DNA of 64,000 nt from Gemmatimonadota bacterium (lineage in GTDB: Bacteria > Gemmatimonadota > Gemmatimonadetes > Gemmatimonadales > GWC2-71-9). Under the pieces are notes generated by a model. That model saw nothing but the letters and a program-made list of their open reading frames with translations. It ran no database searches and had not been told where the DNA came from. The translations under genes were made by a program, and so were the position numbers. The stretch covers positions 103,294 to 167,293 of the forward strand of contig PNAE01000006.1 in assembly GCA_003169895.1 (NCBI GenBank), in the 5' to 3' direction. This document shows, piece after piece, positions 1 to 64,000 of this stretch (position 1 is the stretch's first letter; the number at the start of each line of letters is the position of its first letter).

Positions 1-2196
1 GCGGCCGCCTGGCGACCGCTGGGTGAACGCCAGCCGCATCGCTCCCCCACTACCGCCGAACAAGCCGAGAATCCGGCGCAGCAACGACGAACCGCCTGGC
101 CGCTTGACCGCCAGTTCGAGCCGGTAGGCGGAGTCATGCGGCGTCCCGCTCACCTCGAAGTAGAGTTGCATCGGATCACTCGCGCGAAACTGCTCGAGCG
201 GATTCACGCGGACACTGTCGCCAGTGGCCGGCATCCACCACAGCGGCACGTTACGCGAGCCGAGAACGAGGTCCGACAGGGCGAGCGCCGGGGCGGTCGG
301 TGAGGGAACATCAACCGTGTCGCGATCGCTGACCACACCGGCACGGCCCGCCTCCAAGCCGACCCGCGCAGTGAACCGTCCCGCCGGCACCGGCAGCGAC
401 ACCAGTCCGAGGAACTGGTCAGCTGCCCCTGGGACGGCGGCGCGGGCCGAGGTCGGTACGACCGTATCAACGACGGCCACGACGCTGCCATCGAGGCCAA
501 GTACCGACGCGCGCAGCTGGATCGAAAATCTCCCGGAATCGGTGCGAGCAATCGGCAGAAGCGCGCTCACGGGTACGGCATACGCGACGCGAAGCATCGG
601 CCAGCTGGAATCGCCGCCAGTCGCTAGCAGCAGCAGGTGGGCGGGCAACGCGACGGCGTAGCTGCGCGGCCACCGATCCGTTGAGGTGCCGATCCGGATG
701 CTCCGGCTGCCCAGGGTACGCTCCTCGGCCTCGAGTCCCGACGCGCCGCCCTTGCCGGACGTCAACAGCCGCTGATAGATGGGGCTCAGCCGCTGGCGTG
801 AGCGAAGAATCGCCTCCGCGCGGAGCGACATCGCAGCATCGCTGGCTCGCTGACGGAGCTTCGCCGCGCTGTCGGCGCCGATGTTGTTGACGCGCGATCG
901 GGAGGGCGGCATCATGGGCGCGTCGGTGCCTTGCACGTCGCCCGAGTTCTGCAGCCGTACCGCAGTGGCGTACCCGAGAACGTCGAGCACGCTTTCCACC
1001 AGCCGGAAATCTGTCACCCCTTCCCGCGCGACGAAATGAAAGAGCAGGTCGCCGGTGTCCGGGCGGTGGTAGGCCCACGACTCGTTGTACGGCAGCCCTG
1101 GCAGCTCGACCGAGGCGCGATCGTCCGGCGTCCCTTGCCGGATGTAGATGACGCCGCGATCATCGAACTCGGCCACCGGAGGGCGGTACCGCTCGACGAT
1201 GTCATAGTGCCGGTGCGTGGACGCCAGTCGGTAGTTGTGGCGGGCGTAATCGAGTCGCCGGTAGTGTTCCAGCAGGCGCTCGCCGGGCGCACGCAACTCA
1301 TCGCGATCGCGAACCTCCCAGAAGCGCCGCATCAGCGCGGCTCTGGCGGCCCCCGTGGACGCATCGAATGCGTGCAGCGAACTGTCCGGCATCACGAACC
1401 GCAGGTCGGCGCGATACAGTGCGGCGGTGCCCGGGTCGGCGAGCGCCAAGCCGCGATACCACGGCTCGCCGCCGCTCGCGCCGCCAAGGCGGAACAGGAC
1501 GCGCGCCTGCTCGAGCAGCGCCGCCGGACTCAACGGGTTGCGAGCGAGCAACGAATTGACCGCGACCAGCGCCGAGTCGGGACTCCCCACCTCGCGCTCG
1601 ATGCGCGCGCGCGCCAACAGGACATCCGGGTTGCGTGCCGCCGGAGTGCGCGCCGCACGGCGCAACGCCACGAGCGCCACACCGAGGCGCAGGTTGACGC
1701 GCTGACGCAGCGCCGTGTTGCTCAGTTCGACCAGTCCGCGGACGAAACCTGGATCAACTTCGGCACTGCGGGCAAAGTCATTGGCGGACCGCGTCAGCGC
1801 GTCCTTGCCAAGCGCGCTCTGCAAGCCGCGAAGCAGCTCGAACTCCGCATCGCCGACGCCCAATTCAGCGAGCCCGAGGCCGAACCAGCCGTAGGGCCAC
1901 TTCGGCTGCAGGTCAACGGTCCATTGGAATTCCGAGGCGGCGTCTTCGTAGTGTTTCCGCCCAGCGAGGTCACCCTGGCGCAGCGCGATGAAACCGAGCT
2001 GCAGGTGCACCATCGCACTGTCGCGCAGCTCGTGGCGCGCGCGCGCGATGAGTTCCTTCTCCAACGCGTTGAGCGCGAGGGAATCCTTCGCGGCCGTCAT
2101 GGTGTCGCGGAAGGCCTCGATCCGGTCGCGTTGGGCAGGCGACTGTGCCGAAAGTGGTGCGGCGAGGCAGAGCATCAGGGCGACGCGGGACATCAT
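1..2196 (-). CDS. GWxTD-domain family secreted protein with TPR-like N-terminus (3' end runs off the window)
   Basis: Manual minus-strand translation from ATG 2196/2193: signal-like MSRVALMLCLAAPLSAQ, then RRFWEVRDRD...ERLLEHYRRLDYA...EFDDRGVIYIRQGTPD...YNESWAY, the GWxTD-family core. Not in the ORF track, presumably because no stop falls inside the window. Confidence 0.75.
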   Translation of the reverse strand, partial: MMSRVALMLCLAAPLSAQSPAQRDRIEAFRDTMTAAKDSLALNALEKELIARARHELRDSAMVHLQLGFIALRQGDLAGRKHYEDAASEFQWTVDLQPKWPYGWFGLGLAELGVGDAEFELLRGLQSALGKDALTRSANDFARSAEVDPGFVRGLVELSNTALRQRVNLRLGVALVALRRAARTPAARNPDVLLARARIEREVGSPDSALVAVNSLLARNPLSPAALLEQARVLFRLGGASGGEPWYRGLALADPGTAALYRADLRFVMPDSSLHAFDASTGAARAALMRRFWEVRDRDELRAPGERLLEHYRRLDYARHNYRLASTHRHYDIVERYRPPVAEFDDRGVIYIRQGTPDDRASVELPGLPYNESWAYHRPDTGDLLFHFVAREGVTDFRLVESVLDVLGYATAVRLQNSGDVQGTDAPMMPPSRSRVNNIGADSAAKLRQRASDAAMSLRAEAILRSRQRLSPIYQRLLTSGKGGASGLEAEERTLGSRSIRIGTSTDRWPRSYAVALPAHLLLLATGGDSSWPMLRVAYAVPVSALLPIARTDSGRFSIQLRASVLGLDGSVVAVVDTVVPTSARAAVPGAADQFLGLVSLPVPAGRFTARVGLEAGRAGVVSDRDTVDVPSPTAPALALSDLVLGSRNVPLWWMPATGDSVRVNPLEQFRASDPMQLYFEVSGTPHDSAYRLELAVKRPGGSSLLRRILGLFGGSGGAMRLAFTQRSPGGR

Positions 2197-2266
2197 GCAA
2201 TCTACGTTCGTCGCCGGTGCCGAGGTTCCGCATAACCGAACCCGCGGCGCGGTGGATCGCCGGCAA

Positions 2267-2402
2267 CGGCGGCAGAATCTCCGCTCGGGAACTGCGTTGT
2301 AAGAAAGCCGTAATGCCTTCGACGCTGCCGGATGCGTAGCCTTGTAGGCCATCCGGCGTGCGCAGCGCCGACTCTTGGTCCGGCAGCATCAGGAACAGTC
2401 CC
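2267..2402 (-). pseudogene. Diverged duplicate of the amidase 3' end (direct repeat of 4021-4156)
   Basis: 136-nt copy with 10 mismatches by manual alignment. Translates GLFLMLPDQESALRTPDGLQGYASGSVEGITAFLQRSSRAEILPP versus amidase GLFMMLPDQESALRTPEGLQRYASGIVEGITTFLQRSARAEILPP. Confidence 0.85.
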
Positions 2403-2564
2403 GCGCAGCACGGCGGATCTCCTCAGCCAAGGAAAGCCGGGTTTCGATAAGATGTTATTCCAGCCATGCGCTTCCGAGGGGGCCCTCCTGCCGTGACGCG
2501 CCGCGATCGAACTTCCGATCCACTCCCTTACATTGCCAAGCTAATCGAGCCGGGAACGCCGACC

Positions 2565-3995
2565 ATGCCGAAGTCCGCCGTGCGAACGCAGTTCACCCTT
2601 CGGATCGCCATCCTCCTCGCCGCGGCAATGTCGCCTCGGGCTGCGCAGGCGCAGCGGGCTGCCGCGCCCGCGTTCCCGCCGGACTCGGCGGTGCTCGCGA
2701 TCATCAAGCGACGCGTGGAGGAAAAGCGCAGCGCCGGAATCATTGTCGGTATGCTGCAGCCGGACGGTCGCACCCGCATCGTGACGTTCGGGGATCCCGG
2801 GAAGGGACAGCCGCCGCTGGACGGAAACACCGTGTTCGAGATCGGCTCGATCTCGAAGGTGTTCACCGCGACAGTGCTCGCGGAGTTGGTGAAGGAGGGC
2901 AAGGTGAAGCTCGATGACCCGGTGCAGAAATACTTGCCGGCGAGCGTTCGCGTGCCCATGCGCAACGGAAAACAAATCACGCTCGCGAATCTGTCGGAGC
3001 AAAACTCCGGGCTGCCGCGCATGCCCTCGAACTTTCACCCGAAGGACGCGTCGAATCCCTACGCCGACTATTCCGTGCAGCAGATGTACGACTTCGTGTC
3101 CGGCTACCAGTTGACGCGCGACCCCGGGGACCAGTTCGAGTACTCGAATCTGGGCGTGGGCCTGCTGGGGCAGGTACTCTCGCTCGCGGTGGGGCAACCC
3201 TACGAGCAGATGGAGCGGAAGCGCGTATGGGAGCCGCTCGGCATGACGCACACGGCAATCACCTTCACGCCGTGGATGAAAGCGCACCTCGCACTCGGCC
3301 ACGACGAGCAAGGTGACGTTGTGCCCAATTGGGACCTGCCGACGTTCGCCGGTGCCGGTGCCATCCGCTCGACGACAGTAGACATGCTGAAATTCGCATC
3401 AGCAAACCTCCATCCGGAGCGCGGGAAGCTTCAGCAGGCGATGGTCTTGGCGCATGAAGAGCGCGGATCAGGCGGAAGCCCGACCATGTCGATTGGGCTG
3501 AACTGGTTCAGCCGGCACGCCGGCGCGGACACCATAGTCTGGCACAACGGTGGGACGGGCGGATATCGCACGTTCATCGGACTCGAACTGTCCAACAAGA
3601 CCGCGGTCGTCGTCATGACGAATTCCACCGGCGAGGGCGCCGACGATATCGGGATGCACCTGCTCGATCCCGCTCTCCCGTTGACGCCGAAGCCCTTACC
3701 GCCAAAGCAGCGCACAGCAATCGAGGTCCCGGCGGAAGTGATGGCGCGATACGTGGGCGTGTATCAACTCACTCCGCAGTTCGCGCTCGACGTCACGCTG
3801 AGCAACGGCGCCCTGTTCGTCCACCCAAGCGGGCAAGGAATGTTGCGCCTATGGCCCGAGACCGAAGTGGATTTCTTCATGAAGGAGGTCGACGCGCAGG
3901 TGACCTTTGTTCGCAATGCGCAGGGCGCGGTGACGCAGCTCGTCCTGCACCAGAACGGTCAGAACCTGCCGGGGACGAAGGCGGCGGCCCCTTAG
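2565..3995 (+). CDS. Serine hydrolase, beta-lactamase class C/AmpC-like family, with C-terminal DUF3471-like domain
   Basis: Motifs FEIGSISK (SxxK), YSN and WHNGGTGG; signal peptide; C-terminal YVGVY...LVLHQNG domain. Start 2565 preferred over 2466. Confidence 0.88.
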   Translation: MPKSAVRTQFTLRIAILLAAAMSPRAAQAQRAAAPAFPPDSAVLAIIKRRVEEKRSAGIIVGMLQPDGRTRIVTFGDPGKGQPPLDGNTVFEIGSISKVFTATVLAELVKEGKVKLDDPVQKYLPASVRVPMRNGKQITLANLSEQNSGLPRMPSNFHPKDASNPYADYSVQQMYDFVSGYQLTRDPGDQFEYSNLGVGLLGQVLSLAVGQPYEQMERKRVWEPLGMTHTAITFTPWMKAHLALGHDEQGDVVPNWDLPTFAGAGAIRSTTVDMLKFASANLHPERGKLQQAMVLAHEERGSGGSPTMSIGLNWFSRHAGADTIVWHNGGTGGYRTFIGLELSNKTAVVVMTNSTGEGADDIGMHLLDPALPLTPKPLPPKQRTAIEVPAEVMARYVGVYQLTPQFALDVTLSNGALFVHPSGQGMLRLWPETEVDFFMKEVDAQVTFVRNAQGAVTQLVLHQNGQNLPGTKAAAP

Positions 3996-4017
3996 GCCTT
4001 CTTCCGGGGTGCATCGC

Positions 4018-5925
4018 CTACGGCGGCAGAATCTCCGCTCGGGCACTGCGTTGTAAGAAAGTCGTAATGCCTTCGACGATACCGGATGCGTAGCGTTGTA
4101 GGCCCTCCGGCGTGCGCAGCGCCGACTCCTGGTCCGGCAACATCATGAAGAGTCCCTCGGTGAGGATCGCCGGATACCACGTCGGTCGGACGAGTGCGAG
4201 GTCGCCACGCGCCACGCCCAGGTCACGCACGCCCAGGTTCGCCACGAGCCGATCCTGGACCGCGCGCGCGAGTGGCAGCGATTGCGGGTGATTGAAGAAG
4301 GTGCTGGTGCCGTTGTTCGTGAACGGATTGACGCCGTCGGGAAGCGCGTTGTTGTGGATCGAGACCAGCAGCTCCGCGTCGACCGAATCGGCGAGCGCGA
4401 CACGCGGCCAGAGTTCGACCTCGTCCGGACCGTCCCGCGTCATGATCACGGTCGCACCACGGTCAATCAACCTGTCTCGAACGGCGCGCCCGACGGCGAG
4501 GTTGGCCTCCGGCTCGCACAGGCCGGTCGGCCCGCAGGCACCCCCGGGCGGATGGCCCGGGTCGATGACGATGCGCCGTCCCGCCAGCGGATGGGCGGGA
4601 TCGATCATCGGCGGTGCGCGAAACTCATAGACGAGATCGGTCCCCTCGACACGCACCCGCCAGCCCCAGAGCGGCCGGTCGAATGCCACCGAGATGGTGA
4701 TGCGGTCCTGCGCTTCCTGTTTCCAGGTGATCAGGCGCACGAACCGTTGGTCGGCACCGTAACGGGTCCAGTTGGCGTTCGACACGGCGTCGTACAATGT
4801 GATGATCAGCCCGCGCTCGCTCTCATCGACGCTCATCGGTACCGGCCGGGTCAGCGGCACCCTGAGCCGCGTGATGCCACTCTCCGCCGTGAGGGTCGGC
4901 GAGCCCATGATGGCCGGGCGCGGATCATCCGTCGCCGGTGCGCGATGCACGTCAGCAGACGATACCCACGCGATCGCGTCGCGCGAGAGCCTCAGCCGCA
5001 CCTGATCGCCGATGCGCATGTCGGCGCGGGTTCGCGTTCCTTGTGGGAGGAACCAGGTGTAGGTCCCGGTGGGGTAGGCGCGACCGATGGTGATGCGATC
5101 CGTGCCGCCAAGCCGTCGTGGGTCGTCGTCGAGCAACACGGCAACGGGTGCGTCAGCGCTGCGGGAGACCGTGAGAGGCCAGGGGATTCTCGTGGTGTCA
5201 CGGCCGAGCGCAATCACCAGCATCGGAGGACGGCTGAGGCGATCGCCTTCCGACGACGGCTCGAGACCACCGTTCGGATTGAGGGCAGTACCCAACGTGG
5301 CAACGAATCGATCACCGTGGATCGTGCGCACCAGGTTGCGTTCGTCGCGGTCGAAGTTTCGCAGGCCCTCCGACACCGGGGCTGCCGTTGAATCCGCAGC
5401 AAAGCGCAACACTGCGCCATTCGGCAGCAGCAGATGCACCAGGGATCCGGGCGCAGCCAGCACTGACAGGGCAAGCGGTTCACCCTGCGGCGCCCACACT
5501 TCACCGTTCGGAGCGAGCGACTTCGGGTCAACCCAAGCGCCACTCTCGCGCACCCAGCCGGCGCGAGACAGCGGGAGCGATGCGGTCGACGAGTCGGCAC
5601 CGCGTTTCGCCACGAGCGCGAGCACAAAACTCGAGTCGCGCGGTATCGCGATCCATGCCAGCCACGCGCCGTTGGGCGCGACCGCCACCGATTGGCCGGC
5701 AATGGTGAACTTGGCGGCACTGTCACCCACGGTCCCGAAGAGGAAGGTGGAATCGCCGGCGTCGATCGCGCTCCCCGCGGCCGGGTACGCCACCTGGATC
5801 GTCAGGTTCCCATGCACGGCTGGCACGGCGGGCAGCACCGACGCGGGGCGCTGGGCGCCGGCGCTCGCGACGAGGATCGGCAGCAATCCAGCGAAGCCCA
5901 CGACAAGCCGATTCAATGGCATCAC
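4018..5925 (-). CDS. N-acetylmuramoyl-L-alanine amidase (Amidase_3)
   Basis: IVIDPGH, EPEANL, LLVSIHNNA and AILTEG motifs; signal peptide; long N-terminal region. Confidence 0.9.
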   Translation of the reverse strand: MMPLNRLVVGFAGLLPILVASAGAQRPASVLPAVPAVHGNLTIQVAYPAAGSAIDAGDSTFLFGTVGDSAAKFTIAGQSVAVAPNGAWLAWIAIPRDSSFVLALVAKRGADSSTASLPLSRAGWVRESGAWVDPKSLAPNGEVWAPQGEPLALSVLAAPGSLVHLLLPNGAVLRFAADSTAAPVSEGLRNFDRDERNLVRTIHGDRFVATLGTALNPNGGLEPSSEGDRLSRPPMLVIALGRDTTRIPWPLTVSRSADAPVAVLLDDDPRRLGGTDRITIGRAYPTGTYTWFLPQGTRTRADMRIGDQVRLRLSRDAIAWVSSADVHRAPATDDPRPAIMGSPTLTAESGITRLRVPLTRPVPMSVDESERGLIITLYDAVSNANWTRYGADQRFVRLITWKQEAQDRITISVAFDRPLWGWRVRVEGTDLVYEFRAPPMIDPAHPLAGRRIVIDPGHPPGGACGPTGLCEPEANLAVGRAVRDRLIDRGATVIMTRDGPDEVELWPRVALADSVDAELLVSIHNNALPDGVNPFTNNGTSTFFNHPQSLPLARAVQDRLVANLGVRDLGVARGDLALVRPTWYPAILTEGLFMMLPDQESALRTPEGLQRYASGIVEGITTFLQRSARAEILPP

Positions 5926-6003
5926 TCAGCGTCCATTTGGGTTGCCGCCCCCCGGCGTGCTTCCTATCTTCCCGCATCTTTGGCCGACCTCACGACCAGG
6001 AGC

Positions 6004-7041
6004 ATGGCTACGCCGCCCATCCGCGCTTCGTTCTTCGCCCTGACCGACCGGGGTCGCACCCGCGACCACAACGAGGACACCTTCCTCGTCGCCGACCTCG
6101 GCGCCAAGGCGCCGGTCCGCGAATCGCGATCGCAGGAGCTGCAGATCGGCGAGCGTGGCGCGCTGTACCTCGTCGCCGACGGCATGGGTGGCGCCGCCGC
6201 CGGTGAGGTCGCCAGCGAAATGGCGGCTACCGGCATCTACCGCTATTTGATCGATACCTGGCAGAGCGATCAACAGGTCTCCGAAGATCGATTCGTGCAC
6301 CGGCTGCGTGAAGCGGTCGAACTGGCCAATCTCGAGATCCATAATTATGCGCGAGAGCACCCGGAGGTGCGCGGGATGGGCACCACCGCCACGGTGGCCG
6401 GTATCTGGCACGACCGGCTCTACCTTGCCCAGATCGGTGATTCCCGCGGCTACCTGGTGCGCGGCGGTGAGGCCCGGCAACTCACCCGCGACCAGTCGCT
6501 GACGCAGCGACTCGTCGATGTCGGCGAACTCACCGAGGAAGAGGCTGAAGCCAGCGAACGGCGCAACATCATCCTGCAGGCGCTGGGCCCGGACGCACTG
6601 GTCAAGGTGGACCTGAGCTGGCAGTCGCTGCAGCGAGGGGACGTGCTGATCATCTGCAGCGACGGATTGTCCACCCTGGTGCGGCGGGATGACATCGCGC
6701 AAGCTGTGCAGGAAGAACCTGACGAGGCCGGTGTCTGCCGGCGACTGGTCGCGCTGGCGAACGACCGCGGCGGCCCCGACAACATTACCGTGGTCGCCGT
6801 CCGGTTTGACGGCGAGGGGTTACCGGCGGTGGCAACCGATGCGCCGGGGTATCACGAGTTGATCACCTCGGCGGAGCGGCCCGCACTCCAGCCGACATCG
6901 GCCTTCCCGTCCACACCGCGCGCGGTGGAGGCGGCGCCGGTGCCGCTGCCGATCCGCGCCGGCTCCCCGACCGCACTCGCGCTCGTCGCACTGGCGATCG
7001 TGATGGGAATCCTGGCAATCGCGCTGCTGCTGAGGCGCTGA
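6004..7041 (+). CDS. PP2C-family Ser/Thr phosphatase (Stp1/PrpC-like) with C-terminal TM helix
   Basis: TDRGRTRDHNED, VADGMGG, GDSR, CSDGL and GGPDNIT motifs; AGGAG immediately before ATG 6004. Confidence 0.92.
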   Translation: MATPPIRASFFALTDRGRTRDHNEDTFLVADLGAKAPVRESRSQELQIGERGALYLVADGMGGAAAGEVASEMAATGIYRYLIDTWQSDQQVSEDRFVHRLREAVELANLEIHNYAREHPEVRGMGTTATVAGIWHDRLYLAQIGDSRGYLVRGGEARQLTRDQSLTQRLVDVGELTEEEAEASERRNIILQALGPDALVKVDLSWQSLQRGDVLIICSDGLSTLVRRDDIAQAVQEEPDEAGVCRRLVALANDRGGPDNITVVAVRFDGEGLPAVATDAPGYHELITSAERPALQPTSAFPSTPRAVEAAPVPLPIRAGSPTALALVALAIVMGILAIALLLRR

Positions 7042-7060
7042 GGGCGCCGTCGCCCGGGCG

Positions 7061-8173
7061 CTACGGCGGCGTGACGCAGCCCAGCACTCGCGGACCGGCA
7101 GCGCCGGTGGCGCCCGGGATATTCCCCGGTTGGCCATGCAACGTGAGCCAGCCGAGCAGCGCGAAGGCGACCGCCTCCTTCGCGTCGGCCGAGAAGAAGA
7201 GATCGTCGAATCGCATCAGCTGCATGTTGCGCGGCGCGATCCGCTCCGCCAGCGACTGCATCAGCACGGGGTGGTGAGTGCCGCCGCCGGCGGCCACCAG
7301 CTCGAGGGCCGCGGGCAGGTGGCTTTCGCAGCAGCGGGCAATGCTCTCCACGGTGAGTGCGACGGCAGTACGCACGCCGTCCGGGCCCGGCAGACGGCGG
7401 TGCAGCCGTTCCGCGTACTCCTGACCGAACAGCTCCCGACCTGTGCTGCGTGGCGGTGGCGCGGCAAAAAAGTCGTGCTGCAAGAGCTCGGCAACGACAT
7501 CCGGGTGGACGCGACCCTGGAGCGCCAGGCGGCCATCTACGTCGTATCGCGACGCTGGGTCGACCAGCCGCGCCACCGCGTCAATGACCACCACCCCGGG
7601 ACCGGTGTCGGCGGCGATCACGGTATCCAGCTCGGCGCGCCGACGCACCCAGGTGACGTTCGCCATGCCACCGATGTTGAGCAGGATGCGCGCGTGATCG
7701 ACGGCGGCGAAACAGAGCGCATCAGCCATCGGGACCAGCGGCGCACCTTCGCCGCCGGCAGCGACGTCGCGCGCGCGAAAGTTATGCACCACGCGCACAC
7801 CGAACCGCTCGGCCAGCACGGCAGGCTCGCCCAGCTGGAGCGTGACCGTCGGCGGCTCATGCCACAGCGTCTGGCCGGGAAATGCGATTGCGGCGACCGC
7901 GTCGGGGCGGACATGCGAGAGTTCCAGCGCGACCTCCACCGCGTCCGCCGCCCATTCCGCCAGCGCCACGTGCAATCGTGCCGTTTCCGCGATCGCACCA
8001 CCCGACAGGACGGCCTCGATCCGGCCGCGCTCGGCGCCGTTGTATGGCCGATGCGCGAAGCCGATCAACTCGACGCTGGTTGGCCCGCGAACCCGCACGA
8101 CAGCGGCATCCATCCCATCGAGCGACGTGCCGGACATGAGCCCGACGATGATCATCGGCGATTCGGTCATCAA
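7061..8173 (-). CDS. anmK: Anhydro-N-acetylmuramic acid kinase
   Basis: GLMSGTSLDGMD, GGEGAPLVP, LNIGGMAN, DTGPG, STGRELF and KEAVAFA motifs. Confidence 0.93.
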   Translation of the reverse strand: MMTESPMIIVGLMSGTSLDGMDAAVVRVRGPTSVELIGFAHRPYNGAERGRIEAVLSGGAIAETARLHVALAEWAADAVEVALELSHVRPDAVAAIAFPGQTLWHEPPTVTLQLGEPAVLAERFGVRVVHNFRARDVAAGGEGAPLVPMADALCFAAVDHARILLNIGGMANVTWVRRRAELDTVIAADTGPGVVVIDAVARLVDPASRYDVDGRLALQGRVHPDVVAELLQHDFFAAPPPRSTGRELFGQEYAERLHRRLPGPDGVRTAVALTVESIARCCESHLPAALELVAAGGGTHHPVLMQSLAERIAPRNMQLMRFDDLFFSADAKEAVAFALLGWLTLHGQPGNIPGATGAAGPRVLGCVTPP

Positions 8174-9096
8174 GGACCGTTCATGGGGGGCGGCGGACCG
8201 ACAATCGCCCGCAGCCGCCGGTCAACGCTGGCGAGGCGTGCCTCGGCCGCCTCGTAGTCGAGCGCGTCGTGCAACATGACGATCGCGGTGCGCACGTTGC
8301 CGTTCGCGGTGCGTACCGCGTCGCGCGCGGCTTCGCGGGTCACGCCGAGCACGTCCATGACGATGCGCTCCCCGCGATCACGCAACTTGGCGTTGGTTGC
8401 CTGGAGGTCGACCATTAGGTTGCCGTACGTCTTGCCAATGCGAATCATCGCGCCGGTGGTCAACATGTTGAGCACGAGCTTGGTCGCGGTACCGGCCTTC
8501 AGCCTGGTCGATCCGGTGATGAGTTCGGGCCCCACGTCAACATGGATCAGCACGTCACAGCGGTCGTGGATGCCCGGCGGTGGCTCCGCGCAGGTGAGGA
8601 AGACGGTGCCGGCACCGATGTTGCGCGCGTGCTGCAGCGCGCCGTGAACGAACGGCGTCTTGCCGCTTGCCGCGATGCCGACGACGACGTCGGCGCGACT
8701 GACCTGTCGCTCCGCAACGGCGGCCGCACCGGCATCGGCGCTGTCCTCGGCCCCCTCGACCGACGTGAGCAGCGCCGGCGGGCCACCGGCGATGATTCCC
8801 TGCACCAGGTCGGCTGGCGTGCCGAAGGTGGGCGGACACTCCGACGCATCGAGCACTCCCAAACGTCCCGACGTTCCAGCGCCAACGTAGAAGAGCTTCC
8901 CGCCGCGACGGAACGCTGACTCGATCAACCCGATCGATTCGGCGATCGCCTCACGCGAGCGCGCGACGGCTGGTGCGACGGTGGCGTCCTCGGCGGCGAA
9001 CAGGTCGACAAGCCGCAACGCATCGAGGGTGTCGATGTCAATCGAACGAGGATTGCGCCGTTCGGTCGCACGAACCGGATCCGGAGGTCCGGTCAT
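8170..9096 (-). CDS. murQ: N-acetylmuramic acid 6-phosphate etherase
   Basis: TERRNPRS, GAGTSGRLGVLDASECPPTF, GSTRLKAGTATK and NLMVD motifs; overlaps the anmK start. Confidence 0.95.
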   Translation of the reverse strand: MTGPPDPVRATERRNPRSIDIDTLDALRLVDLFAAEDATVAPAVARSREAIAESIGLIESAFRRGGKLFYVGAGTSGRLGVLDASECPPTFGTPADLVQGIIAGGPPALLTSVEGAEDSADAGAAAVAERQVSRADVVVGIAASGKTPFVHGALQHARNIGAGTVFLTCAEPPPGIHDRCDVLIHVDVGPELITGSTRLKAGTATKLVLNMLTTGAMIRIGKTYGNLMVDLQATNAKLRDRGERIVMDVLGVTREAARDAVRTANGNVRTAIVMLHDALDYEAAEARLASVDRRLRAIVGPPPPMNGP

Positions 9097-9209
9097 CGCC
9101 GGCGCGGGCTGGCCGGCCGGCCGGTGGCGCGCAGCACCCGCGCGCATAGCGATAGCATGGGCACGGATTAAGTTACCGATTCTCCCCCTCCCCCGCATCC
9201 GAGGCCATC

Positions 9210-10946
9210 GTGTCCCTCCTTCGCCGCCAATGGCTCACGCTCCTCAGCTGGTCACTCGGTGGAGCGGCGTTGTCGCCCGGCACGGTTGTCGCCCAGCAAC
9301 CAGCTGCGATTGCCGCGACCTGGCCGTACTCCGGCAAGGCGCGCGTAGCGGAAGGGGCGCACGGGATGGTGGCCTCCGGGAGCGCCATTGCCAGCGCGGT
9401 GGGCCGCGACATGCTGAAGGCCGGTGGCAATGCGGTCGACGCCGCGGTCGCCGTGGGCTTTGCGCTCGAGGTCACTCACGCTGAAGCGGGAAACATCGGC
9501 GGCGGCGGGTTCATGATGATCCGCCTGAAGAACGGCAGGGTGTACGCGCTCGATTATCGAGAGACCGCACCCGCCAGGGCCACGCACGATATGTATCTCG
9601 ACGCGGCGGGACAACCGACGGACCAGAGCATTGCGGGACCGCTCGCGTCGGGTATCCCTGGTTCGGTCGCGGGCATGCTCGAGGCGCACCGACGCTTCGG
9701 CCGGCTCCCGCTCGCCGCGGTGCTCGATCCCGCAATCCGGCTGGCGCGAGACGGCTTCGTGGTGGATTCGGTCCACGCCCACTCGCTGGCGAGCGGCGTC
9801 CGACGGTTCGCGCAGTACTCGCCGGCGGCGCTGGCACAGTACACCATCAACGGCGCCGCTCCCGTGCCCGGTGCGACGCTCAAGCAGCCGGATCTCGCCC
9901 GCACGCTGGAAGCGATTCGCGATCGCGGACGCAATGGCTTCTACGCAGGGTGGGTCGCGAAGGCGATCGCCGACGAGATGCAGCGGGACGGCGGCCTCAT
10001 CACCGAACTCGACCTCGCGGCCTACCGGCCCAGGTGGCGTCAGCCGGTCCGGATCAGGTACCGCGGGTACACCATCTGGTCGATGCCCCCGTCATCGTCG
10101 GGCGGTGCCACCCTGGCAATGATCCTCAACATCATGGAGGGGTTCAAGCCGCTGCCGCCGTTCGGCTCCACGGCATTGCTGCACCTCGAATCCGAAGCGA
10201 TGCGCCGCGCGTTCACCATGCGCAACCGCTTTCTTGGCGATCCCGACTTCGAGCGGCTGACGATGCTGCCCAGAATGGAGTCGAAGGCGTTCGCGGCGAC
10301 GGCCCGCGGCACGATCGACCCGGCACGGGCCACGCCAACGCCGCCGTTTGATCCGTCGATCAAGGACGGGCCGAACACGACGCACTACTCCGTCGTCGAC
10401 GCCCAGGGCAACGCCGTCTCGACGACCACGACGCTCAATAATTCGTTCGGCTCTGCCGTGCTCATCACCGGAGCCGGGTTCCTGCTGAACGATGAAATGG
10501 ATGACTTCGCGGCTGCGCCGGGCAAGCCGAACATGTACGGACTGGTGCAAGGCGAGATCAACGCCATCAAGCCCGGCAAACGGATGCTGTCGGCGATGAC
10601 GCCAAGCATTGTGCTCGATCGCGCAGGCAGGCTCAAGATGGTGTTGGGCACGCCCGGCGGTCCGACAATCATCACCCAGGTGTACCACGTCATCAGCAAC
10701 GTGATCGATCATCGAATGTCATTGGCGGACGCGGTGGCCGCCCCACGTCAGCACCACCAGGGCCTGCCGGACGAAATCTTCCTCGAACAGGGCGGGTTCC
10801 TCCCGGCAGTCGTCGATTCGCTGACGGCGATGGGGCACCACGTGCAGCTCGGAGGCGGCGGCGACGTACAGGCAATCATTCACACGGCACACGGATGGCA
10901 GGGCGTGAGTGACCCGCGCGGAGGTGGCGCGCCGGCGGGGTATTGA
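9210..10946 (+). CDS. ggt: Gamma-glutamyltransferase
   Basis: GGNAVDAAVA, GNIGGGGF, DYRETAP, TTHYS (catalytic Thr), LLNDEMDDF, LSAMTP and GTPGG motifs. Confidence 0.95.
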   Translation: MSLLRRQWLTLLSWSLGGAALSPGTVVAQQPAAIAATWPYSGKARVAEGAHGMVASGSAIASAVGRDMLKAGGNAVDAAVAVGFALEVTHAEAGNIGGGGFMMIRLKNGRVYALDYRETAPARATHDMYLDAAGQPTDQSIAGPLASGIPGSVAGMLEAHRRFGRLPLAAVLDPAIRLARDGFVVDSVHAHSLASGVRRFAQYSPAALAQYTINGAAPVPGATLKQPDLARTLEAIRDRGRNGFYAGWVAKAIADEMQRDGGLITELDLAAYRPRWRQPVRIRYRGYTIWSMPPSSSGGATLAMILNIMEGFKPLPPFGSTALLHLESEAMRRAFTMRNRFLGDPDFERLTMLPRMESKAFAATARGTIDPARATPTPPFDPSIKDGPNTTHYSVVDAQGNAVSTTTTLNNSFGSAVLITGAGFLLNDEMDDFAAAPGKPNMYGLVQGEINAIKPGKRMLSAMTPSIVLDRAGRLKMVLGTPGGPTIITQVYHVISNVIDHRMSLADAVAAPRQHHQGLPDEIFLEQGGFLPAVVDSLTAMGHHVQLGGGGDVQAIIHTAHGWQGVSDPRGGGAPAGY

Positions 10947-10960
10947 AGAGGCATCGATCG

Positions 10961-12706
10961 ATGCGAGCCTTGCGACGCCTGCGACGCTATTTCAAACGCT
11001 ACGCCGTGGCCTACGCCGCGGGCTTCGCTTGCCTGTGCTGCTCGAACCTGCTCGCGACGCTCGGCCCGCGATTCATGCAGCACGCCATCGACGCCTTGAT
11101 CGCCGCCAACTGGTACGCGGCGCGCGTGGCTGCGTGGTGGGTGGCCGGACTGGCGCTTGCCGGCGGTTGCCTCCGCTTCGGGATGCGCTACCTGCTCAAC
11201 GGCGCGTCCCGGCGGGTGGAAACCGACCTGCGCGATGACCTGTACGGGCACCTCATCGGCCTGTCGGCGCCTTTTTTTCAGCGCCAGCCGATCGGCGACC
11301 TCATGGCGCGGGCCACCAACGACCTGCTTGCGCTCCGAATGGTTGCCGGTCCGGCGGTCATGTACCTGGTCGATACCACCGTTCGGACCATCATGATCGT
11401 GCCGATGATGGCCGCGATCTCGCCCGCACTGACGTTCTGGGCGCTCCTGCCCACGCTTGGCCTGCCGTTGGTGATGACCGTGCTCGGTGGCGAGGTCCAC
11501 CGCCGATCACTCGCGGTCCAGGACCAGTTTGGTGATGTCTCCTCGTTCATGCAGGAGCACCTGGCCGGCGTCAGGATCGTGCGGGCCTATGCCCAGGAAG
11601 CAGCGGAGACCCGCAGCTTTCATGCGCTGGACGCCGACTACCAACGACGCAACATGGCGCTGGCACGCGCTCAGGGCGTCTTCAACCCGCTGCTGTCGCT
11701 GCTGGGCGGCATCGGAGCCATCGTCGCCCTGGTCGCTGGCGGACGCAGCGTGATCGATGGCCGGATCAGCGTCGGGGGCTTTGTCGCGTTCGGCGTATAT
11801 CTCGCGACGCTCGTCTGGCCAATGATCGCACTCGGATGGGCGATATCGCTGCTGCAGCGCGGCGACGCCGCGACCGACCGGATCGATGCGCTGTTCGCGG
11901 TGACGCCGGACATTCGCGATCCCGCCCAGCCGATCGCGCTGGTTGCCGGCGCTTCGGCCCGGAGTATCCGATTCGAGTCCGTCTGGTTCCGCTATCCCGG
12001 GGCCGACGCTGCGGCGCCGGCGCTCGAGGACGTGACGTTTGACGTAGCGGCCGGAGCACTCCTCGGTATCGTCGGCGCGACCGGTAGCGGCAAATCGACC
12101 GTCGTCGACCTGATGGTCCGGACCTATGACCCCGATCGCGGCCGCATCCTGGTCGATGGCGTGGATCTGCGGTCGCTCCGGGTGGACGATGTCCGTCGTG
12201 CGATCGGCATCGTGCCCCAGGAGACATTCCTGTTCTCGGAAACGCTGCGCGAGAACGTCCTGCTCGGGACGGCAGACGACGGTCAACTGGACGACGCCGC
12301 CCGGACCGCGCAACTCACGGACGCGCTGCCCGACCTGCCCAATGGCTGGGAGACGATGCTGGGGGAGCGGGGGATCAACCTGTCCGGCGGACAACGGCAA
12401 CGGGCCGCGATCGCCCGCGCGCTGGTGCGTCAGCCCAGCGTGCTGGTGCTGGATGATGCACTCAGCGCGGTCGATGCCCATACCGAAATGGAAATCCTCA
12501 CTGCGCTGGAGCGCGCGACGGCGGAGCGCACTCGAATCATCGTGTCGCACCGGTTCTCGGCCGTGCGCAACGCGGACCAGATCCTGGTGCTCGACGGAGG
12601 ACGGATTGTGGAGCGTGGCACCCACGACGAGCTGGTCGCTGCCGGCGCCAGGTATACGGAGTTGTTGATGCGGCAGGAGGTGGAGGAGAGTCTTGAACTA
12701 CAGTGA
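10961..12706 (+). CDS. ABC transporter, fused permease/ATPase (MdlA/MsbA-like)
   Basis: N-terminal TM helices, Walker A GATGSGKST, LSGGQRQR signature, LDDALSAVD. Confidence 0.92.
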   Translation: MRALRRLRRYFKRYAVAYAAGFACLCCSNLLATLGPRFMQHAIDALIAANWYAARVAAWWVAGLALAGGCLRFGMRYLLNGASRRVETDLRDDLYGHLIGLSAPFFQRQPIGDLMARATNDLLALRMVAGPAVMYLVDTTVRTIMIVPMMAAISPALTFWALLPTLGLPLVMTVLGGEVHRRSLAVQDQFGDVSSFMQEHLAGVRIVRAYAQEAAETRSFHALDADYQRRNMALARAQGVFNPLLSLLGGIGAIVALVAGGRSVIDGRISVGGFVAFGVYLATLVWPMIALGWAISLLQRGDAATDRIDALFAVTPDIRDPAQPIALVAGASARSIRFESVWFRYPGADAAAPALEDVTFDVAAGALLGIVGATGSGKSTVVDLMVRTYDPDRGRILVDGVDLRSLRVDDVRRAIGIVPQETFLFSETLRENVLLGTADDGQLDDAARTAQLTDALPDLPNGWETMLGERGINLSGGQRQRAAIARALVRQPSVLVLDDALSAVDAHTEMEILTALERATAERTRIIVSHRFSAVRNADQILVLDGGRIVERGTHDELVAAGARYTELLMRQEVEESLELQ

Positions 12707-12780
12707 AACGTGAGCGGTGAGACGTGAGAGGTGAAACGTGAGACGTGAGACGTGAAACGTAAGACGGGGTTTCGATCCTC
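12704..12780. repeat. Heptamer tandem repeat (9 x TGARACG-like) followed by a partial hairpin core
   Basis: TGAAACG TGAGCGG TGAGACG TGAGAGG TGAAACG TGAGACG TGAGACG TGAAACG TAAGACG. The first unit contains the ABC gene stop codon. Confidence 0.85.
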
Positions 12781-12789
12781 CGGCTCGGT

Positions 12790-13515
12790 TCAGAGCAGCT
12801 TTCTCAGGAATTCCGGCGTCATTCCCTGCAGCCAACCCGCCAGGCGGGTGAATTCTCCGGTCACCAGCAGCAGGCCCACACCGATCAGCACGATCCCGCT
12901 GGCGCGATGCACCCAGGGCATCCAGCGTCGGAATCGCTGGAACCAGTTGCGGAACGCGTCGAGCGCGGCCGCTGCAATCAGGAACGGCACGGCCAGTCCG
13001 GCGGAGTAGGCGGCGAGGAGCACGACGCCGTGGCGCAACTGCCCGCTGCTGCCGGCGAGCGCGAGAATCGCACCGAGGATGGGCCCGATGCAGGGCGTCC
13101 AGCCGGCCGCGAACACCATGCCGACGACAGCACTCCCGAGGTAGCCGACCGGTTTCTGGTCGAGATGGATCCGGCGCTCACGATCGAAGAGGCCGATGCG
13201 AAGCAGTCCCAGCGTATACAGCCCGAACAGGATGATCAGCACGCCGCCCGCGCGCGCAAGCAGCAGCTTGTGATAGCGCAGGCTCGCTCCAAGGGCGGTG
13301 GCGCCGGCCCCGAGCAGGATGAACACGAGCGAGAAACCGGCCACGAACAGGAGTGCGTGGCCTATCGCGCGGTAACGGCGGCCGCTCACCTCTTCGAGGG
13401 TCATGCCACTCAGGTACCCGACGTAACTGGGCACCAGCGGCAGTACGCACGGCGAGAGGAATGACAGGAGGCCAGCCGCGAACGCGACAGCGGGCCCGAC
13501 GGCGACGTCGGTCAG
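12790..13515 (-). CDS. ccdA: Cytochrome c biogenesis protein CcdA (DsbD TM domain)
   Basis: AFAAGLLSFLSPCVLPLVP and GWTPCIGPILG motifs. Start uncertain: CTG 13515 overlapping the fur stop, or ATG 13572. Confidence 0.85.
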   Translation of the reverse strand: MTDVAVGPAVAFAAGLLSFLSPCVLPLVPSYVGYLSGMTLEEVSGRRYRAIGHALLFVAGFSLVFILLGAGATALGASLRYHKLLLARAGGVLIILFGLYTLGLLRIGLFDRERRIHLDQKPVGYLGSAVVGMVFAAGWTPCIGPILGAILALAGSSGQLRHGVVLLAAYSAGLAVPFLIAAAALDAFRNWFQRFRRWMPWVHRASGIVLIGVGLLLVTGEFTRLAGWLQGMTPEFLRKLL

Positions 13516-14000
13516 AAGATCGTTCCCGCATGCTGCACCGCGCCCGCGTCCGCTTCGCGACACACCCGGCATAGCCCGCGGATCTCGACGCGATGGGTCT
13601 GGTGCTGGAATCCCTGCTCGTCGGCGACCATCGGAAGCAGCCGTTCGAACCGCTCGGTCGAGAACTCGGTCACGCGGCCGCACCGCGAGCAGATGAGGTG
13701 CCCATGCTGCCCGGGAGAGAGCAACGCCTCGAAGCGCTTGAAGCCTTCCCCGAAGTCGTTCGCTCGCACGAGCCCGCTCTCGAGGAGCACGTCGAGCGAC
13801 CGGTAGACGGTGGCCGTGCCAACGCGCAGGCCCTGCTCACGAAGGCGACGCTGGATGCCGACGACCGAAAGATGCTCCCCACCGGCAAAGACTGCCCGGG
13901 CAACCATGTCGCGCTGACGGGTGATCGGGAGGTGTCGCTCGCGCAACCAGCGGTGAAACCGGTCGAATAGCTGCTGCGGCGCGGCGTCACCATCAGGCAT
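13512..14000 (-). CDS. Fur-family transcriptional regulator
   Basis: ITRQRDMV, HLS, ATVYRSL, HGHLICSRCG and GLCRVC motifs. Confidence 0.9.
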   Translation of the reverse strand: MPDGDAAPQQLFDRFHRWLRERHLPITRQRDMVARAVFAGGEHLSVVGIQRRLREQGLRVGTATVYRSLDVLLESGLVRANDFGEGFKRFEALLSPGQHGHLICSRCGRVTEFSTERFERLLPMVADEQGFQHQTHRVEIRGLCRVCREADAGAVQHAGTIF

Positions 14001-14394
14001 CGTCGGCGGCTGCCCCGATGGGCACGGGGGGGAACCAGAGCGCGACATCCACCGGTGTCGGCGGCTCTTCATCGTCCGCGCGAACCGGCACGAGCGCCAG
14101 CAGCTCCTGAAGCGCCTCCAGCGGACCGCTGCCCACCTCATCCAGGTGCGGCTCGAAGCTGCCGCGCTGCTTCCCTTTGACCTGGGCGACGTAGGTCGCG
14201 GTATAAATCCGGCGACGATCGCCATCGATCCGGCTCAATACGGCGGTGCCGAACTCCCGTTGGTCGCGACGCAACACCCGGAACACCCAGACGCCGTCGA
14301 CGCCGTCGACCGGCACTTGCTCGCGCAGCCATGCCGCAAGCCGTTCCCAATGTGGGCTCTCGCCCGGCCCGCGAGGGGCGAGCGATGTCAGCAT
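13993..14394 (-). CDS. Hypothetical protein
   Basis: Overlaps both neighbours in an operon-like run; globular-looking sequence; no motif recognised. Confidence 0.7.
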   Translation of the reverse strand: MLTSLAPRGPGESPHWERLAAWLREQVPVDGVDGVWVFRVLRRDQREFGTAVLSRIDGDRRRIYTATYVAQVKGKQRGSFEPHLDEVGSGPLEALQELLALVPVRADDEEPPTPVDVALWFPPVPIGAAADDA

Positions 14395-15458
14395 CGCGCC
14401 AGATACATGCGGAGTATGTGCATGAAGTCCTGCGCATTGGTCACGACGCCGAACGCCTGGTGCGTGCCCCGATCACGCAGCTTGTTGACGACAAATTCGG
14501 TCTGGTCGACGCAGATCGTCATCAACGGTTCAGGGCGCCCGTCGTCGGTATGGTTGTGAAAGGCCGGCAGCATGTTGCCGACCGCGATGGCGTGCAGCGC
14601 CGTCGCCACGAACACCGCCCCGGTCGCTTTCACGGTGTACTCGCGCATGGCGTCCTGTGCGGCCAGGTTGTCGGTGATCACCTCGGGCAGCGGACCGTCA
14701 TCGCGAATCGATCCCGCGAGGACATACGGGATCTTCTGGGTCACCAGCGCGTGCATGATCCCCGCCCGGACCAGGCCCGACTCGACTGCTGCGACAATCG
14801 AACCGGCCGCCCGCACCGCGTTGATCGCGCGCATATGCTGGCCGTGCCCGCCCTGCGTCGGATGTCCGCTGTCGTCCATGCCGAGCGTGGTGCCGAAAAT
14901 CGCCGCCTCGATGTCATGCACGGCGACGGCGTTGCCGGCCAGTACGGCCTGGACATAACCGTTGCGGATCAGCCATTCGAAGTCGTTCCGCGCCCGTGAA
15001 TGCACCAGTGCCGGACCCGTGATCCACAGTACGTACCCGCCGCAATCCTTCTCGTGCTGCAGCCGGCTGGCGAGCTCTTCGTAGTTGACCGGTCGCTCGC
15101 GCGAGACTTCGGTGCCCATGAACTGGAACTCGTTGGCGCCGTGACTGCCGCCCAGGAAGCCATCGGTATGCACCACAACGCCCTCCACGCCGTGTTCGTC
15201 GAGCGCCGTGAGCACCAGTTCACCGCGCTTCACTCGACGCGGTTCGGTGGCTTCGAGCCGGTCCCCTCGTCGCACCACGGCGCAATCCATCCGCGGGCGC
15301 GCCGGCGCCTGCCAGCCCGACTCGAGCCGGACATAGGTGGGCAGGTTGGATGTCGAGAAAAAGCCGTCGGGCAGCACGCCATCGGCCGGGGCCGCAACAA
15401 AACTCGCCACCGGCGCGGTCGCGAACGGGGGCTGACTCACATCGGGAAGCCAGGTCAT
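14388..15458 (-). CDS. TIGR00300-like protein (LOR/SDH, ArgZ/AgrE C-terminal ornithine cyclodeaminase-like)
   Basis: APADGVLPDGFFSTSNLPT, GPALVHS, GNAVAVHDIE, LAGSIRDDGPLP, LHAIAVGNMLP and KLRDRG motifs. Confidence 0.8.
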   Translation of the reverse strand: MTWLPDVSQPPFATAPVASFVAAPADGVLPDGFFSTSNLPTYVRLESGWQAPARPRMDCAVVRRGDRLEATEPRRVKRGELVLTALDEHGVEGVVVHTDGFLGGSHGANEFQFMGTEVSRERPVNYEELASRLQHEKDCGGYVLWITGPALVHSRARNDFEWLIRNGYVQAVLAGNAVAVHDIEAAIFGTTLGMDDSGHPTQGGHGQHMRAINAVRAAGSIVAAVESGLVRAGIMHALVTQKIPYVLAGSIRDDGPLPEVITDNLAAQDAMREYTVKATGAVFVATALHAIAVGNMLPAFHNHTDDGRPEPLMTICVDQTEFVVNKLRDRGTHQAFGVVTNAQDFMHILRMYLARC

Positions 15459-15517
15459 TGCGGCGGAAAGCTAGGCCGCCCCGGTGCTGCGGCAAAGGCA
15501 TGACCACGGCTGCATTG

Positions 15518-17938
15518 TCACATGAGCGACACCGGATCCCTGTCAATACTGATCCGCACGCCGCCCCTCGGCAGCGCGAGTCGTGCCGCAGCGGTTCGTA
15601 TCCATCGACCGAGCGCTTGCGGCGACCCCTTGAGGATCAGGTGAACACGCCAGCGGTCCTTGATCCGCTCGATCGGACAGGGCGCCGGTCCCACGACGAT
15701 GAGCGGCAAGCCGCTGCGGGTGATGATCCGCTCGCACCAATCAGCCAGGGCCGCCGCGCGCTGAGTGACGGCGAGGTTATCGGCGCCCGTCAGTACCAGG
15801 TGCACCAGCGCGATGTGCGGCGGATAGGCCGGCGCGCGGCGCAGCTCGGTCTCCACCGCCAGGAACGCCTCCGCATCGTGCTGCGCGGCAAAGACCAGTG
15901 CCGGATGGTCGGGCTGGCGAGTCTGTACCAGCACCCGCCCGCCCTTCGGGCCGCGGCCGGCGCGGCCGGCAACCTGAGCGACCAACTGGAATGTCCGCTC
16001 GGCGGACCGGAAATCCGGGAGATGCAGGCTCGTGTCGGCGTCGACGACACCGACCAGCGTCACGTTCGGAAAATCGATGCCCTTGGCGATCATCTGCGTG
16101 CCGAGCAGCACGTCGACCTCACCTCGTTCCACCCGCTCGAGGATCCGGTGATGCGACCACTTGCTGCCGGTGGTATCGAGGTCCATTCGCGCGACACGAG
16201 CCCCCGCAAACCGTTCCGCCACCAGGCGCTCGAGCTGTTGCGTCCCGGCACCCACCGCCCGCGTCGTGACGCCGCCGCACGCACCGCATGTTTGCGGCAC
16301 GTCGGCCTGATAGTCACAGTAGTGGCAGCGCATCCGGTCGGGATGCCGATGCACGGTCAGCGAAATGCTGCAGTTGGGACATTCGAGCACGGTGCCACAG
16401 GCAGTGCACTGGACGTACGCGGCCCATCCCCGCCGATTGAGCAGCAACAACACCTGGTTCCCCGCGCCGAGGGTCGCGGTGATCGCGTCGTCGAGGCGCT
16501 GGGTCCATGGTAGTCCGCCCACCCCGACGACCTGCGGCTCCTGCCGCAGGTCGAGGACCTCGACCGGCGGCAACGGTCGTGCTGCGACGCGGTGGGGCAG
16601 CCGGACCACGCGGCCCGCGCGCGCTGTCCGCGTCCATGTCTCCAGCGACGGCGTGGCCGTGCCGAGAATCAGGCTGGCCCCTTCGAGCCGAGCGCGCATC
16701 GCCGCCACTTCGCGCGCATGATACCGCGGGGTCTCGCTGTTCTTGTAGCTGGTCTCATGCTCCTCGTCGATCACGATGATCCCCAGCTCTTTCACCGGCG
16801 CAAAGACAGCCGAACGAGCGCCGACGGCGATGCGGCGATCACCCCGGCGCAGGGCCCGCCATGCATCGGCCCGCTCGCCGTCCGACAGCGCGCTGTGCAG
16901 CACCGCGACCTGATCGGGGAACATTGCTCGCACGCGCCCCACCGTCTGCGGCGTCAGCGAGATTTCCGGGACCAGGACGATCGCGCCGCGCCCGTCCGCC
17001 AGCGCGACCTTGATGCGCTCGAGATAGACCTGGGTCTTGCCGGACCCGGTGACACCGAAGAGCAGGGCGGCTTCGCCCCGCGGGAGCGCAGCCAGTGCGT
17101 CCAGTGCCGCCTGTTGATCAGCGGTCAATACGACCGGGCTGGCCGGGACCACGGCACCGCCGAACGGATCGCGGGGCGATTCGAGGTCGACGATCGTGAC
17201 CAGGCCTGCCGCCTGCAACGATCGCAACGGTCCGGGACCGGCACCCACCGCGTCGAGCAGCTCTCGCACCGGCGCGCGGCCGCCACGCTCCTCGAGCGCC
17301 TGATAGACGCTCCGCTGCTTGGGAGCGCGCCCGAAGCGCTGATCTCGTTCGAGCAACGACAGCGGTGTTCCCTCGATCTGGGCCACGCGGGTCGTCGCGG
17401 TGGCCGCATCGGTGTCTGGTGGAATGATCTCGACGTCGAGTGCGCCGACGCGCTGTAACCGGTCGACCACGTCCCACACCGGTCGCCTGAACGCCTTCGC
17501 CGCCGCGGCCACGGACGCACTCCCGCCACGAGCGGCCAACCAGTCCAGCAGCTGCTCCGCCGTGCCACCCACCCGTTGGCGACCGGCATCGCGCACGTGC
17601 AACGCCAGCGTGGAATGGCCCCACAACGCGGCCGGGAGCATCGCCCGCAGCACCATGCCAACGGGGGCGCCGTAGTAGCGCACCATCTGCCCCGCGAGGT
17701 CGAGCAGCGTGGGCGGCAGCACGGTGCCGGCGTCGGGCGTGGCGAGGATGTCGCGGGCGGTCATCGCCGGCGCCGGGACATCCACGGCCGTGACCATGCC
17801 GATCCATTCCTGCCGCCGGACCGGAACGACGACGCGCGCCCCGGGGAGCGCGCGGTCGGCAAGTGACACAGGAATCCGGTAGGTGTAGGGGTCAGGCAGC
17901 GGGAGCGGAAGCGCGACCTGCGCGAAACGGTCCGTCAT
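15518..17938 (-). CDS. priA: Primosomal protein N' (replication restart helicase)
   Basis: GVTGSGKT, DEEHE, four CxxC zinc motifs, GTQMIAKGIDFP, QVAGRAGR. Confidence 0.96.
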   Translation of the reverse strand: MTDRFAQVALPLPLPDPYTYRIPVSLADRALPGARVVVPVRRQEWIGMVTAVDVPAPAMTARDILATPDAGTVLPPTLLDLAGQMVRYYGAPVGMVLRAMLPAALWGHSTLALHVRDAGRQRVGGTAEQLLDWLAARGGSASVAAAAKAFRRPVWDVVDRLQRVGALDVEIIPPDTDAATATTRVAQIEGTPLSLLERDQRFGRAPKQRSVYQALEERGGRAPVRELLDAVGAGPGPLRSLQAAGLVTIVDLESPRDPFGGAVVPASPVVLTADQQAALDALAALPRGEAALLFGVTGSGKTQVYLERIKVALADGRGAIVLVPEISLTPQTVGRVRAMFPDQVAVLHSALSDGERADAWRALRRGDRRIAVGARSAVFAPVKELGIIVIDEEHETSYKNSETPRYHAREVAAMRARLEGASLILGTATPSLETWTRTARAGRVVRLPHRVAARPLPPVEVLDLRQEPQVVGVGGLPWTQRLDDAITATLGAGNQVLLLLNRRGWAAYVQCTACGTVLECPNCSISLTVHRHPDRMRCHYCDYQADVPQTCGACGGVTTRAVGAGTQQLERLVAERFAGARVARMDLDTTGSKWSHHRILERVERGEVDVLLGTQMIAKGIDFPNVTLVGVVDADTSLHLPDFRSAERTFQLVAQVAGRAGRGPKGGRVLVQTRQPDHPALVFAAQHDAEAFLAVETELRRAPAYPPHIALVHLVLTGADNLAVTQRAAALADWCERIITRSGLPLIVVGPAPCPIERIKDRWRVHLILKGSPQALGRWIRTAAARLALPRGGVRISIDRDPVSLM

Positions 17939-18954
17939 CGTCGCACGACGCCGAGCCCCGGTCCGTCGGGCAGCGTCACCTGACCCTGGGGAATCGTGGC
18001 CCCGCTGAATGGGTCATCGCGCAAGAGGGCCGCTCCGTCGAGGTCGACGATATCGACCAGCGGCGTGAGATGCGCCGCCGCGGTGATTCCGAGTGACGAC
18101 TCGATCATGCATCCGACCATGACCGTCATCTGGTGCGCGCGCGCGATCGCGATCATCCGGAGCGCCTCGCGCAGCGAGCCGCACTTGGCGAGCTTGATGT
18201 TGATGCCGTCAACCCGCCCCGCGAGGCGTGGAATATCCGCCGACGTGACACAACTCTCGTCGGCGATAACCGGAATGCGTGCGTGGCGGCGGACGTGCTC
18301 CAACCCGTCGAGGTCGCCCGGTGCCACGGGCTGCTCCAGCACCGTCACGCCGAATTCCTCGAGCACCGGGAGCATATGCACTGCGTGTGCCGCGGTCCAG
18401 CCGCAATTGGCATCGACCCGGAGTTCCCGGTCGGTGGCCTCTCGCATGGTGCGCAGGATGGCGAGGTCGTCGGTGCTGCCGAGCTTGACCTTGAGGATCG
18501 GGTAATCGGCCGCTTCGGTGACCTTGCGCCGAGTCATCTCAGGCGTATCGATGCCGATGGTGAACGTTGACCGCGGAGCCCGCGCCCGGTCGAGGCCCCA
18601 GTATTGCCAGAGCGGCAGCCCGAGCCGCTTTGCCACGAGGTCATGCAGCGCCGCCGAGATGGCCACGCGCGCCGCGGCGTTGCGCTGGAGCGTCGTCTCG
18701 AGGCAAAGCTCGATCGACTCGAGTTGGAACGGATCATCGCCCAGGAGCGGCCCATAGGTGGCGAGCGCCGCCGCCGCCGTGTCGAGCGTCTCGCCGTAAA
18801 AGCGGGTGGCCGCCGCTTCGCCCCACCCTTCGACGCCGTCACTGTCGGTGATTTTCACCATGAGCGTCCGGTACTCGGTCTGGCTTCCCCGAGCGATGAC
18901 GAACGGATGCCGGGTGTGCAGCGTCAGGACTTCGGTGCTGAGGCGCAGGGTCAT
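17935..18954 (-). CDS. Dipeptide (L-Ala-D/L-Glu) epimerase, enolase superfamily
   Basis: HPFVIARG, GWGEA, LKVKLG, RVDAN, EQP, ADES, NIKLAKCG, GCMIES and DLDG motifs. Confidence 0.88.
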   Translation of the reverse strand: MTLRLSTEVLTLHTRHPFVIARGSQTEYRTLMVKITDSDGVEGWGEAAATRFYGETLDTAAAALATYGPLLGDDPFQLESIELCLETTLQRNAAARVAISAALHDLVAKRLGLPLWQYWGLDRARAPRSTFTIGIDTPEMTRRKVTEAADYPILKVKLGSTDDLAILRTMREATDRELRVDANCGWTAAHAVHMLPVLEEFGVTVLEQPVAPGDLDGLEHVRRHARIPVIADESCVTSADIPRLAGRVDGINIKLAKCGSLREALRMIAIARAHQMTVMVGCMIESSLGITAAAHLTPLVDIVDLDGAALLRDDPFSGATIPQGQVTLPDGPGLGVVRR

Positions 18955-18964
18955 GGATGATCGT

Positions 18965-18992
18965 CGTGAGGCGTGGGTCGTGAGTCGTGAGT
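18965..18992. repeat. Heptamer tandem repeat (CGTGAGT-like, 4 units) upstream of the epimerase
   Basis: cgtgagg cgtgggt cgtgagt cgtgagt, lying between a TACTTT -10-like box and the ATG. Confidence 0.6.
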
Positions 18993-19053
18993 GATGGAAA
19001 GTAACGCGCCGTGTGAGCGGATGGAGCGGACGGATATTCCGCTGCGCGACGCC

Positions 19054-19189
19054 GCTCCGAGCCGCGCCCTCCGTAGGGCCGCCTCGTTTCGCCAGCGGCC
19101 GCTGTCCCGCGATGCCGCCGGGCCCGCAGGACTCACTGCGGCCGCGCCAGCGAAGCGCAGCGGCCCGAAGCGAGGGCGCGGTTCGGAGC
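19054..19189. repeat. Long imperfect palindrome (REP/MITE-like)
   Basis: gctccgagccgcgccctccgtagggccgc (19054-19082) is nearly the reverse complement of gcggcccgaagcgagggcgcggttcggagc (19160-19189). Confidence 0.65.
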
Positions 19190-19254
19190 AAGGGCGCGGC
19201 CCGGAGCATTACGTCGGAGCGCAGCTCGGAGCGCGACCGTGCGGGACACGCTGA

Positions 19255-20145
19255 CTAGCTCAGCGCGTCGACCGTCGCGACGACGCCGGCCGCAAGCCGC
19301 AACGGCGCGTAGCCACCTTCCATGAGCGCCACGATCGGCGTCGCGGCGAATCGCTCGCGAAGGCGGCCGATCCATGCCGCATAATGCTCCGGCTCCAAGG
19401 TGAAGCCGCCGAGCGGGTCGCCCTGCATCCCATCGTAGCCGGCCGAAACCAGGATGACGTCGGGCTGCCACCCGGTCGTCGCCCGATCGATACCGCGCCA
19501 GAGCGACTCGACGTACGCCTGCGGAGGCAACCCGGCGGCCATTGGCAGGTTGAAGCAGTTGCCGACACCGCGCTCGTCGGCGGAGCCGCTGCCCGGATAC
19601 CACGGCCACTGATGCATCGATACGAAGTGGGTCCGGGATTCACGCTCCACCATCGCTTGCGTCCCGTTGCCGTGATGCACATCCCAATCGACGATCAGGA
19701 TGCGTTCAAAACCGCGATGTCGCGCCGCCTCGGCCAGTACGGCGACGTGATTGACGATGCAGAAACCCATGGCGCGATCGGGCAGCGCGTGGTGTCCCGG
19801 CGGCCGGATCGCCGCAAAGGCGTGCCCCGCGCCGGCCAATGCGTGATTCAGTGCGGCCAGCGCCGCGCCCGTTGCCGCCAACGTTGCCGTCCAGCTGTGA
19901 GCGTTGATGGTGGTGTCGGGTCCGAGCTCACCACCGCCGACCGCGCTCATCGCAGCGACGCGATCGAGATAGGAACGCTCGTGACACCGGAGCAGCGGCT
20001 CGATGGGAGCGCCTGGCGCCTCGATCAGTTCGACGCCCCGGTGAGACTGAAGCGCCGCATGGACCGCGGCGAGTCGCGATGGCTGATCGGGATGCCCGGC
20101 GCCTGGAGCGTGTGTCAGGCATGCCCGGGCCGTGAAGACCCGCAT
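19255..20145 (-). CDS. Histone deacetylase family (Zn-dependent deacylase)
   Basis: RPPGHHA, GFC, DWDVHHGNGTQ, SAGYD and EGGY motifs. Confidence 0.93.
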   Translation of the reverse strand: MRVFTARACLTHAPGAGHPDQPSRLAAVHAALQSHRGVELIEAPGAPIEPLLRCHERSYLDRVAAMSAVGGGELGPDTTINAHSWTATLAATGAALAALNHALAGAGHAFAAIRPPGHHALPDRAMGFCIVNHVAVLAEAARHRGFERILIVDWDVHHGNGTQAMVERESRTHFVSMHQWPWYPGSGSADERGVGNCFNLPMAAGLPPQAYVESLWRGIDRATTGWQPDVILVSAGYDGMQGDPLGGFTLEPEHYAAWIGRLRERFAATPIVALMEGGYAPLRLAAGVVATVDALS

Positions 20146-20152
20146 CGGCGCG

Positions 20153-20413
20153 TCAGCGCACCGGCATCCGGCGGCTGCGCATCACGATCAACGCCCCGTC
20201 GCCGGGAACGCGCTCGTCGGCCAGCGAACGGGATTCATCGCGGACCTCGGCACCGCGAAACTTCACCAGAAACCCGCCGGGATCAGCGGTGATGTGCACG
20301 GCGTCGAGCGCCCGCTGCTTGACCTCGCGGATCGGTGTGGACGGTGGCAGGTGCAGTACGACGTCGTCCCAGGCCTCGAGGACCCGAACCCGTAACTGGA
20401 GGTTAACGCTCAC
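20153..20413 (-). CDS. Small ubiquitin-like (beta-grasp) protein
   Basis: STPIREVKQRA...LVKFRGAEVRDESRSLADERV...ALIVM parallels ubiquitin DTIENVKAKI...LIFAGKQLEDGRTLSDYNI...TLHLV. No C-terminal GG. Confidence 0.6.
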   Translation of the reverse strand: MSVNLQLRVRVLEAWDDVVLHLPPSTPIREVKQRALDAVHITADPGGFLVKFRGAEVRDESRSLADERVPGDGALIVMRSRRMPVR

Positions 20414-20682
20414 GCGGTACTCTCCGGCGGTGCCGGCAGCGTGGAGAGAAAGCGATCGACGGCCTGGTCGAACAGGAGCGTCGAACCGCGGACATACGTG
20501 GCCCCATCGCGGCTGAACGCCGCCAGCGCGATCTCCTCACCGCCCTGCCCGCGCAATACCAGGTGTCCGGGGCCTTCGCGCTCCGGAAACGCCGCGCTCT
20601 GCGGCACGCGTTCGGCAAAGAAGCGCTTGGCGCGCACGAAGATCTCACTGGCGTCGAGGCTTGTGGTGGTTTCAAAAACCAT
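20410..20682 (-). CDS. Hypothetical protein (~90 aa)
   Basis: ORF MVFETTTSLDASEIF... whose stop overlaps the GTG of the next gene. Confidence 0.7.
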   Translation of the reverse strand: MVFETTTSLDASEIFVRAKRFFAERVPQSAAFPEREGPGHLVLRGQGGEEIALAAFSRDGATYVRGSTLLFDQAVDRFLSTLPAPPESTA

Positions 20683-20707
20683 GTTACACCCGGGTTGATA
20701 TTCGCCC

Positions 20708-20765
20708 GTGGCTGGTAGCTGTCGGCCACGAGCCATCAGCCATCAGCCACTAGCTACCAGCCGCT
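20708..20765. repeat. Heptamer repeat with inverted arms (AGCCATC family) at the glyQS 3' end
   Basis: GCTGGTAGCT (20711-20720) and AGCTACCAGC (20752-20761) flank agccatc agccatc agccact. The repeat contains the glyQS TGA. Confidence 0.65.
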
Positions 20766-22080
20766 GCTGCAGCCACGATTTCACCTGGTCCAGTCCGATC
20801 CGATCCTGCGCCATCGAATCGCGGTGGCGGACCGTGACGCTGCGCTGCCCGGCGGTATCGCCGTCCACGGTCACGCACCACGGCGTGCCGATCTCGTCCT
20901 GCCGCCGATACCGCCGGCCAATGGCGCCGCTGGCGTCATGGAACGCCGGCATCGCCGCGCGCAGGTCGTGGTACAGCTCCAGTGCCAGCTCCGGCATGCC
21001 GTCCTTGTTCACCAACGGCAGCACGGCGACCTTCACCGGCGCGAGATGCGGCGCGAAGCCCATCACCACCCGCGTCTCCGCCTCGACCATTTCCTCGCGG
21101 TATGCATCCGCCATCACCGTGAGCGTCACGCGATCGGCGCCCGCGGCGGTCTCGACGACATAGGGAAGGTAGCGCTCTCCCGTCGCCTGCTCGAAGTACT
21201 CCATCTTCTTGCCGGAATACTCCTGATGGCGCCGGAGGTCGAAATCGGTGCGGTTGTGGATGCCTTCGATTTCCTGCCAGCCGAACGGAAACTCGTACTC
21301 GACGTCGTAGGCGGCCTTGGCGTAATGCGCCAGCTCATCCGGGCCATGCTGGTGCCAACGCAACCTCGACGGCGTGAGGCCCAGGCCCTCGTGCCATGCC
21401 ATGCGCACCGCCCGCCAGCGCTCGAACCATTCCTCATCGGTGCCCGGGCGGACGAAAAACTGCATCTCCATCTGCTCGAATTCGCGGGTGCGAAAGATGA
21501 AGTTGCCGGGGGTAATCTCGTTGCGGAACGCCTTGCCGATCTGGGCGATGCCGAACGGGACCTTCTGACGCGACGAATTCAAGACGTTCAAGTAGTTGAC
21601 ATACGTGCCCTGGGCGGTCTCGGGGCGCAGATAGACCACCGCCGCGGTCTCCTCGACCGGACCCATGAAGGTCTTGAACATCAGGTTGAACTGGCGCGGC
21701 TCGGTCAGGTCGCAGGCGGTATGCTCGCCCGGGACCTTGCTGGGTTTCTGCGGACACCGCGCGTCGGCCAGCTTGTCCGCCCGGAAGCGGGACTTGCAGG
21801 TCCGGCAGTCCACCATCGGATCGGTAAAGCCGCTGACGTGGCCCGACGCCTCCCAGACCCTGGGATGCATGAGGATGGCCGCGTCCAGGCCCTCAATGTC
21901 ATCCCGCGCCTGCACCAGGGAGCGCCACCAACGATCTTTGATGTTACGCTTGAGCGCGACGCCGAGCGGCCCATAGTCCCAGACCGATCCGAGACCACCG
22001 TAGACCTCGGATGACTGGAACACGAAGCCCCGGCGCTTGGCCAGGGAAACGAGTTTTTCCATTGTAGGCGCGTCGGCCAT
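20743..22080 (-). CDS. glyQS: Glycine--tRNA ligase, homodimeric (alpha2) type
   Basis: KRRGF, WDYGPLG, YLRPETAQG, FRNEITP...FRTREFEQME, LAHYA and IGRRYRRQDEIGTP motifs. Confidence 0.95.
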   Translation of the reverse strand: MADAPTMEKLVSLAKRRGFVFQSSEVYGGLGSVWDYGPLGVALKRNIKDRWWRSLVQARDDIEGLDAAILMHPRVWEASGHVSGFTDPMVDCRTCKSRFRADKLADARCPQKPSKVPGEHTACDLTEPRQFNLMFKTFMGPVEETAAVVYLRPETAQGTYVNYLNVLNSSRQKVPFGIAQIGKAFRNEITPGNFIFRTREFEQMEMQFFVRPGTDEEWFERWRAVRMAWHEGLGLTPSRLRWHQHGPDELAHYAKAAYDVEYEFPFGWQEIEGIHNRTDFDLRRHQEYSGKKMEYFEQATGERYLPYVVETAAGADRVTLTVMADAYREEMVEAETRVVMGFAPHLAPVKVAVLPLVNKDGMPELALELYHDLRAAMPAFHDASGAIGRRYRRQDEIGTPWCVTVDGDTAGQRSVTVRHRDSMAQDRIGLDQVKSWLQQRLVASG

Positions 22081-22168
22081 CGGACGATACTGGTTAGGGT
22101 AGAAGAACAGTATCAAAGGGACACAAACGTAATGAGACGGCAGGATTCTTGCTGCTTCGCTTGACCTT

Positions 22169-22744
22169 ATGGTAACGCGACGTCCTCCCGATCCCTGCCT
22201 TCCCGAGCCATCTGTGGCGCCGGGGACCCGTGGGATGACCCTGCTCGAACTCCTCATCGTGATCTCGATGATCGGCATCCTCTCCGCAATCGCGATCACC
22301 CGGTTGGACTGGCGGCGCTACCAGGCCGATGCCGCCGCTCGAGGGATGATGGCGGAGCTGGCGACCGCGCAACGCCTGGCCCTGTCGCTTCAGTCCAACA
22401 TGGTGGTGACCTTTCCCGACAGCCTCAGGATGCGGATTCTCGAGGACGCCAATAATGACGGTGCGGCCGGAGGGAGTGAGCGTGTCCGAACAGTGCCGCT
22501 TGATAACAATTTCTCGTTTGGCAAGGGGAGCGCTCCCAACATCCCCGCCCCGGACGTCCCAACGCAGTTCACCACCCTGACCTTTCATCGCGACGGCTCC
22601 GCTGACAAGAGCGGCACGCTGTACCTGCAGGGGCCGGGGTACGATCCGAACTGCGCCCATTGTCGCGCGATCTCCGTCACGCGCGCGACCGGTCGCGTCG
22701 TCTGGTACAGCTACGGCTCCGGCGCCTGGAAGCGAGCGAACTGA
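22169..22744 (+). CDS. Type IV pilin-like protein, FimT/GspH-like
   Basis: Prepilin motif RG/MTLLELLIVISMIGIL; C-terminal ISVTRATGRV. Confidence 0.85.
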   Translation: MVTRRPPDPCLPEPSVAPGTRGMTLLELLIVISMIGILSAIAITRLDWRRYQADAAARGMMAELATAQRLALSLQSNMVVTFPDSLRMRILEDANNDGAAGGSERVRTVPLDNNFSFGKGSAPNIPAPDVPTQFTTLTFHRDGSADKSGTLYLQGPGYDPNCAHCRAISVTRATGRVVWYSYGSGAWKRAN

Positions 22745-23127
22745 TGCGAATTCGGCGTGGCTTTACTCTGATTGAAGTCCTGGTGGCCATAGTCGTCCTT
22801 GGCATTCTGGCGGTCGGTGTCGCCCGGTTCTCGGCGCTGTTCGGCAAGGCCCTGGCCAATTCGTCGGTGCGCGTGGTCGCCGCTGGCGTCGCCAGTGACC
22901 AGTTGCAGCTGATCCGCGCCGACCCGCGCTACACCACGCTCGTGTCGCTCTACAACGGGAAGAACACGACTGGGTTCACGGACTATCCGCAGATGAAGCA
23001 GCTGACCACGGTCGTCCGCGACCAGTCGGGCTCGCCTGCCCGCGACCGAACCACCGTCACCGTGCGCGTCGTCGATCCGAGCATGCCCGACACGGTGTCC
23101 GTCACTTCCGTCATCGCGAGTCCCTGA
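22744..23127 (+). CDS. Type IV minor pilin, PilV/GspI-like
   Basis: RRG/FTLIEVLVAIVVLGIL; TGATG coupling to the previous gene. Confidence 0.85.
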   Translation: MRIRRGFTLIEVLVAIVVLGILAVGVARFSALFGKALANSSVRVVAAGVASDQLQLIRADPRYTTLVSLYNGKNTTGFTDYPQMKQLTTVVRDQSGSPARDRTTVTVRVVDPSMPDTVSVTSVIASP

Positions 23128-24311
23128 TGCGCACCGCTCCAGACGTTCGTCACAATGAGCGCGGATTCACCCTGGTCGAACTGTTGATCGCCATGACACT
23201 GACCGTGGCCGTCATGGGCGTCGCGTTCTCCCTGTTCCGCTCGCAAAGCCACTTCTTTGGCACGGACCAGCAGCGCTACGACGAAATGCAGAACGCCCGC
23301 GCCGCGCTCGAAGGCGCCCAGCGGGTGATTCGCACCATGGGCGCCGGCGTGCCGAACAGCCAGCCGGTGCTGGTCTATGCCGACAACAACGCGCTCGCGT
23401 TCAACACTGACTACGTCGAGCAGGACACCGTCGATACGCGGTGGGCCGCGTACTTCAATGCCGAGACGCCGGTGGCCGAGACATTCGCGTGGGATGTCGC
23501 CAGCGCGACGGTGATCCCCACGACGGCCTATACCTATCCCACCCAGAACTACACCCTCGGCAGCGGCGATCCGTCGCCGGCCGAGACCCAGATGCTGTAT
23601 TTCTCGCCGGATTCATCGACGGCCCGTTCCGATGACTACATCCTCTGGCAACGCGTCAATGCCGGAACCCCGGTGCTCGTGGCACGCAACATCCTTCCGC
23701 ATCCGAACGGCAAGCCGTTCTTCCAGTACCTGCAGCGGCGCACGCTCGCCAGCGGTGACACCCTGATCATCGAGCCGACGGCGAATCTGCCACTGGAACG
23801 CCGGGTGCTGATTGCCGGGCTTTCGTCCACCGACAGCGCCAACTACGTCCGGCCGGATTCGGTCCGGGCGGTGCAGATCAACATCCGGTTCACCAATGGC
23901 GAGAGCGGCTCGCTCGAGCGGTTCCGCGATGTGCAGACCACGATCCAGACGCCGAACAACGGGATTCCCCAGCCAACGGTGTGCGGTCGCCCGCCATTGG
24001 CGCCAGCGTCGTTCACCGTGGTCGACACCATTCCGGGCAGTGGGCGACTGTGGTTTACCTGGGCCCGTTCGGTGGACCAGGACGCCGGCGAGCAGGACGT
24101 GCTGCAGTACATCCTCTACCGCAAGCTTCAGGCTGGCGCGACCTGGGCGACCCCGCTCATCGTGGTGAGGCGGATCTCCGGGCAGACGAGCTATTCGACG
24201 GAAATCGCCGGCAACACGCCCGGCACGGCGTATACGTTCGGCGTATCGGCACAGGATTGCACGCCGTCTGAATCGACAATCACAACCCTGAACGTGACGC
24301 CCAGTCCTTGA
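23127..24311 (+). CDS. Type IV minor pilin, PilW/GspJ-like, with C-terminal FN3-like domain
   Basis: RG/FTLVELLIAM; C-terminal PLAPASFTV...FTWARS...Y...PGTAYTFGVSAQD pattern typical of FN3. Confidence 0.82.
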   Translation: MRTAPDVRHNERGFTLVELLIAMTLTVAVMGVAFSLFRSQSHFFGTDQQRYDEMQNARAALEGAQRVIRTMGAGVPNSQPVLVYADNNALAFNTDYVEQDTVDTRWAAYFNAETPVAETFAWDVASATVIPTTAYTYPTQNYTLGSGDPSPAETQMLYFSPDSSTARSDDYILWQRVNAGTPVLVARNILPHPNGKPFFQYLQRRTLASGDTLIIEPTANLPLERRVLIAGLSSTDSANYVRPDSVRAVQINIRFTNGESGSLERFRDVQTTIQTPNNGIPQPTVCGRPPLAPASFTVVDTIPGSGRLWFTWARSVDQDAGEQDVLQYILYRKLQAGATWATPLIVVRRISGQTSYSTEIAGNTPGTAYTFGVSAQDCTPSESTITTLNVTPSP

Positions 24312-24328
24312 GCAAGCGAGAAATCATC

Positions 24329-26356
24329 ATGCGGCTACCATCATTGAATCGTCGCGGGGCAGCACTCTTCATGACCTTGCTCGTGGCGATCGCCGTTGCC
24401 GGGGTCGCGCTGGGTGGAGTCCTGCTCGCCTCAGGTGCCCAGCTCTCCACTCGCTACAGCGCGAAGGAAGCGCTGCTGCAAGCGTCGGCGGACGGCGGCC
24501 TCGAGATCATCCGCGATTCGGTCAACCGCGGCATCTTCGATTCACTGCTCCCGCTCAACGGGTATACCACGCTCGCGTCCAACGCCGTCGTAAAGGATGC
24601 CCTCGGTAGCACCATGCCGCGGATCAACCTCTCGCTGTATGTCGGTCGCACGGGTGGTCGCACCGGCGGGGCCGCCACGGCGGGCCAGTATGGCAGCAAC
24701 TTCGCCAGTGCGTTGTCCGTGATCAGCGATGCGCGTGGTGCGGTCGCGGTGCGGCGTCTGCTGTTGACCCAGGAATCCTGGTCCAAGTTCGCCGTCGCAA
24801 TCAACAACTGGAGTGGCAGCGCCATGTACGGCTGTGGCGAGTCGGTCAATGGCCCGTTCTTCTCCAATACCGGGTTGATCATTCAATCCGGGTGCGCCGC
24901 GGGCAGCGGGACCTTCTTCGCGAGTTCGGTGAACGTGGTCAATTCGTTCAGCGTCGGTTCCGGCCGGTTCAGTCAAGGCTACAAGACGGGCGTCACCCCA
25001 GTGCCGTGGCCGACGCCGGCGCGCATTGCGCTGATGCAGCAGTATGCCCAGAATGCCGATGCGGCGGCCGGTGACTACGACCTCACCTCCAAAACCCTCG
25101 GCTCCAACAGCCCAGGGTTGCGGATCGAATTCGTGACCATCGACGTCAACGGCAACGGCGTCATCGACTGGGACGAGGGATTCATGCGGGTCTGGGTACC
25201 CGCCTGCACGGGAGCCGTGAACACGTGCGGCGATTCGCTGCTGGCGTACGCGACGGCGCGCCGCTGGCCCACGGTACCGGCCGGCGTCATCCAGGCGAAC
25301 GATCCCAACACGATCTCGCGAAACTGTGGTGCCATGACCGCGATCAACGGCGTGGGAGCGGTCCGGTTCTTCAACGCGGACAGCGTCTATCTCGGCACGG
25401 CCGGAGGGCAGCTCGCCGCGGTGCAGGCGCTGCTCAGCACCAATAACACGCGCCGCTGCTACCTCGGTGGCGACCCGCACTTGTTCAGCCCGATTACCGG
25501 CGACACCCTGACGCCCGATTCGCTGCTGAGCCACATGGCAGACCCGACCAACAACTTCGGCTTCTGGAAAAAGCGGCGGACAGGTCCGCTGTCGTCGCTC
25601 ACCGCGGTCCGGTCCGGCGATGCCGCCTATCTGATACCCCTCGGCTCCAACCCGAACTTCAAGGGCGTCATCTACGTCCAGGGTGACGTCGCCCTGAGTG
25701 GTGTTCTCCGCGGCCGCGTCTCGGTCTTCGCCACCGGCAACGTCGTCATGGCGGACGACCTGACGTACACCAACCCACCCGGCACGAAATGCGACGTGCA
25801 GGGCGACATCTTCGGCGCCATCGCGACCAAGAACGTCGTGATCGAAGACGACAACCTGCAGACGCCGTTCAGGGTAAACAACGTGATCTACGGCGGCTTT
25901 GACGACACCAATGACGCCAACTACAACATGTTCTTCCTGGCTGCTGGTGATGGGACGACGACCCTGGATGGCTCCCGGACCGGCAACTGGTATGGCGAGG
26001 GCGTCCTGTCCCCGTGGAACTACGCCTACTATACGCAGCTCGGCACGGAGCCAGGGTCGGCAAATGCGAGCTGGGACATATCGGCGATCAATCAGCGGTG
26101 CGGCTCCGCGACTAACGGGTGCGTCCGGGTGACCGGCGGCCTGGCCCAGGGCCGCGTCGACGATGCCACGTACTACGGTGCCAACCGTTACGGCTGGGCC
26201 GAGGCGCACACGTACGACAAGTGCGGTGCAACCAATCCGCCCCCGTACTTCCCGACCACCGGCCGGTTCATTCCCAACCGCTACTATGAGATCGATCCGG
26301 TATGGTTGAATAACATCGGCATCGCGAACTACTTCGCGCGGCTGCAAGCGCAGTAG
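24329..26356 (+). CDS. PilX/GspK-like large minor pilin, putative tip adhesin
   Basis: RRG/AALFMTLLV (no Glu5, as in PilX/GspK); DVNGNGVIDWDE Ca-binding-like loop; GVIYVQGDVALSG and PPYFPTTG motifs. Confidence 0.72.
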   Translation: MRLPSLNRRGAALFMTLLVAIAVAGVALGGVLLASGAQLSTRYSAKEALLQASADGGLEIIRDSVNRGIFDSLLPLNGYTTLASNAVVKDALGSTMPRINLSLYVGRTGGRTGGAATAGQYGSNFASALSVISDARGAVAVRRLLLTQESWSKFAVAINNWSGSAMYGCGESVNGPFFSNTGLIIQSGCAAGSGTFFASSVNVVNSFSVGSGRFSQGYKTGVTPVPWPTPARIALMQQYAQNADAAAGDYDLTSKTLGSNSPGLRIEFVTIDVNGNGVIDWDEGFMRVWVPACTGAVNTCGDSLLAYATARRWPTVPAGVIQANDPNTISRNCGAMTAINGVGAVRFFNADSVYLGTAGGQLAAVQALLSTNNTRRCYLGGDPHLFSPITGDTLTPDSLLSHMADPTNNFGFWKKRRTGPLSSLTAVRSGDAAYLIPLGSNPNFKGVIYVQGDVALSGVLRGRVSVFATGNVVMADDLTYTNPPGTKCDVQGDIFGAIATKNVVIEDDNLQTPFRVNNVIYGGFDDTNDANYNMFFLAAGDGTTTLDGSRTGNWYGEGVLSPWNYAYYTQLGTEPGSANASWDISAINQRCGSATNGCVRVTGGLAQGRVDDATYYGANRYGWAEAHTYDKCGATNPPPYFPTTGRFIPNRYYEIDPVWLNNIGIANYFARLQAQ

Positions 26357-26365
26357 CAAGAGGCG

Positions 26366-26467
26366 TCAAACGTGAAAGGTGAAACGTAAAACGGGGGCTC
26401 CGATCCACTCGGAGCCCCCGTTTTCCGTGTCACGGCTCACTTTTCCCGTTTCACCTCTCACCTCTCA
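26366..26467. terminator. Bidirectional intrinsic terminator embedded in inverted heptamer arms
   Basis: AAAACGGGGGCTCCGA-TCCAC-TCGGAGCCCCCGTTTT between convergent pilX-like and purA genes, flanked by TGAAACG-type and CGTTTCA-type units. Confidence 0.85.
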
Positions 26468-26473
26468 CGCCGT

Positions 26474-27754
26474 TCACACTTCGATGATCTGATCCCGCCT
26501 GGTCCCCACGCTGACATACCGGATCGGTTGCCCCGCCAGATCCTCCAGCCGGTCGAGGTATGCTCGCGCCGGCGGCGGCAGGTCCGCGAGGCGGCGCGCG
26601 CCTGATATCGCGCGTTGCCACCCCGGCAGCACCTCGTACACCGGCTCGACCCGCTCGAGCACCTCGACATCGCTGGGCACCTCGCCACATTCGACACCGT
26701 CGAGGCGATACGAAACACACACCGGAATCTCCGCGAACGTATCCAGCACGTCGAGCTTGGTGACCGCCAGGCCGGTCAGTCCGTTCACCCGCGCCGAGTA
26801 GCGGACGACGGTGGCGTCAAACCAGCCGCAGCGGCGCGGCCGGCCGGTGGTCGCCCCAAATTCGCTGCCGAGGTCGCGCAAGCGCGTCTGCAACTCACCG
26901 GGGGCTTCGGTCGGCAGCGGCCCGTTGCCGACGCGGGTCGTGTACGCCTTCACCACGCCCAGGACGCCGTCGATTTCCGTCGGCCCGATCCCGGCCCCGA
27001 CGGCGGCACCGCCCGCGGTCGTGTTGGACGAGGTCACGAAGGGGTAGGTGCCGTGATCCACGTCGAGCAGCGCCCCCTGGGCGCCCTCCAGGAGCACGCG
27101 TTGCGACGACCGCAGCGCCCGGTGCACCAGCAGCCCGGTATCGGTGGCCAGCGGCCGTAGCCTGGCGCCCAGCCGGCCGAAGAGTTCGACGTGCTCGTCG
27201 AGGTTCGCGGTGGCGGCCGAGCCCATCAATCGCAAGAGCGCGTTGGCGCGCTCGACCCGCGGCTCCAGGAACTCGCGCGCGCCGGTTCCGCGGCACAGGT
27301 CAGTCACGCGTACGCCGCGCCGGCCGATCTTGTCCTCGTACGCTGGACCGATGCCGCGGCCGGTGGTGCCGATCTGCTGCTGTTTTTCGCTGGCCTGATC
27401 GAGCAACTGGTGGTACGGCAGCACCACGTGGGCGCGGTCGGAGACGAAGAGTCGTCCGGCGATCTCGATGCCCTGCGCGGCCAGCTGTTCAAGTTCGCCG
27501 AAGAACGTTTCCGGGTCGAGCACGACGCCGTTGCCGACCACGCACCTGGTTCGACGATGCAGGATGCCGGAGGGAATCTGGTGCAACACGAACTGCCGCT
27601 CGCCAACCACCACGGTGTGGCCCGCGTTGGCACCGCCCTGGTACCGTACGACGACGTCGGCCTGCTCCGCCAGGACGTCGACCAGCTTGCCTTTCCCCTC
27701 GTCGCCCCACTGCGCGCCGACGACCACCACGCAGTTATGCTTGCGATCGAACAT
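26474..27754 (-). CDS. purA: Adenylosuccinate synthetase
   Basis: GAQWGDEGKGK, GGANAGHT, IGTTGRGIGPAY, EGAQG, GTYPFVTSS, GATTGRPRRCGW and TKLDVLD motifs. Confidence 0.97.
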   Translation of the reverse strand: MFDRKHNCVVVVGAQWGDEGKGKLVDVLAEQADVVVRYQGGANAGHTVVVGERQFVLHQIPSGILHRRTRCVVGNGVVLDPETFFGELEQLAAQGIEIAGRLFVSDRAHVVLPYHQLLDQASEKQQQIGTTGRGIGPAYEDKIGRRGVRVTDLCRGTGAREFLEPRVERANALLRLMGSAATANLDEHVELFGRLGARLRPLATDTGLLVHRALRSSQRVLLEGAQGALLDVDHGTYPFVTSSNTTAGGAAVGAGIGPTEIDGVLGVVKAYTTRVGNGPLPTEAPGELQTRLRDLGSEFGATTGRPRRCGWFDATVVRYSARVNGLTGLAVTKLDVLDTFAEIPVCVSYRLDGVECGEVPSDVEVLERVEPVYEVLPGWQRAISGARRLADLPPPARAYLDRLEDLAGQPIRYVSVGTRRDQIIEV

Positions 27755-28767
27755 CAGGACGCCTCGCGCCCGGCGTCGATGTTGCGGGGAAAGACTTCGG
27801 CCTTCCCCTCCTTCACCGCCTTCTCGATGGCCTTGCGCAATACGCCGGTCTCGGCGCCGGCGGCGATCGCCTCGCGGATTGCCGGCGTAGCCTCGAACCA
27901 TTCCACCACCACTTGGCGCCCGCCGGCCTTTCCCTTGGGAACCAGGCGCTGTGCGATCACGCCACGCAACGCATCGGCGACGCGCACGCGGCCGACTTCA
28001 CGCTGCTCCGGGAGCATCGTCGCCACGAGCTGGAACACCGCGCTCGCCGCATCCTGCGACGTCACCGCCGCGAGCACGAGACAATCCGACTCGGCGGCGC
28101 GGATGGCGCGGTCGATCGCCACGGGTTCACGCAGGTCGCTGATCACGATCACATTGGGGTCCTGCCGGCGCGCCGCGCGCAGCCCGCCGGCTACGTCATC
28201 GGTGTCGGTGCCGATCTCGCGCTGTGAGATGGAGCTGGACAGGTCGCGGTGCAGGTACTCGATCGGATCCTCGAGCGTGATGACGTGCCGCTGCTGGCTG
28301 CGATTGATGTGATGCACCATCGCGGCAATGGTCGACGTCTTGCCCGATCCGCCCGGACCCGCCACCAGCACCAGCCCATTCGCCAACTCGGCGAAATGCG
28401 TGATCACGTCGGGCAGCCCCAGTCCTTCCGGTGTCGGCACCGAGAACGGGATGACGCGCAGGACCATCATGAACGAGGACCGCTGCCGCAGCACGTTGAT
28501 GCGGAACCGCCCGACGCCCGGAACGCCCCAGGAGCAATTGAGCTCGCGCAGGGCCTCCAGCCGCGGGTCCTCTGGCTCCATGCCGGCGAACATCGCGGCG
28601 AGGGCGCGGGTCTGCTGGGGTGTCAGCCGTTGCTTGGTGAGCGGAATCAGCTCGCCTTCCACGCGCGCGCGGAACACGTCGCCCGCCTTGACATGCACGT
28701 CCGAGGCGCCTCGAAGCACTGCGGCCTTCAATACTCGCGCCAGCATTGGCGACGTGCTGCTGCTCAT
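27754..28767 (-). CDS. PilT/PilU-family ATPase with degenerate Walker B and His box
   Basis: ASDVHVKAG, GRFRIN, Walker A GPGGSGKTST and Asp box TLEDPIE are present. RQDPNVIVISDLRE replaces RQDPDVILVGEMRD; AESDC...AVT replaces AETGH...TLH. Confidence 0.85.
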   Translation of the reverse strand: MSSSTSPMLARVLKAAVLRGASDVHVKAGDVFRARVEGELIPLTKQRLTPQQTRALAAMFAGMEPEDPRLEALRELNCSWGVPGVGRFRINVLRQRSSFMMVLRVIPFSVPTPEGLGLPDVITHFAELANGLVLVAGPGGSGKTSTIAAMVHHINRSQQRHVITLEDPIEYLHRDLSSSISQREIGTDTDDVAGGLRAARRQDPNVIVISDLREPVAIDRAIRAAESDCLVLAAVTSQDAASAVFQLVATMLPEQREVGRVRVADALRGVIAQRLVPKGKAGGRQVVVEWFEATPAIREAIAAGAETGVLRKAIEKAVKEGKAEVFPRNIDAGREAS

Positions 28768-29756
28768 GACGCCTCCGGAAGGAAACCCATGCGTGTGGTC
28801 ACTTCGGCCATCGTCTCGCTGGCGAGGCGGCGTGCGGTCGCGGCGCCATCGGCCAGGATCGTGGTGACCTCCGCCGGTCGCATGGCGAGGTCGAGTGAGC
28901 GCTGGCGCAATGGGGCCAAGGCCTGAATCATGTTATCGGCGAGCACGCGCTTGCAGTCAATGCAACCCCAGCCAGCCGTGCGACACTTGACTGCCACCTC
29001 GGTCACGGTTGCTTCCGGCGAGAAGTGCCGGTGCAACGCGTATATGTTGCAGATCTCCGGCGTCCCCGGATCCTTGCGGGTCTTGCGCGCCGGGTCGGTC
29101 ATCGCCGGGCGCAGCTTGTCCCAGATCTGCTCCGGAGTCTCGGTAACCGCGATCGTGTTCCCGAGACTCTTCGACATTTTTGCCTGGCCGTCGAGGCCGA
29201 TGATGCGACGTGCCGGCGACAGGATCGGCTCGGGCTCCGGAAAGAACGCGTCGCCGCCCGCAAAGTGACGGTTCCAGCGGCGGGCGAGTTCCCGGGTCAG
29301 CTCGAGATGCTGCGTCTGGTCGTCACCCACCGGCACCTTCTCGGCGCGATACAGCAGGATGTCGGCGGCCATGAGCACGGGGTAGCAGAGCAGGCCGGCC
29401 GGCACCGATTCAAACCGCTGCGACTTATCCTTGTACTGCGTCATGCGCTCCAGTTCGCCGAGCGGCGCGATGGTCGTGAGCAGCCATGCGAGCGTCGCGT
29501 GCGCGGGCACGTGACTCTGGACGAACAGCAGCGAGCCGTTCGGGTCGACCCCCGCCGCGAGCAGTCCGATGGCCATTTCCCGCGTGCGGAGCGCCAGCGA
29601 GGCCGGGTCATACTGACCGGTGACGGCGTGCTGATCCACAATGCAGTAGAGGCATTCATACTGATCCTGCAGCGCGACCCAGTTGCGGATCGCGCCGAGC
29701 CAGTTGCCGATATGAAGTTCACCTGAGGGCTGAATGCCGGAAAACACGCGGGCCAT
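28764..29756 (-). CDS. trpS: Tryptophan--tRNA ligase
   Basis: SGIQPSGELHIGN, YPVLMAADIL, VGDDQTQH and KMSKS motifs. Confidence 0.97.
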   Translation of the reverse strand: MARVFSGIQPSGELHIGNWLGAIRNWVALQDQYECLYCIVDQHAVTGQYDPASLALRTREMAIGLLAAGVDPNGSLLFVQSHVPAHATLAWLLTTIAPLGELERMTQYKDKSQRFESVPAGLLCYPVLMAADILLYRAEKVPVGDDQTQHLELTRELARRWNRHFAGGDAFFPEPEPILSPARRIIGLDGQAKMSKSLGNTIAVTETPEQIWDKLRPAMTDPARKTRKDPGTPEICNIYALHRHFSPEATVTEVAVKCRTAGWGCIDCKRVLADNMIQALAPLRQRSLDLAMRPAEVTTILADGAATARRLASETMAEVTTRMGFLPEAS

Positions 29757-29823
29757 TGAGGGCAAGCTACCCGGCCGCCGAAACAGCGGCAATACGGCGC
29801 TGGTCGCGGCGCATCTCGCCCGC

Positions 29824-30606
29824 GTGACCGATCGTGCGGCCGCGCGCGCGGCGGCGTACCTGCGCACCGTGCGGCCGCCCGATGCGTCGCGCTGGACGAG
29901 CAAGGGCCATCACGACTTCGTCACCGACGTGGACCGGGGCGCCGAACAGCGGATTCGCGCCGACCTGCTCGCCGCCGAGCCCGGTTCGCGGATTCTGGGC
30001 GAGGAACTTTCACCCGATACCGCGGACCTCGCCGGGCTCGTGTGGATCGTCGATCCGCTCGATGGCACTACCAACTACCTCCACGGCTATCCCTGGTGGG
30101 CGGTGTCGATTGCGGCGGCCGTGGACGGTGAGATCCTCGCCGGCACCGTGTTTCACGTCCCGGCCTACCGACGCTACACCGCACGGAGCGGCGGCGGTGC
30201 CTGGTGCGGGCCGGAGCGACTCGCGGTCTCGCAGGTGTCGGTGCCCGGTGAGGCGCTGATTGGCACCGGCTTCCCCTTCAAGACGCCCGGCGACTTGCCC
30301 GCCTACCTCGAACAATGCGCCCGGATTTTTCCGGCGACCAGCGGCGTACGGCGCGCCGGGTCAGCGGCCCTCGATCTCGTGGCCGTCGCCGCCGGCCAAT
30401 TCGACGGCTTCTGGGAGTTGACGCTGGCCCCGTGGGACAAGGCAGCGGGCATCCTGCTCGTGCGCGAGGCCGGTGGCGTCGTGACCGACCTGGACGGGAA
30501 ACCGGCCGGAGTGGAGCACGGCGGTATTGTCGCCGGCAATCCCGCGATGCATGCGTGGCTGATGCAACAGCTCGGAGAGACGAGAGACGTGAGACGTGAG
30601 ACGTGA
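29824..30606 (+). CDS. suhB: Inositol monophosphatase family (SuhB-like)
   Basis: DFVTDVD, GEE, WIVDPLDGTTNY, RRAGSAALDL and WDKAAG motifs. Start uncertain (GTG 29824 or slightly upstream). Confidence 0.85.
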   Translation: MTDRAAARAAAYLRTVRPPDASRWTSKGHHDFVTDVDRGAEQRIRADLLAAEPGSRILGEELSPDTADLAGLVWIVDPLDGTTNYLHGYPWWAVSIAAAVDGEILAGTVFHVPAYRRYTARSGGGAWCGPERLAVSQVSVPGEALIGTGFPFKTPGDLPAYLEQCARIFPATSGVRRAGSAALDLVAVAAGQFDGFWELTLAPWDKAAGILLVREAGGVVTDLDGKPAGVEHGGIVAGNPAMHAWLMQQLGETRDVRRET

Positions 30607-30721
30607 GACGACGGACGAGAGACGAGAGACGAGGAACGAGACCGGTGTCATCCCGAGCAACGCAAGGGCGCACACCCTGCCGTCTACTTCTCTCGTCTCA
30701 CGTCTCTCGTCTCTCGTTTTA
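30576..30721. repeat. Inverted heptamer arms (WGAGACG / CGTCTCW) enclosing a half REP-like unit
   Basis: About 10 left units and 4-5 right units. Both the suhB TGA and the map TAA lie in units. Core TGTCATCCCGAGC (30646-30658) resembles the end of the 32057 element. Confidence 0.85.
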
Positions 30722-31468
30722 CTTCGTCAAGATCCGCGCCTCGCCCTCCGTCACCACGACGGTGTGCTCGAAGTGCGCCGAGAGCGACCCGTCCTGCGTG
30801 ACAACGGTCCACTTGTCCGTGAGCGTACGCGTCGCCGGACTGCCGATCGTGATCATCGGCTCGATCGCCAGCGTCATGCCGCGTTTGAGCTGCGGACCCC
30901 GCTTGGGCACGCCGAAGTTGGGGATCTGCGGTTCCTCGTGGAACCGGGTGCCGATGCCGTGGCCCACGAGTTCGCGAACCACGCCGAAGCCGGCGCCTTC
31001 GGCCACCCGCTGCACCGCGTTACCGATGTCGCCGACGTGATTGCCACTTCGCGCCGCAGCGATGCCGGCGTACAGCGAACGTTCCGTCACGTCGAGCAGC
31101 CGCTGCACGTCGGGCGCAACGCGACCGACGGGGATGGTCGTCGCCGAGTCGGCGTGCAGCCCGTCGACGCACACACCAACATCGACCGACACGATCGATC
31201 CCTCGTGCAGCACGCGCTTGGGCGACGGGATGCCGTGGACGATCTCCTCGTCGATCGAGGTGCAGAGCGTCTTGGGGAAGTCATAGAGCCCCTTGAAGGA
31301 CGGCGTGGCGCCGGGATGCGAGCGGATGAATGCCTCCGCCTCGCGGTCGAGGTCCTCGGTGCTGAGACCCGGGCGCACCAGTGTCCGCATCAGCTCGAGG
31401 GTGTCGAACACGATGCGGCCGGCACGAGCCATTGTGTCGATCTCGCGCCCGGACTTGATCGAGATCAC
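30719..31468 (-). CDS. map: Methionine aminopeptidase type I
   Basis: IVHGIP, VDVG, DSA, GHGIG, FHEEP, AIEPM and SAHFEHT motifs; GTGA overlap with adk. Confidence 0.96.
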   Translation of the reverse strand: MISIKSGREIDTMARAGRIVFDTLELMRTLVRPGLSTEDLDREAEAFIRSHPGATPSFKGLYDFPKTLCTSIDEEIVHGIPSPKRVLHEGSIVSVDVGVCVDGLHADSATTIPVGRVAPDVQRLLDVTERSLYAGIAAARSGNHVGDIGNAVQRVAEGAGFGVVRELVGHGIGTRFHEEPQIPNFGVPKRGPQLKRGMTLAIEPMITIGSPATRTLTDKWTVVTQDGSLSAHFEHTVVVTEGEARILTK

Positions 31469-32031
31469 GCCCGCCCCAGCGCGCGCATGACGCGCGCGGC
31501 GACCTCGTCGACCAGGCCGACGGCGTCGATCCGGGTGACACCGCCATGAGTCTCGTACCAGGAGATCACCGGGGCGGTCTGCTGCCGGTACGCCTGGAGC
31601 CGGGTGGCGACCGCCGCCGGGTCGTCGTCGGCGCGGCCTTCCACGCTGCGCCGTGCGGCGAGGCGCTGCAACAGCTGGGCATCGGTCACGTCGAAGATCA
31701 ACACGTGGTCCATGGTGCGTCCCAGGCTGCGCAGCAGTTCGTCCACGCCCTGGGCCTGAGGGATGGTGCGCACCACGCCGTCGAAAATCACGCCCTGCGC
31801 GGCCACGGGCTTGGCCAGCTCCGCCCGGATCACGCCGAGAATGAGATCGTCGCTCACCAGGTGTCCGGCTTCCATCACGGCCTTGGCCCGGAGCCCGAGC
31901 GGCGTGCCGTGCTTCACGGCGTCGCGCAGCAGGTCGCCCGTGGCGAACCTGGGCAGACCCAGCGCCTGGGACAGCAGCGCGCCCTGCGTGCCTTTGCCGG
32001 CCCCGGGAGGGCCTAACAGCAGGATATTCAT
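31465..32031 (-). CDS. adk: Adenylate kinase (short LID)
   Basis: GPPGAGKGTQ, TGDLLR, LVSD and GRADD motifs. Confidence 0.96.
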   Translation of the reverse strand: MNILLLGPPGAGKGTQGALLSQALGLPRFATGDLLRDAVKHGTPLGLRAKAVMEAGHLVSDDLILGVIRAELAKPVAAQGVIFDGVVRTIPQAQGVDELLRSLGRTMDHVLIFDVTDAQLLQRLAARRSVEGRADDDPAAVATRLQAYRQQTAPVISWYETHGGVTRIDAVGLVDEVAARVMRALGRA

Positions 32032-32056
32032 GGTTGGCAAACGACCTTTCGAGTGC

Positions 32057-32196
32057 TGTCATCCTGAGCGAAGCGAGCGTCTTTCGCTCGCAAAGTCGAA
32101 GGACCCCGGTTCTCCGCGAAAGCCTGGGCAATCGCACGAGGAGCCGAGGTCCTTCGACTTCGCGCGGCGTGCCGCCGCGCTACGCTCAGGATGACA
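32057..32196. repeat. REP-like cruciform palindrome between secY and adk
   Basis: Perfect 14-bp terminal IR TGTCATCCTGAGCG/CGCTCAGGATGACA, inner 13-bp IR AAGTCGAAGGACC/GGTCCTTCGACTT, and two side hairpins. Confidence 0.88.
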
Positions 32197-32205
32197 ACTT
32201 CTACG

Positions 32206-33528
32206 TCACATCCCAAATCTGCTCTGCCGCCCTCGGAACTTGATCCGCCCGGATTTCATGAAGCCATCGTACTTCCGGAGCTGGCGGTGCTGCTCGATCT
32301 GCGCGATGGTGTCGAGCAGCACGCCGACCACGATCAGGATCGAGGTGCCACCGAACTGGAACTGCTGGATGCCGACGGCCTTCGCCATGCTGATCGGGAT
32401 GATCGCCACGACGGCGAGAAAGAGCGAACCCGGCAGCGTCACGCGGCCCAGGACGCCGTCGATGTAATCGGCAGTCGCGGCGCCCGGCTTCACGCCCGGG
32501 ATGAAGGCACCCTGCTTCTTCAGGTTCTCCGACAGGTCCACGGAGCTGAAAACGATCGAGGTGTAGAAGTAGCTGAACACGACGATCAGCAGCGCGAACA
32601 ACAGGTTGTACGGCATCCCGCCAGGAATCAGGAAGCTGGTCATCGACTGCAGCGTCTCGTTCCCGGTGAATTGCGCCACGGTCGACGGCACGATGATGAC
32701 CGTCTGGGCAAAGATGATCGGCATGACGCCGGCGGTGATCAGCCGGATCGGAATGAAGGTCTTCTGGCCTTCCCGGATCCGTCCCCGCCCCATCACCTTG
32801 CGCGGGATCTGGATCGGAATCCGCCGCGCGGCGAGCGTCATCGCGACGACCGCGGCGATCATCGCCACCAGCACCACCGCAAGGACCACGACGCCACCCA
32901 GCGACACGATGCCGTCGCGGACGTAGCCGATCGTCGTGATGAAAGACGGCCAGACGCGCTCCAGGATCGACACGGTGATCAGGAGGCTCATGCCGTTGCC
33001 GATGCCGCGCTCGGTGATCTGCTCGCCCAGCCACATCACGAAGATGGCGCCAACGGTGAGGGTCGTCACCATGATCAGCCGGCTCAGGAACCCGGGATAC
33101 GGTATCGCGTTGGGGATCTGCTCGATGAAGAGCGTGAACGTGTACGCTTGCGAGAAGGAGATCGCCACGGTGAGGTAGCGCGTCCACTGCGTCAGCTTCT
33201 TCCGGCCCTCTTCGTCCTTCTGCATCTTGCCGATGGTCGGCATGACGCCGCCACCCAGCTGGAACACGATCGACGCCGAAATGTACGGCATGATGCCGAG
33301 CGCGAAGATGGTCGCGCGCGAGAGGCCGCCGCCGAGGGCGTCATAGAGCGAAAACAGCGTCTGGGTGCCCGTGCCGGCCGAGTTCTTGATGTAATCCGAC
33401 AATGCCGTCACGTCGACCGCTGGCGCCGTGATGTGGGCGCCGACGCGATAGATCAGCACGGCGAGGGCCGTGAACAGGAGCTTGTCGCGCAACTCCGGAT
33501 CGATCTGGGGCAGGCGCGGAGCCGTCAT
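32206..33528 (-). CDS. secY: Preprotein translocase SecY
   Basis: IFALGIMPYISASI, WLGEQITERGIGNG, AGVMPIIFA, FIPGVKPG and GGTSILIVVGV motifs. Confidence 0.98.
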   Translation of the reverse strand: MTAPRLPQIDPELRDKLLFTALAVLIYRVGAHITAPAVDVTALSDYIKNSAGTGTQTLFSLYDALGGGLSRATIFALGIMPYISASIVFQLGGGVMPTIGKMQKDEEGRKKLTQWTRYLTVAISFSQAYTFTLFIEQIPNAIPYPGFLSRLIMVTTLTVGAIFVMWLGEQITERGIGNGMSLLITVSILERVWPSFITTIGYVRDGIVSLGGVVVLAVVLVAMIAAVVAMTLAARRIPIQIPRKVMGRGRIREGQKTFIPIRLITAGVMPIIFAQTVIIVPSTVAQFTGNETLQSMTSFLIPGGMPYNLLFALLIVVFSYFYTSIVFSSVDLSENLKKQGAFIPGVKPGAATADYIDGVLGRVTLPGSLFLAVVAIIPISMAKAVGIQQFQFGGTSILIVVGVLLDTIAQIEQHRQLRKYDGFMKSGRIKFRGRQSRFGM

Positions 33529-33992
33529 CAGGGCTCGACCCGGCCGCCGGCAGCCTCGATTTTCGCCCGCGCCGACGCCGAGGCATGCAGGCCCTTGACC
33601 ACCAGCGCACGACCGATCTCACCGTGCCCGAGCAGCTTCACCGGATCGGTCGCCCGGCGGAGGATGCCCGCCGCCTGCAGGCTGTCGGGCGACACCTCGT
33701 CGCCGACGACCCGATCGAGGTCACGCAGGTTGACCGCGAGATAGGTCACCTTGAATGGATTGGTGAAGCCCCGCTTCGGCAGCCGCCGGTACATCGGCAT
33801 CTGGCCGCCTTCGAACCCGGTGTTCGTGTTGCCACCGGAGCGGGCCTTCTGCCCCTTCTGTCCCTTGCCGGACGTCTTGCCGAGGCCCGAACCGGGACCA
33901 CGCCCGACCCGCTTGCGCGAGCGGTGCGAACCCGGCACCGGACGCAGGGTCGACAGCGTGATGCGCTCCACATCCTGCTTCTTGTCCGCCAT
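33528..33992 (-). CDS. rplO: 50S ribosomal protein L15
   Basis: RVGRGPGSGLGKTSGKGQKGQ and GFEGGQMP...RRLPKRGF motifs. Confidence 0.97.
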   Translation of the reverse strand: MADKKQDVERITLSTLRPVPGSHRSRKRVGRGPGSGLGKTSGKGQKGQKARSGGNTNTGFEGGQMPMYRRLPKRGFTNPFKVTYLAVNLRDLDRVVGDEVSPDSLQAAGILRRATDPVKLLGHGEIGRALVVKGLHASASARAKIEAAGGRVEP

Positions 33993-33994
33993 GA

Positions 33995-34261
33995 TCAGCG
34001 TCCCTTCCCCTTCACCGGCGTCACATCGATGAGGTGACGCACCTTGAACAGCATGCCGCGCAGCGTGGCGGTGTTGTCGATCTCGATCTCGGCCTGGTGA
34101 TGCCGCAGGCCGATTGCCTTGAGCGTGCGATTCATCGACTCGGAGTGACCGATCCCCGAGCGAATCTGTTTCACGCGCAGCCGCTTCGCGTCGCTCTCCG
34201 CCGGAATGACTGCCGCATGATGCGCCGGTCCCTGACGGCCGACGACTGGATTACGTCCCAT
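33995..34261 (-). CDS. rpmD: 50S ribosomal protein L30 with N-terminal extension
   Basis: LRVKQIRSGIG...TLKAIGL...LRGMLFKVRHLI; position between rpsE and rplO. Confidence 0.93.
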   Translation of the reverse strand: MGRNPVVGRQGPAHHAAVIPAESDAKRLRVKQIRSGIGHSESMNRTLKAIGLRHHQAEIEIDNTATLRGMLFKVRHLIDVTPVKGKGR

Positions 34262-34263
34262 GT

Positions 34264-34989
34264 TCAAACCTCCTGGCGGGCGCGGTACCCGAGTTGATCG
34301 ACGTCGATCCCCCGCTCCCGCGCGACCTGCTTGGCCGACACCAGGTGCAGCAAGCCGTCCATCGTGGCACGGACCATGTTGTGCGGATTGTTGGAGCCGA
34401 GGCTCTTGGTCAGGATGTCGGTGATCCCGGCGCACTCGAGAACGGCGCGAACCGGTCCGCCGGCGATGACGCCGGTTCCGCTCGCGGCCGGCTTGAGCAG
34501 CACGCGGCCGGCCCCGTGCTCGCCGATGATCTCATGGGGGATGGTCGTGCCGGACCGCGGCAGCTCCACCATGCTGCGCTTGGCGGCCTCGACCGCCTTG
34601 CGCACGGCCTCGGCCACTTCGTTGGCCTTGCCGCTCGCGATGCCGACCTTGCCCTTGCCATCACCCACGGCGACCAGCGCGTTGAAGGAGAAGCGCCGTC
34701 CGCCCTTGACCACCTTGGCCACACGGTTGATCGCGACCACGTTCTCCACGTAGTCGGCCTGGCCCTCGCCTCGGTCGTCGCGCCGATTGCCGCCCCGGCC
34801 GCCACCGCCCGGACCGCCGCGCCCGCGACCGCCCTGGCCACCGCGACCACCCTGGCCGCCGCGACCCCGGCCGCCCTGGCCGCCATGGGTACCGACGCCT
34901 CCGCCAGTGGTCCGCTCGCGTTCCCGCGGCGCGGGGACTTCAGCCGCCGGCTTCGGCTCGGTAGCTGGCACGCTCGTGTCTTCGCCCAT
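34264..34989 (-). CDS. rpsE: 30S ribosomal protein S5 with Gly/Arg-rich N-terminal extension
   Basis: [24 protein letters not shown] and [10 protein letters not shown] motifs. Confidence 0.97.
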
Positions 34990-35357
34990 CAGAACTCCAA
35001 TCCGCCCTCGCGGGCGCCCTCTGCGACGGCCTTCACGCGGCCGTGATATTGATACCCGGCGCGATCGAACACGACCTTGGTGATCCCGGCCGCCTTGGCC
35101 TTTGCGGCCAACAACTGTCCGACGGCCTTCGCCTTGGCAGTCTTGCCTTCGCCGGCGGCGATGCCTTCGCTGGTATCCGTCACACCGAGCAGCGCGCGGC
35201 CGAGCTGATCATTCACGAGCTGCGCGTAGATGTGCTTGAGCGAGCGGTACACCACCAGGCGCGGCCGCTCGGCATCGCCGGCAACGCGGAGCCGCACACG
35301 CAGGTGACGGCGATACCGGCGTTCCTGGCGCTTCTTCGGTCGATGAATCGCACGCAT
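34989..35357 (-). CDS. rplR: 50S ribosomal protein L18
   Basis: [16 protein letters not shown] and [14 protein letters not shown] motifs. Confidence 0.97.
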
Positions 35358-35896
35358 TACTTCGCTCCCGTCTTGCCGGCCTTGCGGCGCACGACTTCGC
35401 CCACGTAACGGATGCCCTTGCCCTTGTATGGCTCAGGCGGCCGGACGTTGCGGATCTCGGCGGCCAGCTGGCCCACCAGTTCCTTGTTGATGCCTTCCAC
35501 CCGCACCATGGTCGGCGTCTCGACGACGAGCTTGATGCCGTCGGGCGCCCGGATTTCCACCGGATGCGAGAAGCCGACGACCAGGTTGATGCCATATGCC
35601 TTCGGCTCGGCCTTGTAGCCGACGCCCTGGATCTCGAGGCTCTTCTTGTACCCCGTCGACACGCCTTCGACCATGTTGGCCACCAGCGTGCGCGAGAGAC
35701 CGTGCAATGCCTTGTGGCGCGTCTCGTCGCTCGGACGCTCGACCGTGAGGGTACTCCCCTCGAGCTTGGCGCGCATGTCGGGGTGCAGCGTGCGTGAGAG
35801 CGTTCCCTTGGGCCCCTTGACCGTGACGACCGCGCCGTCGACGCTGGCCGTGACGCCCGTCGGGAGCGTGATCGGCTTCCGTCCGATACGTGACAT
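35357..35896 (-). CDS. rplF: 50S ribosomal protein L6
   Basis: MSRIGRKPI and [13 protein letters not shown] motifs. Confidence 0.97.
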
Positions 35897-35904
35897 GCGT
35901 CCCC

Positions 35905-36300
35905 CTACCAGACCACGGCGAGCAGCTCGCCGCCGAGGTTCGCCGTGCGCGCCTGGCGATCGGTCATCAACCCTTTCGGGGTCGACACGATCGCCATCCC
36001 GAGGCCGTTCTTGACGCGCGGCAGGTCGCGGCACTTGACGTAGCGTCGCAGGCCCGGCGAGCTCACCCGCTGGAGCTCGCGAATCACCGGCAACTCGTTG
36101 TGATACTTGAGGTAGAGCCGGATCGTTCCCGCCTGGCCCTCCTCCAGCATCTTGTAGTCGGCGATGTAATGGTTGTCCCGCAACAGCTTCGCCAGCTCGT
36201 GCTTGAGCTTCGACGCGGGAATGTCCACGCGCTTGTGCCCTGCCGAACAGGCGTTGCGGATGCGAGTCAGCATATCTGCGACCGGATCAGTCATGCTCAT
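35905..36300 (-). CDS. rpsH: 30S ribosomal protein S8
   Basis: [20 protein letters not shown] and STPKG motifs. Confidence 0.97.
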
Positions 36301-36347
36301 GCTTTGCCGTCCCTCGTGATGCCGTGCGTCATGATGTCGTGTCTCGC

Positions 36348-37055
36348 TCAGGCCACACGCAATGCGTGCGGCGTCTCACCCTTGAATGGCCAGCCGAATT
36401 CGCGCAGCAGGGCCATGGCGAGATCGTCGCGGCCCGCGTTGGTCACCAGCGTGATGTCCATGCCATGGACGTTCTCGATCTTGTCGTAGTCGATCTCGGG
36501 GAACATCGTCTGTTCCTTGATGCCGAACGTGTAGTTGCCCCGCCCGTCGAAGCTCTTGTTCGGCAGGCCGCGGAAGTCGCGGATGCGCGGCACCGTGAGA
36601 TGGATGAACCGGTCAAGGAATTCGTACATCCGCGCGCCGCGCAGCGTCACGGAGGCGCCAATCGGCAGCCCGGCGCGCAACCCGAAGTTGGCGATCGCCT
36701 TCTTGGCGCGCGTGATGATGGCCTTCTGGCCGGTGATGATCGCCAGCTCCTCGGCGGCGGCGTCGACCAGGCGCGGATTTTTGGCGCCTTCGCCCAGGCC
36801 GACGTTGAGGACGATCTTGATGATGCGCGGCACCTGGTGCGGATTCTTGAAGCCGAACTGCTTGGCCAGCCGCGGATGCACGCTGTCGCGGTAGAACCGC
36901 TGCATGCGTGGCTTCCCCACGCTCGCCATCGGCGTGGCGTCGGTGGCCATGGCGGGCGCCGCGGCCCGGCCGCCGCCCTTGGGGGTCGGCGCCGGGGTCT
37001 TCTTGGGGGCCGCGGCCTTGCTCTCGCCGGCGGCTGCGTCGGTCTTCTTCGCCAT
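36348..37055 (-). CDS. rplE: 50S ribosomal protein L5 with N-terminal Ala/Lys/Pro-rich extension
   Basis: KIVLNVG, ITGQK, PRIRDFRG, FDGRGNY and FPEIDYD motifs. Confidence 0.97.
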   Translation of the reverse strand: MAKKTDAAAGESKAAAPKKTPAPTPKGGGRAAAPAMATDATPMASVGKPRMQRFYRDSVHPRLAKQFGFKNPHQVPRIIKIVLNVGLGEGAKNPRLVDAAAEELAIITGQKAIITRAKKAIANFGLRAGLPIGASVTLRGARMYEFLDRFIHLTVPRIRDFRGLPNKSFDGRGNYTFGIKEQTMFPEIDYDKIENVHGMDITLVTNAGRDDLAMALLREFGWPFKGETPHALRVA

Positions 37056-37057
37056 CG

Positions 37058-37441
37058 TCAGCGCACCCTCGGAATAGCCACGCCCGACTTGATCGCGATC
37101 CGCTCGACCGTGCCGTCAGCGTTCTTCTGCCGGCGGATGCGCGTCGGCTCGCCTGATTTCGGGTCGATCAACATGACCTTCGACGCCGGGATCGGCGCCG
37201 GGAAGGTGATGATCCCCGATTCGGTGTTCTGCGTCCCACGGCGATGACGTTTCGCCAGCGCCACGCCGTCGATGGCCACGCGCCCGGTCTTGGGGAATAC
37301 CCGCAACACGGTGCCACGCTTCCCCTTGTCGTCGCCCGAAATCACCTGGACGGTGTCGCCCTTGGTGACGTGCAGCCGCTCGCGCTCCACGCGCCCGCCC
37401 GCCCGTGCGCGCTTGGCCTTCTTGTAGACCAGTGGTTTCAT
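37058..37441 (-). CDS. rplX: 50S ribosomal protein L24
   Basis: KOW motif [17 protein letters not shown]; position after rplN. Confidence 0.95.
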
Positions 37442-37442
37442 G

Positions 37443-37811
37443 TCACAGCACCTCGGGCGCGAGCGAGACGATCTTCATGTACCGCTTCTCGCGCAGTTCG
37501 CGAGCGACGGGGCCGAAGATGCGGGTCGCCCGCGGCTCGCCCTGGTCGTTGATGAGCACGGCCGCGTTCTCGTCGAAGCGGATGTAGGACCCGTCCTTGC
37601 GACGGACCTCCTTCGCCGTGCGAACGATGACCGCCTTGGCCACTTCACCCTTCTTCACCTGGCCGGTCGGGATGGCGTCCTTGATGGTCACCACCACGCG
37701 ATCGCCGAGCGACGCGTAGCGACGTCGCGACCCGCCGAGGACACGGATGACCAGCGCGCGCCGCGCGCCGGAATTGTCCGCAATCTTGAGAATGGTTTCC
37801 TGTTGCACCAT
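37443..37811 (-). CDS. rplN: 50S ribosomal protein L14
   Basis: [26 protein letters not shown] and SLAPEVL motifs. Confidence 0.98.
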
Positions 37812-37829
37812 CGTGAACTCTCCCGGACC

Positions 37830-38102
37830 TTAGCGAGCCCGCTGGACGACTTCGAGGGTGCGCCAGCGCACCGTCTTCGCCAGCGGACGCGTCTCCATGA
37901 TGCGCACCGTGTCGCCTGCTTTGGCGTCATGGTCGTTGCGTGCCTTCACCTTCTTGCTGCGCGTCACCTGCTTGCCGTACTTGGCGTGCGCCAGCCGCCG
38001 CTGCAACTGAACCGTGACGGTCTTCTGCATCTTGTCGCTCGTCACGAGACCGGTGCGCGTCTTGCGCGCGTCGCGGTGCGCCGTGGTTGTCTCGTCAGCC
38101 AT
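37830..38102 (-). CDS. rpsQ: 30S ribosomal protein S17
   Basis: [12 protein letters not shown] and [15 protein letters not shown] motifs. Confidence 0.96.
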
Positions 38103-38115
38103 GGTCACTACTCCC

Positions 38116-38313
38116 TTATGCCTTGCGGCGCTTCTCGCCCAGGATGGTCAACACCCGGGCGGTGTCCCGGCGCAGCGCGCGGAACTGCATCGGATTCTCG
38201 ATCGACTCGGTTGCCGAACGGAAGCGGAGCTTGAACCGCTCCTCCCGCAATTCGGCGAGCTTGGTTTCGAGCTGCTCGACCGTCAGGTCGCGCAGGTCGC
38301 CGGACGTCAACAT
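38116..38313 (-). CDS. rpmC: 50S ribosomal protein L29
   Basis: [10 protein letters not shown]...ENP...RRDTARVLT. Confidence 0.95.
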
Positions 38314-38315
38314 GC

Positions 38316-38729
38316 TCAGATCTCCTCGCGCGGAATGACACGCGTCTTGACCGGGAGCTTCGCTTCGGCGAGCGCCAGCGCCTTGCGCGCCAGCGACTCC
38401 TCGATGCCGCCCACCTCGAACAGCACCCGGCCCGGCTTGACCACGGCGACCCACCCTTCCGGGTTGCCCTTGCCCTTGCCCATGCGCGTCTCGGCCGGCT
38501 TCTTGGTGATCGGCTTGTCCGGGAAGATCCGGATCCACACCTTGCCGCCGCGCTTCATTTCACGGGTCATCGCCACACGCGCCGCTTCGATCTGCCGTGC
38601 CGTCACCCAGCCCGGCTCGAGCGAGACCACGCCCCACTCGCCGAACGCGACGGTGTTGCCGCGCGTCGCGATGCCGTTGGTCTTGCCCTTGAAGGTCTTG
38701 CGGAACTTGATCCGCTTCGGTGCCAGCAT
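38316..38729 (-). CDS. rplP: 50S ribosomal protein L16
   Basis: [18 protein letters not shown] and RMGKGKG motifs. Confidence 0.98.
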
Positions 38730-38734
38730 GGTGG

Positions 38735-39415
38735 TCAGGCTCCCGTGCTGTAGGTACGGCCGCTCAGGTCTTCGACGAGCTCACCCTTGAACACCCAGAC
38801 CTTCACCCCGATGGTGCCGTAGGTCGTCTTGGCCGTGCCCGTCGCATAGTCGATGTCCGCGCGCAATGTGTGCAGCGGTACGCGGCCCTCGCGGTAACCT
38901 TCGACGCGCGCGATCTCCGCACCGCCCAGCCGGCCAGCCGCCCGTACCCGGATGCCCTGCGCGCCCATGCGCATCGCACTCTGCACGGCGCGCTTCATCG
39001 CCCGGCGGAACGAGATCCGCTGCTCGAGCTGTGCCGCGATGTTGTCCGCCACCAGCTTGGCCGACAGTTCGGGGCGCTTGATTTCCTCGACGTTGACCGC
39101 CACTTCACGGGTCAGGTGCATCTGGCGTTCGAGCACCACGGCCAGTTCCTCCCGCAGCTTGTCGACCTCGGCGCCGCGCTTGCCGATCACCACGCCAGGC
39201 CGGCCGGTATGGATCGTCACGGTCACCTTGCCCGGCTTGCGCTCGATGTGCACCTCGGCGATCGCCGCGTGCCCCAGCCGCTTCTGGATGTAATCGCGGA
39301 TCAGCCGGTCCTCGGCCAGCAACGTCGGCATGTCCTTCGCCGACGCGTACCAGCGCGATAGCGCCTGCTTGCTGATGCCGAGCCGGAACCCGACCGGATG
39401 CGTCTTCTGGCCCAT
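38735..39415 (-). CDS. rpsC: 30S ribosomal protein S3
   Basis: [23 protein letters not shown] and [11 protein letters not shown] motifs. Confidence 0.98.
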
Positions 39416-39771
39416 TACTTCGCTCCCTTTGTCGCCACGGCGATGTGAACGTGGCTCGTCCGCTTCTTGATCGGCGTGGCCCGCCCCTGCGCCGCTGCCG
39501 TGAAGCGCTTCAGCGGCGAGCCCATCTGGATCTGGGCATCGATCACCACGAGGTCGTCGACGTCGAACGACTCGTTGGCCTTCTGCGCGTGTTGCTCGGC
39601 ATTCGCCACGGCCGACTTGAGCGTCTTGGCGATCTGCTTCGCCGCCAGTTTCTTGTTGAACTGGAGGATGGCGTACGCCTCGTTGACGTTCTTGCCGCGG
39701 ATCAGGTCCATCACCAGCCGCATCTTGCGCGGCGATTGCCGGACCGATCGCTGGATCGCGCGTCCCTGCAT
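39415..39771 (-). CDS. rplV: 50S ribosomal protein L22
   Basis: [21 protein letters not shown] and KRTSHV motifs. Confidence 0.96.
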
Positions 39772-39772
39772 A

Positions 39773-40063
39773 TCAGACCGCCTTCGCCTTCTTGTCGACG
39801 ACCAGCTTGCCGCTGTGGCCGCGGAACAGTCGGGTCGGGGCAAATTCCCCGAGCTTGTGACCGACCATGTTCTCCGACACGTACACGGGCACGAACTTGT
39901 TGCCGTTGTGCACCGCGAAGGTGTGGCCGACGAACTCGGGCAGGATGGTGCTCGCCCGGCTCCAGGTCTTGATGACCTTCTTCTCGTTCTGCTCGTTGAG
40001 GGCCGCGACCTTGTCCGCCAGTGACTGCAGGACGAAGGGGCCCTTCCGGATGCTGCGTGCCAT
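39773..40063 (-). CDS. rpsS: 30S ribosomal protein S19
   Basis: [15 protein letters not shown] and [13 protein letters not shown] motifs. Confidence 0.98.
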
Positions 40064-40902
40064 TACTGCGTCGCCTTCCCGCGCTTGCGGCCGCGCACGA
40101 TGAGTCGATTGGAAGCCTTCTTCCGCTTCCGCGTCTTCTTGCCTTCAGCCTTGCCCCATGGTGATACCGGCGGCCTGCCGCCGGACGACTTGCCTTCGCC
40201 ACCGCCCAGCGGATGATCGACCGGATTCATCGCCACACCACGCACGTGCGGGCTGCGACCCAGCCAGCGGCTCTTGCCGGCCTTGCCGATCGACAGCAGT
40301 TCGTGCTCCGCGTTGCCGACTTCGCCGATGGTCGCAAGACAGCGGGTGTGAATCAGCCGCGTCTCGGTCGACTTCAGCCGAAGCGTGACGTAGTCACCCT
40401 CACGAGCCACGACCTGGGCGCCGGTGCCAGCCGAACGCGCCATCACGCCTCCCTTGCCGATCTTCAGCTCGATGTTGTGCACCATCGTGCCGAGCGGTAC
40501 CTCACCCAGTGGCAGGGCGTTGCCGGTGCGGACGTCGCTTCCGGGACCGCTCACCACCGTGTCGCCCTGCTTCAACCCCGCGGGGTGCAGGATGTAGCGC
40601 TTCTCGCCATCGGCGTACACCAGCAGGGCAATGCGGGCGTTGCGGTTCGGGTCGTACTCGATCTCCGCGACCTTGGCGGGGACTCCGAACTTGTTGCGCT
40701 TGAAATCGATCTTGCGGTACATCCGCTTGTGCCCACCACCGATGTAGCGCGAGGTGATGTGGCCCTGGTTGTTGCGCCCACCGGACCGCTTGATCGGCTC
40801 CAGCAGGGATTTTTCCGGCGTGCCGCGCGTGATCTCTTCAAACCCGGAGACCGAGCGGAAGCGGGTGCCGGCGGTAATCGGACGAAATTGACGAATCGTC
40901 AT
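40063..40902 (-). CDS. rplB: 50S ribosomal protein L2
   Basis: GRNNQG, EYDPNR, ARSAG and [17 protein letters not shown] motifs. Confidence 0.98.
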
Positions 40903-40905
40903 GGA

Positions 40906-41193
40906 TCAGCTCTCAAAGACGGCGAGCGAGTCGCCCGGTCGGAGTGTCACGATCGCCTTCTTCCAGCGCGCGGAGACTCCGCGCGCCTGGCCCCGGATCA
41001 TGGCGTTGCGCCGCATCTGCATGGTGCGCACGCTGGTGACGGTGACGCCGAACAGCTGCTTCAGCGCCTCGCGAATCTGGCCCTTGGTCGCCTCGGGATG
41101 CACCTCGAACACGTACTCCTTGCGATCCTGCCATGCGGCGGAGCTCTTCTCGGTGATCAGCGGGCGAACCAGCACGTGATGCAGGTCGGCCAT
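40906..41193 (-). CDS. rplW: 50S ribosomal protein L23
   Basis: PLITEKS and WKKAIVTL motifs. Confidence 0.96.
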   Translation of the reverse strand: MADLHHVLVRPLITEKSSAAWQDRKEYVFEVHPEATKGQIREALKQLFGVTVTSVRTMQMRRNAMIRGQARGVSARWKKAIVTLRPGDSLAVFES

Positions 41194-42011
41194 CACTCAC
41201 TCGCTTTCTTGTGCTTGGGCGCCGACTTCTTGGCGGTCTTGGCCTTGGCGGTTTTCGCGGACTTCGCCGCCTTGGCGGGCTTGGCGCGCCGGGCCGGCTT
41301 CGCGACGGTCTTGCCGCTCTTCGTCGCCGCCTTCCGGGCGGCCGGCTTCGCGGCCCGCGGACGCGGCTGCCGGGCGGGCGCCTCACCGTCGGCCGCCGCA
41401 CCAGAACCCAGGGCCGCGCTCTCGATCACCAGCGCGTCGGCGCGCAGGATGTCGTACGCCGTCGCGTCGGTGAACGGGAGCACCTCGATGTGCGGCACGT
41501 TGCGGCCGCTGAGGTACACCGATGGCTTCGAACCGGCGGTGAGGATCAGCGTCTTCGTGTCCTGGAGCGCCAGCTTGGCCAGCAGGCCCAGCAGCGCGCT
41601 GGTCTTGGGCCGGTCCATTGCGAACGGATCAACCACGTGCAGCATGCCTTCGCGCGCTCGCGCATTGAGTGCCGAGCGGCGCGCCAGCTGGCGCACCTTG
41701 CGCGGAATGTCGGCGCGGTAATCCCGCGGAATCGGTCCGAACGCCGTGCCGCCGCCACGCCAATGGGGCGCCCGCGTGGAGCCCTGGCGTGCCCGGCCGG
41801 TGCCCTTCTGCTTCCACGGCTTCTGGTTGCCGCCGGAGACGAAGCTGCGACTCTTGGTCTTCGCGGTGCCCTGGCGCTGGTTCTGCAGATGAACCTTCAC
41901 CGCCTGGTGGAGCACGTCTTCATTGACGGCGCCGTCGAACGTGTCACCCGGGAGGGCGAAGCGCTGTGCATGTTTCGCCCCGCTGGCCGAATAGTGCGGT
42001 GCTTCAATCAT
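41193..42011 (-). CDS. rplD: 50S ribosomal protein L4 with Lys/Ala-rich C-terminal tail
   Basis: RQGTAKTK, KPWKQKGTGRARQGS and WRGGG motifs. Confidence 0.97.
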   Translation of the reverse strand: MIEAPHYSASGAKHAQRFALPGDTFDGAVNEDVLHQAVKVHLQNQRQGTAKTKSRSFVSGGNQKPWKQKGTGRARQGSTRAPHWRGGGTAFGPIPRDYRADIPRKVRQLARRSALNARAREGMLHVVDPFAMDRPKTSALLGLLAKLALQDTKTLILTAGSKPSVYLSGRNVPHIEVLPFTDATAYDILRADALVIESAALGSGAAADGEAPARQPRPRAAKPAARKAATKSGKTVAKPARRAKPAKAAKSAKTAKAKTAKKSAPKHKKASE

Positions 42012-42627
42012 GGCGGCTCTTCCCCCCCTGCTTCGCGACCGTGACGATGCCGTTCTTGGACCCCGGAATCGCGCCGCGCACGAATAGCAGATTACGCGCT
42101 GCATCGACCTTGACGACCGTCAAGCCAAGTTCGGTGTGCCGTTCCGCCCCCATATGCCCCGGCATCTTCTTCCCCTTGATCACGCGCGACGGGTCGGTGC
42201 CGGGCGAAATCGAGCCCGGCTTGCGGTGCCGCGTGTTGCCGTGGGTCGCCGGACCGCCGTGGAAGCCATACCGGTGCACCACGCCCTGGAACCCGCGGCC
42301 CTTGGTCGTCCCCGTGACCTTCACGAGGTCGCCCGCGGCGAAGATCTCCACCGTCACCGTGGCGCCCAGTGTCACGTCCGCGCCGTTGAGTGGGAACGAG
42401 CGCACCACTTGCGGCGCGAAATCGAGACCCGCTGCCCGCGCGTGACCGACTTCGGCGCGCGTCGCCCGCGCCGGCGTCTTCCTGCCCCAGCCAAGCTGCG
42501 CCGCCGCGTCGCGTACCTGCAGTACATGGCACGGGCCGGCTTCGATCACGGTCACCGGGACGGCGGTGCCATCCTCGGCGAACACCCGCGTCATGCCGAG
42601 CTTGCGGCCAATGAGTCCACTCGCCAT
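42004..42627 (-). CDS. rplC: 50S ribosomal protein L3
   Basis: GRKLGMTRVF, KGRGFQG, GKKMPGHMG and GAIPG motifs. Confidence 0.97.
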   Translation of the reverse strand: MASGLIGRKLGMTRVFAEDGTAVPVTVIEAGPCHVLQVRDAAAQLGWGRKTPARATRAEVGHARAAGLDFAPQVVRSFPLNGADVTLGATVTVEIFAAGDLVKVTGTTKGRGFQGVVHRYGFHGGPATHGNTRHRKPGSISPGTDPSRVIKGKKMPGHMGAERHTELGLTVVKVDAARNLLFVRGAIPGSKNGIVTVAKQGGKSRHD

Positions 42628-42629
42628 GG

Positions 42630-42938
42630 CTACTCGACCTTGATCTCGACGTCCACGCCAGCCGGCAGATCCAGCTTGGTCAGCGCGTCCATCGTCTGGG
42701 GCCGGGAGTCGTGAATGTCGAGCAGCCGCTTGTGCGTACGCAGCTCGAACTGTTCGCGGCTCTTCTTGTCCACATGCGGCGAACGCAGCACGGTCCACCG
42801 CTCCATCTTCACCGGCAGCGGAATCGGACCCGACACCTGCGCCCCGGTCTTTTCCGCCGTGCGCACGATGTCCGCCGCGGCCTGGTCGAGCACCACGTGG
42901 TCAAACGCCTTGAGGCGGATCCGGATCTTGCCTGCCAT
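42630..42938 (-). CDS. rpsJ: 30S ribosomal protein S10
   Basis: [16 protein letters not shown] and [14 protein letters not shown] motifs. Confidence 0.98.
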
Positions 42939-42957
42939 TCAGAGTTCCTTTCTCATG

Positions 42958-44160
<1,203 letters not shown>

Positions 44161-44227
44161 TGCGTGATCCTCTGCTCGTGTTCGGTTCCGTGTGACACTG
44201 ACATCACTGCTGGTTGTTCGCTCGTCG

Positions 44228-46351
44228 CTATTTCCCGGCGGCTTTGCTAATGATCTGTTCCGCCACGGCCTTCGGCACTTCCTCGTAATGATGGAACTGC
44301 ATCGTGTAGGACGCCCGGCCCTGCGTCGCGCTGCGGAGCGAGGTCGAGTACCCGAACATCTCCGCCAGTGGCACCTGCGCGGCCACGACCTGCGACTCAC
44401 CGCGCTGGTTCATCGACCCGATCTTGCCACGCCGGCTGGAGAGATCACCAATGACCGAGCCGAGGAAGTCCTCCGGCGAGACTACTTCGACTTCCATGAT
44501 CGGCTCGAGGATCACCGGACCGGCCTGGCGCGCGGCTTCCTTGATCGCCATCGAGCCGGCGATCTTGAACGCCATTTCGCTCGAGTCGACGTCGTGGTAC
44601 GACCCGTAGACCAGCTCGGCCTTGACGTCCACCATCGGGTAGCCGGCGAGGATGCCGTTCTCCAGCGCCTCGCGCATGCCCGCTTCGGCCGGCTTGATGA
44701 ACTCGCGCGGCACGGTGCCGCCGACGATCTCGTCGACGAACACGAACCCCTTGCCGACTTCGCCCGGCTCGATGTTGATCACGACGTGGCCGTACTGACC
44801 CTTGCCGCCCGACTGGCGGATGAACTTTCCCTCGACGCCCTCGACGCGCTTGGTGATCGTCTCGCGGAACGCGACCTGCGGCCGGCCGACATTCGCCTCG
44901 ACCTTGAATTCGCGCTTCATCCGCTCGACCAGCACCTCGAGGTGCAGCTCGCCCATCCCGGCGATGATCACCTGGCCGGTCTCGGGATCGCTGCGCACGC
45001 GGAACGTCGGATCTTCTTCCGCGAGCTTCTGCATCGCGATCGACAGCTTGTCCTGGTCGGCCTTCGACTTCGGCTCGATCGACATCGAGATGACCGGCTC
45101 GGCGAACTTCATCGCCTCGAGAATCACCGGACGGGCGTCGTCACAGAGCGTGTCGCCGGTGCGGGTGTCCTTGAGCCCGATGGCCGCACAGATATCTCCG
45201 GCGAGCACCTCGGTGATCTCCTCGCGCTTGTTCGCGTGCATCTGCAGCAGGCGCGCGACGCGTTCCTTCTTGTCCTTGGTCGCGTTGTACACGTAGCTCC
45301 CCGCCTCGAGCTTCCCCGAGTAGACGCGAAAGTACGTCAGCCGTCCGACGAACGGGTCGGTCATGATCTTGAATGCCAGCGCCGCGAACGGTTCATCGTC
45401 CGACGGATGCGGTTCGATCAGCATGGACTCGTCGCCCGGCTCGTGACCCTTGATCGCCGCGACTTCGAGCGGCGACGGCAGGTAGTCGATCACGGCGTCG
45501 AGCAGCGCCTGCACGCCCTTGTTCTTGAAGGCCGCGCCGCACAACACCGGCACGAAGGCCATCGCCAGCGTCGCCTTGCGGATGACGCGGTGAATCTCGG
45601 CCTCCGTCAACTCGGTGCCGTGAAGGTACTTCTCCAGCAGTTCGTCGTCGAACTCGATGGCCGCTTCGATCGCGGCGTGCCGGGCGGCCTCGATCGCCTC
45701 GTGAAACTCGGCCGGCGCGTCGACCACCCGGAACTTCTTGCCCATCGACGCATCGTCGAAGATGTACTGGCGGCGCGAAATGACGTCGATGTGTCCGGTG
45801 AACGTCTCGCCGGTGCCGACGGGCAGCTGCAACGGGTACGACCGCTTGCTCAGGCGGTCGCGAATCATCGCGACGCACCGCTCGAAGTTGGCGCCGACGC
45901 GGTCCATCTTGTTGGCGAAGATCATGCGCGGCACGCCGTACCGATCGGCCTGCTTCCACACGGTCTCGGTCTGCGGCTCGACACCCGCCACGGAGTCCAG
46001 CAACGCCACCGCCCCGTCCAGCACCCGCAGCGAGCGTTCCACTTCCACCGTGAAGTCGACGTGCCCCGGCGTGTCGATGATATTGACGCGGTACTCGGGA
46101 CCCGACCCTTCCACATCACTCTCGCCGTGCCGCTTCCAGAATGCCGTGGTCGCCGCGGACGTGATGGTGATCCCACGCTCCTGCTCCTGCTCCATCCAGT
46201 CCATCGTGGCCGCGCCATCGTGGACTTCACCGATCTTGTAGTTCTTGCCGGTGTAGTACAGGATGCGCTCGGTCGTAGTCGTCTTCCCGGCATCAATGTG
46301 GGCCATGATGCCGATGTTCCGATATAGATCGAGCGGTGTCTGACGCGCCAT
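44228..46351 (-). CDS. fusA: Elongation factor G
   Basis: [27 protein letters not shown] and GMGELHL motifs. Confidence 0.98.
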
Positions 46352-46664
46352 AGCCATCCTATTGCAGGGGCGCAGCCATGCCGCGCCCGAACCGAATTCA
46401 TCGCGATGCCCGGGGGCGCCCTGCTGCGGCCCTGCCGCCCGTACGTCGTCCCAGCGAAAAAGCGGGGCGACCGGGCCGGGCCTGTGACAGCCCGCGGTAT
46501 CGCTCCGCGCCACGTCGGGACCGAGGCCCCTGACGAGGATTCTCCCTTGAGAATCCCGGCGATTGTCGAAGGACCAGAGGTGCGCGGACGTCGTCCCGCT
46601 CACGTGATCCAGATGTGCCCCGCAAGGGCATCCCGAGCGCTTACGGCGCGAGGAATCCCTTCAA
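46352..46664 (-). other. Unusually long, hairpin-rich rpsG-fusA intergenic region (candidate structured RNA)
   Basis: 313 nt; stems at 46368-46388, 46537-46556 and 46616-46630; 10-mer ACGTCGTCCC repeated at 46443 and 46588. Confidence 0.45.
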
Positions 46665-47135
46665 CTACCAGCGATAGTGCGCAAACGCCCGGTTGGCTTC
46701 CGCCATCCGGTGCGTGTCTTCCTTCTTCTTGATGGCGTTGCCCTCGCCCTTCGACGCCAGGACCAGTTCGGCCGCCAGGCGCTCGGCCATGGTCTTCTCG
46801 CCGCGATCGCGCGAATAGCTGATCAGCCACCGCATTGCCAGCGCCGTGCGCCGCTCCGGCCGCACTTCCACCGGAACCTGCAGCGAGGCCCCGCCGACGC
46901 GACGGCTCTTCACCTCGACGGCCGGCTTGACGTTGTTGACCGCCTGCTTGAAGACCGCAACACCCGGCTGGCCGGTGCGCTCTTCGATCATGTCCATCGC
47001 CTTGTAGAAGATGCCCTCGGCGAGGGACTTCTTCCCTTCCGTCATCAGGTTGCTGACGAACTTGGACACGGTCTGACTATCGTAGCGCGGATCGGGGGGA
47101 ACGACACGCTTGACGGCCTTGTTCCGGCGACTCAC
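46665..47135 (-). CDS. rpsG: 30S ribosomal protein S7
   Basis: [16 protein letters not shown] and [15 protein letters not shown] motifs. Confidence 0.98.
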
Positions 47136-47533
47136 TTCTTGGCTCCCTTGGCGGCAGCGCCAGCCTTGGGCTGCTTGGCACCGTACTTGGAGCGACTCTG
47201 GCGGCGGTCATTGACGCCGGCGGCGTCGAGCGTACCGCGCAGGATGTGATATCGCACGCCTGGCAGATCCTTCACGCGCCCGCCGCGGATCATCACGATC
47301 GAGTGTTCCTGCAGGTTGTGACCCTCACCCGGGATGTAGGCGATCACTTCGATGCCGTTGGTCAGGCGAACCTTGGCCACCTTGCGCAGCGCCGAGTTCG
47401 GCTTCTTGGGCGTGGTGGTGTAGACGCGCGTACAGACCCCGCGCTTCTGCGGGTTCTGCTGAAGATGCGGCGCCTTGCCCTTGTAGTTGGCATCGCGGCG
47501 GCCGTGACGGAGCAACTGATTGATCGTCGGCAT
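47132..47533 (-). CDS. rpsL: 30S ribosomal protein S12
   Basis: [18 protein letters not shown] and [12 protein letters not shown] motifs. Confidence 0.98.
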
Positions 47534-47589
47534 ACATCCCAATGTGAAGACAAGCCCCGTCACCGGGGCCCTAAATGGCACAGACACGC

Positions 47590-47618
47590 AAGATAGAGGG
47601 CTGAAGCAGGACGGTCAA
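47590..47618 (-). promoter_or_regulatory. Sigma70-type promoter of the str/S10/spc cluster
   Basis: Minus strand TTGACC-N17-TATCTT, 56 nt upstream of the rpsL ATG. Confidence 0.7.
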
Positions 47619-47700
47619 CTCTGCCATTCGACAGGTAGTGTCAGCTGCAAGGCGGACTTGGGCGGCGCCGGCGATGCGGTTGACCTGCTGGCGTTTCGCG

Positions 47701-49314
47701 TCACCCCGAGACCGCCCCCGCCACGTCATCCTCGTCTTCCACCCGGAGCGTCAGCGCCGCGGCGAGCACGAGCGAGGTACCGCCGATCAGAAGGGCGTAA
47801 ATGGCCGCTCCGCCGAAGAAGCGCCCGACGACGAAGCCCAGGACGGCTGCCGCCACGATCTGGGGGATCACGATGAAGAAATTGAACACGCCCATGTAGT
47901 ACCCCATTTTCGACGGCGGCAAGGCTCCGGTGAGGATTGCGTAGGGCATCGAGAGGATGCTCGCCCAGGCGATCCCCACACCGACCATCGAGCCCAGCAG
48001 GTATCGAGCGTCCGAGAGGAAGAAGACGGAGAGGAGCCCCACCGCGCCGCAGACCAGGCAGATCGCGTGGGCGACCTTCCGGCTGGTCAACTTCGCCAGC
48101 ACCGGAATGGCGAACGCCACGATGGCGGCAACGCCGTTGTAGGCGCCGAAGCTGACCCCGACCCAGTTGGCCCCCTCGTTGTACAGCGCCGAGGTCGTGT
48201 CGGTGGTGTGATACACGTGGCTGGTCACCGCTGCGGTCGTGTAGATCCACATCGCGAAGAGGGCGAACCATGAAAAGAATTGCACCCACGCGAGCTGCTT
48301 CATGGTCCGCGGCATGTCCTGCAGGTCGTTCAGGATGGTGACGAAGCCGTTGTCGTAGCGGCCGCGCCGCTGCATGAGCCCGCTGGCGATCAGCAGCATT
48401 CCCCCGACGGCCACCACCGCCGAGAGAATCATGACCTGATAGATGGCCTGGCTGGCCAGCCAGAGGCTGAGGGCCGCCCCCGCGGCCAGCAGGATTCCGC
48501 CGAGACGGATCTGGCGACCGCCGTTGGCCGCATACTCGTCCGCCGTCCGTTTCGCCCGCGCGAATTCCTCCCGCGCATGGTTCTCCTCGAAGGAGCCCAT
48601 CTGCTCGGGCGAGTACTCTTTCGACCGCATGACGGTCCATAACACCGCGAGGAAGAAGACCGCAGCGCCGATATAGAACGAGAGTCGCACCGAGTCGGGG
48701 ATCACGTGAGGGGGCGCTGAGTTGGCCACGCCGAACTGGGTGGTGAGGAGCCAGGGGAGAATGGACGCCACGACTGCGCCGGTGCCGATGAGGAAGCTCT
48801 GCATGGCGAATCCGGTCGTGCGCTGTTCCGACGTGAGGTTGTCACCCACGAAGGCGCGGAACGGCTCCATCGAGATGTTGATGGAAGCATCCATGAGCCA
48901 CAGGACGCCGGCCGCGACCCACAATGCCGGCGAATTCGGCATGGCCAGCAGCGCCAGCGAGGCGAGAATGGCGCCGACGAGAAAGTACGGACGTCGCCGA
49001 CCCAGCCGGTTCCAGGTGCGATCGCTGAAGTAGCCCACGATCGGCTGGACCACCAATCCGGTCACCGGAGCGGCAATCCACAGGATCGGAATGTTCTCCA
49101 CCTTCGCCCCGAGCGTCTCGAAAATCCGGCTCACGTTCGCGTTCTGGAGCGCGAACCCGATCTGGATCCCGAGGAATCCGAAACTCATGTTCCAGATTTC
49201 CCAGAACGTCAGTGTCGGCTTGGGACGGAGGAGCTCCGTAGCCGTCTGCATGGGGCTGTGGGCCATGTCGCGGGGCACGGGCGATCCGGAAGGATTGGAT
49301 TCCATGGGGGCCAA
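47701..49314 (-). CDS. MFS maltose/maltooligosaccharide transporter (MalT-like, GPH family)
   Basis: IWNMSFGFLGIQ, SDRTWNRLGRRRPY, MEPFRAFVGD, WASILSMPY and FNFFIVIPQ motifs. Confidence 0.9.
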   Translation of the reverse strand: MAPMESNPSGSPVPRDMAHSPMQTATELLRPKPTLTFWEIWNMSFGFLGIQIGFALQNANVSRIFETLGAKVENIPILWIAAPVTGLVVQPIVGYFSDRTWNRLGRRRPYFLVGAILASLALLAMPNSPALWVAAGVLWLMDASINISMEPFRAFVGDNLTSEQRTTGFAMQSFLIGTGAVVASILPWLLTTQFGVANSAPPHVIPDSVRLSFYIGAAVFFLAVLWTVMRSKEYSPEQMGSFEENHAREEFARAKRTADEYAANGGRQIRLGGILLAAGAALSLWLASQAIYQVMILSAVVAVGGMLLIASGLMQRRGRYDNGFVTILNDLQDMPRTMKQLAWVQFFSWFALFAMWIYTTAAVTSHVYHTTDTTSALYNEGANWVGVSFGAYNGVAAIVAFAIPVLAKLTSRKVAHAICLVCGAVGLLSVFFLSDARYLLGSMVGVGIAWASILSMPYAILTGALPPSKMGYYMGVFNFFIVIPQIVAAAVLGFVVGRFFGGAAIYALLIGGTSLVLAAALTLRVEDEDDVAGAVSG

Positions 49315-49317
49315 GTC

Positions 49318-51255
49318 TCAGGTTCGGGGAGTCGCGCGGGTCACCGGTGTTGCCGTCCGGACTTCGTCGAGGCGGGTCAGATACGCATCCACCACGGGAT
49401 CGGTCATGATGTCGTCCAGCAGTCGGCTCATGGGGCGCTGCCAATTCGGGCGCACCGAGGACGATGTCCCGGGGAGATTCACTGCTCGATCCTCGAGCCA
49501 GAGATCCTCGAGCCAGGCGACCACCAGCGGGCTCGCAGACCGGCCAAGCCACTCCAGAAGGTCGGCCAGAAATGCGCGGGGTTCGACTCCGCGGTGACCC
49601 AACCGCCTGGCGAGGCGTCGCACAGCGAGCGAGCGCGCCTTCGCGGCGCCCGCGGCCGCCTCCGTCGCCAGCAGTCCATATCGGATTCGATCGGCGATGT
49701 CGTTGCCGGCGAGCCACCCCGCGAACGTGGGTGTGTCGTGCGTACCAACCATTGCCACGTCGTCGGCTGTCGGAGCGGCAACATCGTCGACCCTCAAAAC
49801 CTCGAACTGCGCGAGGTACATCCCCCAGATTCGATGGCGCGGTAGCGCCGCATCGATTTCGGGAGGAACAGTTCCCAGATTTTCGCCGACGACCTCACAC
49901 CGGTTGCGGTCCGACTCCAGGCACAAGACCGCGAACAGCTCCTCGGCGGGATACGAAACGTAGGTCCCTTCGTGCATTCCGAATCCGTGGGGAATCCAGT
50001 ACAATCGCGTCCACGCCATGATGTGGTCCACGCGAAGCACGCCCGCGAGTCCCGCCTGGAGTGCAATGGATGCGGCCAGGTATCGATGACCCTCGCGGCG
50101 GGACACCTCGGGAAGCACCGGAGCGAAGCCCCAGTCCTGTCCGCTCGGGAAGCCTTTGTCGGGCGGCGCGCCCACCGACATCCCGTCGGCAAAGAGGGTC
50201 TGGCGGGACCACGGGTCGTAACCGTCCGGGTGGACGCCCACCGCCAAGTCGAGCCCCAGGCGAATCCCGTCGTGCTCCAGATGCTGTCGCAAATCGTGGA
50301 GTTGCCGGCGCACCAGCGTCTGGGCCACGAGGTGGAAGCGCTCCACCTCGGCATCGACGTGGTCGGGCGCCAGCGTTCCGGCCCGAGCCTTGGTCGGCCA
50401 GACCCGCCAGTTCCGCCCGAGTCGAGCCTGCGCACCACGGTAACGCGCGTAGCGGACCAGCTCCTCGTCCAGCGACGACGGGTGCGGAGCCGGGTGTCCC
50501 GCCAGCGCCGCACGAACCTCGGCGTCTGCCCGGGTTACGTCCAAGGTGGTGGGGAGGGCCGATGGCCGATGGGCATCCTTCAGATCGAGAATCAGCTCGG
50601 ACCAGAACAGGCGGCTCACCGGGGAGTACGGGCTCGGCTCCGGCGGCTCCGAGTTGAAGGTGGGAAGCAGGGGGAGGACCGTGACCAGATCTCCGCCGCG
50701 ATCGTGCACCCAGCGGCAAAGCGACTGGAGGTCCCGCAGGTCGCCCACGGAACGGCTGCGCGCCGAGCGGAGGGCGGCGAGTTGCGTGCTGACCCCCCAG
50801 CTCCGATGCGACCCTGGCCGACGCCAGGCTCTTGCCGGCGCGGCGATGATTGTGCACGCCTCCCGCCGGCCGTCGCCTTCGACCGTGAGGCGGTGGTAGC
50901 CGAACGGAAGCGGCCGCGTCGCTCGAAACTCCGCGCCGACACTCTCAAGCGGGACAACTGCTCCGTCGGCGAGATGCAGCTCGGCGTGTTTGGGGCCTCG
51001 ACCGGAGATCGCGAGGTGCGGCAGCGCACCTTCCCAGGCGACGAGGACGGGCGGCAGAAATCGGGTGTTCCTGGCTGCGCGGTGCGCTTGCAATGCTGCG
51101 GCGGCATCACTGGGGCTGGCGATGGGGGCTCCCAGCGCGGCGCAGACCCGCACCAACGTCTCCGGGCCGACCGCGACACGCTTGCCAAGGCCGTCGGTAT
51201 AGCGGGTGTGGACACCCATCGCCTTGGCGAGAGATCGCAGGGCCGTCAGCGTCAT
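49318..51255 (-). CDS. malQ: 4-alpha-glucanotransferase (GH77, amylomaltase)
   Basis: SPYSPVSRLF, DLAVG, GAPPD, GQDWG, LRVDH, GENLG, GTHDTPT and NLPGT motifs. Confidence 0.92.
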   Translation of the reverse strand: MTLTALRSLAKAMGVHTRYTDGLGKRVAVGPETLVRVCAALGAPIASPSDAAAALQAHRAARNTRFLPPVLVAWEGALPHLAISGRGPKHAELHLADGAVVPLESVGAEFRATRPLPFGYHRLTVEGDGRREACTIIAAPARAWRRPGSHRSWGVSTQLAALRSARSRSVGDLRDLQSLCRWVHDRGGDLVTVLPLLPTFNSEPPEPSPYSPVSRLFWSELILDLKDAHRPSALPTTLDVTRADAEVRAALAGHPAPHPSSLDEELVRYARYRGAQARLGRNWRVWPTKARAGTLAPDHVDAEVERFHLVAQTLVRRQLHDLRQHLEHDGIRLGLDLAVGVHPDGYDPWSRQTLFADGMSVGAPPDKGFPSGQDWGFAPVLPEVSRREGHRYLAASIALQAGLAGVLRVDHIMAWTRLYWIPHGFGMHEGTYVSYPAEELFAVLCLESDRNRCEVVGENLGTVPPEIDAALPRHRIWGMYLAQFEVLRVDDVAAPTADDVAMVGTHDTPTFAGWLAGNDIADRIRYGLLATEAAAGAAKARSLAVRRLARRLGHRGVEPRAFLADLLEWLGRSASPLVVAWLEDLWLEDRAVNLPGTSSSVRPNWQRPMSRLLDDIMTDPVVDAYLTRLDEVRTATPVTRATPRT

Positions 51256-53300
51256 CCCGCGGGACGGATTCGGATCGCTTGACCACCGCCGGGCGCCAGG
51301 ACGAGGCGCAGTCGCGTAGCGGAGGTCACCGTGCGCCGCGTGATGGTGACCGGCAGGGGATTGGTCAGCCAGTGCGCGTTCGGGCCGTCAGCGTAGATCT
51401 CGGCCACGTAGCGCCGGCCCGGCGTCAGGAACGAGAGCGGAACGTCCAGCGTGCGGCCTTGCTCGTCCGTGATGGCGCCCACGAACCAGGTTTCGCCGCC
51501 GCGCACCCGGCGCGCGACCGCCACATAGTCGCCAATCCGGCCATCGAGCACGCGCGTCGTGTCCCAGTCCACGGCGACGTCGCGGATGAACTGGAACGCG
51601 GGCTGCCGCTCATAGTTCTCGGGGAGATCGGCCGCCATCTGGAGCGGCGAGTAGATCACCACGTACAGGGCGAGTTGCTTCGCCAGCGTGGTGCGCACGC
51701 GCGGCTCGTCTGGGCGGCGTGGCCGTCCGGTGCCCCGTTCGAGCAGGAGGTCGAAGATCCCGGGCGTGAAGTCCATCGGCCCGGCCAGCAGGCGCGTGAA
51801 GAAGAGGATAGTCTCATGCTCCGGCGGGTTGCCGCCATCGCCGCTCCACGCGTTGTACTCCTGTCCCCGCGCGCCTTCGCGGCTCATCATGTTCGGATAG
51901 GTGCGGCGCTCGCCGGTGTCATGCATGGGCTCGTGGGCATCGAGCATGATGCTGTCGCGCGCAGCCAGCTCGATCACGCGACGGTAGTGCTGCACCATGT
52001 ACTGTGAGTAGTGCGAGTCGCCCGCGCTGGTCAGGTCGGTTACGTAGCCGGACTTGATCGCATGAAGGCCGAGCGACCGGTACAAGACGAAGGCACTGTC
52101 CATCTGCCGCTCGTAGTTCTCGATCCCGCCCGACGTCTCGTTGTGCATGATGAGCCGCACGCCCTTCTGCCTGGCGTACGCGGCGACCGCCGCGAGATCG
52201 TAGTCGGGATAGGCCTGGGTGAAGGAGAACGCGTTGCGGTTGGCGATCCAGTCGCCGTCCCAGCCAACATTCCATCCCTCGACCAGCACGCCGCCGAAGC
52301 CGTTCGCCGCGGCGAAGTCGATGTACCGCTCCGCGTTCGCCGTTGTCGCCCCGTGCTTCGGTCCGGAGCTCCAGGTCATCGTGCCGATGTGCATGCCCCA
52401 CCAGATGCCCACGTATTTCATGGGATGGATCCAGTCCGTGCTGGCCAGGGCGTTCGGCGGGTTGAGGTTGAGGCCGAGCACCGAGGGCGCAAGGTCGGTG
52501 GCGCGGTCGGCCAGCTGGATCGTCCGCCACGGCGTCACGAACGGGGTGCGGCCGCGCACCTTGATCCCGTCCGCCAGCGGCGCCAGTGCCGCGTGCAGCG
52601 TGCGGCCCTCCATGCGCGGCCCCCGCAGGAACATCCTCGCGTAGTCGACGAGGTTCGCCTCGTGGATGACCATGAAGGTGCGGCCGTCCCGCGTCTCCAT
52701 CGTGAGCGGTGTCTGCACGCTGTCCAGCGTACTCACCGGTCCCGACGAATACAGTTCCTCGGAGCGGTCCTTGCGCGGCCAGTTGGACGGGATCCACCAC
52801 GCGCGTGCATTGTCCGCCAAGGCAAACTCGGTGAGTTCATCCGTGATCTCGAATGCGCCGAGGCCTGCCTGCGAAGGAAACTCGTACCGGAAGCCCACGC
52901 CGTCGTCGAACGCGCGCGCCCGCACGGTAAACCGTCGGTTCGGGGCCGCCATCTCCTCCACGGAGACGGCCAACTCGTTGTTGTGGTCGTGCACGCGCGC
53001 CACCTCGCCCCACGGCTGGGTCCACCATTCGTCATATGACTGCCGGGTGGTGTCGGTAATGCGCAGCCCGTCGCGGAGCGGCGGCGCCCCCCGGAACTCG
53101 AAGCCGAGCAGCGAGGGAAGAATCAGCGCGCGATCGTCGCGTGCCAGGCTGTAGTACAGCTTGCCCTCGCGGACGTCGACGGTGACCTCGTTGCGGCCGT
53201 CCGGTGAGGCGACGCGGACCTGGCCCCGAAGCGGGCCTGTGATCGCCGCGAGGGTGACTGCGGCGAGGCAGGACACGAGGGCGCGGGTGTGGCGAAGCAT
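51252..53300 (-). CDS. GH97 alpha-glucosidase (SusB-like)
   Basis: KYVGIWWGMH, LVEGWN, HNETSG, DAHEP, REGARGQEY, GPMDFTPG and SPLQMAAD motifs; signal peptide. Confidence 0.92.
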   Translation of the reverse strand: MLRHTRALVSCLAAVTLAAITGPLRGQVRVASPDGRNEVTVDVREGKLYYSLARDDRALILPSLLGFEFRGAPPLRDGLRITDTTRQSYDEWWTQPWGEVARVHDHNNELAVSVEEMAAPNRRFTVRARAFDDGVGFRYEFPSQAGLGAFEITDELTEFALADNARAWWIPSNWPRKDRSEELYSSGPVSTLDSVQTPLTMETRDGRTFMVIHEANLVDYARMFLRGPRMEGRTLHAALAPLADGIKVRGRTPFVTPWRTIQLADRATDLAPSVLGLNLNPPNALASTDWIHPMKYVGIWWGMHIGTMTWSSGPKHGATTANAERYIDFAAANGFGGVLVEGWNVGWDGDWIANRNAFSFTQAYPDYDLAAVAAYARQKGVRLIMHNETSGGIENYERQMDSAFVLYRSLGLHAIKSGYVTDLTSAGDSHYSQYMVQHYRRVIELAARDSIMLDAHEPMHDTGERRTYPNMMSREGARGQEYNAWSGDGGNPPEHETILFFTRLLAGPMDFTPGIFDLLLERGTGRPRRPDEPRVRTTLAKQLALYVVIYSPLQMAADLPENYERQPAFQFIRDVAVDWDTTRVLDGRIGDYVAVARRVRGGETWFVGAITDEQGRTLDVPLSFLTPGRRYVAEIYADGPNAHWLTNPLPVTITRRTVTSATRLRLVLAPGGGQAIRIRPAG

Positions 53301-53449
53301 GGCGAAATAGTAGGACGGCGGCCGCCCTTCGGCCACCGCGGGCCGGGCAAGCTGGCGCGCGCGCTGCCGGGTCGGCATCATTGGATGCGGTACCGAGCGT
53401 GCCCCCTGGTGGCGTACCGCGGCGAAGCGTCGCACGAAGGGAGGGGAAA

Positions 53450-53842
53450 ATGCATAGCGTAAGGCGGGTCCTCATTGTGGGGCTGCTCGCAGCGGGCTCC
53501 GCGTGCGCGCGCAGCCGCGGCGCGGCCACCGACTCCGGCGGACCGCAGCCGACGGAGCGGCCCGTCCGCGTGCACGTCATCAACCACTACAAGGAAGCCA
53601 TGGAGATCCTCGTCACCGGAGCTGGGACCACCCAGCGGCTGGGATTGGTGGCTGTCGGGATCGAGCGGGATTTCGTGCTCCCCCAGACCCTGGTCGGCAG
53701 CGGCTCGGTGGCGTTCGTGGCCCAACCCAGCGGCTTCGGGTCGATCGTCCGGTCCGACGAGGTCAGGATCAGGCCCGGTGACGTCGTGGACTTCGAGATC
53801 GCGACCAACCTGATCGGCAGCCGAGCCACCGTGCGATTGTGA
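53450..53842 (+). CDS. Putative lipoprotein
   Basis: GAGGGG before ATG 53450; RRVLIVGLLAAGSAC lipobox-like signal; beta-rich body. Confidence 0.7.
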   Translation: MHSVRRVLIVGLLAAGSACARSRGAATDSGGPQPTERPVRVHVINHYKEAMEILVTGAGTTQRLGLVAVGIERDFVLPQTLVGSGSVAFVAQPSGFGSIVRSDEVRIRPGDVVDFEIATNLIGSRATVRL

Positions 53843-54301
53843 CCGCCACCGCCTGCCGGTTCACGGCGGCGGCGCGCCCCGAACGCTCGGCACCACCCAC
53901 CGTCGCCTTGTATCTCTGAATCTGCGGCGGCTTCGGCGCGCCGGTTGGAGGGGCCCTCGCTTCCGTGCACGCCGACTGTGGGCCTTCGCGGTCCATGAAC
54001 GCTCCGCTGGCTAACTGTTGTTGATGAAGACGTTGTTCACTGATGCCCGGCAAGTCGCTGCATGGGAGTCAGGACTCGTCCACCATTGTGGAGTCAGGGA
54101 GGCACGACATGAACAGACGTCGCCCGCTGCAGGGCTTCTCGTCATCGGGCAGGGCGCGCTTAGCGCCCAGGCGCCGCGACCACCGGTCCGAATGTGGTCG
54201 GTGAGCGTCGCCGGAGGGTGCCCTGTGTTCGCCCACGGTCCTACTGACGATACGCCGACGCACGTTATTCCTCTCCGGCTCCGCGCCGTCTCACGGCCTG
54301 C

Positions 54302-54330
54302 TTGACAAAGAATGAAAAGAATGATAAGAA
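54302..54330 (+). promoter_or_regulatory. Probable sigma70 promoter of the cytochrome-porin/oxidase operon
   Basis: Perfect TTGACA, 17-nt spacer and TG-n-TAAGAA in an AT-rich patch. Confidence 0.5.
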
Positions 54331-54420
54331 ACATTGTCTGCGTCTCAAGCAATTGGCCAAAAAGGGTTTGGCCGCATTTTCGTGGTCGCATCTGGCCACG
54401 CGGGTATTAGTTAGCACCTG

Positions 54421-55977
54421 ATGTATCATCCCGAACCACCGGACCCAGGAGGCGGCATGATCGACTGGTCTGTGAAGCGCAGGGGCGGTTGCAGATGGGT
54501 CTGGAGCAGTGCACTGGTGCTTTGCGGTGGTCTCAGTGTCGGATTGGTTTCGCCGGCGGCGGCGATAGCTCGTTCCGACAGCTCCACCAATGTGACGGCA
54601 GTGAACCGCTCCGGAAATCGAGACCGTGCGAAATGGGAAGCGTACATCCTGGCCGCCGGCGGGGTGCTACCTGCCAGCGCAGGGTTGACCCTCGCGGCCC
54701 ACAAGACGGCCGCGATCCCCGCCTTCGCGAGAAAATACAACCTGCCGTGTTCGGCCTGCCACACCACCTGGCCCGAGCTCAACAGCTTCGGCCAGAGATT
54801 CAAAGACCGGGGCTATCAGCTCGGCAACGATCGCGATTCCCCCATCTGGGTCAACCCCTCCTATATCCCCATCGCGATCCGCACCACCCCGGGGTGGCGT
54901 ATGGAGCAGACGACCCACCAGCCGGTGGACGTCGTGCCGGGGGATGGCGCCAGTGGGACCGTGGAGCGGACTATCACCCAGTCCGGTTTCGACATCTCTG
55001 GCGCCGACCTGTTGATGCTGGGGACACTTTACAAGAACATCACCTTCGGGTTCGTCCCCACGATCGCCGACGGCGAAGGAGTGGGGATTGAAACCGCCTT
55101 CGTCCGCTTCGACAACCTGCGCCGGTCGGGTTGGGCTAACCTGAAGGTCGGCAAATTCGAGCTGGACAACATGCTCTCCGAGAAGCGGAGCATGATGCTT
55201 TCCAACAATGGCACCTTCTACCAGAGCTATCATTTCGTGCCGGTGGGGGATGTAACCAATTTCGGGATGGGCGACAACCAGATTGGTGCCGAATGGATGG
55301 GCCATTCGGACAACAGCTACACTCGCTTCAGCGTTGCCGTTCTGAGCAGCGTCGACGGCACGCCCGGTCTCCCCTCCGGCAAGAGCTATGACGGCGCATT
55401 CACCGTGAGCCAGGGCTTCGACGTCGGCAATCTCGGACTCCAGCGAGTGGGCCTGTACGGCTTCATGGGCCGCCGCCCCACCGTCTTCGAGACAACCGGC
55501 GGCACGCCAATTCCCGGCACCGGGACCGGCAATAAATCGTTCTATCGCTTTGGGGCTGTGGGCGATTTCTTCCTAGGCAAGCTCGAGTTCCTCCCACTGG
55601 TCATGCGTGCCTCGGACAACAAGGACCTCGCGGGTGGGACCCGGGATGCCACCTGGAACAGCGGGCTCCTCGAGCTGCACTACTACGTCAATCCCCAGCT
55701 GGTCTTTACCCAGCGGAGCGAGATCATCCGGATGTCGAACCAGGCGGATCCCGCAACGCCGAAGACGCTCGGAAACATCGATGCCTTCACGTTCGGCTAT
55801 CGCTGGTATCCGATCATGTTCAGCCGGGCGGGGCTCGCGCTGGTGGGCGAGCTGTCCTTCACCAAGACGATCGGCACCGTGCCCTTGAGCGGGGACGGTG
55901 TAGGGTTCGCCCCGCTCACGAGCGCCACAGCGGTACGGAGCACCAGCCTGCTCCTCGCACTCGACTTCGCATTCTGA
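54421..55977 (+). CDS. Cyc2-like fused monoheme cytochrome c / outer-membrane beta-barrel
   Basis: AIPAFARKYNLPCSACHTTWPELNSFGQRFK matches the Cyc2 signature AxPxFAR[QK][TY]-CxxCH-PxL. Beta-strand-rich body; terminal Phe (ALDFAF) beta-signal. Start uncertain (54421 or 54457). Confidence 0.78.
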   Translation: MYHPEPPDPGGGMIDWSVKRRGGCRWVWSSALVLCGGLSVGLVSPAAAIARSDSSTNVTAVNRSGNRDRAKWEAYILAAGGVLPASAGLTLAAHKTAAIPAFARKYNLPCSACHTTWPELNSFGQRFKDRGYQLGNDRDSPIWVNPSYIPIAIRTTPGWRMEQTTHQPVDVVPGDGASGTVERTITQSGFDISGADLLMLGTLYKNITFGFVPTIADGEGVGIETAFVRFDNLRRSGWANLKVGKFELDNMLSEKRSMMLSNNGTFYQSYHFVPVGDVTNFGMGDNQIGAEWMGHSDNSYTRFSVAVLSSVDGTPGLPSGKSYDGAFTVSQGFDVGNLGLQRVGLYGFMGRRPTVFETTGGTPIPGTGTGNKSFYRFGAVGDFFLGKLEFLPLVMRASDNKDLAGGTRDATWNSGLLELHYYVNPQLVFTQRSEIIRMSNQADPATPKTLGNIDAFTFGYRWYPIMFSRAGLALVGELSFTKTIGTVPLSGDGVGFAPLTSATAVRSTSLLLALDFAF

Positions 55978-55991
55978 TCAGGAGGCCTCGA

Positions 55992-56840
55992 ATGAGTCGG
56001 ATCCCCTTGCTGGCCTGCGCTGCCGAGTTCGGCTTGCTGTTGTCCGCCACCGGCCTCCTCGCGGCCCAGGCTCAGACCATGTCCCGCATCGGAAACGTCA
56101 CTGGCAATGCCGATGCGGGCAAACGGGAATACCGGCGGTACTGCGTCGGTTGTCACGGTCCCGCGGGTGACGGGTTGGGCGAGAATGCCCAGTGGATCGA
56201 TCCCAAACCCAGGGATTTCACCGCCGCCGTCTTCAAGTGCCGGTCGACTCCCACCGGAAGCCTACCGACGGACGAGGACCTGTTCCACTCCGTTTCCCGG
56301 GGAGTCGTGACCACCAACATGCCGTCCTGGGAGCCGCTCACCCGGCAGGCCCGGGCGAACGTGGTGGCCTACATCAAGACCTTCTCGTCGCGGTGGGCTA
56401 CGCAAGGACCGGGGACCCCGATCACCATTCCGGCGGAAACGCCCGCGAACATCGAGAGCATTCTCCGCGGAAGAGACGTCTTTCAGAAGATGGAATGCTG
56501 GAAGTGCCATGGACCCGCGGGCCACGGCGATGGTCCGGCTGCTTCCACGCTCACCGACAGCAAGGACAACCCGATCCGGCCGTACAATTTCTCCACTGGC
56601 TCCCGCTTCAAATGCGGCGAGACCAATGCGGATGTCTACCGCATCTTCATGACCGGACTCGACGGCACCCCGATGCCTTCTTTCGCCGATCTCATGCAGC
56701 CGAACGACGCCTGGGATCTGGTGCACTTTCTCCGGACCCTGCAACCCCTCCAGACGCCTGAGGCCGCGATCTGGCAGACCTGGCTCCCGGCCCACGCGAA
56801 AGAGCTCAAGCCGCTCGGTCCGGATCAGGGAGGACGTTAG
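55992..56840 (+). CDS. Periplasmic diheme cytochrome c
   Basis: Signal peptide; CVGCH and CWKCH, each followed by PxxF and a distal MPS (Met ligand). Confidence 0.92.
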   Translation: MSRIPLLACAAEFGLLLSATGLLAAQAQTMSRIGNVTGNADAGKREYRRYCVGCHGPAGDGLGENAQWIDPKPRDFTAAVFKCRSTPTGSLPTDEDLFHSVSRGVVTTNMPSWEPLTRQARANVVAYIKTFSSRWATQGPGTPITIPAETPANIESILRGRDVFQKMECWKCHGPAGHGDGPAASTLTDSKDNPIRPYNFSTGSRFKCGETNADVYRIFMTGLDGTPMPSFADLMQPNDAWDLVHFLRTLQPLQTPEAAIWQTWLPAHAKELKPLGPDQGGR

Positions 56841-56875
56841 TTTACCAGACTCACACTGAGAGAGACGGTACAACG

Positions 56876-57595
56876 ATGCGAACGAGATTGATCACCTCAC
56901 TTCCCCTGCTGGCCTTGGCCGTGTCGGCGATGGGCGCGCTGTCGGCGCCGGTGAAGACCGCCGGCGGGGTCAGCGGCACCATCACCTTTACCGGCACGCC
57001 ACCGCGGATGCGGCCGATCGACATGTCGAAGGAGCCTAGCTGCGCCAGCCAGCACCCGACCCCGGTGATGACCGAGACCGTGATGGCCGGTGCCGGCAAC
57101 ACGGTCCAGAACGTGGTCGTGTACATCTCGGCCGGGGACCAGGCCGGCGCGGCGGCTGCCCAGCCGGTCCGGTACGATCAGAAGGGCTGCCAGTATGTCC
57201 CTCACGTTCTCGTCATGCAGGTGGGCCAGCCGCTGGAGATCTATAACAACGACCAGACGTCGCACAACATTCATCCACTGGCGACCATTAACCCGGAGTG
57301 GAACAAGTCTCAGCCGCCAGGGACACCGCCGATCAAGGCGACTTATGCGAAGCCCGAGTTCATCACGGTCAAGTGCAACGTCCATCCCTGGATGCATGGC
57401 TACTTCGCCGTGCTCGCCACCTCCCATTACGCGATATCGGGCAACGACGGGAAGTTCAGTCTTGCCGGCCTGGCGCCGGGGAAGTACACGATCACCGCGT
57501 GGCATGAGAAGTTTGGCACGCAGAGCCAGGAGGTTACGGTGAGCGCCAGCGGAACCGTCACGGCGAATTTCGTATTCAAGGCGCTGCCGTATTGA
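56876..57595 (+). CDS. Periplasmic cupredoxin-motif protein with carboxypeptidase-regulatory-like beta domains
   Basis: Signal peptide; HNIH and CNVHPWM (amicyanin-like C-x2-H-x2-M type-1 Cu loop); GKYTITAWHE. Confidence 0.75.
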   Translation: MRTRLITSLPLLALAVSAMGALSAPVKTAGGVSGTITFTGTPPRMRPIDMSKEPSCASQHPTPVMTETVMAGAGNTVQNVVVYISAGDQAGAAAAQPVRYDQKGCQYVPHVLVMQVGQPLEIYNNDQTSHNIHPLATINPEWNKSQPPGTPPIKATYAKPEFITVKCNVHPWMHGYFAVLATSHYAISGNDGKFSLAGLAPGKYTITAWHEKFGTQSQEVTVSASGTVTANFVFKALPY

Positions 57596-57678
57596 GGTGG
57601 CACCCGCAGGGCCCCGCATCGGCTCCTTAGGCACCGCAGCGGATTTCACCGCCACGTCAGTAGGGGAGGCAAAGCCCG

Positions 57679-58476
57679 GTGGGCAGACTGTTTGCAGTTG
57701 TTCTTGCGGTCATCACCATTGTCTCGGCCGCCATCTTCATCGCCCGCATCTGGTGGCTCCCGCCCGACATCTCGGTGCTCGGGGTCGGCATCGACCATCA
57801 GATGACGGAGACGATGATCGCGTCCGGCGTGCTGTTCGTCGTCTGCCAGCTGGTCCTGGCCATGTTTGTCTGGCAATATGGCGACGCAGGGGATGCGCGG
57901 CCGATCAAGACTTTTCCCGGTGGGGCCACGCCGATGGTGGTGATCGCCACCATACTGGTCAGTGCCGAGATTCTGGTGTTGACGCTGGTTGGGACCAAGG
58001 TCTGGGGCGGGATCTTCCTTTCGCCGCCGGACCCAAGCGCGCTTCACATCGACGTCCAGGCTGAACAGTTCGCTTATTATTTCCGGTACCCGGGGCCGGA
58101 TGGCAAGTTCGGGGCGATACATCCGGAACTGATCGACGACGGCAACGGCAACTTTTTTGGCCTCGATCCCGCGAACGACACCGCAGCGCGGGACGACATC
58201 GTCTCGGCATCGCTGGTCATCCCTGTCAACAAGCCAATCCTGCTCACCCTGCATTCCAAGGATGTAGGGCACGCCTTCTACGTGCCCGAGCTGCGAATCC
58301 AGCAGGACTTCGTACCCGGCTTGGTGATTCCCCTCCACTTCACCGCGACCCGGCTGGCGAAAGAGGAGATCGTGTGCACCCAGCTCTGCGGGCTGGGCCA
58401 CTACAACATGCGGGCGTATCTCGAGGTAGAGTCCCTAGGTCAGTTCCAGCAGTGGCTCAAGGACCATGCACCATAG
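57679..58476 (+). CDS. coxB: Heme-copper oxidase subunit II (CuA)
   Basis: TM helices; DVGHAF, QDFVPG and CTQLCGLGHYNM motifs; no fused cytochrome c. Confidence 0.92.
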   Translation: MGRLFAVVLAVITIVSAAIFIARIWWLPPDISVLGVGIDHQMTETMIASGVLFVVCQLVLAMFVWQYGDAGDARPIKTFPGGATPMVVIATILVSAEILVLTLVGTKVWGGIFLSPPDPSALHIDVQAEQFAYYFRYPGPDGKFGAIHPELIDDGNGNFFGLDPANDTAARDDIVSASLVIPVNKPILLTLHSKDVGHAFYVPELRIQQDFVPGLVIPLHFTATRLAKEEIVCTQLCGLGHYNMRAYLEVESLGQFQQWLKDHAP

Positions 58477-58506
58477 TTCCTCTATTTCTCGAAGGGTTCA
58501 AGACAC

Positions 58507-60315
58507 ATGCATGACACTTCGGCCCCATCCGTAGCCGCTCGCGGAGAACCCTTGGAGACGACCGCCACCTCGCACCACGCCCCGCCTCAGGGATTTCTCC
58601 GCAAGTACGTCTTCAGCCTGGACCACAAGGTGATCGGGAAGCAGTACCTCGACCTGGCGCTGGTCGCGGTGGTGATCGGGATGGTCCTTTCTTGGCTGAT
58701 GCGCTTCCATCTGGGATTTCCCACGACCGCCGTTCCGGGGTTGGGGAAACTGGCGCCAACAGCGGCGGCGGGTGGCGTCATCACTCCCGAGCTCTATCTC
58801 GCGCTGATGACCATGCATGGTACGATCATGGTTTTCTTCGTGTTGACCACCGCCCCCTTCGCCGGTTTTGGCAACTTCGTGCTGCCCATCCAGGTGGGCG
58901 CGGAAGACATGGCGTTTCCCCGCTTCAACATGATGTCCTTCTGGGTGACCTTCGTGGCGTTCCTGGTGCTGGTCGCCGCGTTCTTCGTGCCGGAAGGGCC
59001 GCCGATCTCGGGGTGGACGGCCTATGCGCCGCTCAGCGCTATCGGCAAGGATGCGGGGCCGGGACTGGGCACCGGCCAGACGCTTTGGGCGGTCTCGATC
59101 GCGCTCTTCTGTGTCGGCCAGCTGCTGGGCGCGCTCAACTTCATCGCAACCACGCTCGACCTTCGCACCAAGGGCATGACGCTGATGCGCATGCCGCTGT
59201 CCACCTGGGCCTGGTTCATCACCTCGGTGATCGGTCTTATCGCGTTCTCGGTGCTGCTCCCCGCTTGCATCCTGCTCATTCTCGACCGGGTGGCGGGGAC
59301 AAGCTTCTTCATTCCCGGGGGACTGGTCGTCAGCGACCGGTTGCAGCCACACTCCGGTGGTTCCCCGCTGCTGTGGCAGCATCTGTTCTGGTTCTTCGGG
59401 CATCCGGAGGTGTACATCGCGATCCTGCCGGGCTTCGGCATTGTCTCCCACATCCTGCCGGTCTTCGCGCGGAAACCGCTGCTCGGCCCCAAGGTTGTGC
59501 TGATCTGCCTGATCGCGATTGCCTTCCTGAGCTACACGGTGTGGGGCCACCACATGTTCCTGAGCGGAATGAACCCGCTCTCCGCGACGCTGTTCTCCGT
59601 CCCGACCCTGGTCATCACCATCCCGGCCACTATCGTGGTGCTGCTGTGGATCGGCACGGTGTACGGCGCCCGCATGCGCTTCACGACCCCGGCACTGTTC
59701 TGTCTCGGATTCATCTCGGTGTTCGTGAGCGGCGGCATCAGCGGCTTTTTCCTGGCCCAGCCGTCCATCGATACCTATCTCCATGGCACCTACTTTGTGG
59801 TGGGACATTTCCATTTCGTGATGGGGGTTGCGGCGATGTTCGGCATCTTCGCCGGCGTCTACTTCTGGTTCCCCAAGATGTACGGCCGGATGATGAACGA
59901 TAAGCTCGGCAAGCTGCACTTTACCCTGACGCTGATTGGGGTCTACTGCGTCTTCATGCCGATGCATTATCTCGGTCTCGCCGGCAACGTGCGCCGGTAC
60001 TCCACGTTTACTGACGATTACATGAAAGGGTCATTGCCCCTCCACCGTTTCATCACCATCGCGGCGCTCTTCACCGGCGCTGTGCAACTGATCTTCTTCT
60101 ACAACCTGATCCATAGCCGCCTTCGTGGAGCGAAGGCGCCCGACAATCCCTGGCAGGCGACCTCGCTCGAATGGTCGACCAGTTCGCCGCCGCCCTTCGA
60201 CAACTTCGGCGGGCATCACCCGGTGGTGACGCACGGCCCCAACGAGTACGGAGTGAAGGGCCCCACGGGCGACTACATCATGCAAGCCTCTAGCGATCAG
60301 CCGGTGACGTCCTGA
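58507..60315 (+). CDS. coxA: Heme-copper oxidase subunit I, A1-type motif
   Basis: DHKVIG, MHGTIM, EDMAFPRFN, FWFFGHPEVY, WGHHMF, GHFH and RRY motifs: all six His ligands and the cross-linked Tyr. Confidence 0.96.
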   Translation: MHDTSAPSVAARGEPLETTATSHHAPPQGFLRKYVFSLDHKVIGKQYLDLALVAVVIGMVLSWLMRFHLGFPTTAVPGLGKLAPTAAAGGVITPELYLALMTMHGTIMVFFVLTTAPFAGFGNFVLPIQVGAEDMAFPRFNMMSFWVTFVAFLVLVAAFFVPEGPPISGWTAYAPLSAIGKDAGPGLGTGQTLWAVSIALFCVGQLLGALNFIATTLDLRTKGMTLMRMPLSTWAWFITSVIGLIAFSVLLPACILLILDRVAGTSFFIPGGLVVSDRLQPHSGGSPLLWQHLFWFFGHPEVYIAILPGFGIVSHILPVFARKPLLGPKVVLICLIAIAFLSYTVWGHHMFLSGMNPLSATLFSVPTLVITIPATIVVLLWIGTVYGARMRFTTPALFCLGFISVFVSGGISGFFLAQPSIDTYLHGTYFVVGHFHFVMGVAAMFGIFAGVYFWFPKMYGRMMNDKLGKLHFTLTLIGVYCVFMPMHYLGLAGNVRRYSTFTDDYMKGSLPLHRFITIAALFTGAVQLIFFYNLIHSRLRGAKAPDNPWQATSLEWSTSSPPPFDNFGGHHPVVTHGPNEYGVKGPTGDYIMQASSDQPVTS

Positions 60316-60316
60316 C

Positions 60317-60853
60317 ATGGAAACCATGAAGATGACCGCGCCCGCCTCGCCGGCGCGGACTGGCGTCTGGGTCGGTATTGCGACCATCACGATGTCTTTC
60401 GCCGCGTACACCAGCGCTCTCCTGGTGCGGCAAGGCGCCGGGTCGGACTGGCAGCATTTCCGGCTGCCATCGATTCTCTATTTCAATACGGTATTGCTGC
60501 TGGTGAGCAGCGGGACCATCGAGCTGGGTCGGAGGCGGGGATACGCCTGGCTGATCTTCACGCTGGGACTGGGATTGCTATTCATCGCGGGACAGGTTCT
60601 CGCCTGGCGGAACCTTGCGGCCCAGGGCCTCTTCCTCGCCACCAACCCCAGCAGTTCCTTCTTCTATGTGTTTACCGTGCTCCATGCGCTGCACCTGCTC
60701 GGCGGGATTGTGGCCCTGGGATACGTTCTTGTCCGCTTGCGCGCGCCGACCGGCGGACCACCGCTGACCGCGCTAGGCGCTGTATCGCTCTACTGGCATT
60801 TCATGGACGTCCTCTGGCTCTATCTGCTGGTGATTCTCGCACTGCGGCTGTAG
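60317..60853 (+). CDS. coxC: Heme-copper oxidase subunit III (first paralog)
   Basis: NTVLLLVSS, FFYVFTVLHALHLLGG and YWHFMDVLW motifs. Confidence 0.88.
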   Translation: METMKMTAPASPARTGVWVGIATITMSFAAYTSALLVRQGAGSDWQHFRLPSILYFNTVLLLVSSGTIELGRRRGYAWLIFTLGLGLLFIAGQVLAWRNLAAQGLFLATNPSSSFFYVFTVLHALHLLGGIVALGYVLVRLRAPTGGPPLTALGAVSLYWHFMDVLWLYLLVILALRL

Positions 60854-60871
60854 CCTGCCGCCGGAGGTGAC

Positions 60872-61501
60872 GTGAGCGAACTCGAAATGCCCATGGCCCT
60901 GGGACATGGAGCGGCGCTGGAGGAATCGCCGTTCGGCATCGAGTCCAAGAAGCTGGTGATGTGGCTGTTCATCGTTGCCGATGCGGCCACCTTCGGCGCG
61001 CTCCTGTTCTGTTACGGGTACCTGCGGGTCGCGAGCGCGAACTGGGTTAAGCCATTCGCCTTTTTCCCGACCATCCTCAACGGCGTGATCATGACCGCGG
61101 TTCTGCTGACCAGCAGCCTCACCATGCTGATGGCCGTCGGGACTGCGCAGTCCGGGCGGCGGGCGGCGAGCGTCCGGTGGCTTGGCGCAACCGCGCTGCT
61201 CGGAATCGTGTTCGCGTCGCTCCACCTGCGAGAATGGTTCAGCCTGATTGCCGAAGGGTGGAGCCCCTCGACCAACCCAATGGGCGGATCCGTCCTCTTC
61301 GGCGGGACTTTCTTCGGCATCACCGGCCTCCACCTGCTGCACGTCATTTGCGGGGTGGTCGCCATTGCGGTCATCGCCATTGGGTTCAGGCGCGGTCGCC
61401 TGGACGCCCGGCACGTGGAGATCACGGGACTCTACTGGCACTTCGTCGATCTGGTGTGGATGTTCGTATTCCCCCTCGTGTACCTGATGAATGTTCGCTG
61501 A
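60872..61501 (+). CDS. coxC: Heme-copper oxidase subunit III (second paralog)
   Basis: KLVMWLFIVADAATF, LLTSSLTM, ITGLHLLHV and GLYWHFVDLVW motifs. Confidence 0.9.
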   Translation: MSELEMPMALGHGAALEESPFGIESKKLVMWLFIVADAATFGALLFCYGYLRVASANWVKPFAFFPTILNGVIMTAVLLTSSLTMLMAVGTAQSGRRAASVRWLGATALLGIVFASLHLREWFSLIAEGWSPSTNPMGGSVLFGGTFFGITGLHLLHVICGVVAIAVIAIGFRRGRLDARHVEITGLYWHFVDLVWMFVFPLVYLMNVR

Positions 61502-61526
61502 GGCTCTCGCGGTGAAAGGCTCGCAC

Positions 61527-61832
61527 ATGGCTACGATGGAATCGACACCCGGCCCCCGAACGAAGGTGTACGTCGCGGTATGGATCAGTCTGCTTCTCAT
61601 CGTGGCCGCGGAGGTGGCGTTGACGTACGCCCGACTTCCGGCGGGGACTCTGCTGGCGGCGTTGCTCGTCCTGGCGATTCTGGAAGCGGCACTGGGCCTG
61701 ATGTATTTCATGCACCTCAAGTACGAGCGGCGGATTTTGTTCTGGGCCCTGATACCGGCACTGATTTTCGTGTTTTTCTTGATGAACCATTTCTGGTCGG
61801 ACGCGCTGCGTCTCCATTCCATGCATCCATGA
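61527..61832 (+). CDS. Heme-copper oxidase subunit IV (CtaF/CoxD-like)
   Basis: Three TM helices; YFMHLKYE motif. Confidence 0.88.
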   Translation: MATMESTPGPRTKVYVAVWISLLLIVAAEVALTYARLPAGTLLAALLVLAILEAALGLMYFMHLKYERRILFWALIPALIFVFFLMNHFWSDALRLHSMHP

Positions 61833-61889
61833 CCGATCCCGATTGTGGCGCTAACCGGGCGGCGCGACCGTCATTGGGAGTGAGATAAC

Positions 61890-62027
61890 GTGCCGATGCC
61901 GATGGGACTCCCCTCCGTGCACGCCATGCTGCCGGCCATGGTGGTCATGGTGATACCGGCGTTTCTCGTCTGCGCCGGGATTGCGGTGATGGCGTACCGA
62001 AGGCGCGACACGTCCTCGGAGGAGTGA
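61890..62027 (+). CDS. Small single-TM protein (45 aa), probable oxidase-operon accessory
   Basis: GGAG 9 nt before GTG; MPMPMGLPSVHAMLPAMVVMVIPAFLVCAGIAVMAYRRRDTSSEE (hydrophobic helix then YRRR). Not in the ORF track. Confidence 0.55.
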   Translation: MPMPMGLPSVHAMLPAMVVMVIPAFLVCAGIAVMAYRRRDTSSEE

Positions 62028-62156
62028 AGCCGGTTCAACGTGGCGTGAAGTGTCGCGCCCTACTTCCACGCCCTCGATTGGATTTCCTATCACGTAAAGC
62101 ACCGTTTTCGCTTGCCAATGGCACCTGTTCACGCGACCATTAGGTGTCCTCACCCT

Positions 62157-62665
<509 letters not shown>

Positions 62666-62667
<2 letters not shown>

Positions 62668-64000
62668 AACGCTTCGGCGGCACGACCGCGCGGCCGAAGC
62701 CCATGGCGATCCACTCCACCTCCACACCGTAACTGCCCGGCGTGACGGCGACACCTTCCGCGCGCCGCAGCGAAAGCTGCAGGCGCTCCAGCCGGTCGAG
62801 CCGCGGGTGGTCAGCGCTTCCGCCGCGACCGGCCGCGGGTCCCACCCCGTAGTTCCACTCACCGGGGAACCCCTCCGGGAGCAGCACGCCGCGCGCCGAA
62901 GTGAAGGCCGAGAGCGGCAGCGACGGCTCGCTCCAAGCGCTGTCCACGAGGACCGCCGCGCTCCAGCTCGTGCCATCGTCCTCCATCAGCGTGACGTGCA
63001 GGATCTGGTGAGGTCCGAGGCCGCGAAGGCGTACGTGCAATGCATCCGCGCCACCAATCGTCTCCTTCCGGTCCCTGATCCGGTCCATGATCACCAGCGA
63101 TGCCGTGTAGTCGGCCGGTCCCGTGCCGCTTGGGTTCACGGGCAGCTCGAAGTGGAAGACCGGCTGGCCCGTGACCCCGGAGAAGGCCACGCGAAAGAGC
63201 CCGCGGCGCCCCGCGTCGCCGATGCGGCTGAAGGCCAGGCGCGCGGCGTCCGCGCCGGGGGTGAACAGCCGCAGCGGCGTCTGCGAGCCGACCACATTCA
63301 GCGCCCAGGACGCGCGGCCGTAATAGTCCCAGTCCCATGGCTTCCGGTGCAGGCCGCCGGGAAACGTGGTCGCCGAGTCCCCGCGGAAGAGCGTGATCAC
63401 GAACTCGTTCGGCCCCTCCTGCAGCGCGGCCGCCGGAACGACGGCGGCATACTCGTAACCGCCGGCGGATCGCATCGCGAAGCCGCGGTAGAAGCCTCCG
63501 GCCGTCGGCCGGATAAAGAGCGTGGCTGAGTCGGGCGGCGTTGGTTCGACCACGCGGGCCCGCAGTTCGGCGCCCTGCCCCGCGAGGTATTCGGGTGCGG
63601 CCAGCGACTGGACCGACGGCGGCAAGGAATCGAGTGGAGGCGCGTGATATTCCGCGAAGCCTAAAGCGCCCAGGTGTGCCGGCAGTGTGGCAACGTCCAC
63701 GGGCCCGGCGGCGCTCAGAACGTAGACACCGGGCGTGACGGTGAAACGGCCGGCGGTTGCCCGCTCGTTCCGCGGGTTGCCCGCCGCTATCGGTTGCGCG
63801 GTGAAAGAGGGGCCGAGGTCCGGCAGAGCGATTGTCATGGGCCAGGCACGGCTGATCGCGCGCGTCACGATCTTGTCGCGGCTGGGCGGCTCGAAGGGGT
63901 CGCGGACGGGCACGGCGTCGGGGTAGACCTCGAGGCGCCAAACACCCGGGCGCACCTTGTCCAGGAAGTAGATCCCCTGCCCTTCGTACGTCACCGTGGG
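62666..64000 (-). CDS. C-terminal part of a large secreted glycoside-hydrolase-like protein (5' end outside the window)
   Basis: YEGQGIYFLDKVRPGVWRLEVYPDAV...DPF pattern and CBM-like C-terminus; co-oriented with GH97-malQ-MFS. Confidence 0.6.

What the first reader, a model, noticed from the sequence alone, without database searches (positions are those of the whole stretch)
54421..62027. Cyc2-like porin, diheme cytochrome c, cupredoxin and aa3 oxidase in one operon: a rus-operon-like electron-uptake chain in a probable Gemmatimonadota genome
Seen: one co-oriented run encoding an outer-membrane cytochrome-porin with the Cyc2 signature (AIPAFARKY..CSACH..PEL, terminal Phe), a periplasmic diheme cytochrome c, a type-1-Cu-motif protein, then coxB, coxA, two coxC and coxD. 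Established: Cyc2 is the iron oxidase of several Fe(II) oxidisers, and the Acidithiobacillus ferrooxidans rus operon runs cyc2-cyc1(diheme)-copper protein-coxBACD. Inference: this is a complete outer-membrane-to-O2 wire for oxidising Fe(II), Mn(II) or another extracellular donor, in a lineage usually regarded as heterotrophic. The diheme and copper proteins look like functional analogues of Cyc1 and Cup/rusticyanin, not clear orthologues.
Basis: partly seen in the sequence, partly recalled or inferred. Interest (0 to 1): 0.88.

Follow-up and report, generated by a model that had tools for sequence, protein, structure and literature searches.

The report
Mobile Cyc2–cytochrome–copper–oxidase operon in Gemmatimonadales
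A soil bacterium of a group regarded as heterotrophic carries a nine-gene operon that links an outer-membrane iron-oxidase-like cytochrome-porin through two periplasmic carriers to its own oxygen reductase, and the operon sits between the ends of an insertion sequence.

Summary
Window 54421-62027 (+) holds nine co-oriented genes:
- a Cyc2-family fused cytochrome-porin,
- a dihaem cytochrome c,
- a type-1-copper cupredoxin inserted in a transthyretin-like domain,
- coxB, coxA, two coxC and coxD,

The porin meets every published sequence and fold criterion for Cyc2 that I could test. The FeGenie HMMs and cluster placement could not be run.

The carriers are analogues of Cyc1 and Cup/rusticyanin, not orthologues. 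The dihaem protein's nearest solved relative is a Kuenenia dihaem cytochrome (E 1.4e-57).

All eight larger genes are colinear in 45 of 80 related loci from Gemmatimonadales and Acidobacteriota. In 201 sampled Gemmatimonadota genomes, orthologues of the porin, the dihaem cytochrome and coxB occur in the same 24. None of 7 other species of the genus has them.

Here the operon lies between the first 20 nt and the last ~422 nt of an IS110-family element. One contig from another sample joins the flanks exactly without it.

The genome also has a separate caa3 oxidase and no RuBisCO.

Fe(II)-to-O2 respiration that supplements heterotrophy is the best reading, but it is inferred. Cyc2 homologues in these phyla are already in print; this operon is a new variant.

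The parts
53907..53926 (.). Left end of an IS110-family element (20 nt); left boundary of the 8,759-bp island
   Evidence: 20 of 20 nt are identical to the start of the intact IS copy on contig C9. The first base coincides with the joint 53906|62666 in a contig of run X20.
53927..54420 (+). Non-coding leader upstream of the operon, with a terminator-like hairpin at 54354-54374
   Evidence: No conserved ORF here. blastn to the 80 loci finds no similarity in this leader (its only hit lies in the cyc2-like coding part of the query). No + strand sigma-70-like site was found.
54421..55977 (+). Cyc2-family fused monohaem cytochrome-porin (likely start 54457, 506 aa)
   Evidence: Motifs AXPXFAR[K][Y], CXXCH and PXL read and invariant in 48 of 48 aligned homologues. 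AF2 model pLDDT 80, about 16 strands. Foldseek finds 16-strand porins, including OprP 2o4v (7.2e-11) and OprO 4rjw (1.7e-9).
55992..56840 (+). Periplasmic dihaem cytochrome c (Kustc0457-like)
   Evidence: PF13442 and PF00034. PDB 6h5l_B E 1.4e-57 over 210 residues. It follows the porin gene in 79 of 80 loci.
56876..57595 (+). Type-1-copper cupredoxin domain inserted in a transthyretin-like (CarboxypepD_reg) domain, with a signal peptide
   Evidence: PF13620 at residues 182-233. H130/H133, C167, H170 and M173 are invariant in 27 of 27. Foldseek finds amicyanin and plastocyanins (E 2e-3, TMt 0.5-0.6). VIA Z 11.7 to the carboxypeptidase D domain, using residues 30-40 plus 180-237.
57679..58476 (+). 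coxB, subunit II with a CuA site and no c-haem domain
   Evidence: PF00116, TIGR02866. The motif C-x3-C-x3-H-x2-M is read; there is no CXXCH. Nearest PDB relatives are Rhodobacter and Paracoccus aa3 subunit II.
58507..60315 (+). coxA, A-type haem-copper oxidase subunit I
   Evidence: PF00115 445 bits, TIGR02891 572 bits. GHPEVY is read. It is 40% identical to the genome's other CoxA.
60317..60853 (+). coxC copy 1 (subunit III-like, 178 aa)
   Evidence: PF00510. Present in 47 of 80 loci; some Acidobacteriota loci have only one coxC.
60872..61501 (+). coxC copy 2 (subunit III-like, 209 aa)
   Evidence: PF00510, with a TIGR02842-like score of 96.6 bits. Present in 58 of 80 loci.
61491..61832 (+). 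coxD, subunit IV
   Evidence: PF03626. Present in 55 of 80 loci.
61890..62027 (+). Conserved 45-aa single-helix membrane protein, function unknown
   Evidence: Translated. tblastn E<0.01 just downstream of coxD in 41 of 80 loci, in both phyla. Nucleotide similarity of 73-78% in 10 loci.
62244..62665 (+). 3' remnant of the IS110-family element (transposase C-terminal fragment, ORF 62294-62650); right boundary of the island
   Evidence: PF02371 Transposase_20, 66.7 bits. 88% identical to the 3' part of the intact copy on C9. The joint in X20 resumes at 62666.

Best explanation
This is a self-contained respiratory module that is inherited as one unit. I read it as carrying electrons from a dissolved extracellular donor, most likely Fe(II), to O2.

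Proposed path:
1. A Cyc2-family monohaem cytochrome fused to a 16-strand outer-membrane barrel takes the electron at the cell surface.
2. A periplasmic dihaem cytochrome c, a type-1-copper cupredoxin, or both, carry it across the periplasm.
3. A dedicated A-type aa3 cytochrome c oxidase (CoxBA, two CoxC, CoxD and a small membrane protein) reduces O2 and conserves energy.

RuBisCO was not found in a 98% complete genome, and there is a separate caa3 oxidase. The module would therefore supplement a heterotrophic life (lithoheterotrophy) at oxic-anoxic interfaces in peat or soil.

In this genome the operon lies inside the ends of an IS110-family element and was probably acquired recently.

Shown here: gene content, family membership by motif and fold, co-inheritance, patchy distribution and the island structure.
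Inferred: the donor, the direction of flow, the order of the carriers and energy conservation.
For: 1. Cyc2 criteria of Keffer et al. 2021 (PMC8406198, passages) are met:
- AXPXFAR[Q/K][T/Y], a single CXXCH, and PXL four residues after it; invariant P, F, R, C, C, H, P in 48 of 48 homologues of 27-86% identity.
- Length of at least 365 aa.
- A barrel of about 16 strands that matches OprP and OprO. These are the same templates that the paper names.
- hhalign of the family profile against a Caballeronia plasmid Cyc2-like protein gives 98.5% probability over the cytochrome domain.

2. One module:
- Counts in 80 loci: dihaem 79, cupredoxin 76, coxB 68; all eight genes in 45, all of those colinear.
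- In 201 Gemmatimonadota genomes, orthologues of the porin (24 of 201), the dihaem cytochrome (24 at 65% identity or more) and coxB (24 at 65% or more) occur in the same 24 genomes, at adjoining coordinates wherever they share a contig (in G145 coxB is on another contig).

3. A dedicated oxidase:
- CoxB has CuA ligands and no haem c.
- The genome's other oxidase is caa3, with a CoxB-cytochrome c fusion.

4. The carriers are of high-potential types:
- Class I c-type dihaem protein, E 1.4e-57 to 6h5l_B.
- Cupredoxin fold with H, C, H, M ligands.

5. The gene order parallels the rus operon (PMC10654088).

6. Habitat: near-identical DNA occurs in runs labelled peat, soil and permafrost metagenomes (12 of 21 listed runs hold at least half of the words).

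7. Contigs of an RNA library cover coxB (1 difference in 251 nt, twice) and the dihaem gene (4 in 243). This is only a hint of expression.
Against: - No activity, expression level or redox potential is known for any member of this clade.
- The FeGenie HMMs and placement in the published Cyc2 tree could not be run. No sequence from a proven iron oxidiser could be retrieved.
- Outside the cytochrome domain the barrel shows no detectable sequence similarity to the Burkholderiales-type Cyc2 homologues.
- By elimination from PMC9769843, such homologues probably lie in cluster 3, whose function Keffer et al. call the most uncertain.
- Seven loci with at least 7.9 kb of downstream sequence have no cox genes there; six of them keep the porin, dihaem and copper trio and L059 has only a divergent copper gene. 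So the oxidase is not obligatory.
- The RNA-library contigs may be DNA carry-over.
- The position of the haem domain inside the barrel could not be inspected.
- Only RuBisCO was tested among carbon-fixation markers.
Confidence: 0.55

Rival explanations
1. The wiring is the same but the donor is different. The module would oxidise another extracellular or periplasmic reductant, such as reduced humic quinones, Mn(II) or Cu(I), or would take electrons from minerals, rather than from dissolved Fe(II).
For: - The clade is distant from every tested Cyc2: only the cytochrome domain aligns to other Cyc2-like proteins.
- Cluster-3-type homologues are functionally uncertain (PMC8406198). They include relatives of an electrode oxidiser (PMC9769843).
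- Runs labelled peat and permafrost hold the DNA. That such soils are rich in reduced organic matter is my own knowledge.
Against: - Every Cyc2-family member tested so far oxidises Fe(II) (PMC8406198, passages; PMC13647500, abstract).
- Keffer et al. predict that a monohaem porin-cytochrome handles dissolved Fe2+, not solids.
- Mn(II) oxidation to Mn(III/IV) needs a higher potential than a c-type haem usually offers (my own knowledge).
Confidence: 0.2
2. The module protects rather than feeds the cell. It would remove Fe(II) and O2 at the cell surface to limit Fenton chemistry, with little or no contribution to growth.
For: - The host looks heterotrophic: no RuBisCO was found and glycoside hydrolase genes lie beside the island.
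- It already has a caa3 oxidase.
- The module is patchy and dispensable: 24 of 201 genomes, and 0 of 7 others in the genus.
Against: - The oxidase is a full A-type enzyme with the GHPEVY helix-VI motif and subunits III and IV, so it would conserve energy whatever its purpose.
- A nine-gene module kept colinear across two phyla suggests a stronger benefit than detoxification alone.
Confidence: 0.12
3. The cytochrome, cupredoxin and aa3 genes are an ordinary respiratory branch fed from the quinone pool through bc1 or alternative complex III. The porin-cytochrome is merely a neighbour with an unrelated or outward-directed role.
For: - Cupredoxins and dihaem cytochromes commonly link bc-type complexes to aa3 oxidases (my own knowledge).
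- Paralogues of the dihaem domain occur in 53 further Gemmatimonadota genomes in other contexts.
Against: - Orthologues of the dihaem cytochrome and of coxB were found only in the 24 genomes that have the porin orthologue, 0 of 177 others.
- The porin, dihaem and copper trio persists even where cox is missing.
- The genome's caa3 oxidase carries its own cytochrome c domain for the ordinary chain.
Confidence: 0.08
4. The region is an assembly chimera or a contaminant contig in the bin.
For: - GC is lower than in the flanks (0.625 against 0.669).
- An IS fragment lies at the edge.
- The flanking genes are found in none of the 80 related loci.
Against: - The genome is 98.24% complete with 0.1% contamination.
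- Six runs hold 98-100% of the words, but they may be the source samples.
- An independent soil study (X7) has contigs with 1-15 differences that bridge porin-dihaem, copper-coxB-coxA, coxA-coxC-coxC and coxC-coxD-downstream.
- The closest relatives of the operon are Gemmatimonadales.
- The island's two ends match one IS that has an intact copy elsewhere in the same genome.
- 60 of 1660 genome windows of the same size have GC as low.
Confidence: 0.02

Closest known systems
[quoted passage not shown]
   Same: - First gene: an outer-membrane Cyc2-family cytochrome-porin.
- Then a dihaem cytochrome c, then a copper protein, then an aa3-type coxBACD set, all in one orientation.
- Mobile-element genes at the flanks; the paper notes transposases beside rus operons.
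   Different: - phmmer of the dihaem protein against the PDB brings up 6h5l_B, a Kuenenia dihaem cytochrome, not a c4-type protein. The best c4 entry, 8uf3_A, has E 0.25.
- The copper protein is a cupredoxin inserted in a transthyretin-like domain. It gave no sequence hit to any rusticyanin or other cupredoxin at E<=0.1.
- There is no rusticyanin gene, and no ctaA, ctaB or ctaT at the end.
- There are two coxC genes and an extra 45-aa gene.
- The host is a probable heterotroph from peat or soil, not an acidophilic autotroph.
Cyc2 of neutrophilic iron oxidisers (Cyc2 PV-1, cluster 1; PMC8406198, PMC7029218)
   Same: - Signal peptide, a single CXXCH, the AXPXFAR[Q/K][T/Y] and PXL motifs.
- A fused barrel of about 16 strands resembling OprO and OprP.
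   Different: - The barrel sequence is unrelated at the level these tools can see.
- An extension of about 85 residues with low model confidence precedes the motif in the Gemmatimonadales forms.
- The gene is embedded in an oxidase operon.
- The cluster was not determined; it is probably cluster 3.
Leptospirillum Cyt572 / Cyt579 pathway (Cyc2 cluster 3)
   Same: An outer-membrane Cyc2-family cytochrome passes electrons to a periplasmic c-type cytochrome. The dihaem protein gives a weak match to NCBIfam NF033864, cytochrome 579 (47 bits).
   Different: 47 bits is far below the family cut-off of 280, so it is not a member. There is no evidence of the unusual haem. The organism and habitat differ.
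Kuenenia stuttgartiensis dihaem cytochrome in PDB 6h5l chain B
   Same: E 1.4e-57 over 210 residues, both haem sites aligned. From my own recall, not from a call, this chain is the redox partner of an HAO-like octahaem protein.
   Different: The partner here is not an octahaem enzyme but a Cyc2-like porin and an aa3 oxidase.
IS110-family insertion sequences
   Same: - The island begins with the IS's first 20 nt and ends with its last ~422 nt, including a Transposase_20 fragment.
- CT lies on both sides of the joint.
   Different: About 700 nt of the IS interior, including the catalytic N-terminal part of the transposase, are replaced by 8.3 kb that hold the operon. This copy cannot move by itself. 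An intact copy lies on contig C9.

Membership tests
Cyc2 fused cytochrome-porin (criteria of Keffer et al. 2021, PMC8406198) | Single CXXCH near the N-terminus | tested here: met
   One CSACH, at residues 110-114 of the 518-aa ORF. No other CXXCH. C, C and H are invariant in 48 of 48 homologues.
Cyc2 fused cytochrome-porin (criteria of Keffer et al. 2021, PMC8406198) | AXPXFAR[Q/K][T/Y] motif just upstream of CXXCH | tested here: met
   AIPAFARKY, then three residues, then CSACH. P, F and R are invariant in 48 of 48. The spacing is the same in the Caballeronia plasmid homologue and in the genome's second copy. The paper counts '5 amino acids upstream'; its Fig. S8 could not be seen.
Cyc2 fused cytochrome-porin (criteria of Keffer et al. 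2021, PMC8406198) | PXL motif four residues after CXXCH | tested here: met
   H-TTW-PEL. P is invariant and L nearly invariant.
Cyc2 fused cytochrome-porin (criteria of Keffer et al. 2021, PMC8406198) | Length of at least 365 aa with a fused beta-barrel porin of about 16 strands, like OprO/OprP | tested here: met
   506-518 aa. AF2 model has pLDDT 80.2 and pTM 0.75, with 16 strand elements between residues 139 and 505. Foldseek: 229 PDB chains at E<=0.001, all of the top rows porins, including 2o4v (7.2e-11) and 4rjw (1.7e-9).
Cyc2 fused cytochrome-porin (criteria of Keffer et al. 2021, PMC8406198) | Signal peptide | tested here: inconclusive
   Seen by eye only: a basic stretch, then a hydrophobic stretch, then AIA. 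The model has a helix at 14-35. No signal-peptide predictor was available.
Cyc2 fused cytochrome-porin (criteria of Keffer et al. 2021, PMC8406198) | Score above the FeGenie Cyc2 HMM cut-offs, and placement in cluster 1, 2 or 3 | not testable with these tools
   The HMMs and the reference tree are not in any library here. Pfam and NCBIfam give no family.
Cyc2 fused cytochrome-porin (criteria of Keffer et al. 2021, PMC8406198) | Fe(II) oxidase activity | not testable with these tools
   Needs an experiment.
rus operon (Acidithiobacillus type) | Gene order cyc2, dihaem cytochrome, copper protein, coxB, coxA, coxC, coxD | tested here: met
   compared with PMC10654088. There is an extra coxC and a 45-aa gene.
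rus operon (Acidithiobacillus type) | Carriers orthologous to Cyc1 (c4 type) and Cup/AcoP | tested here: inconclusive
   phmmer against all PDB sequences gave no Acidithiobacillus cytochrome at E<=1 for the dihaem protein. It gave no cupredoxin at E<=10 for the copper protein. The profile search gave only amicyanin and a type-1 Cu protein at E 0.16-0.42. No Acidithiobacillus sequence could be compared directly.
rus operon (Acidithiobacillus type) | Rusticyanin gene in the operon | tested here: not met
   No further copper-protein gene lies between 54421 and 62665. I therefore file this as rus-like in design, not as a rus operon.
A-type haem-copper cytochrome c oxidase (aa3) | COX1 above cut-off with the HPEVY motif; subunit II with CuA ligands and no haem c | tested here: met
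   PF00115 445 bits against a cut-off of 34.8. GHPEVY and CTQLCGLGHYNM are read; CoxB has no CXXCH. The haem type (a versus o) cannot be read from sequence.
Type-1 copper cupredoxin | Cupredoxin fold with His, Cys, His, Met ligands | tested here: met
   SHNIH and C-x2-H-x2-M are invariant in 27 of 27. Foldseek top rows are amicyanin, plastocyanins and CuA domains (E 2e-3 to 1e-2, TMt 0.45-0.61). No Pfam cupredoxin family matched at E<=0.01. The geometry of the ligands in the model could not be measured.
IS110 family | Transposase with an N-terminal catalytic domain and a C-terminal Transposase_20 domain | tested here: not met
   Only the C-terminal 118 aa remain in the window (PF02371, 66.7 bits). 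An uninterrupted transposase reading frame is on C9. The window copy is a remnant.

The most novel reading that the evidence does not exclude
The nine genes may form a portable 'plug-in' respiratory chain that lets abundant soil heterotrophs (Gemmatimonadales and Acidobacteriota) respire extracellular Fe(II) with O2. On this reading it arose with carriers unrelated to those of the rus operon, so the operon design is convergent. It crossed between the two phyla. In this genome it travelled as cargo between the ends of an IS110-family element, the kind of element that (from my own recall) recombines through a guide RNA at a CT core.
Probability: 0.3. Interest if true: 0.78.

Novelty: new variant of a known kind. 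Interest (0 to 1): 0.6.

Why it matters
Gemmatimonadota and Acidobacteriota are among the most abundant soil phyla and are treated as organotrophs.

If this module works as read, part of the Fe(II) oxidation at oxic-anoxic interfaces in peat, permafrost and soil would be done by heterotrophs that gain extra energy from it. Iron oxides formed there bind carbon and phosphorus, so this bears on carbon storage in thawing peat.

Surveys now count any Cyc2 hit as 'iron oxidation' although the function of most homologues is unknown. This clade comes with its own carriers and oxidase, so it offers a defined, testable system: nine genes that could be expressed together.

The IS-bounded island is also a concrete case of a whole respiratory operon being moved.

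Tried and rejected
- **Naming distant homologues.** A second word-index search, with the most distant full-length hit P0245, returned 17 proteins; the only organism name was a Nitrospiria MAG. No sequence of a proven iron oxidiser was obtained, so no cluster assignment was made.
- **Plasmid search.** It gave 9 records (Ralstonia 6, Caballeronia 2, Methylocystis 1), matching only the cytochrome domain.
- **ESM Atlas.** The 30 nearest clusters are unnamed, most commonly Acidobacteriota. The nearest cluster with a family is PF07396 Porin_O_P in 20% of members (score 0.97). This is a lead only.
- **Empty site in the same genus.** DNA of the left flank matched meaningfully in only 1 of the 5 same-genus genomes searched (73% identity; a 25-nt hit in a second). 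The right flank matched 0 of 5. They are too diverged to compare.
- **Flanking genes.** MalQ, GH97, the 153-aa ORF, the transposase fragment and the 442-aa ORF gave no tblastn hit in any of the 80 loci.
- **Promoters.** No + strand sigma-70-like site lies upstream; 1 site in all against 1.5 expected. Not informative for this phylum.
- **Composition.** Island GC is 0.625 against a genome mean of 0.658 (sd 0.017). 60 of 1660 windows are as low. This is weak support for foreign origin and I do not rely on it.
- **RNA run X21.** Nothing was laid. This shows nothing either way.
- **A second joint in X20** (53373 to 62954, with 32 other letters between, depth 3) is unexplained.
- **VIA wide search of the copper-protein model.** The list was filled by the transthyretin-like domain, so it gave no independent score for the cupredoxin part.
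- **Complex prediction** was not used. Transient electron-transfer pairs are poor subjects for it, and no binding claim is made.
- **Supplements** of the papers were closed. Three items could bear on cluster assignment and on prior reports, and were not seen: Keffer Figs S6-S8 and the figshare tree; Supplementary Fig. 18 of PMC11316326; Table S2 and Fig. S9 of PMC9769843.
- **Unpublished genome.** One search lists genome G181 as unpublished. It enters only as one of the 53 genomes with a paralogue-level dihaem match, and as one of the 177 without orthologues.
- **Tree.** It used 77 of 80 loci plus the window and 6 outgroup proteins. Three loci whose hit was under 400 aa were dropped. It is a FastTree with long-branch warnings.

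Full report
**What is there**

Window 54421-62027 carries nine genes on the + strand, with gaps of 1-83 nt and one 11-nt overlap. Pfam and NCBIfam name six of them:
- a protein with two c-type cytochrome domains (55992-56840),
- COX2 (57679-58476),
- COX1 (58507-60315, 445 bits),
- two COX3-like proteins (60317-60853 and 60872-61501),
- COX4_pro (61491-61832).

The first protein (54421-55977) matches no Pfam or NCBIfam family. The third (56876-57595) matches only a C-terminal CarboxypepD_reg domain.

tblastn finds it just after coxD in 41 of 80 related loci at E<0.01.

**The porin-cytochrome**

Keffer et al. 2021 (PMC8406198, passages read) define Cyc2 by these features:
- a signal peptide,
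- one CXXCH,
- an AXPXFAR[Q/K][T/Y] motif just before it,
- PXL four residues after it,
- a length of at least 365 aa,
- a fused barrel of about 16 strands resembling OprO and OprP.

The window protein reads AIPAFARKY-NLP-CSACH-TTW-PEL, has no other CXXCH, and ends in Phe. In an alignment of 48 homologues of 27-86% identity, the P, F, R, C, C, H and P of these motifs are invariant.

An AlphaFold2 model built on that alignment has mean pLDDT 80.2 and pTM 0.75. It shows 16 strand elements between residues 139 and 505 of the 506-aa form. The first 89 residues are of low confidence. Foldseek against the PDB gives 229 chains at E<=0.001. The top rows are all outer-membrane porins, among them OprP 2o4v (7.2e-11) and OprO 4rjw (1.7e-9).

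A profile of the family aligns to a Cyc2-like 'cytochrome C' on a Caballeronia plasmid with 98.5% probability, but only over the cytochrome domain. This fits the paper's remark that the porin part is poorly conserved.

I could not run the FeGenie HMMs, and I could not obtain a sequence from a proven iron oxidiser, so the cluster is undetermined. In PMC9769843 (passages), clusters I and II held only DTB120, Nitrospinota, Bacteroidota and Methylomonadaceae homologues. By elimination, the Gemmatimonadota and Acidobacteriota homologues of that study lay in cluster III.

The family is large. 2273 representatives at 50% clustering match at E<=0.001, 433 at 1e-10 and 118 at 1e-30.

**The carriers**

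The dihaem cytochrome matches PDB 6h5l chain B, 'conserved hypothetical cytochrome protein', at E 1.4e-57 over 210 residues, with both haem sites aligned. c4-type entries reach only E 0.25. Its match to NCBIfam cytochrome 579 is 47 bits against a cut-off of 280.

In the copper protein, H130, H133, C167, H170 and M173 are invariant in 27 of 27 homologues. The loop C-N-V-H-P-W-M has the C-x2-H-x2-M spacing. Its model (pLDDT 78.9) gives two results:
- Foldseek finds amicyanin, plastocyanins and CuA domains (E 2e-3 to 1e-2, TMt about 0.5-0.6).
- VIA-align gives Z 11.7 to the transthyretin-like domain of carboxypeptidase D, using residues 30-40 together with 180-237.

So the cupredoxin domain is inserted into a transthyretin-like domain. 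A profile search of the PDB gives only weak hits of the same kind: type-1 Cu protein 5fc9_A at E 0.16 and amicyanin at 0.32. It gives no rusticyanin.

**The oxidase**

CoxB has the CuA ligands and no haem c motif. CoxA has GHPEVY. The nearest solved relatives are bacterial aa3 cytochrome c oxidases.

The genome (3.42 Mb, 13 contigs, 98.24% complete, 0.1% contamination) has a second full COX1 on contig C8 (552 bits). It is 40% identical to the window's CoxA. Its subunit II is 428 aa long and has a C-terminal CXXCH domain, so it is a caa3 oxidase. The window's oxidase is therefore an extra one that depends on separate carriers.

RuBisCO large subunit was not found. Other carbon-fixation routes were not tested.

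**One module**

The search for related loci returned 80 loci. 30 carry Gemmatimonadota-type titles and 48 carry Acidobacteriota titles (including 'Ca. Acidiferrales' and Terriglobales). One is titled Bacillota and one proteobacterium.

At 40% identity or more, on the same strand, the counts of 80 are:
- dihaem cytochrome 79
- copper protein 76
- coxB 68
- coxA 67
- coxC copy 2: 58
- coxD 55
- coxC copy 1: 47

All eight genes are present in 45 loci, and all 45 are colinear within 9 kb. Most of the gaps are contig ends. Seven loci with at least 7.9 kb of downstream sequence lack cox genes; all are Acidobacteriota, and the six with the usual copper gene sit in one clade of the tree.

In a sample of 201 Gemmatimonadota genomes:
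- A porin orthologue (E<=1e-40) occurs in 24, counting the window's own. That is 20 of 95 others in its family, 3 of 38 in a second family, 0 of 67 in ten further families, and 0 of 7 other species of its genus.
- Dihaem orthologues (65% identity or more, E<=2.3e-126) occur in the same 24 genomes, at adjoining coordinates. A further 53 genomes have only 34-48% identical matches, mostly inside open frames of 268-930 aa.
- coxB orthologues (65% or more) occur in the same 24 genomes. Five others have 36-39% matches.

So none of the three parts tested was found at orthologue level without the others in this phylum.

**The island**

A 251-nt contig of run X20 joins window 53906 directly to 62666. 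It has 124 nt on each side, 4 differences per side, and depth 5.4. This is a single contig from an RNA library.

Independently, 53907-53926 is identical (20 of 20) to the first bases of an IS110-family element that has an uninterrupted transposase reading frame on contig C9. Positions 62244-62665 are 88% identical to the last ~422 nt of that element, and similarity runs on for 14 nt into the flank. The ORF 62294-62650 is a Transposase_20 fragment. CT stands at 53907-53908 and at 62666-62667.

So the 8,759-bp segment 53907-62665 has the two ends of one IS. About 700 nt of the IS interior have been replaced by 8.3 kb that hold the operon, and a close relative lacks the whole segment. There are two possible histories, and I cannot tell them apart:
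- The IS carried the operon in as cargo.
- The operon was inserted into a resident IS.

GC is 0.625 against 0.658 for the genome, which is only weakly deviant. None of the window's flanking genes occurs in the 80 loci.

A FastTree of 77 loci, the window and 6 outgroup proteins shows the operon-linked porins as one clade (support 100). The Acidobacteriota form one clade (98) nested among Gemmatimonadota lineages. The rooting is on long branches, so the direction of transfer is a lead only.

**Is it real, and is it expressed?**

Twelve of 21 listed runs hold at least half of the sampled words. Their labels are peat, soil and permafrost metagenomes, and six of the rows may be the source samples.

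In an independent soil study (X7), contigs with 1-15 differences cover 54280-56596, 56706-57176, 57603-58521, 58566-59120, 59458-61459 and 61432-61964.

Contigs of the RNA library X20 lie on the dihaem gene (4 differences in 243) and on coxB (1 in 251, twice). DNA carry-over cannot be excluded.

**Reading**

The best-supported mechanism is an outer-membrane-to-O2 chain. The Cyc2-family haem takes electrons from a dissolved donor at the cell surface. The dihaem cytochrome and the cupredoxin carry them across the periplasm. CuA of the dedicated aa3 oxidase receives them.

Fe(II) is the likeliest donor, because every tested member of the family oxidises it (PMC8406198, passages; PMC13647500, abstract). 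With no RuBisCO found and a separate caa3 oxidase, the module would supplement heterotrophy.

The donor, the direction of flow, the order of the carriers and the energy yield are all inferred.

**What is known, and what is new**

Already in print:
- Cyc2 homologues in putatively heterotrophic Gemmatimonadota and Acidobacteriota MAGs (PMC9769843, passages).
- Cyc2 homologues 'widely annotated' in marine Gemmatimonadota (PMC11316326, passages).
- Cyc2 in select Antarctic soil MAGs from five major phyla, which the passage read does not name (bioRxiv 10.1101/2020.08.06.239558, passages).

I searched the paper library with these term sets:
- Cyc2 + Gemmatimonadota
- Cyc2 + fused cytochrome-porin + iron oxidation
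- Cyc2 + Acidobacteriota + aa3
- Cyc2 + Acidobacteri + peat
- rus operon + Acidobacteri/Gemmatimonad
- Acidiferrales
- Acidiferrum

. None showed, in its listing or in the passages I read, a paper that describes this operon, its carriers, its co-inheritance or its IS setting. PMC8239418 treats the rus oxidase genes but, in the passages read, mentions Acidobacteria and Gemmatimonadetes only in a table of haem A synthase types. Subscription journals and supplements were not searchable.

I rate the finding a new variant of a known kind.

Noticed in passing
own genome, contig C2:26945-28336 (+), outside the window: A second Cyc2-family gene (463 aa; PGFARQT, CSACH and PGL motifs; terminal Phe). 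It is 41% identical over 447 aa to the Caballeronia plasmid Cyc2-like protein. It resembles the window's porin only in the cytochrome domain (45% over 56 aa). Beside it lie a histidine kinase (C2:24835-26091), an OmpR-type response regulator (C2:26149-26832) and, on the minus strand, a 485-aa protein with many CXXCH motifs (C2:28803-30260).
   Followed up: partly
L085:2948-5965 (Caballeronia sp. SBC1 plasmid pSBC1_3): The plasmid Cyc2-like gene lies between a high-potential iron-sulfur protein gene and a c-type cytochrome gene. Its annotated start (4082) cuts off the signal peptide and the Cyc2 motif, which lie in the same frame upstream.
   Followed up: no
own genome, contig C8:375195-379018 (-): The housekeeping oxidase is caa3: CoxB of 428 aa with a C-terminal CIGCH domain, CoxA of 625 aa, and one CoxC of 206 aa. 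Two further weak COX1-like matches (33 and 31.5 bits) at C2:48518 and C8:1744917 were not examined.
   Followed up: partly
own genome, contig C8:1683457-1683999: A paralogue of the copper protein (30% identity over 198 aa). A similar cupredoxin-plus-transthyretin-like protein also lies upstream in a few Acidobacteriota loci, for example L034:5612-6460. The architecture may be a wider family.
   Followed up: no
Acidobacteriota loci, e.g. L076:19220-20233 and L072:17643-19400: An OmpR-type response regulator (23 loci) and a sensor kinase (20 loci) lie about 0.3-1.8 kb downstream of the operon. Two conserved genes of unknown function lie divergently upstream (35 and 34 loci). None of these is beside the window's copy.
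   Followed up: no
other Gemmatimonadota genomes (rows, e.g. G038:C1:963915-964634): In 53 of 201 sampled genomes the only matches to the dihaem cytochrome are 34-48% identical and mostly lie inside open frames of about 500-900 aa. The dihaem unit seems to be fused to larger proteins there.
   Followed up: no
L012 and L076: Two loci titled 'Bacillota bacterium' and 'uncultured proteobacterium' nest inside the Gemmatimonadota and the Acidobacteriota clades of the porin tree. This is either mis-binning or a recent transfer.
   Followed up: no
window 54016-54072: A 57-nt stretch of the operon's leader is 89% identical to C7:1929-1985. Its meaning is unknown.
   Followed up: no
window 54354-54374: A terminator-like hairpin followed by a T-rich tail lies 47 nt before the first ATG of the porin gene, on the coding strand. 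It could end read-through from outside the island or act in regulation.
   Followed up: no
window 49318-53435 (-): The left neighbours are a 645-aa ORF that I take from its sequence to be a 4-alpha-glucanotransferase (not searched) and a GH97 glycoside hydrolase (PF10566, 1e-103). This fits a carbohydrate-using host.
   Followed up: partly
window 53373 / 62954: Run X20 also holds a joint between 53373 and 62954 with 32 unrelated letters between the two sides (depth 3). It may be a further rearranged relative. It is unexplained.
   Followed up: no
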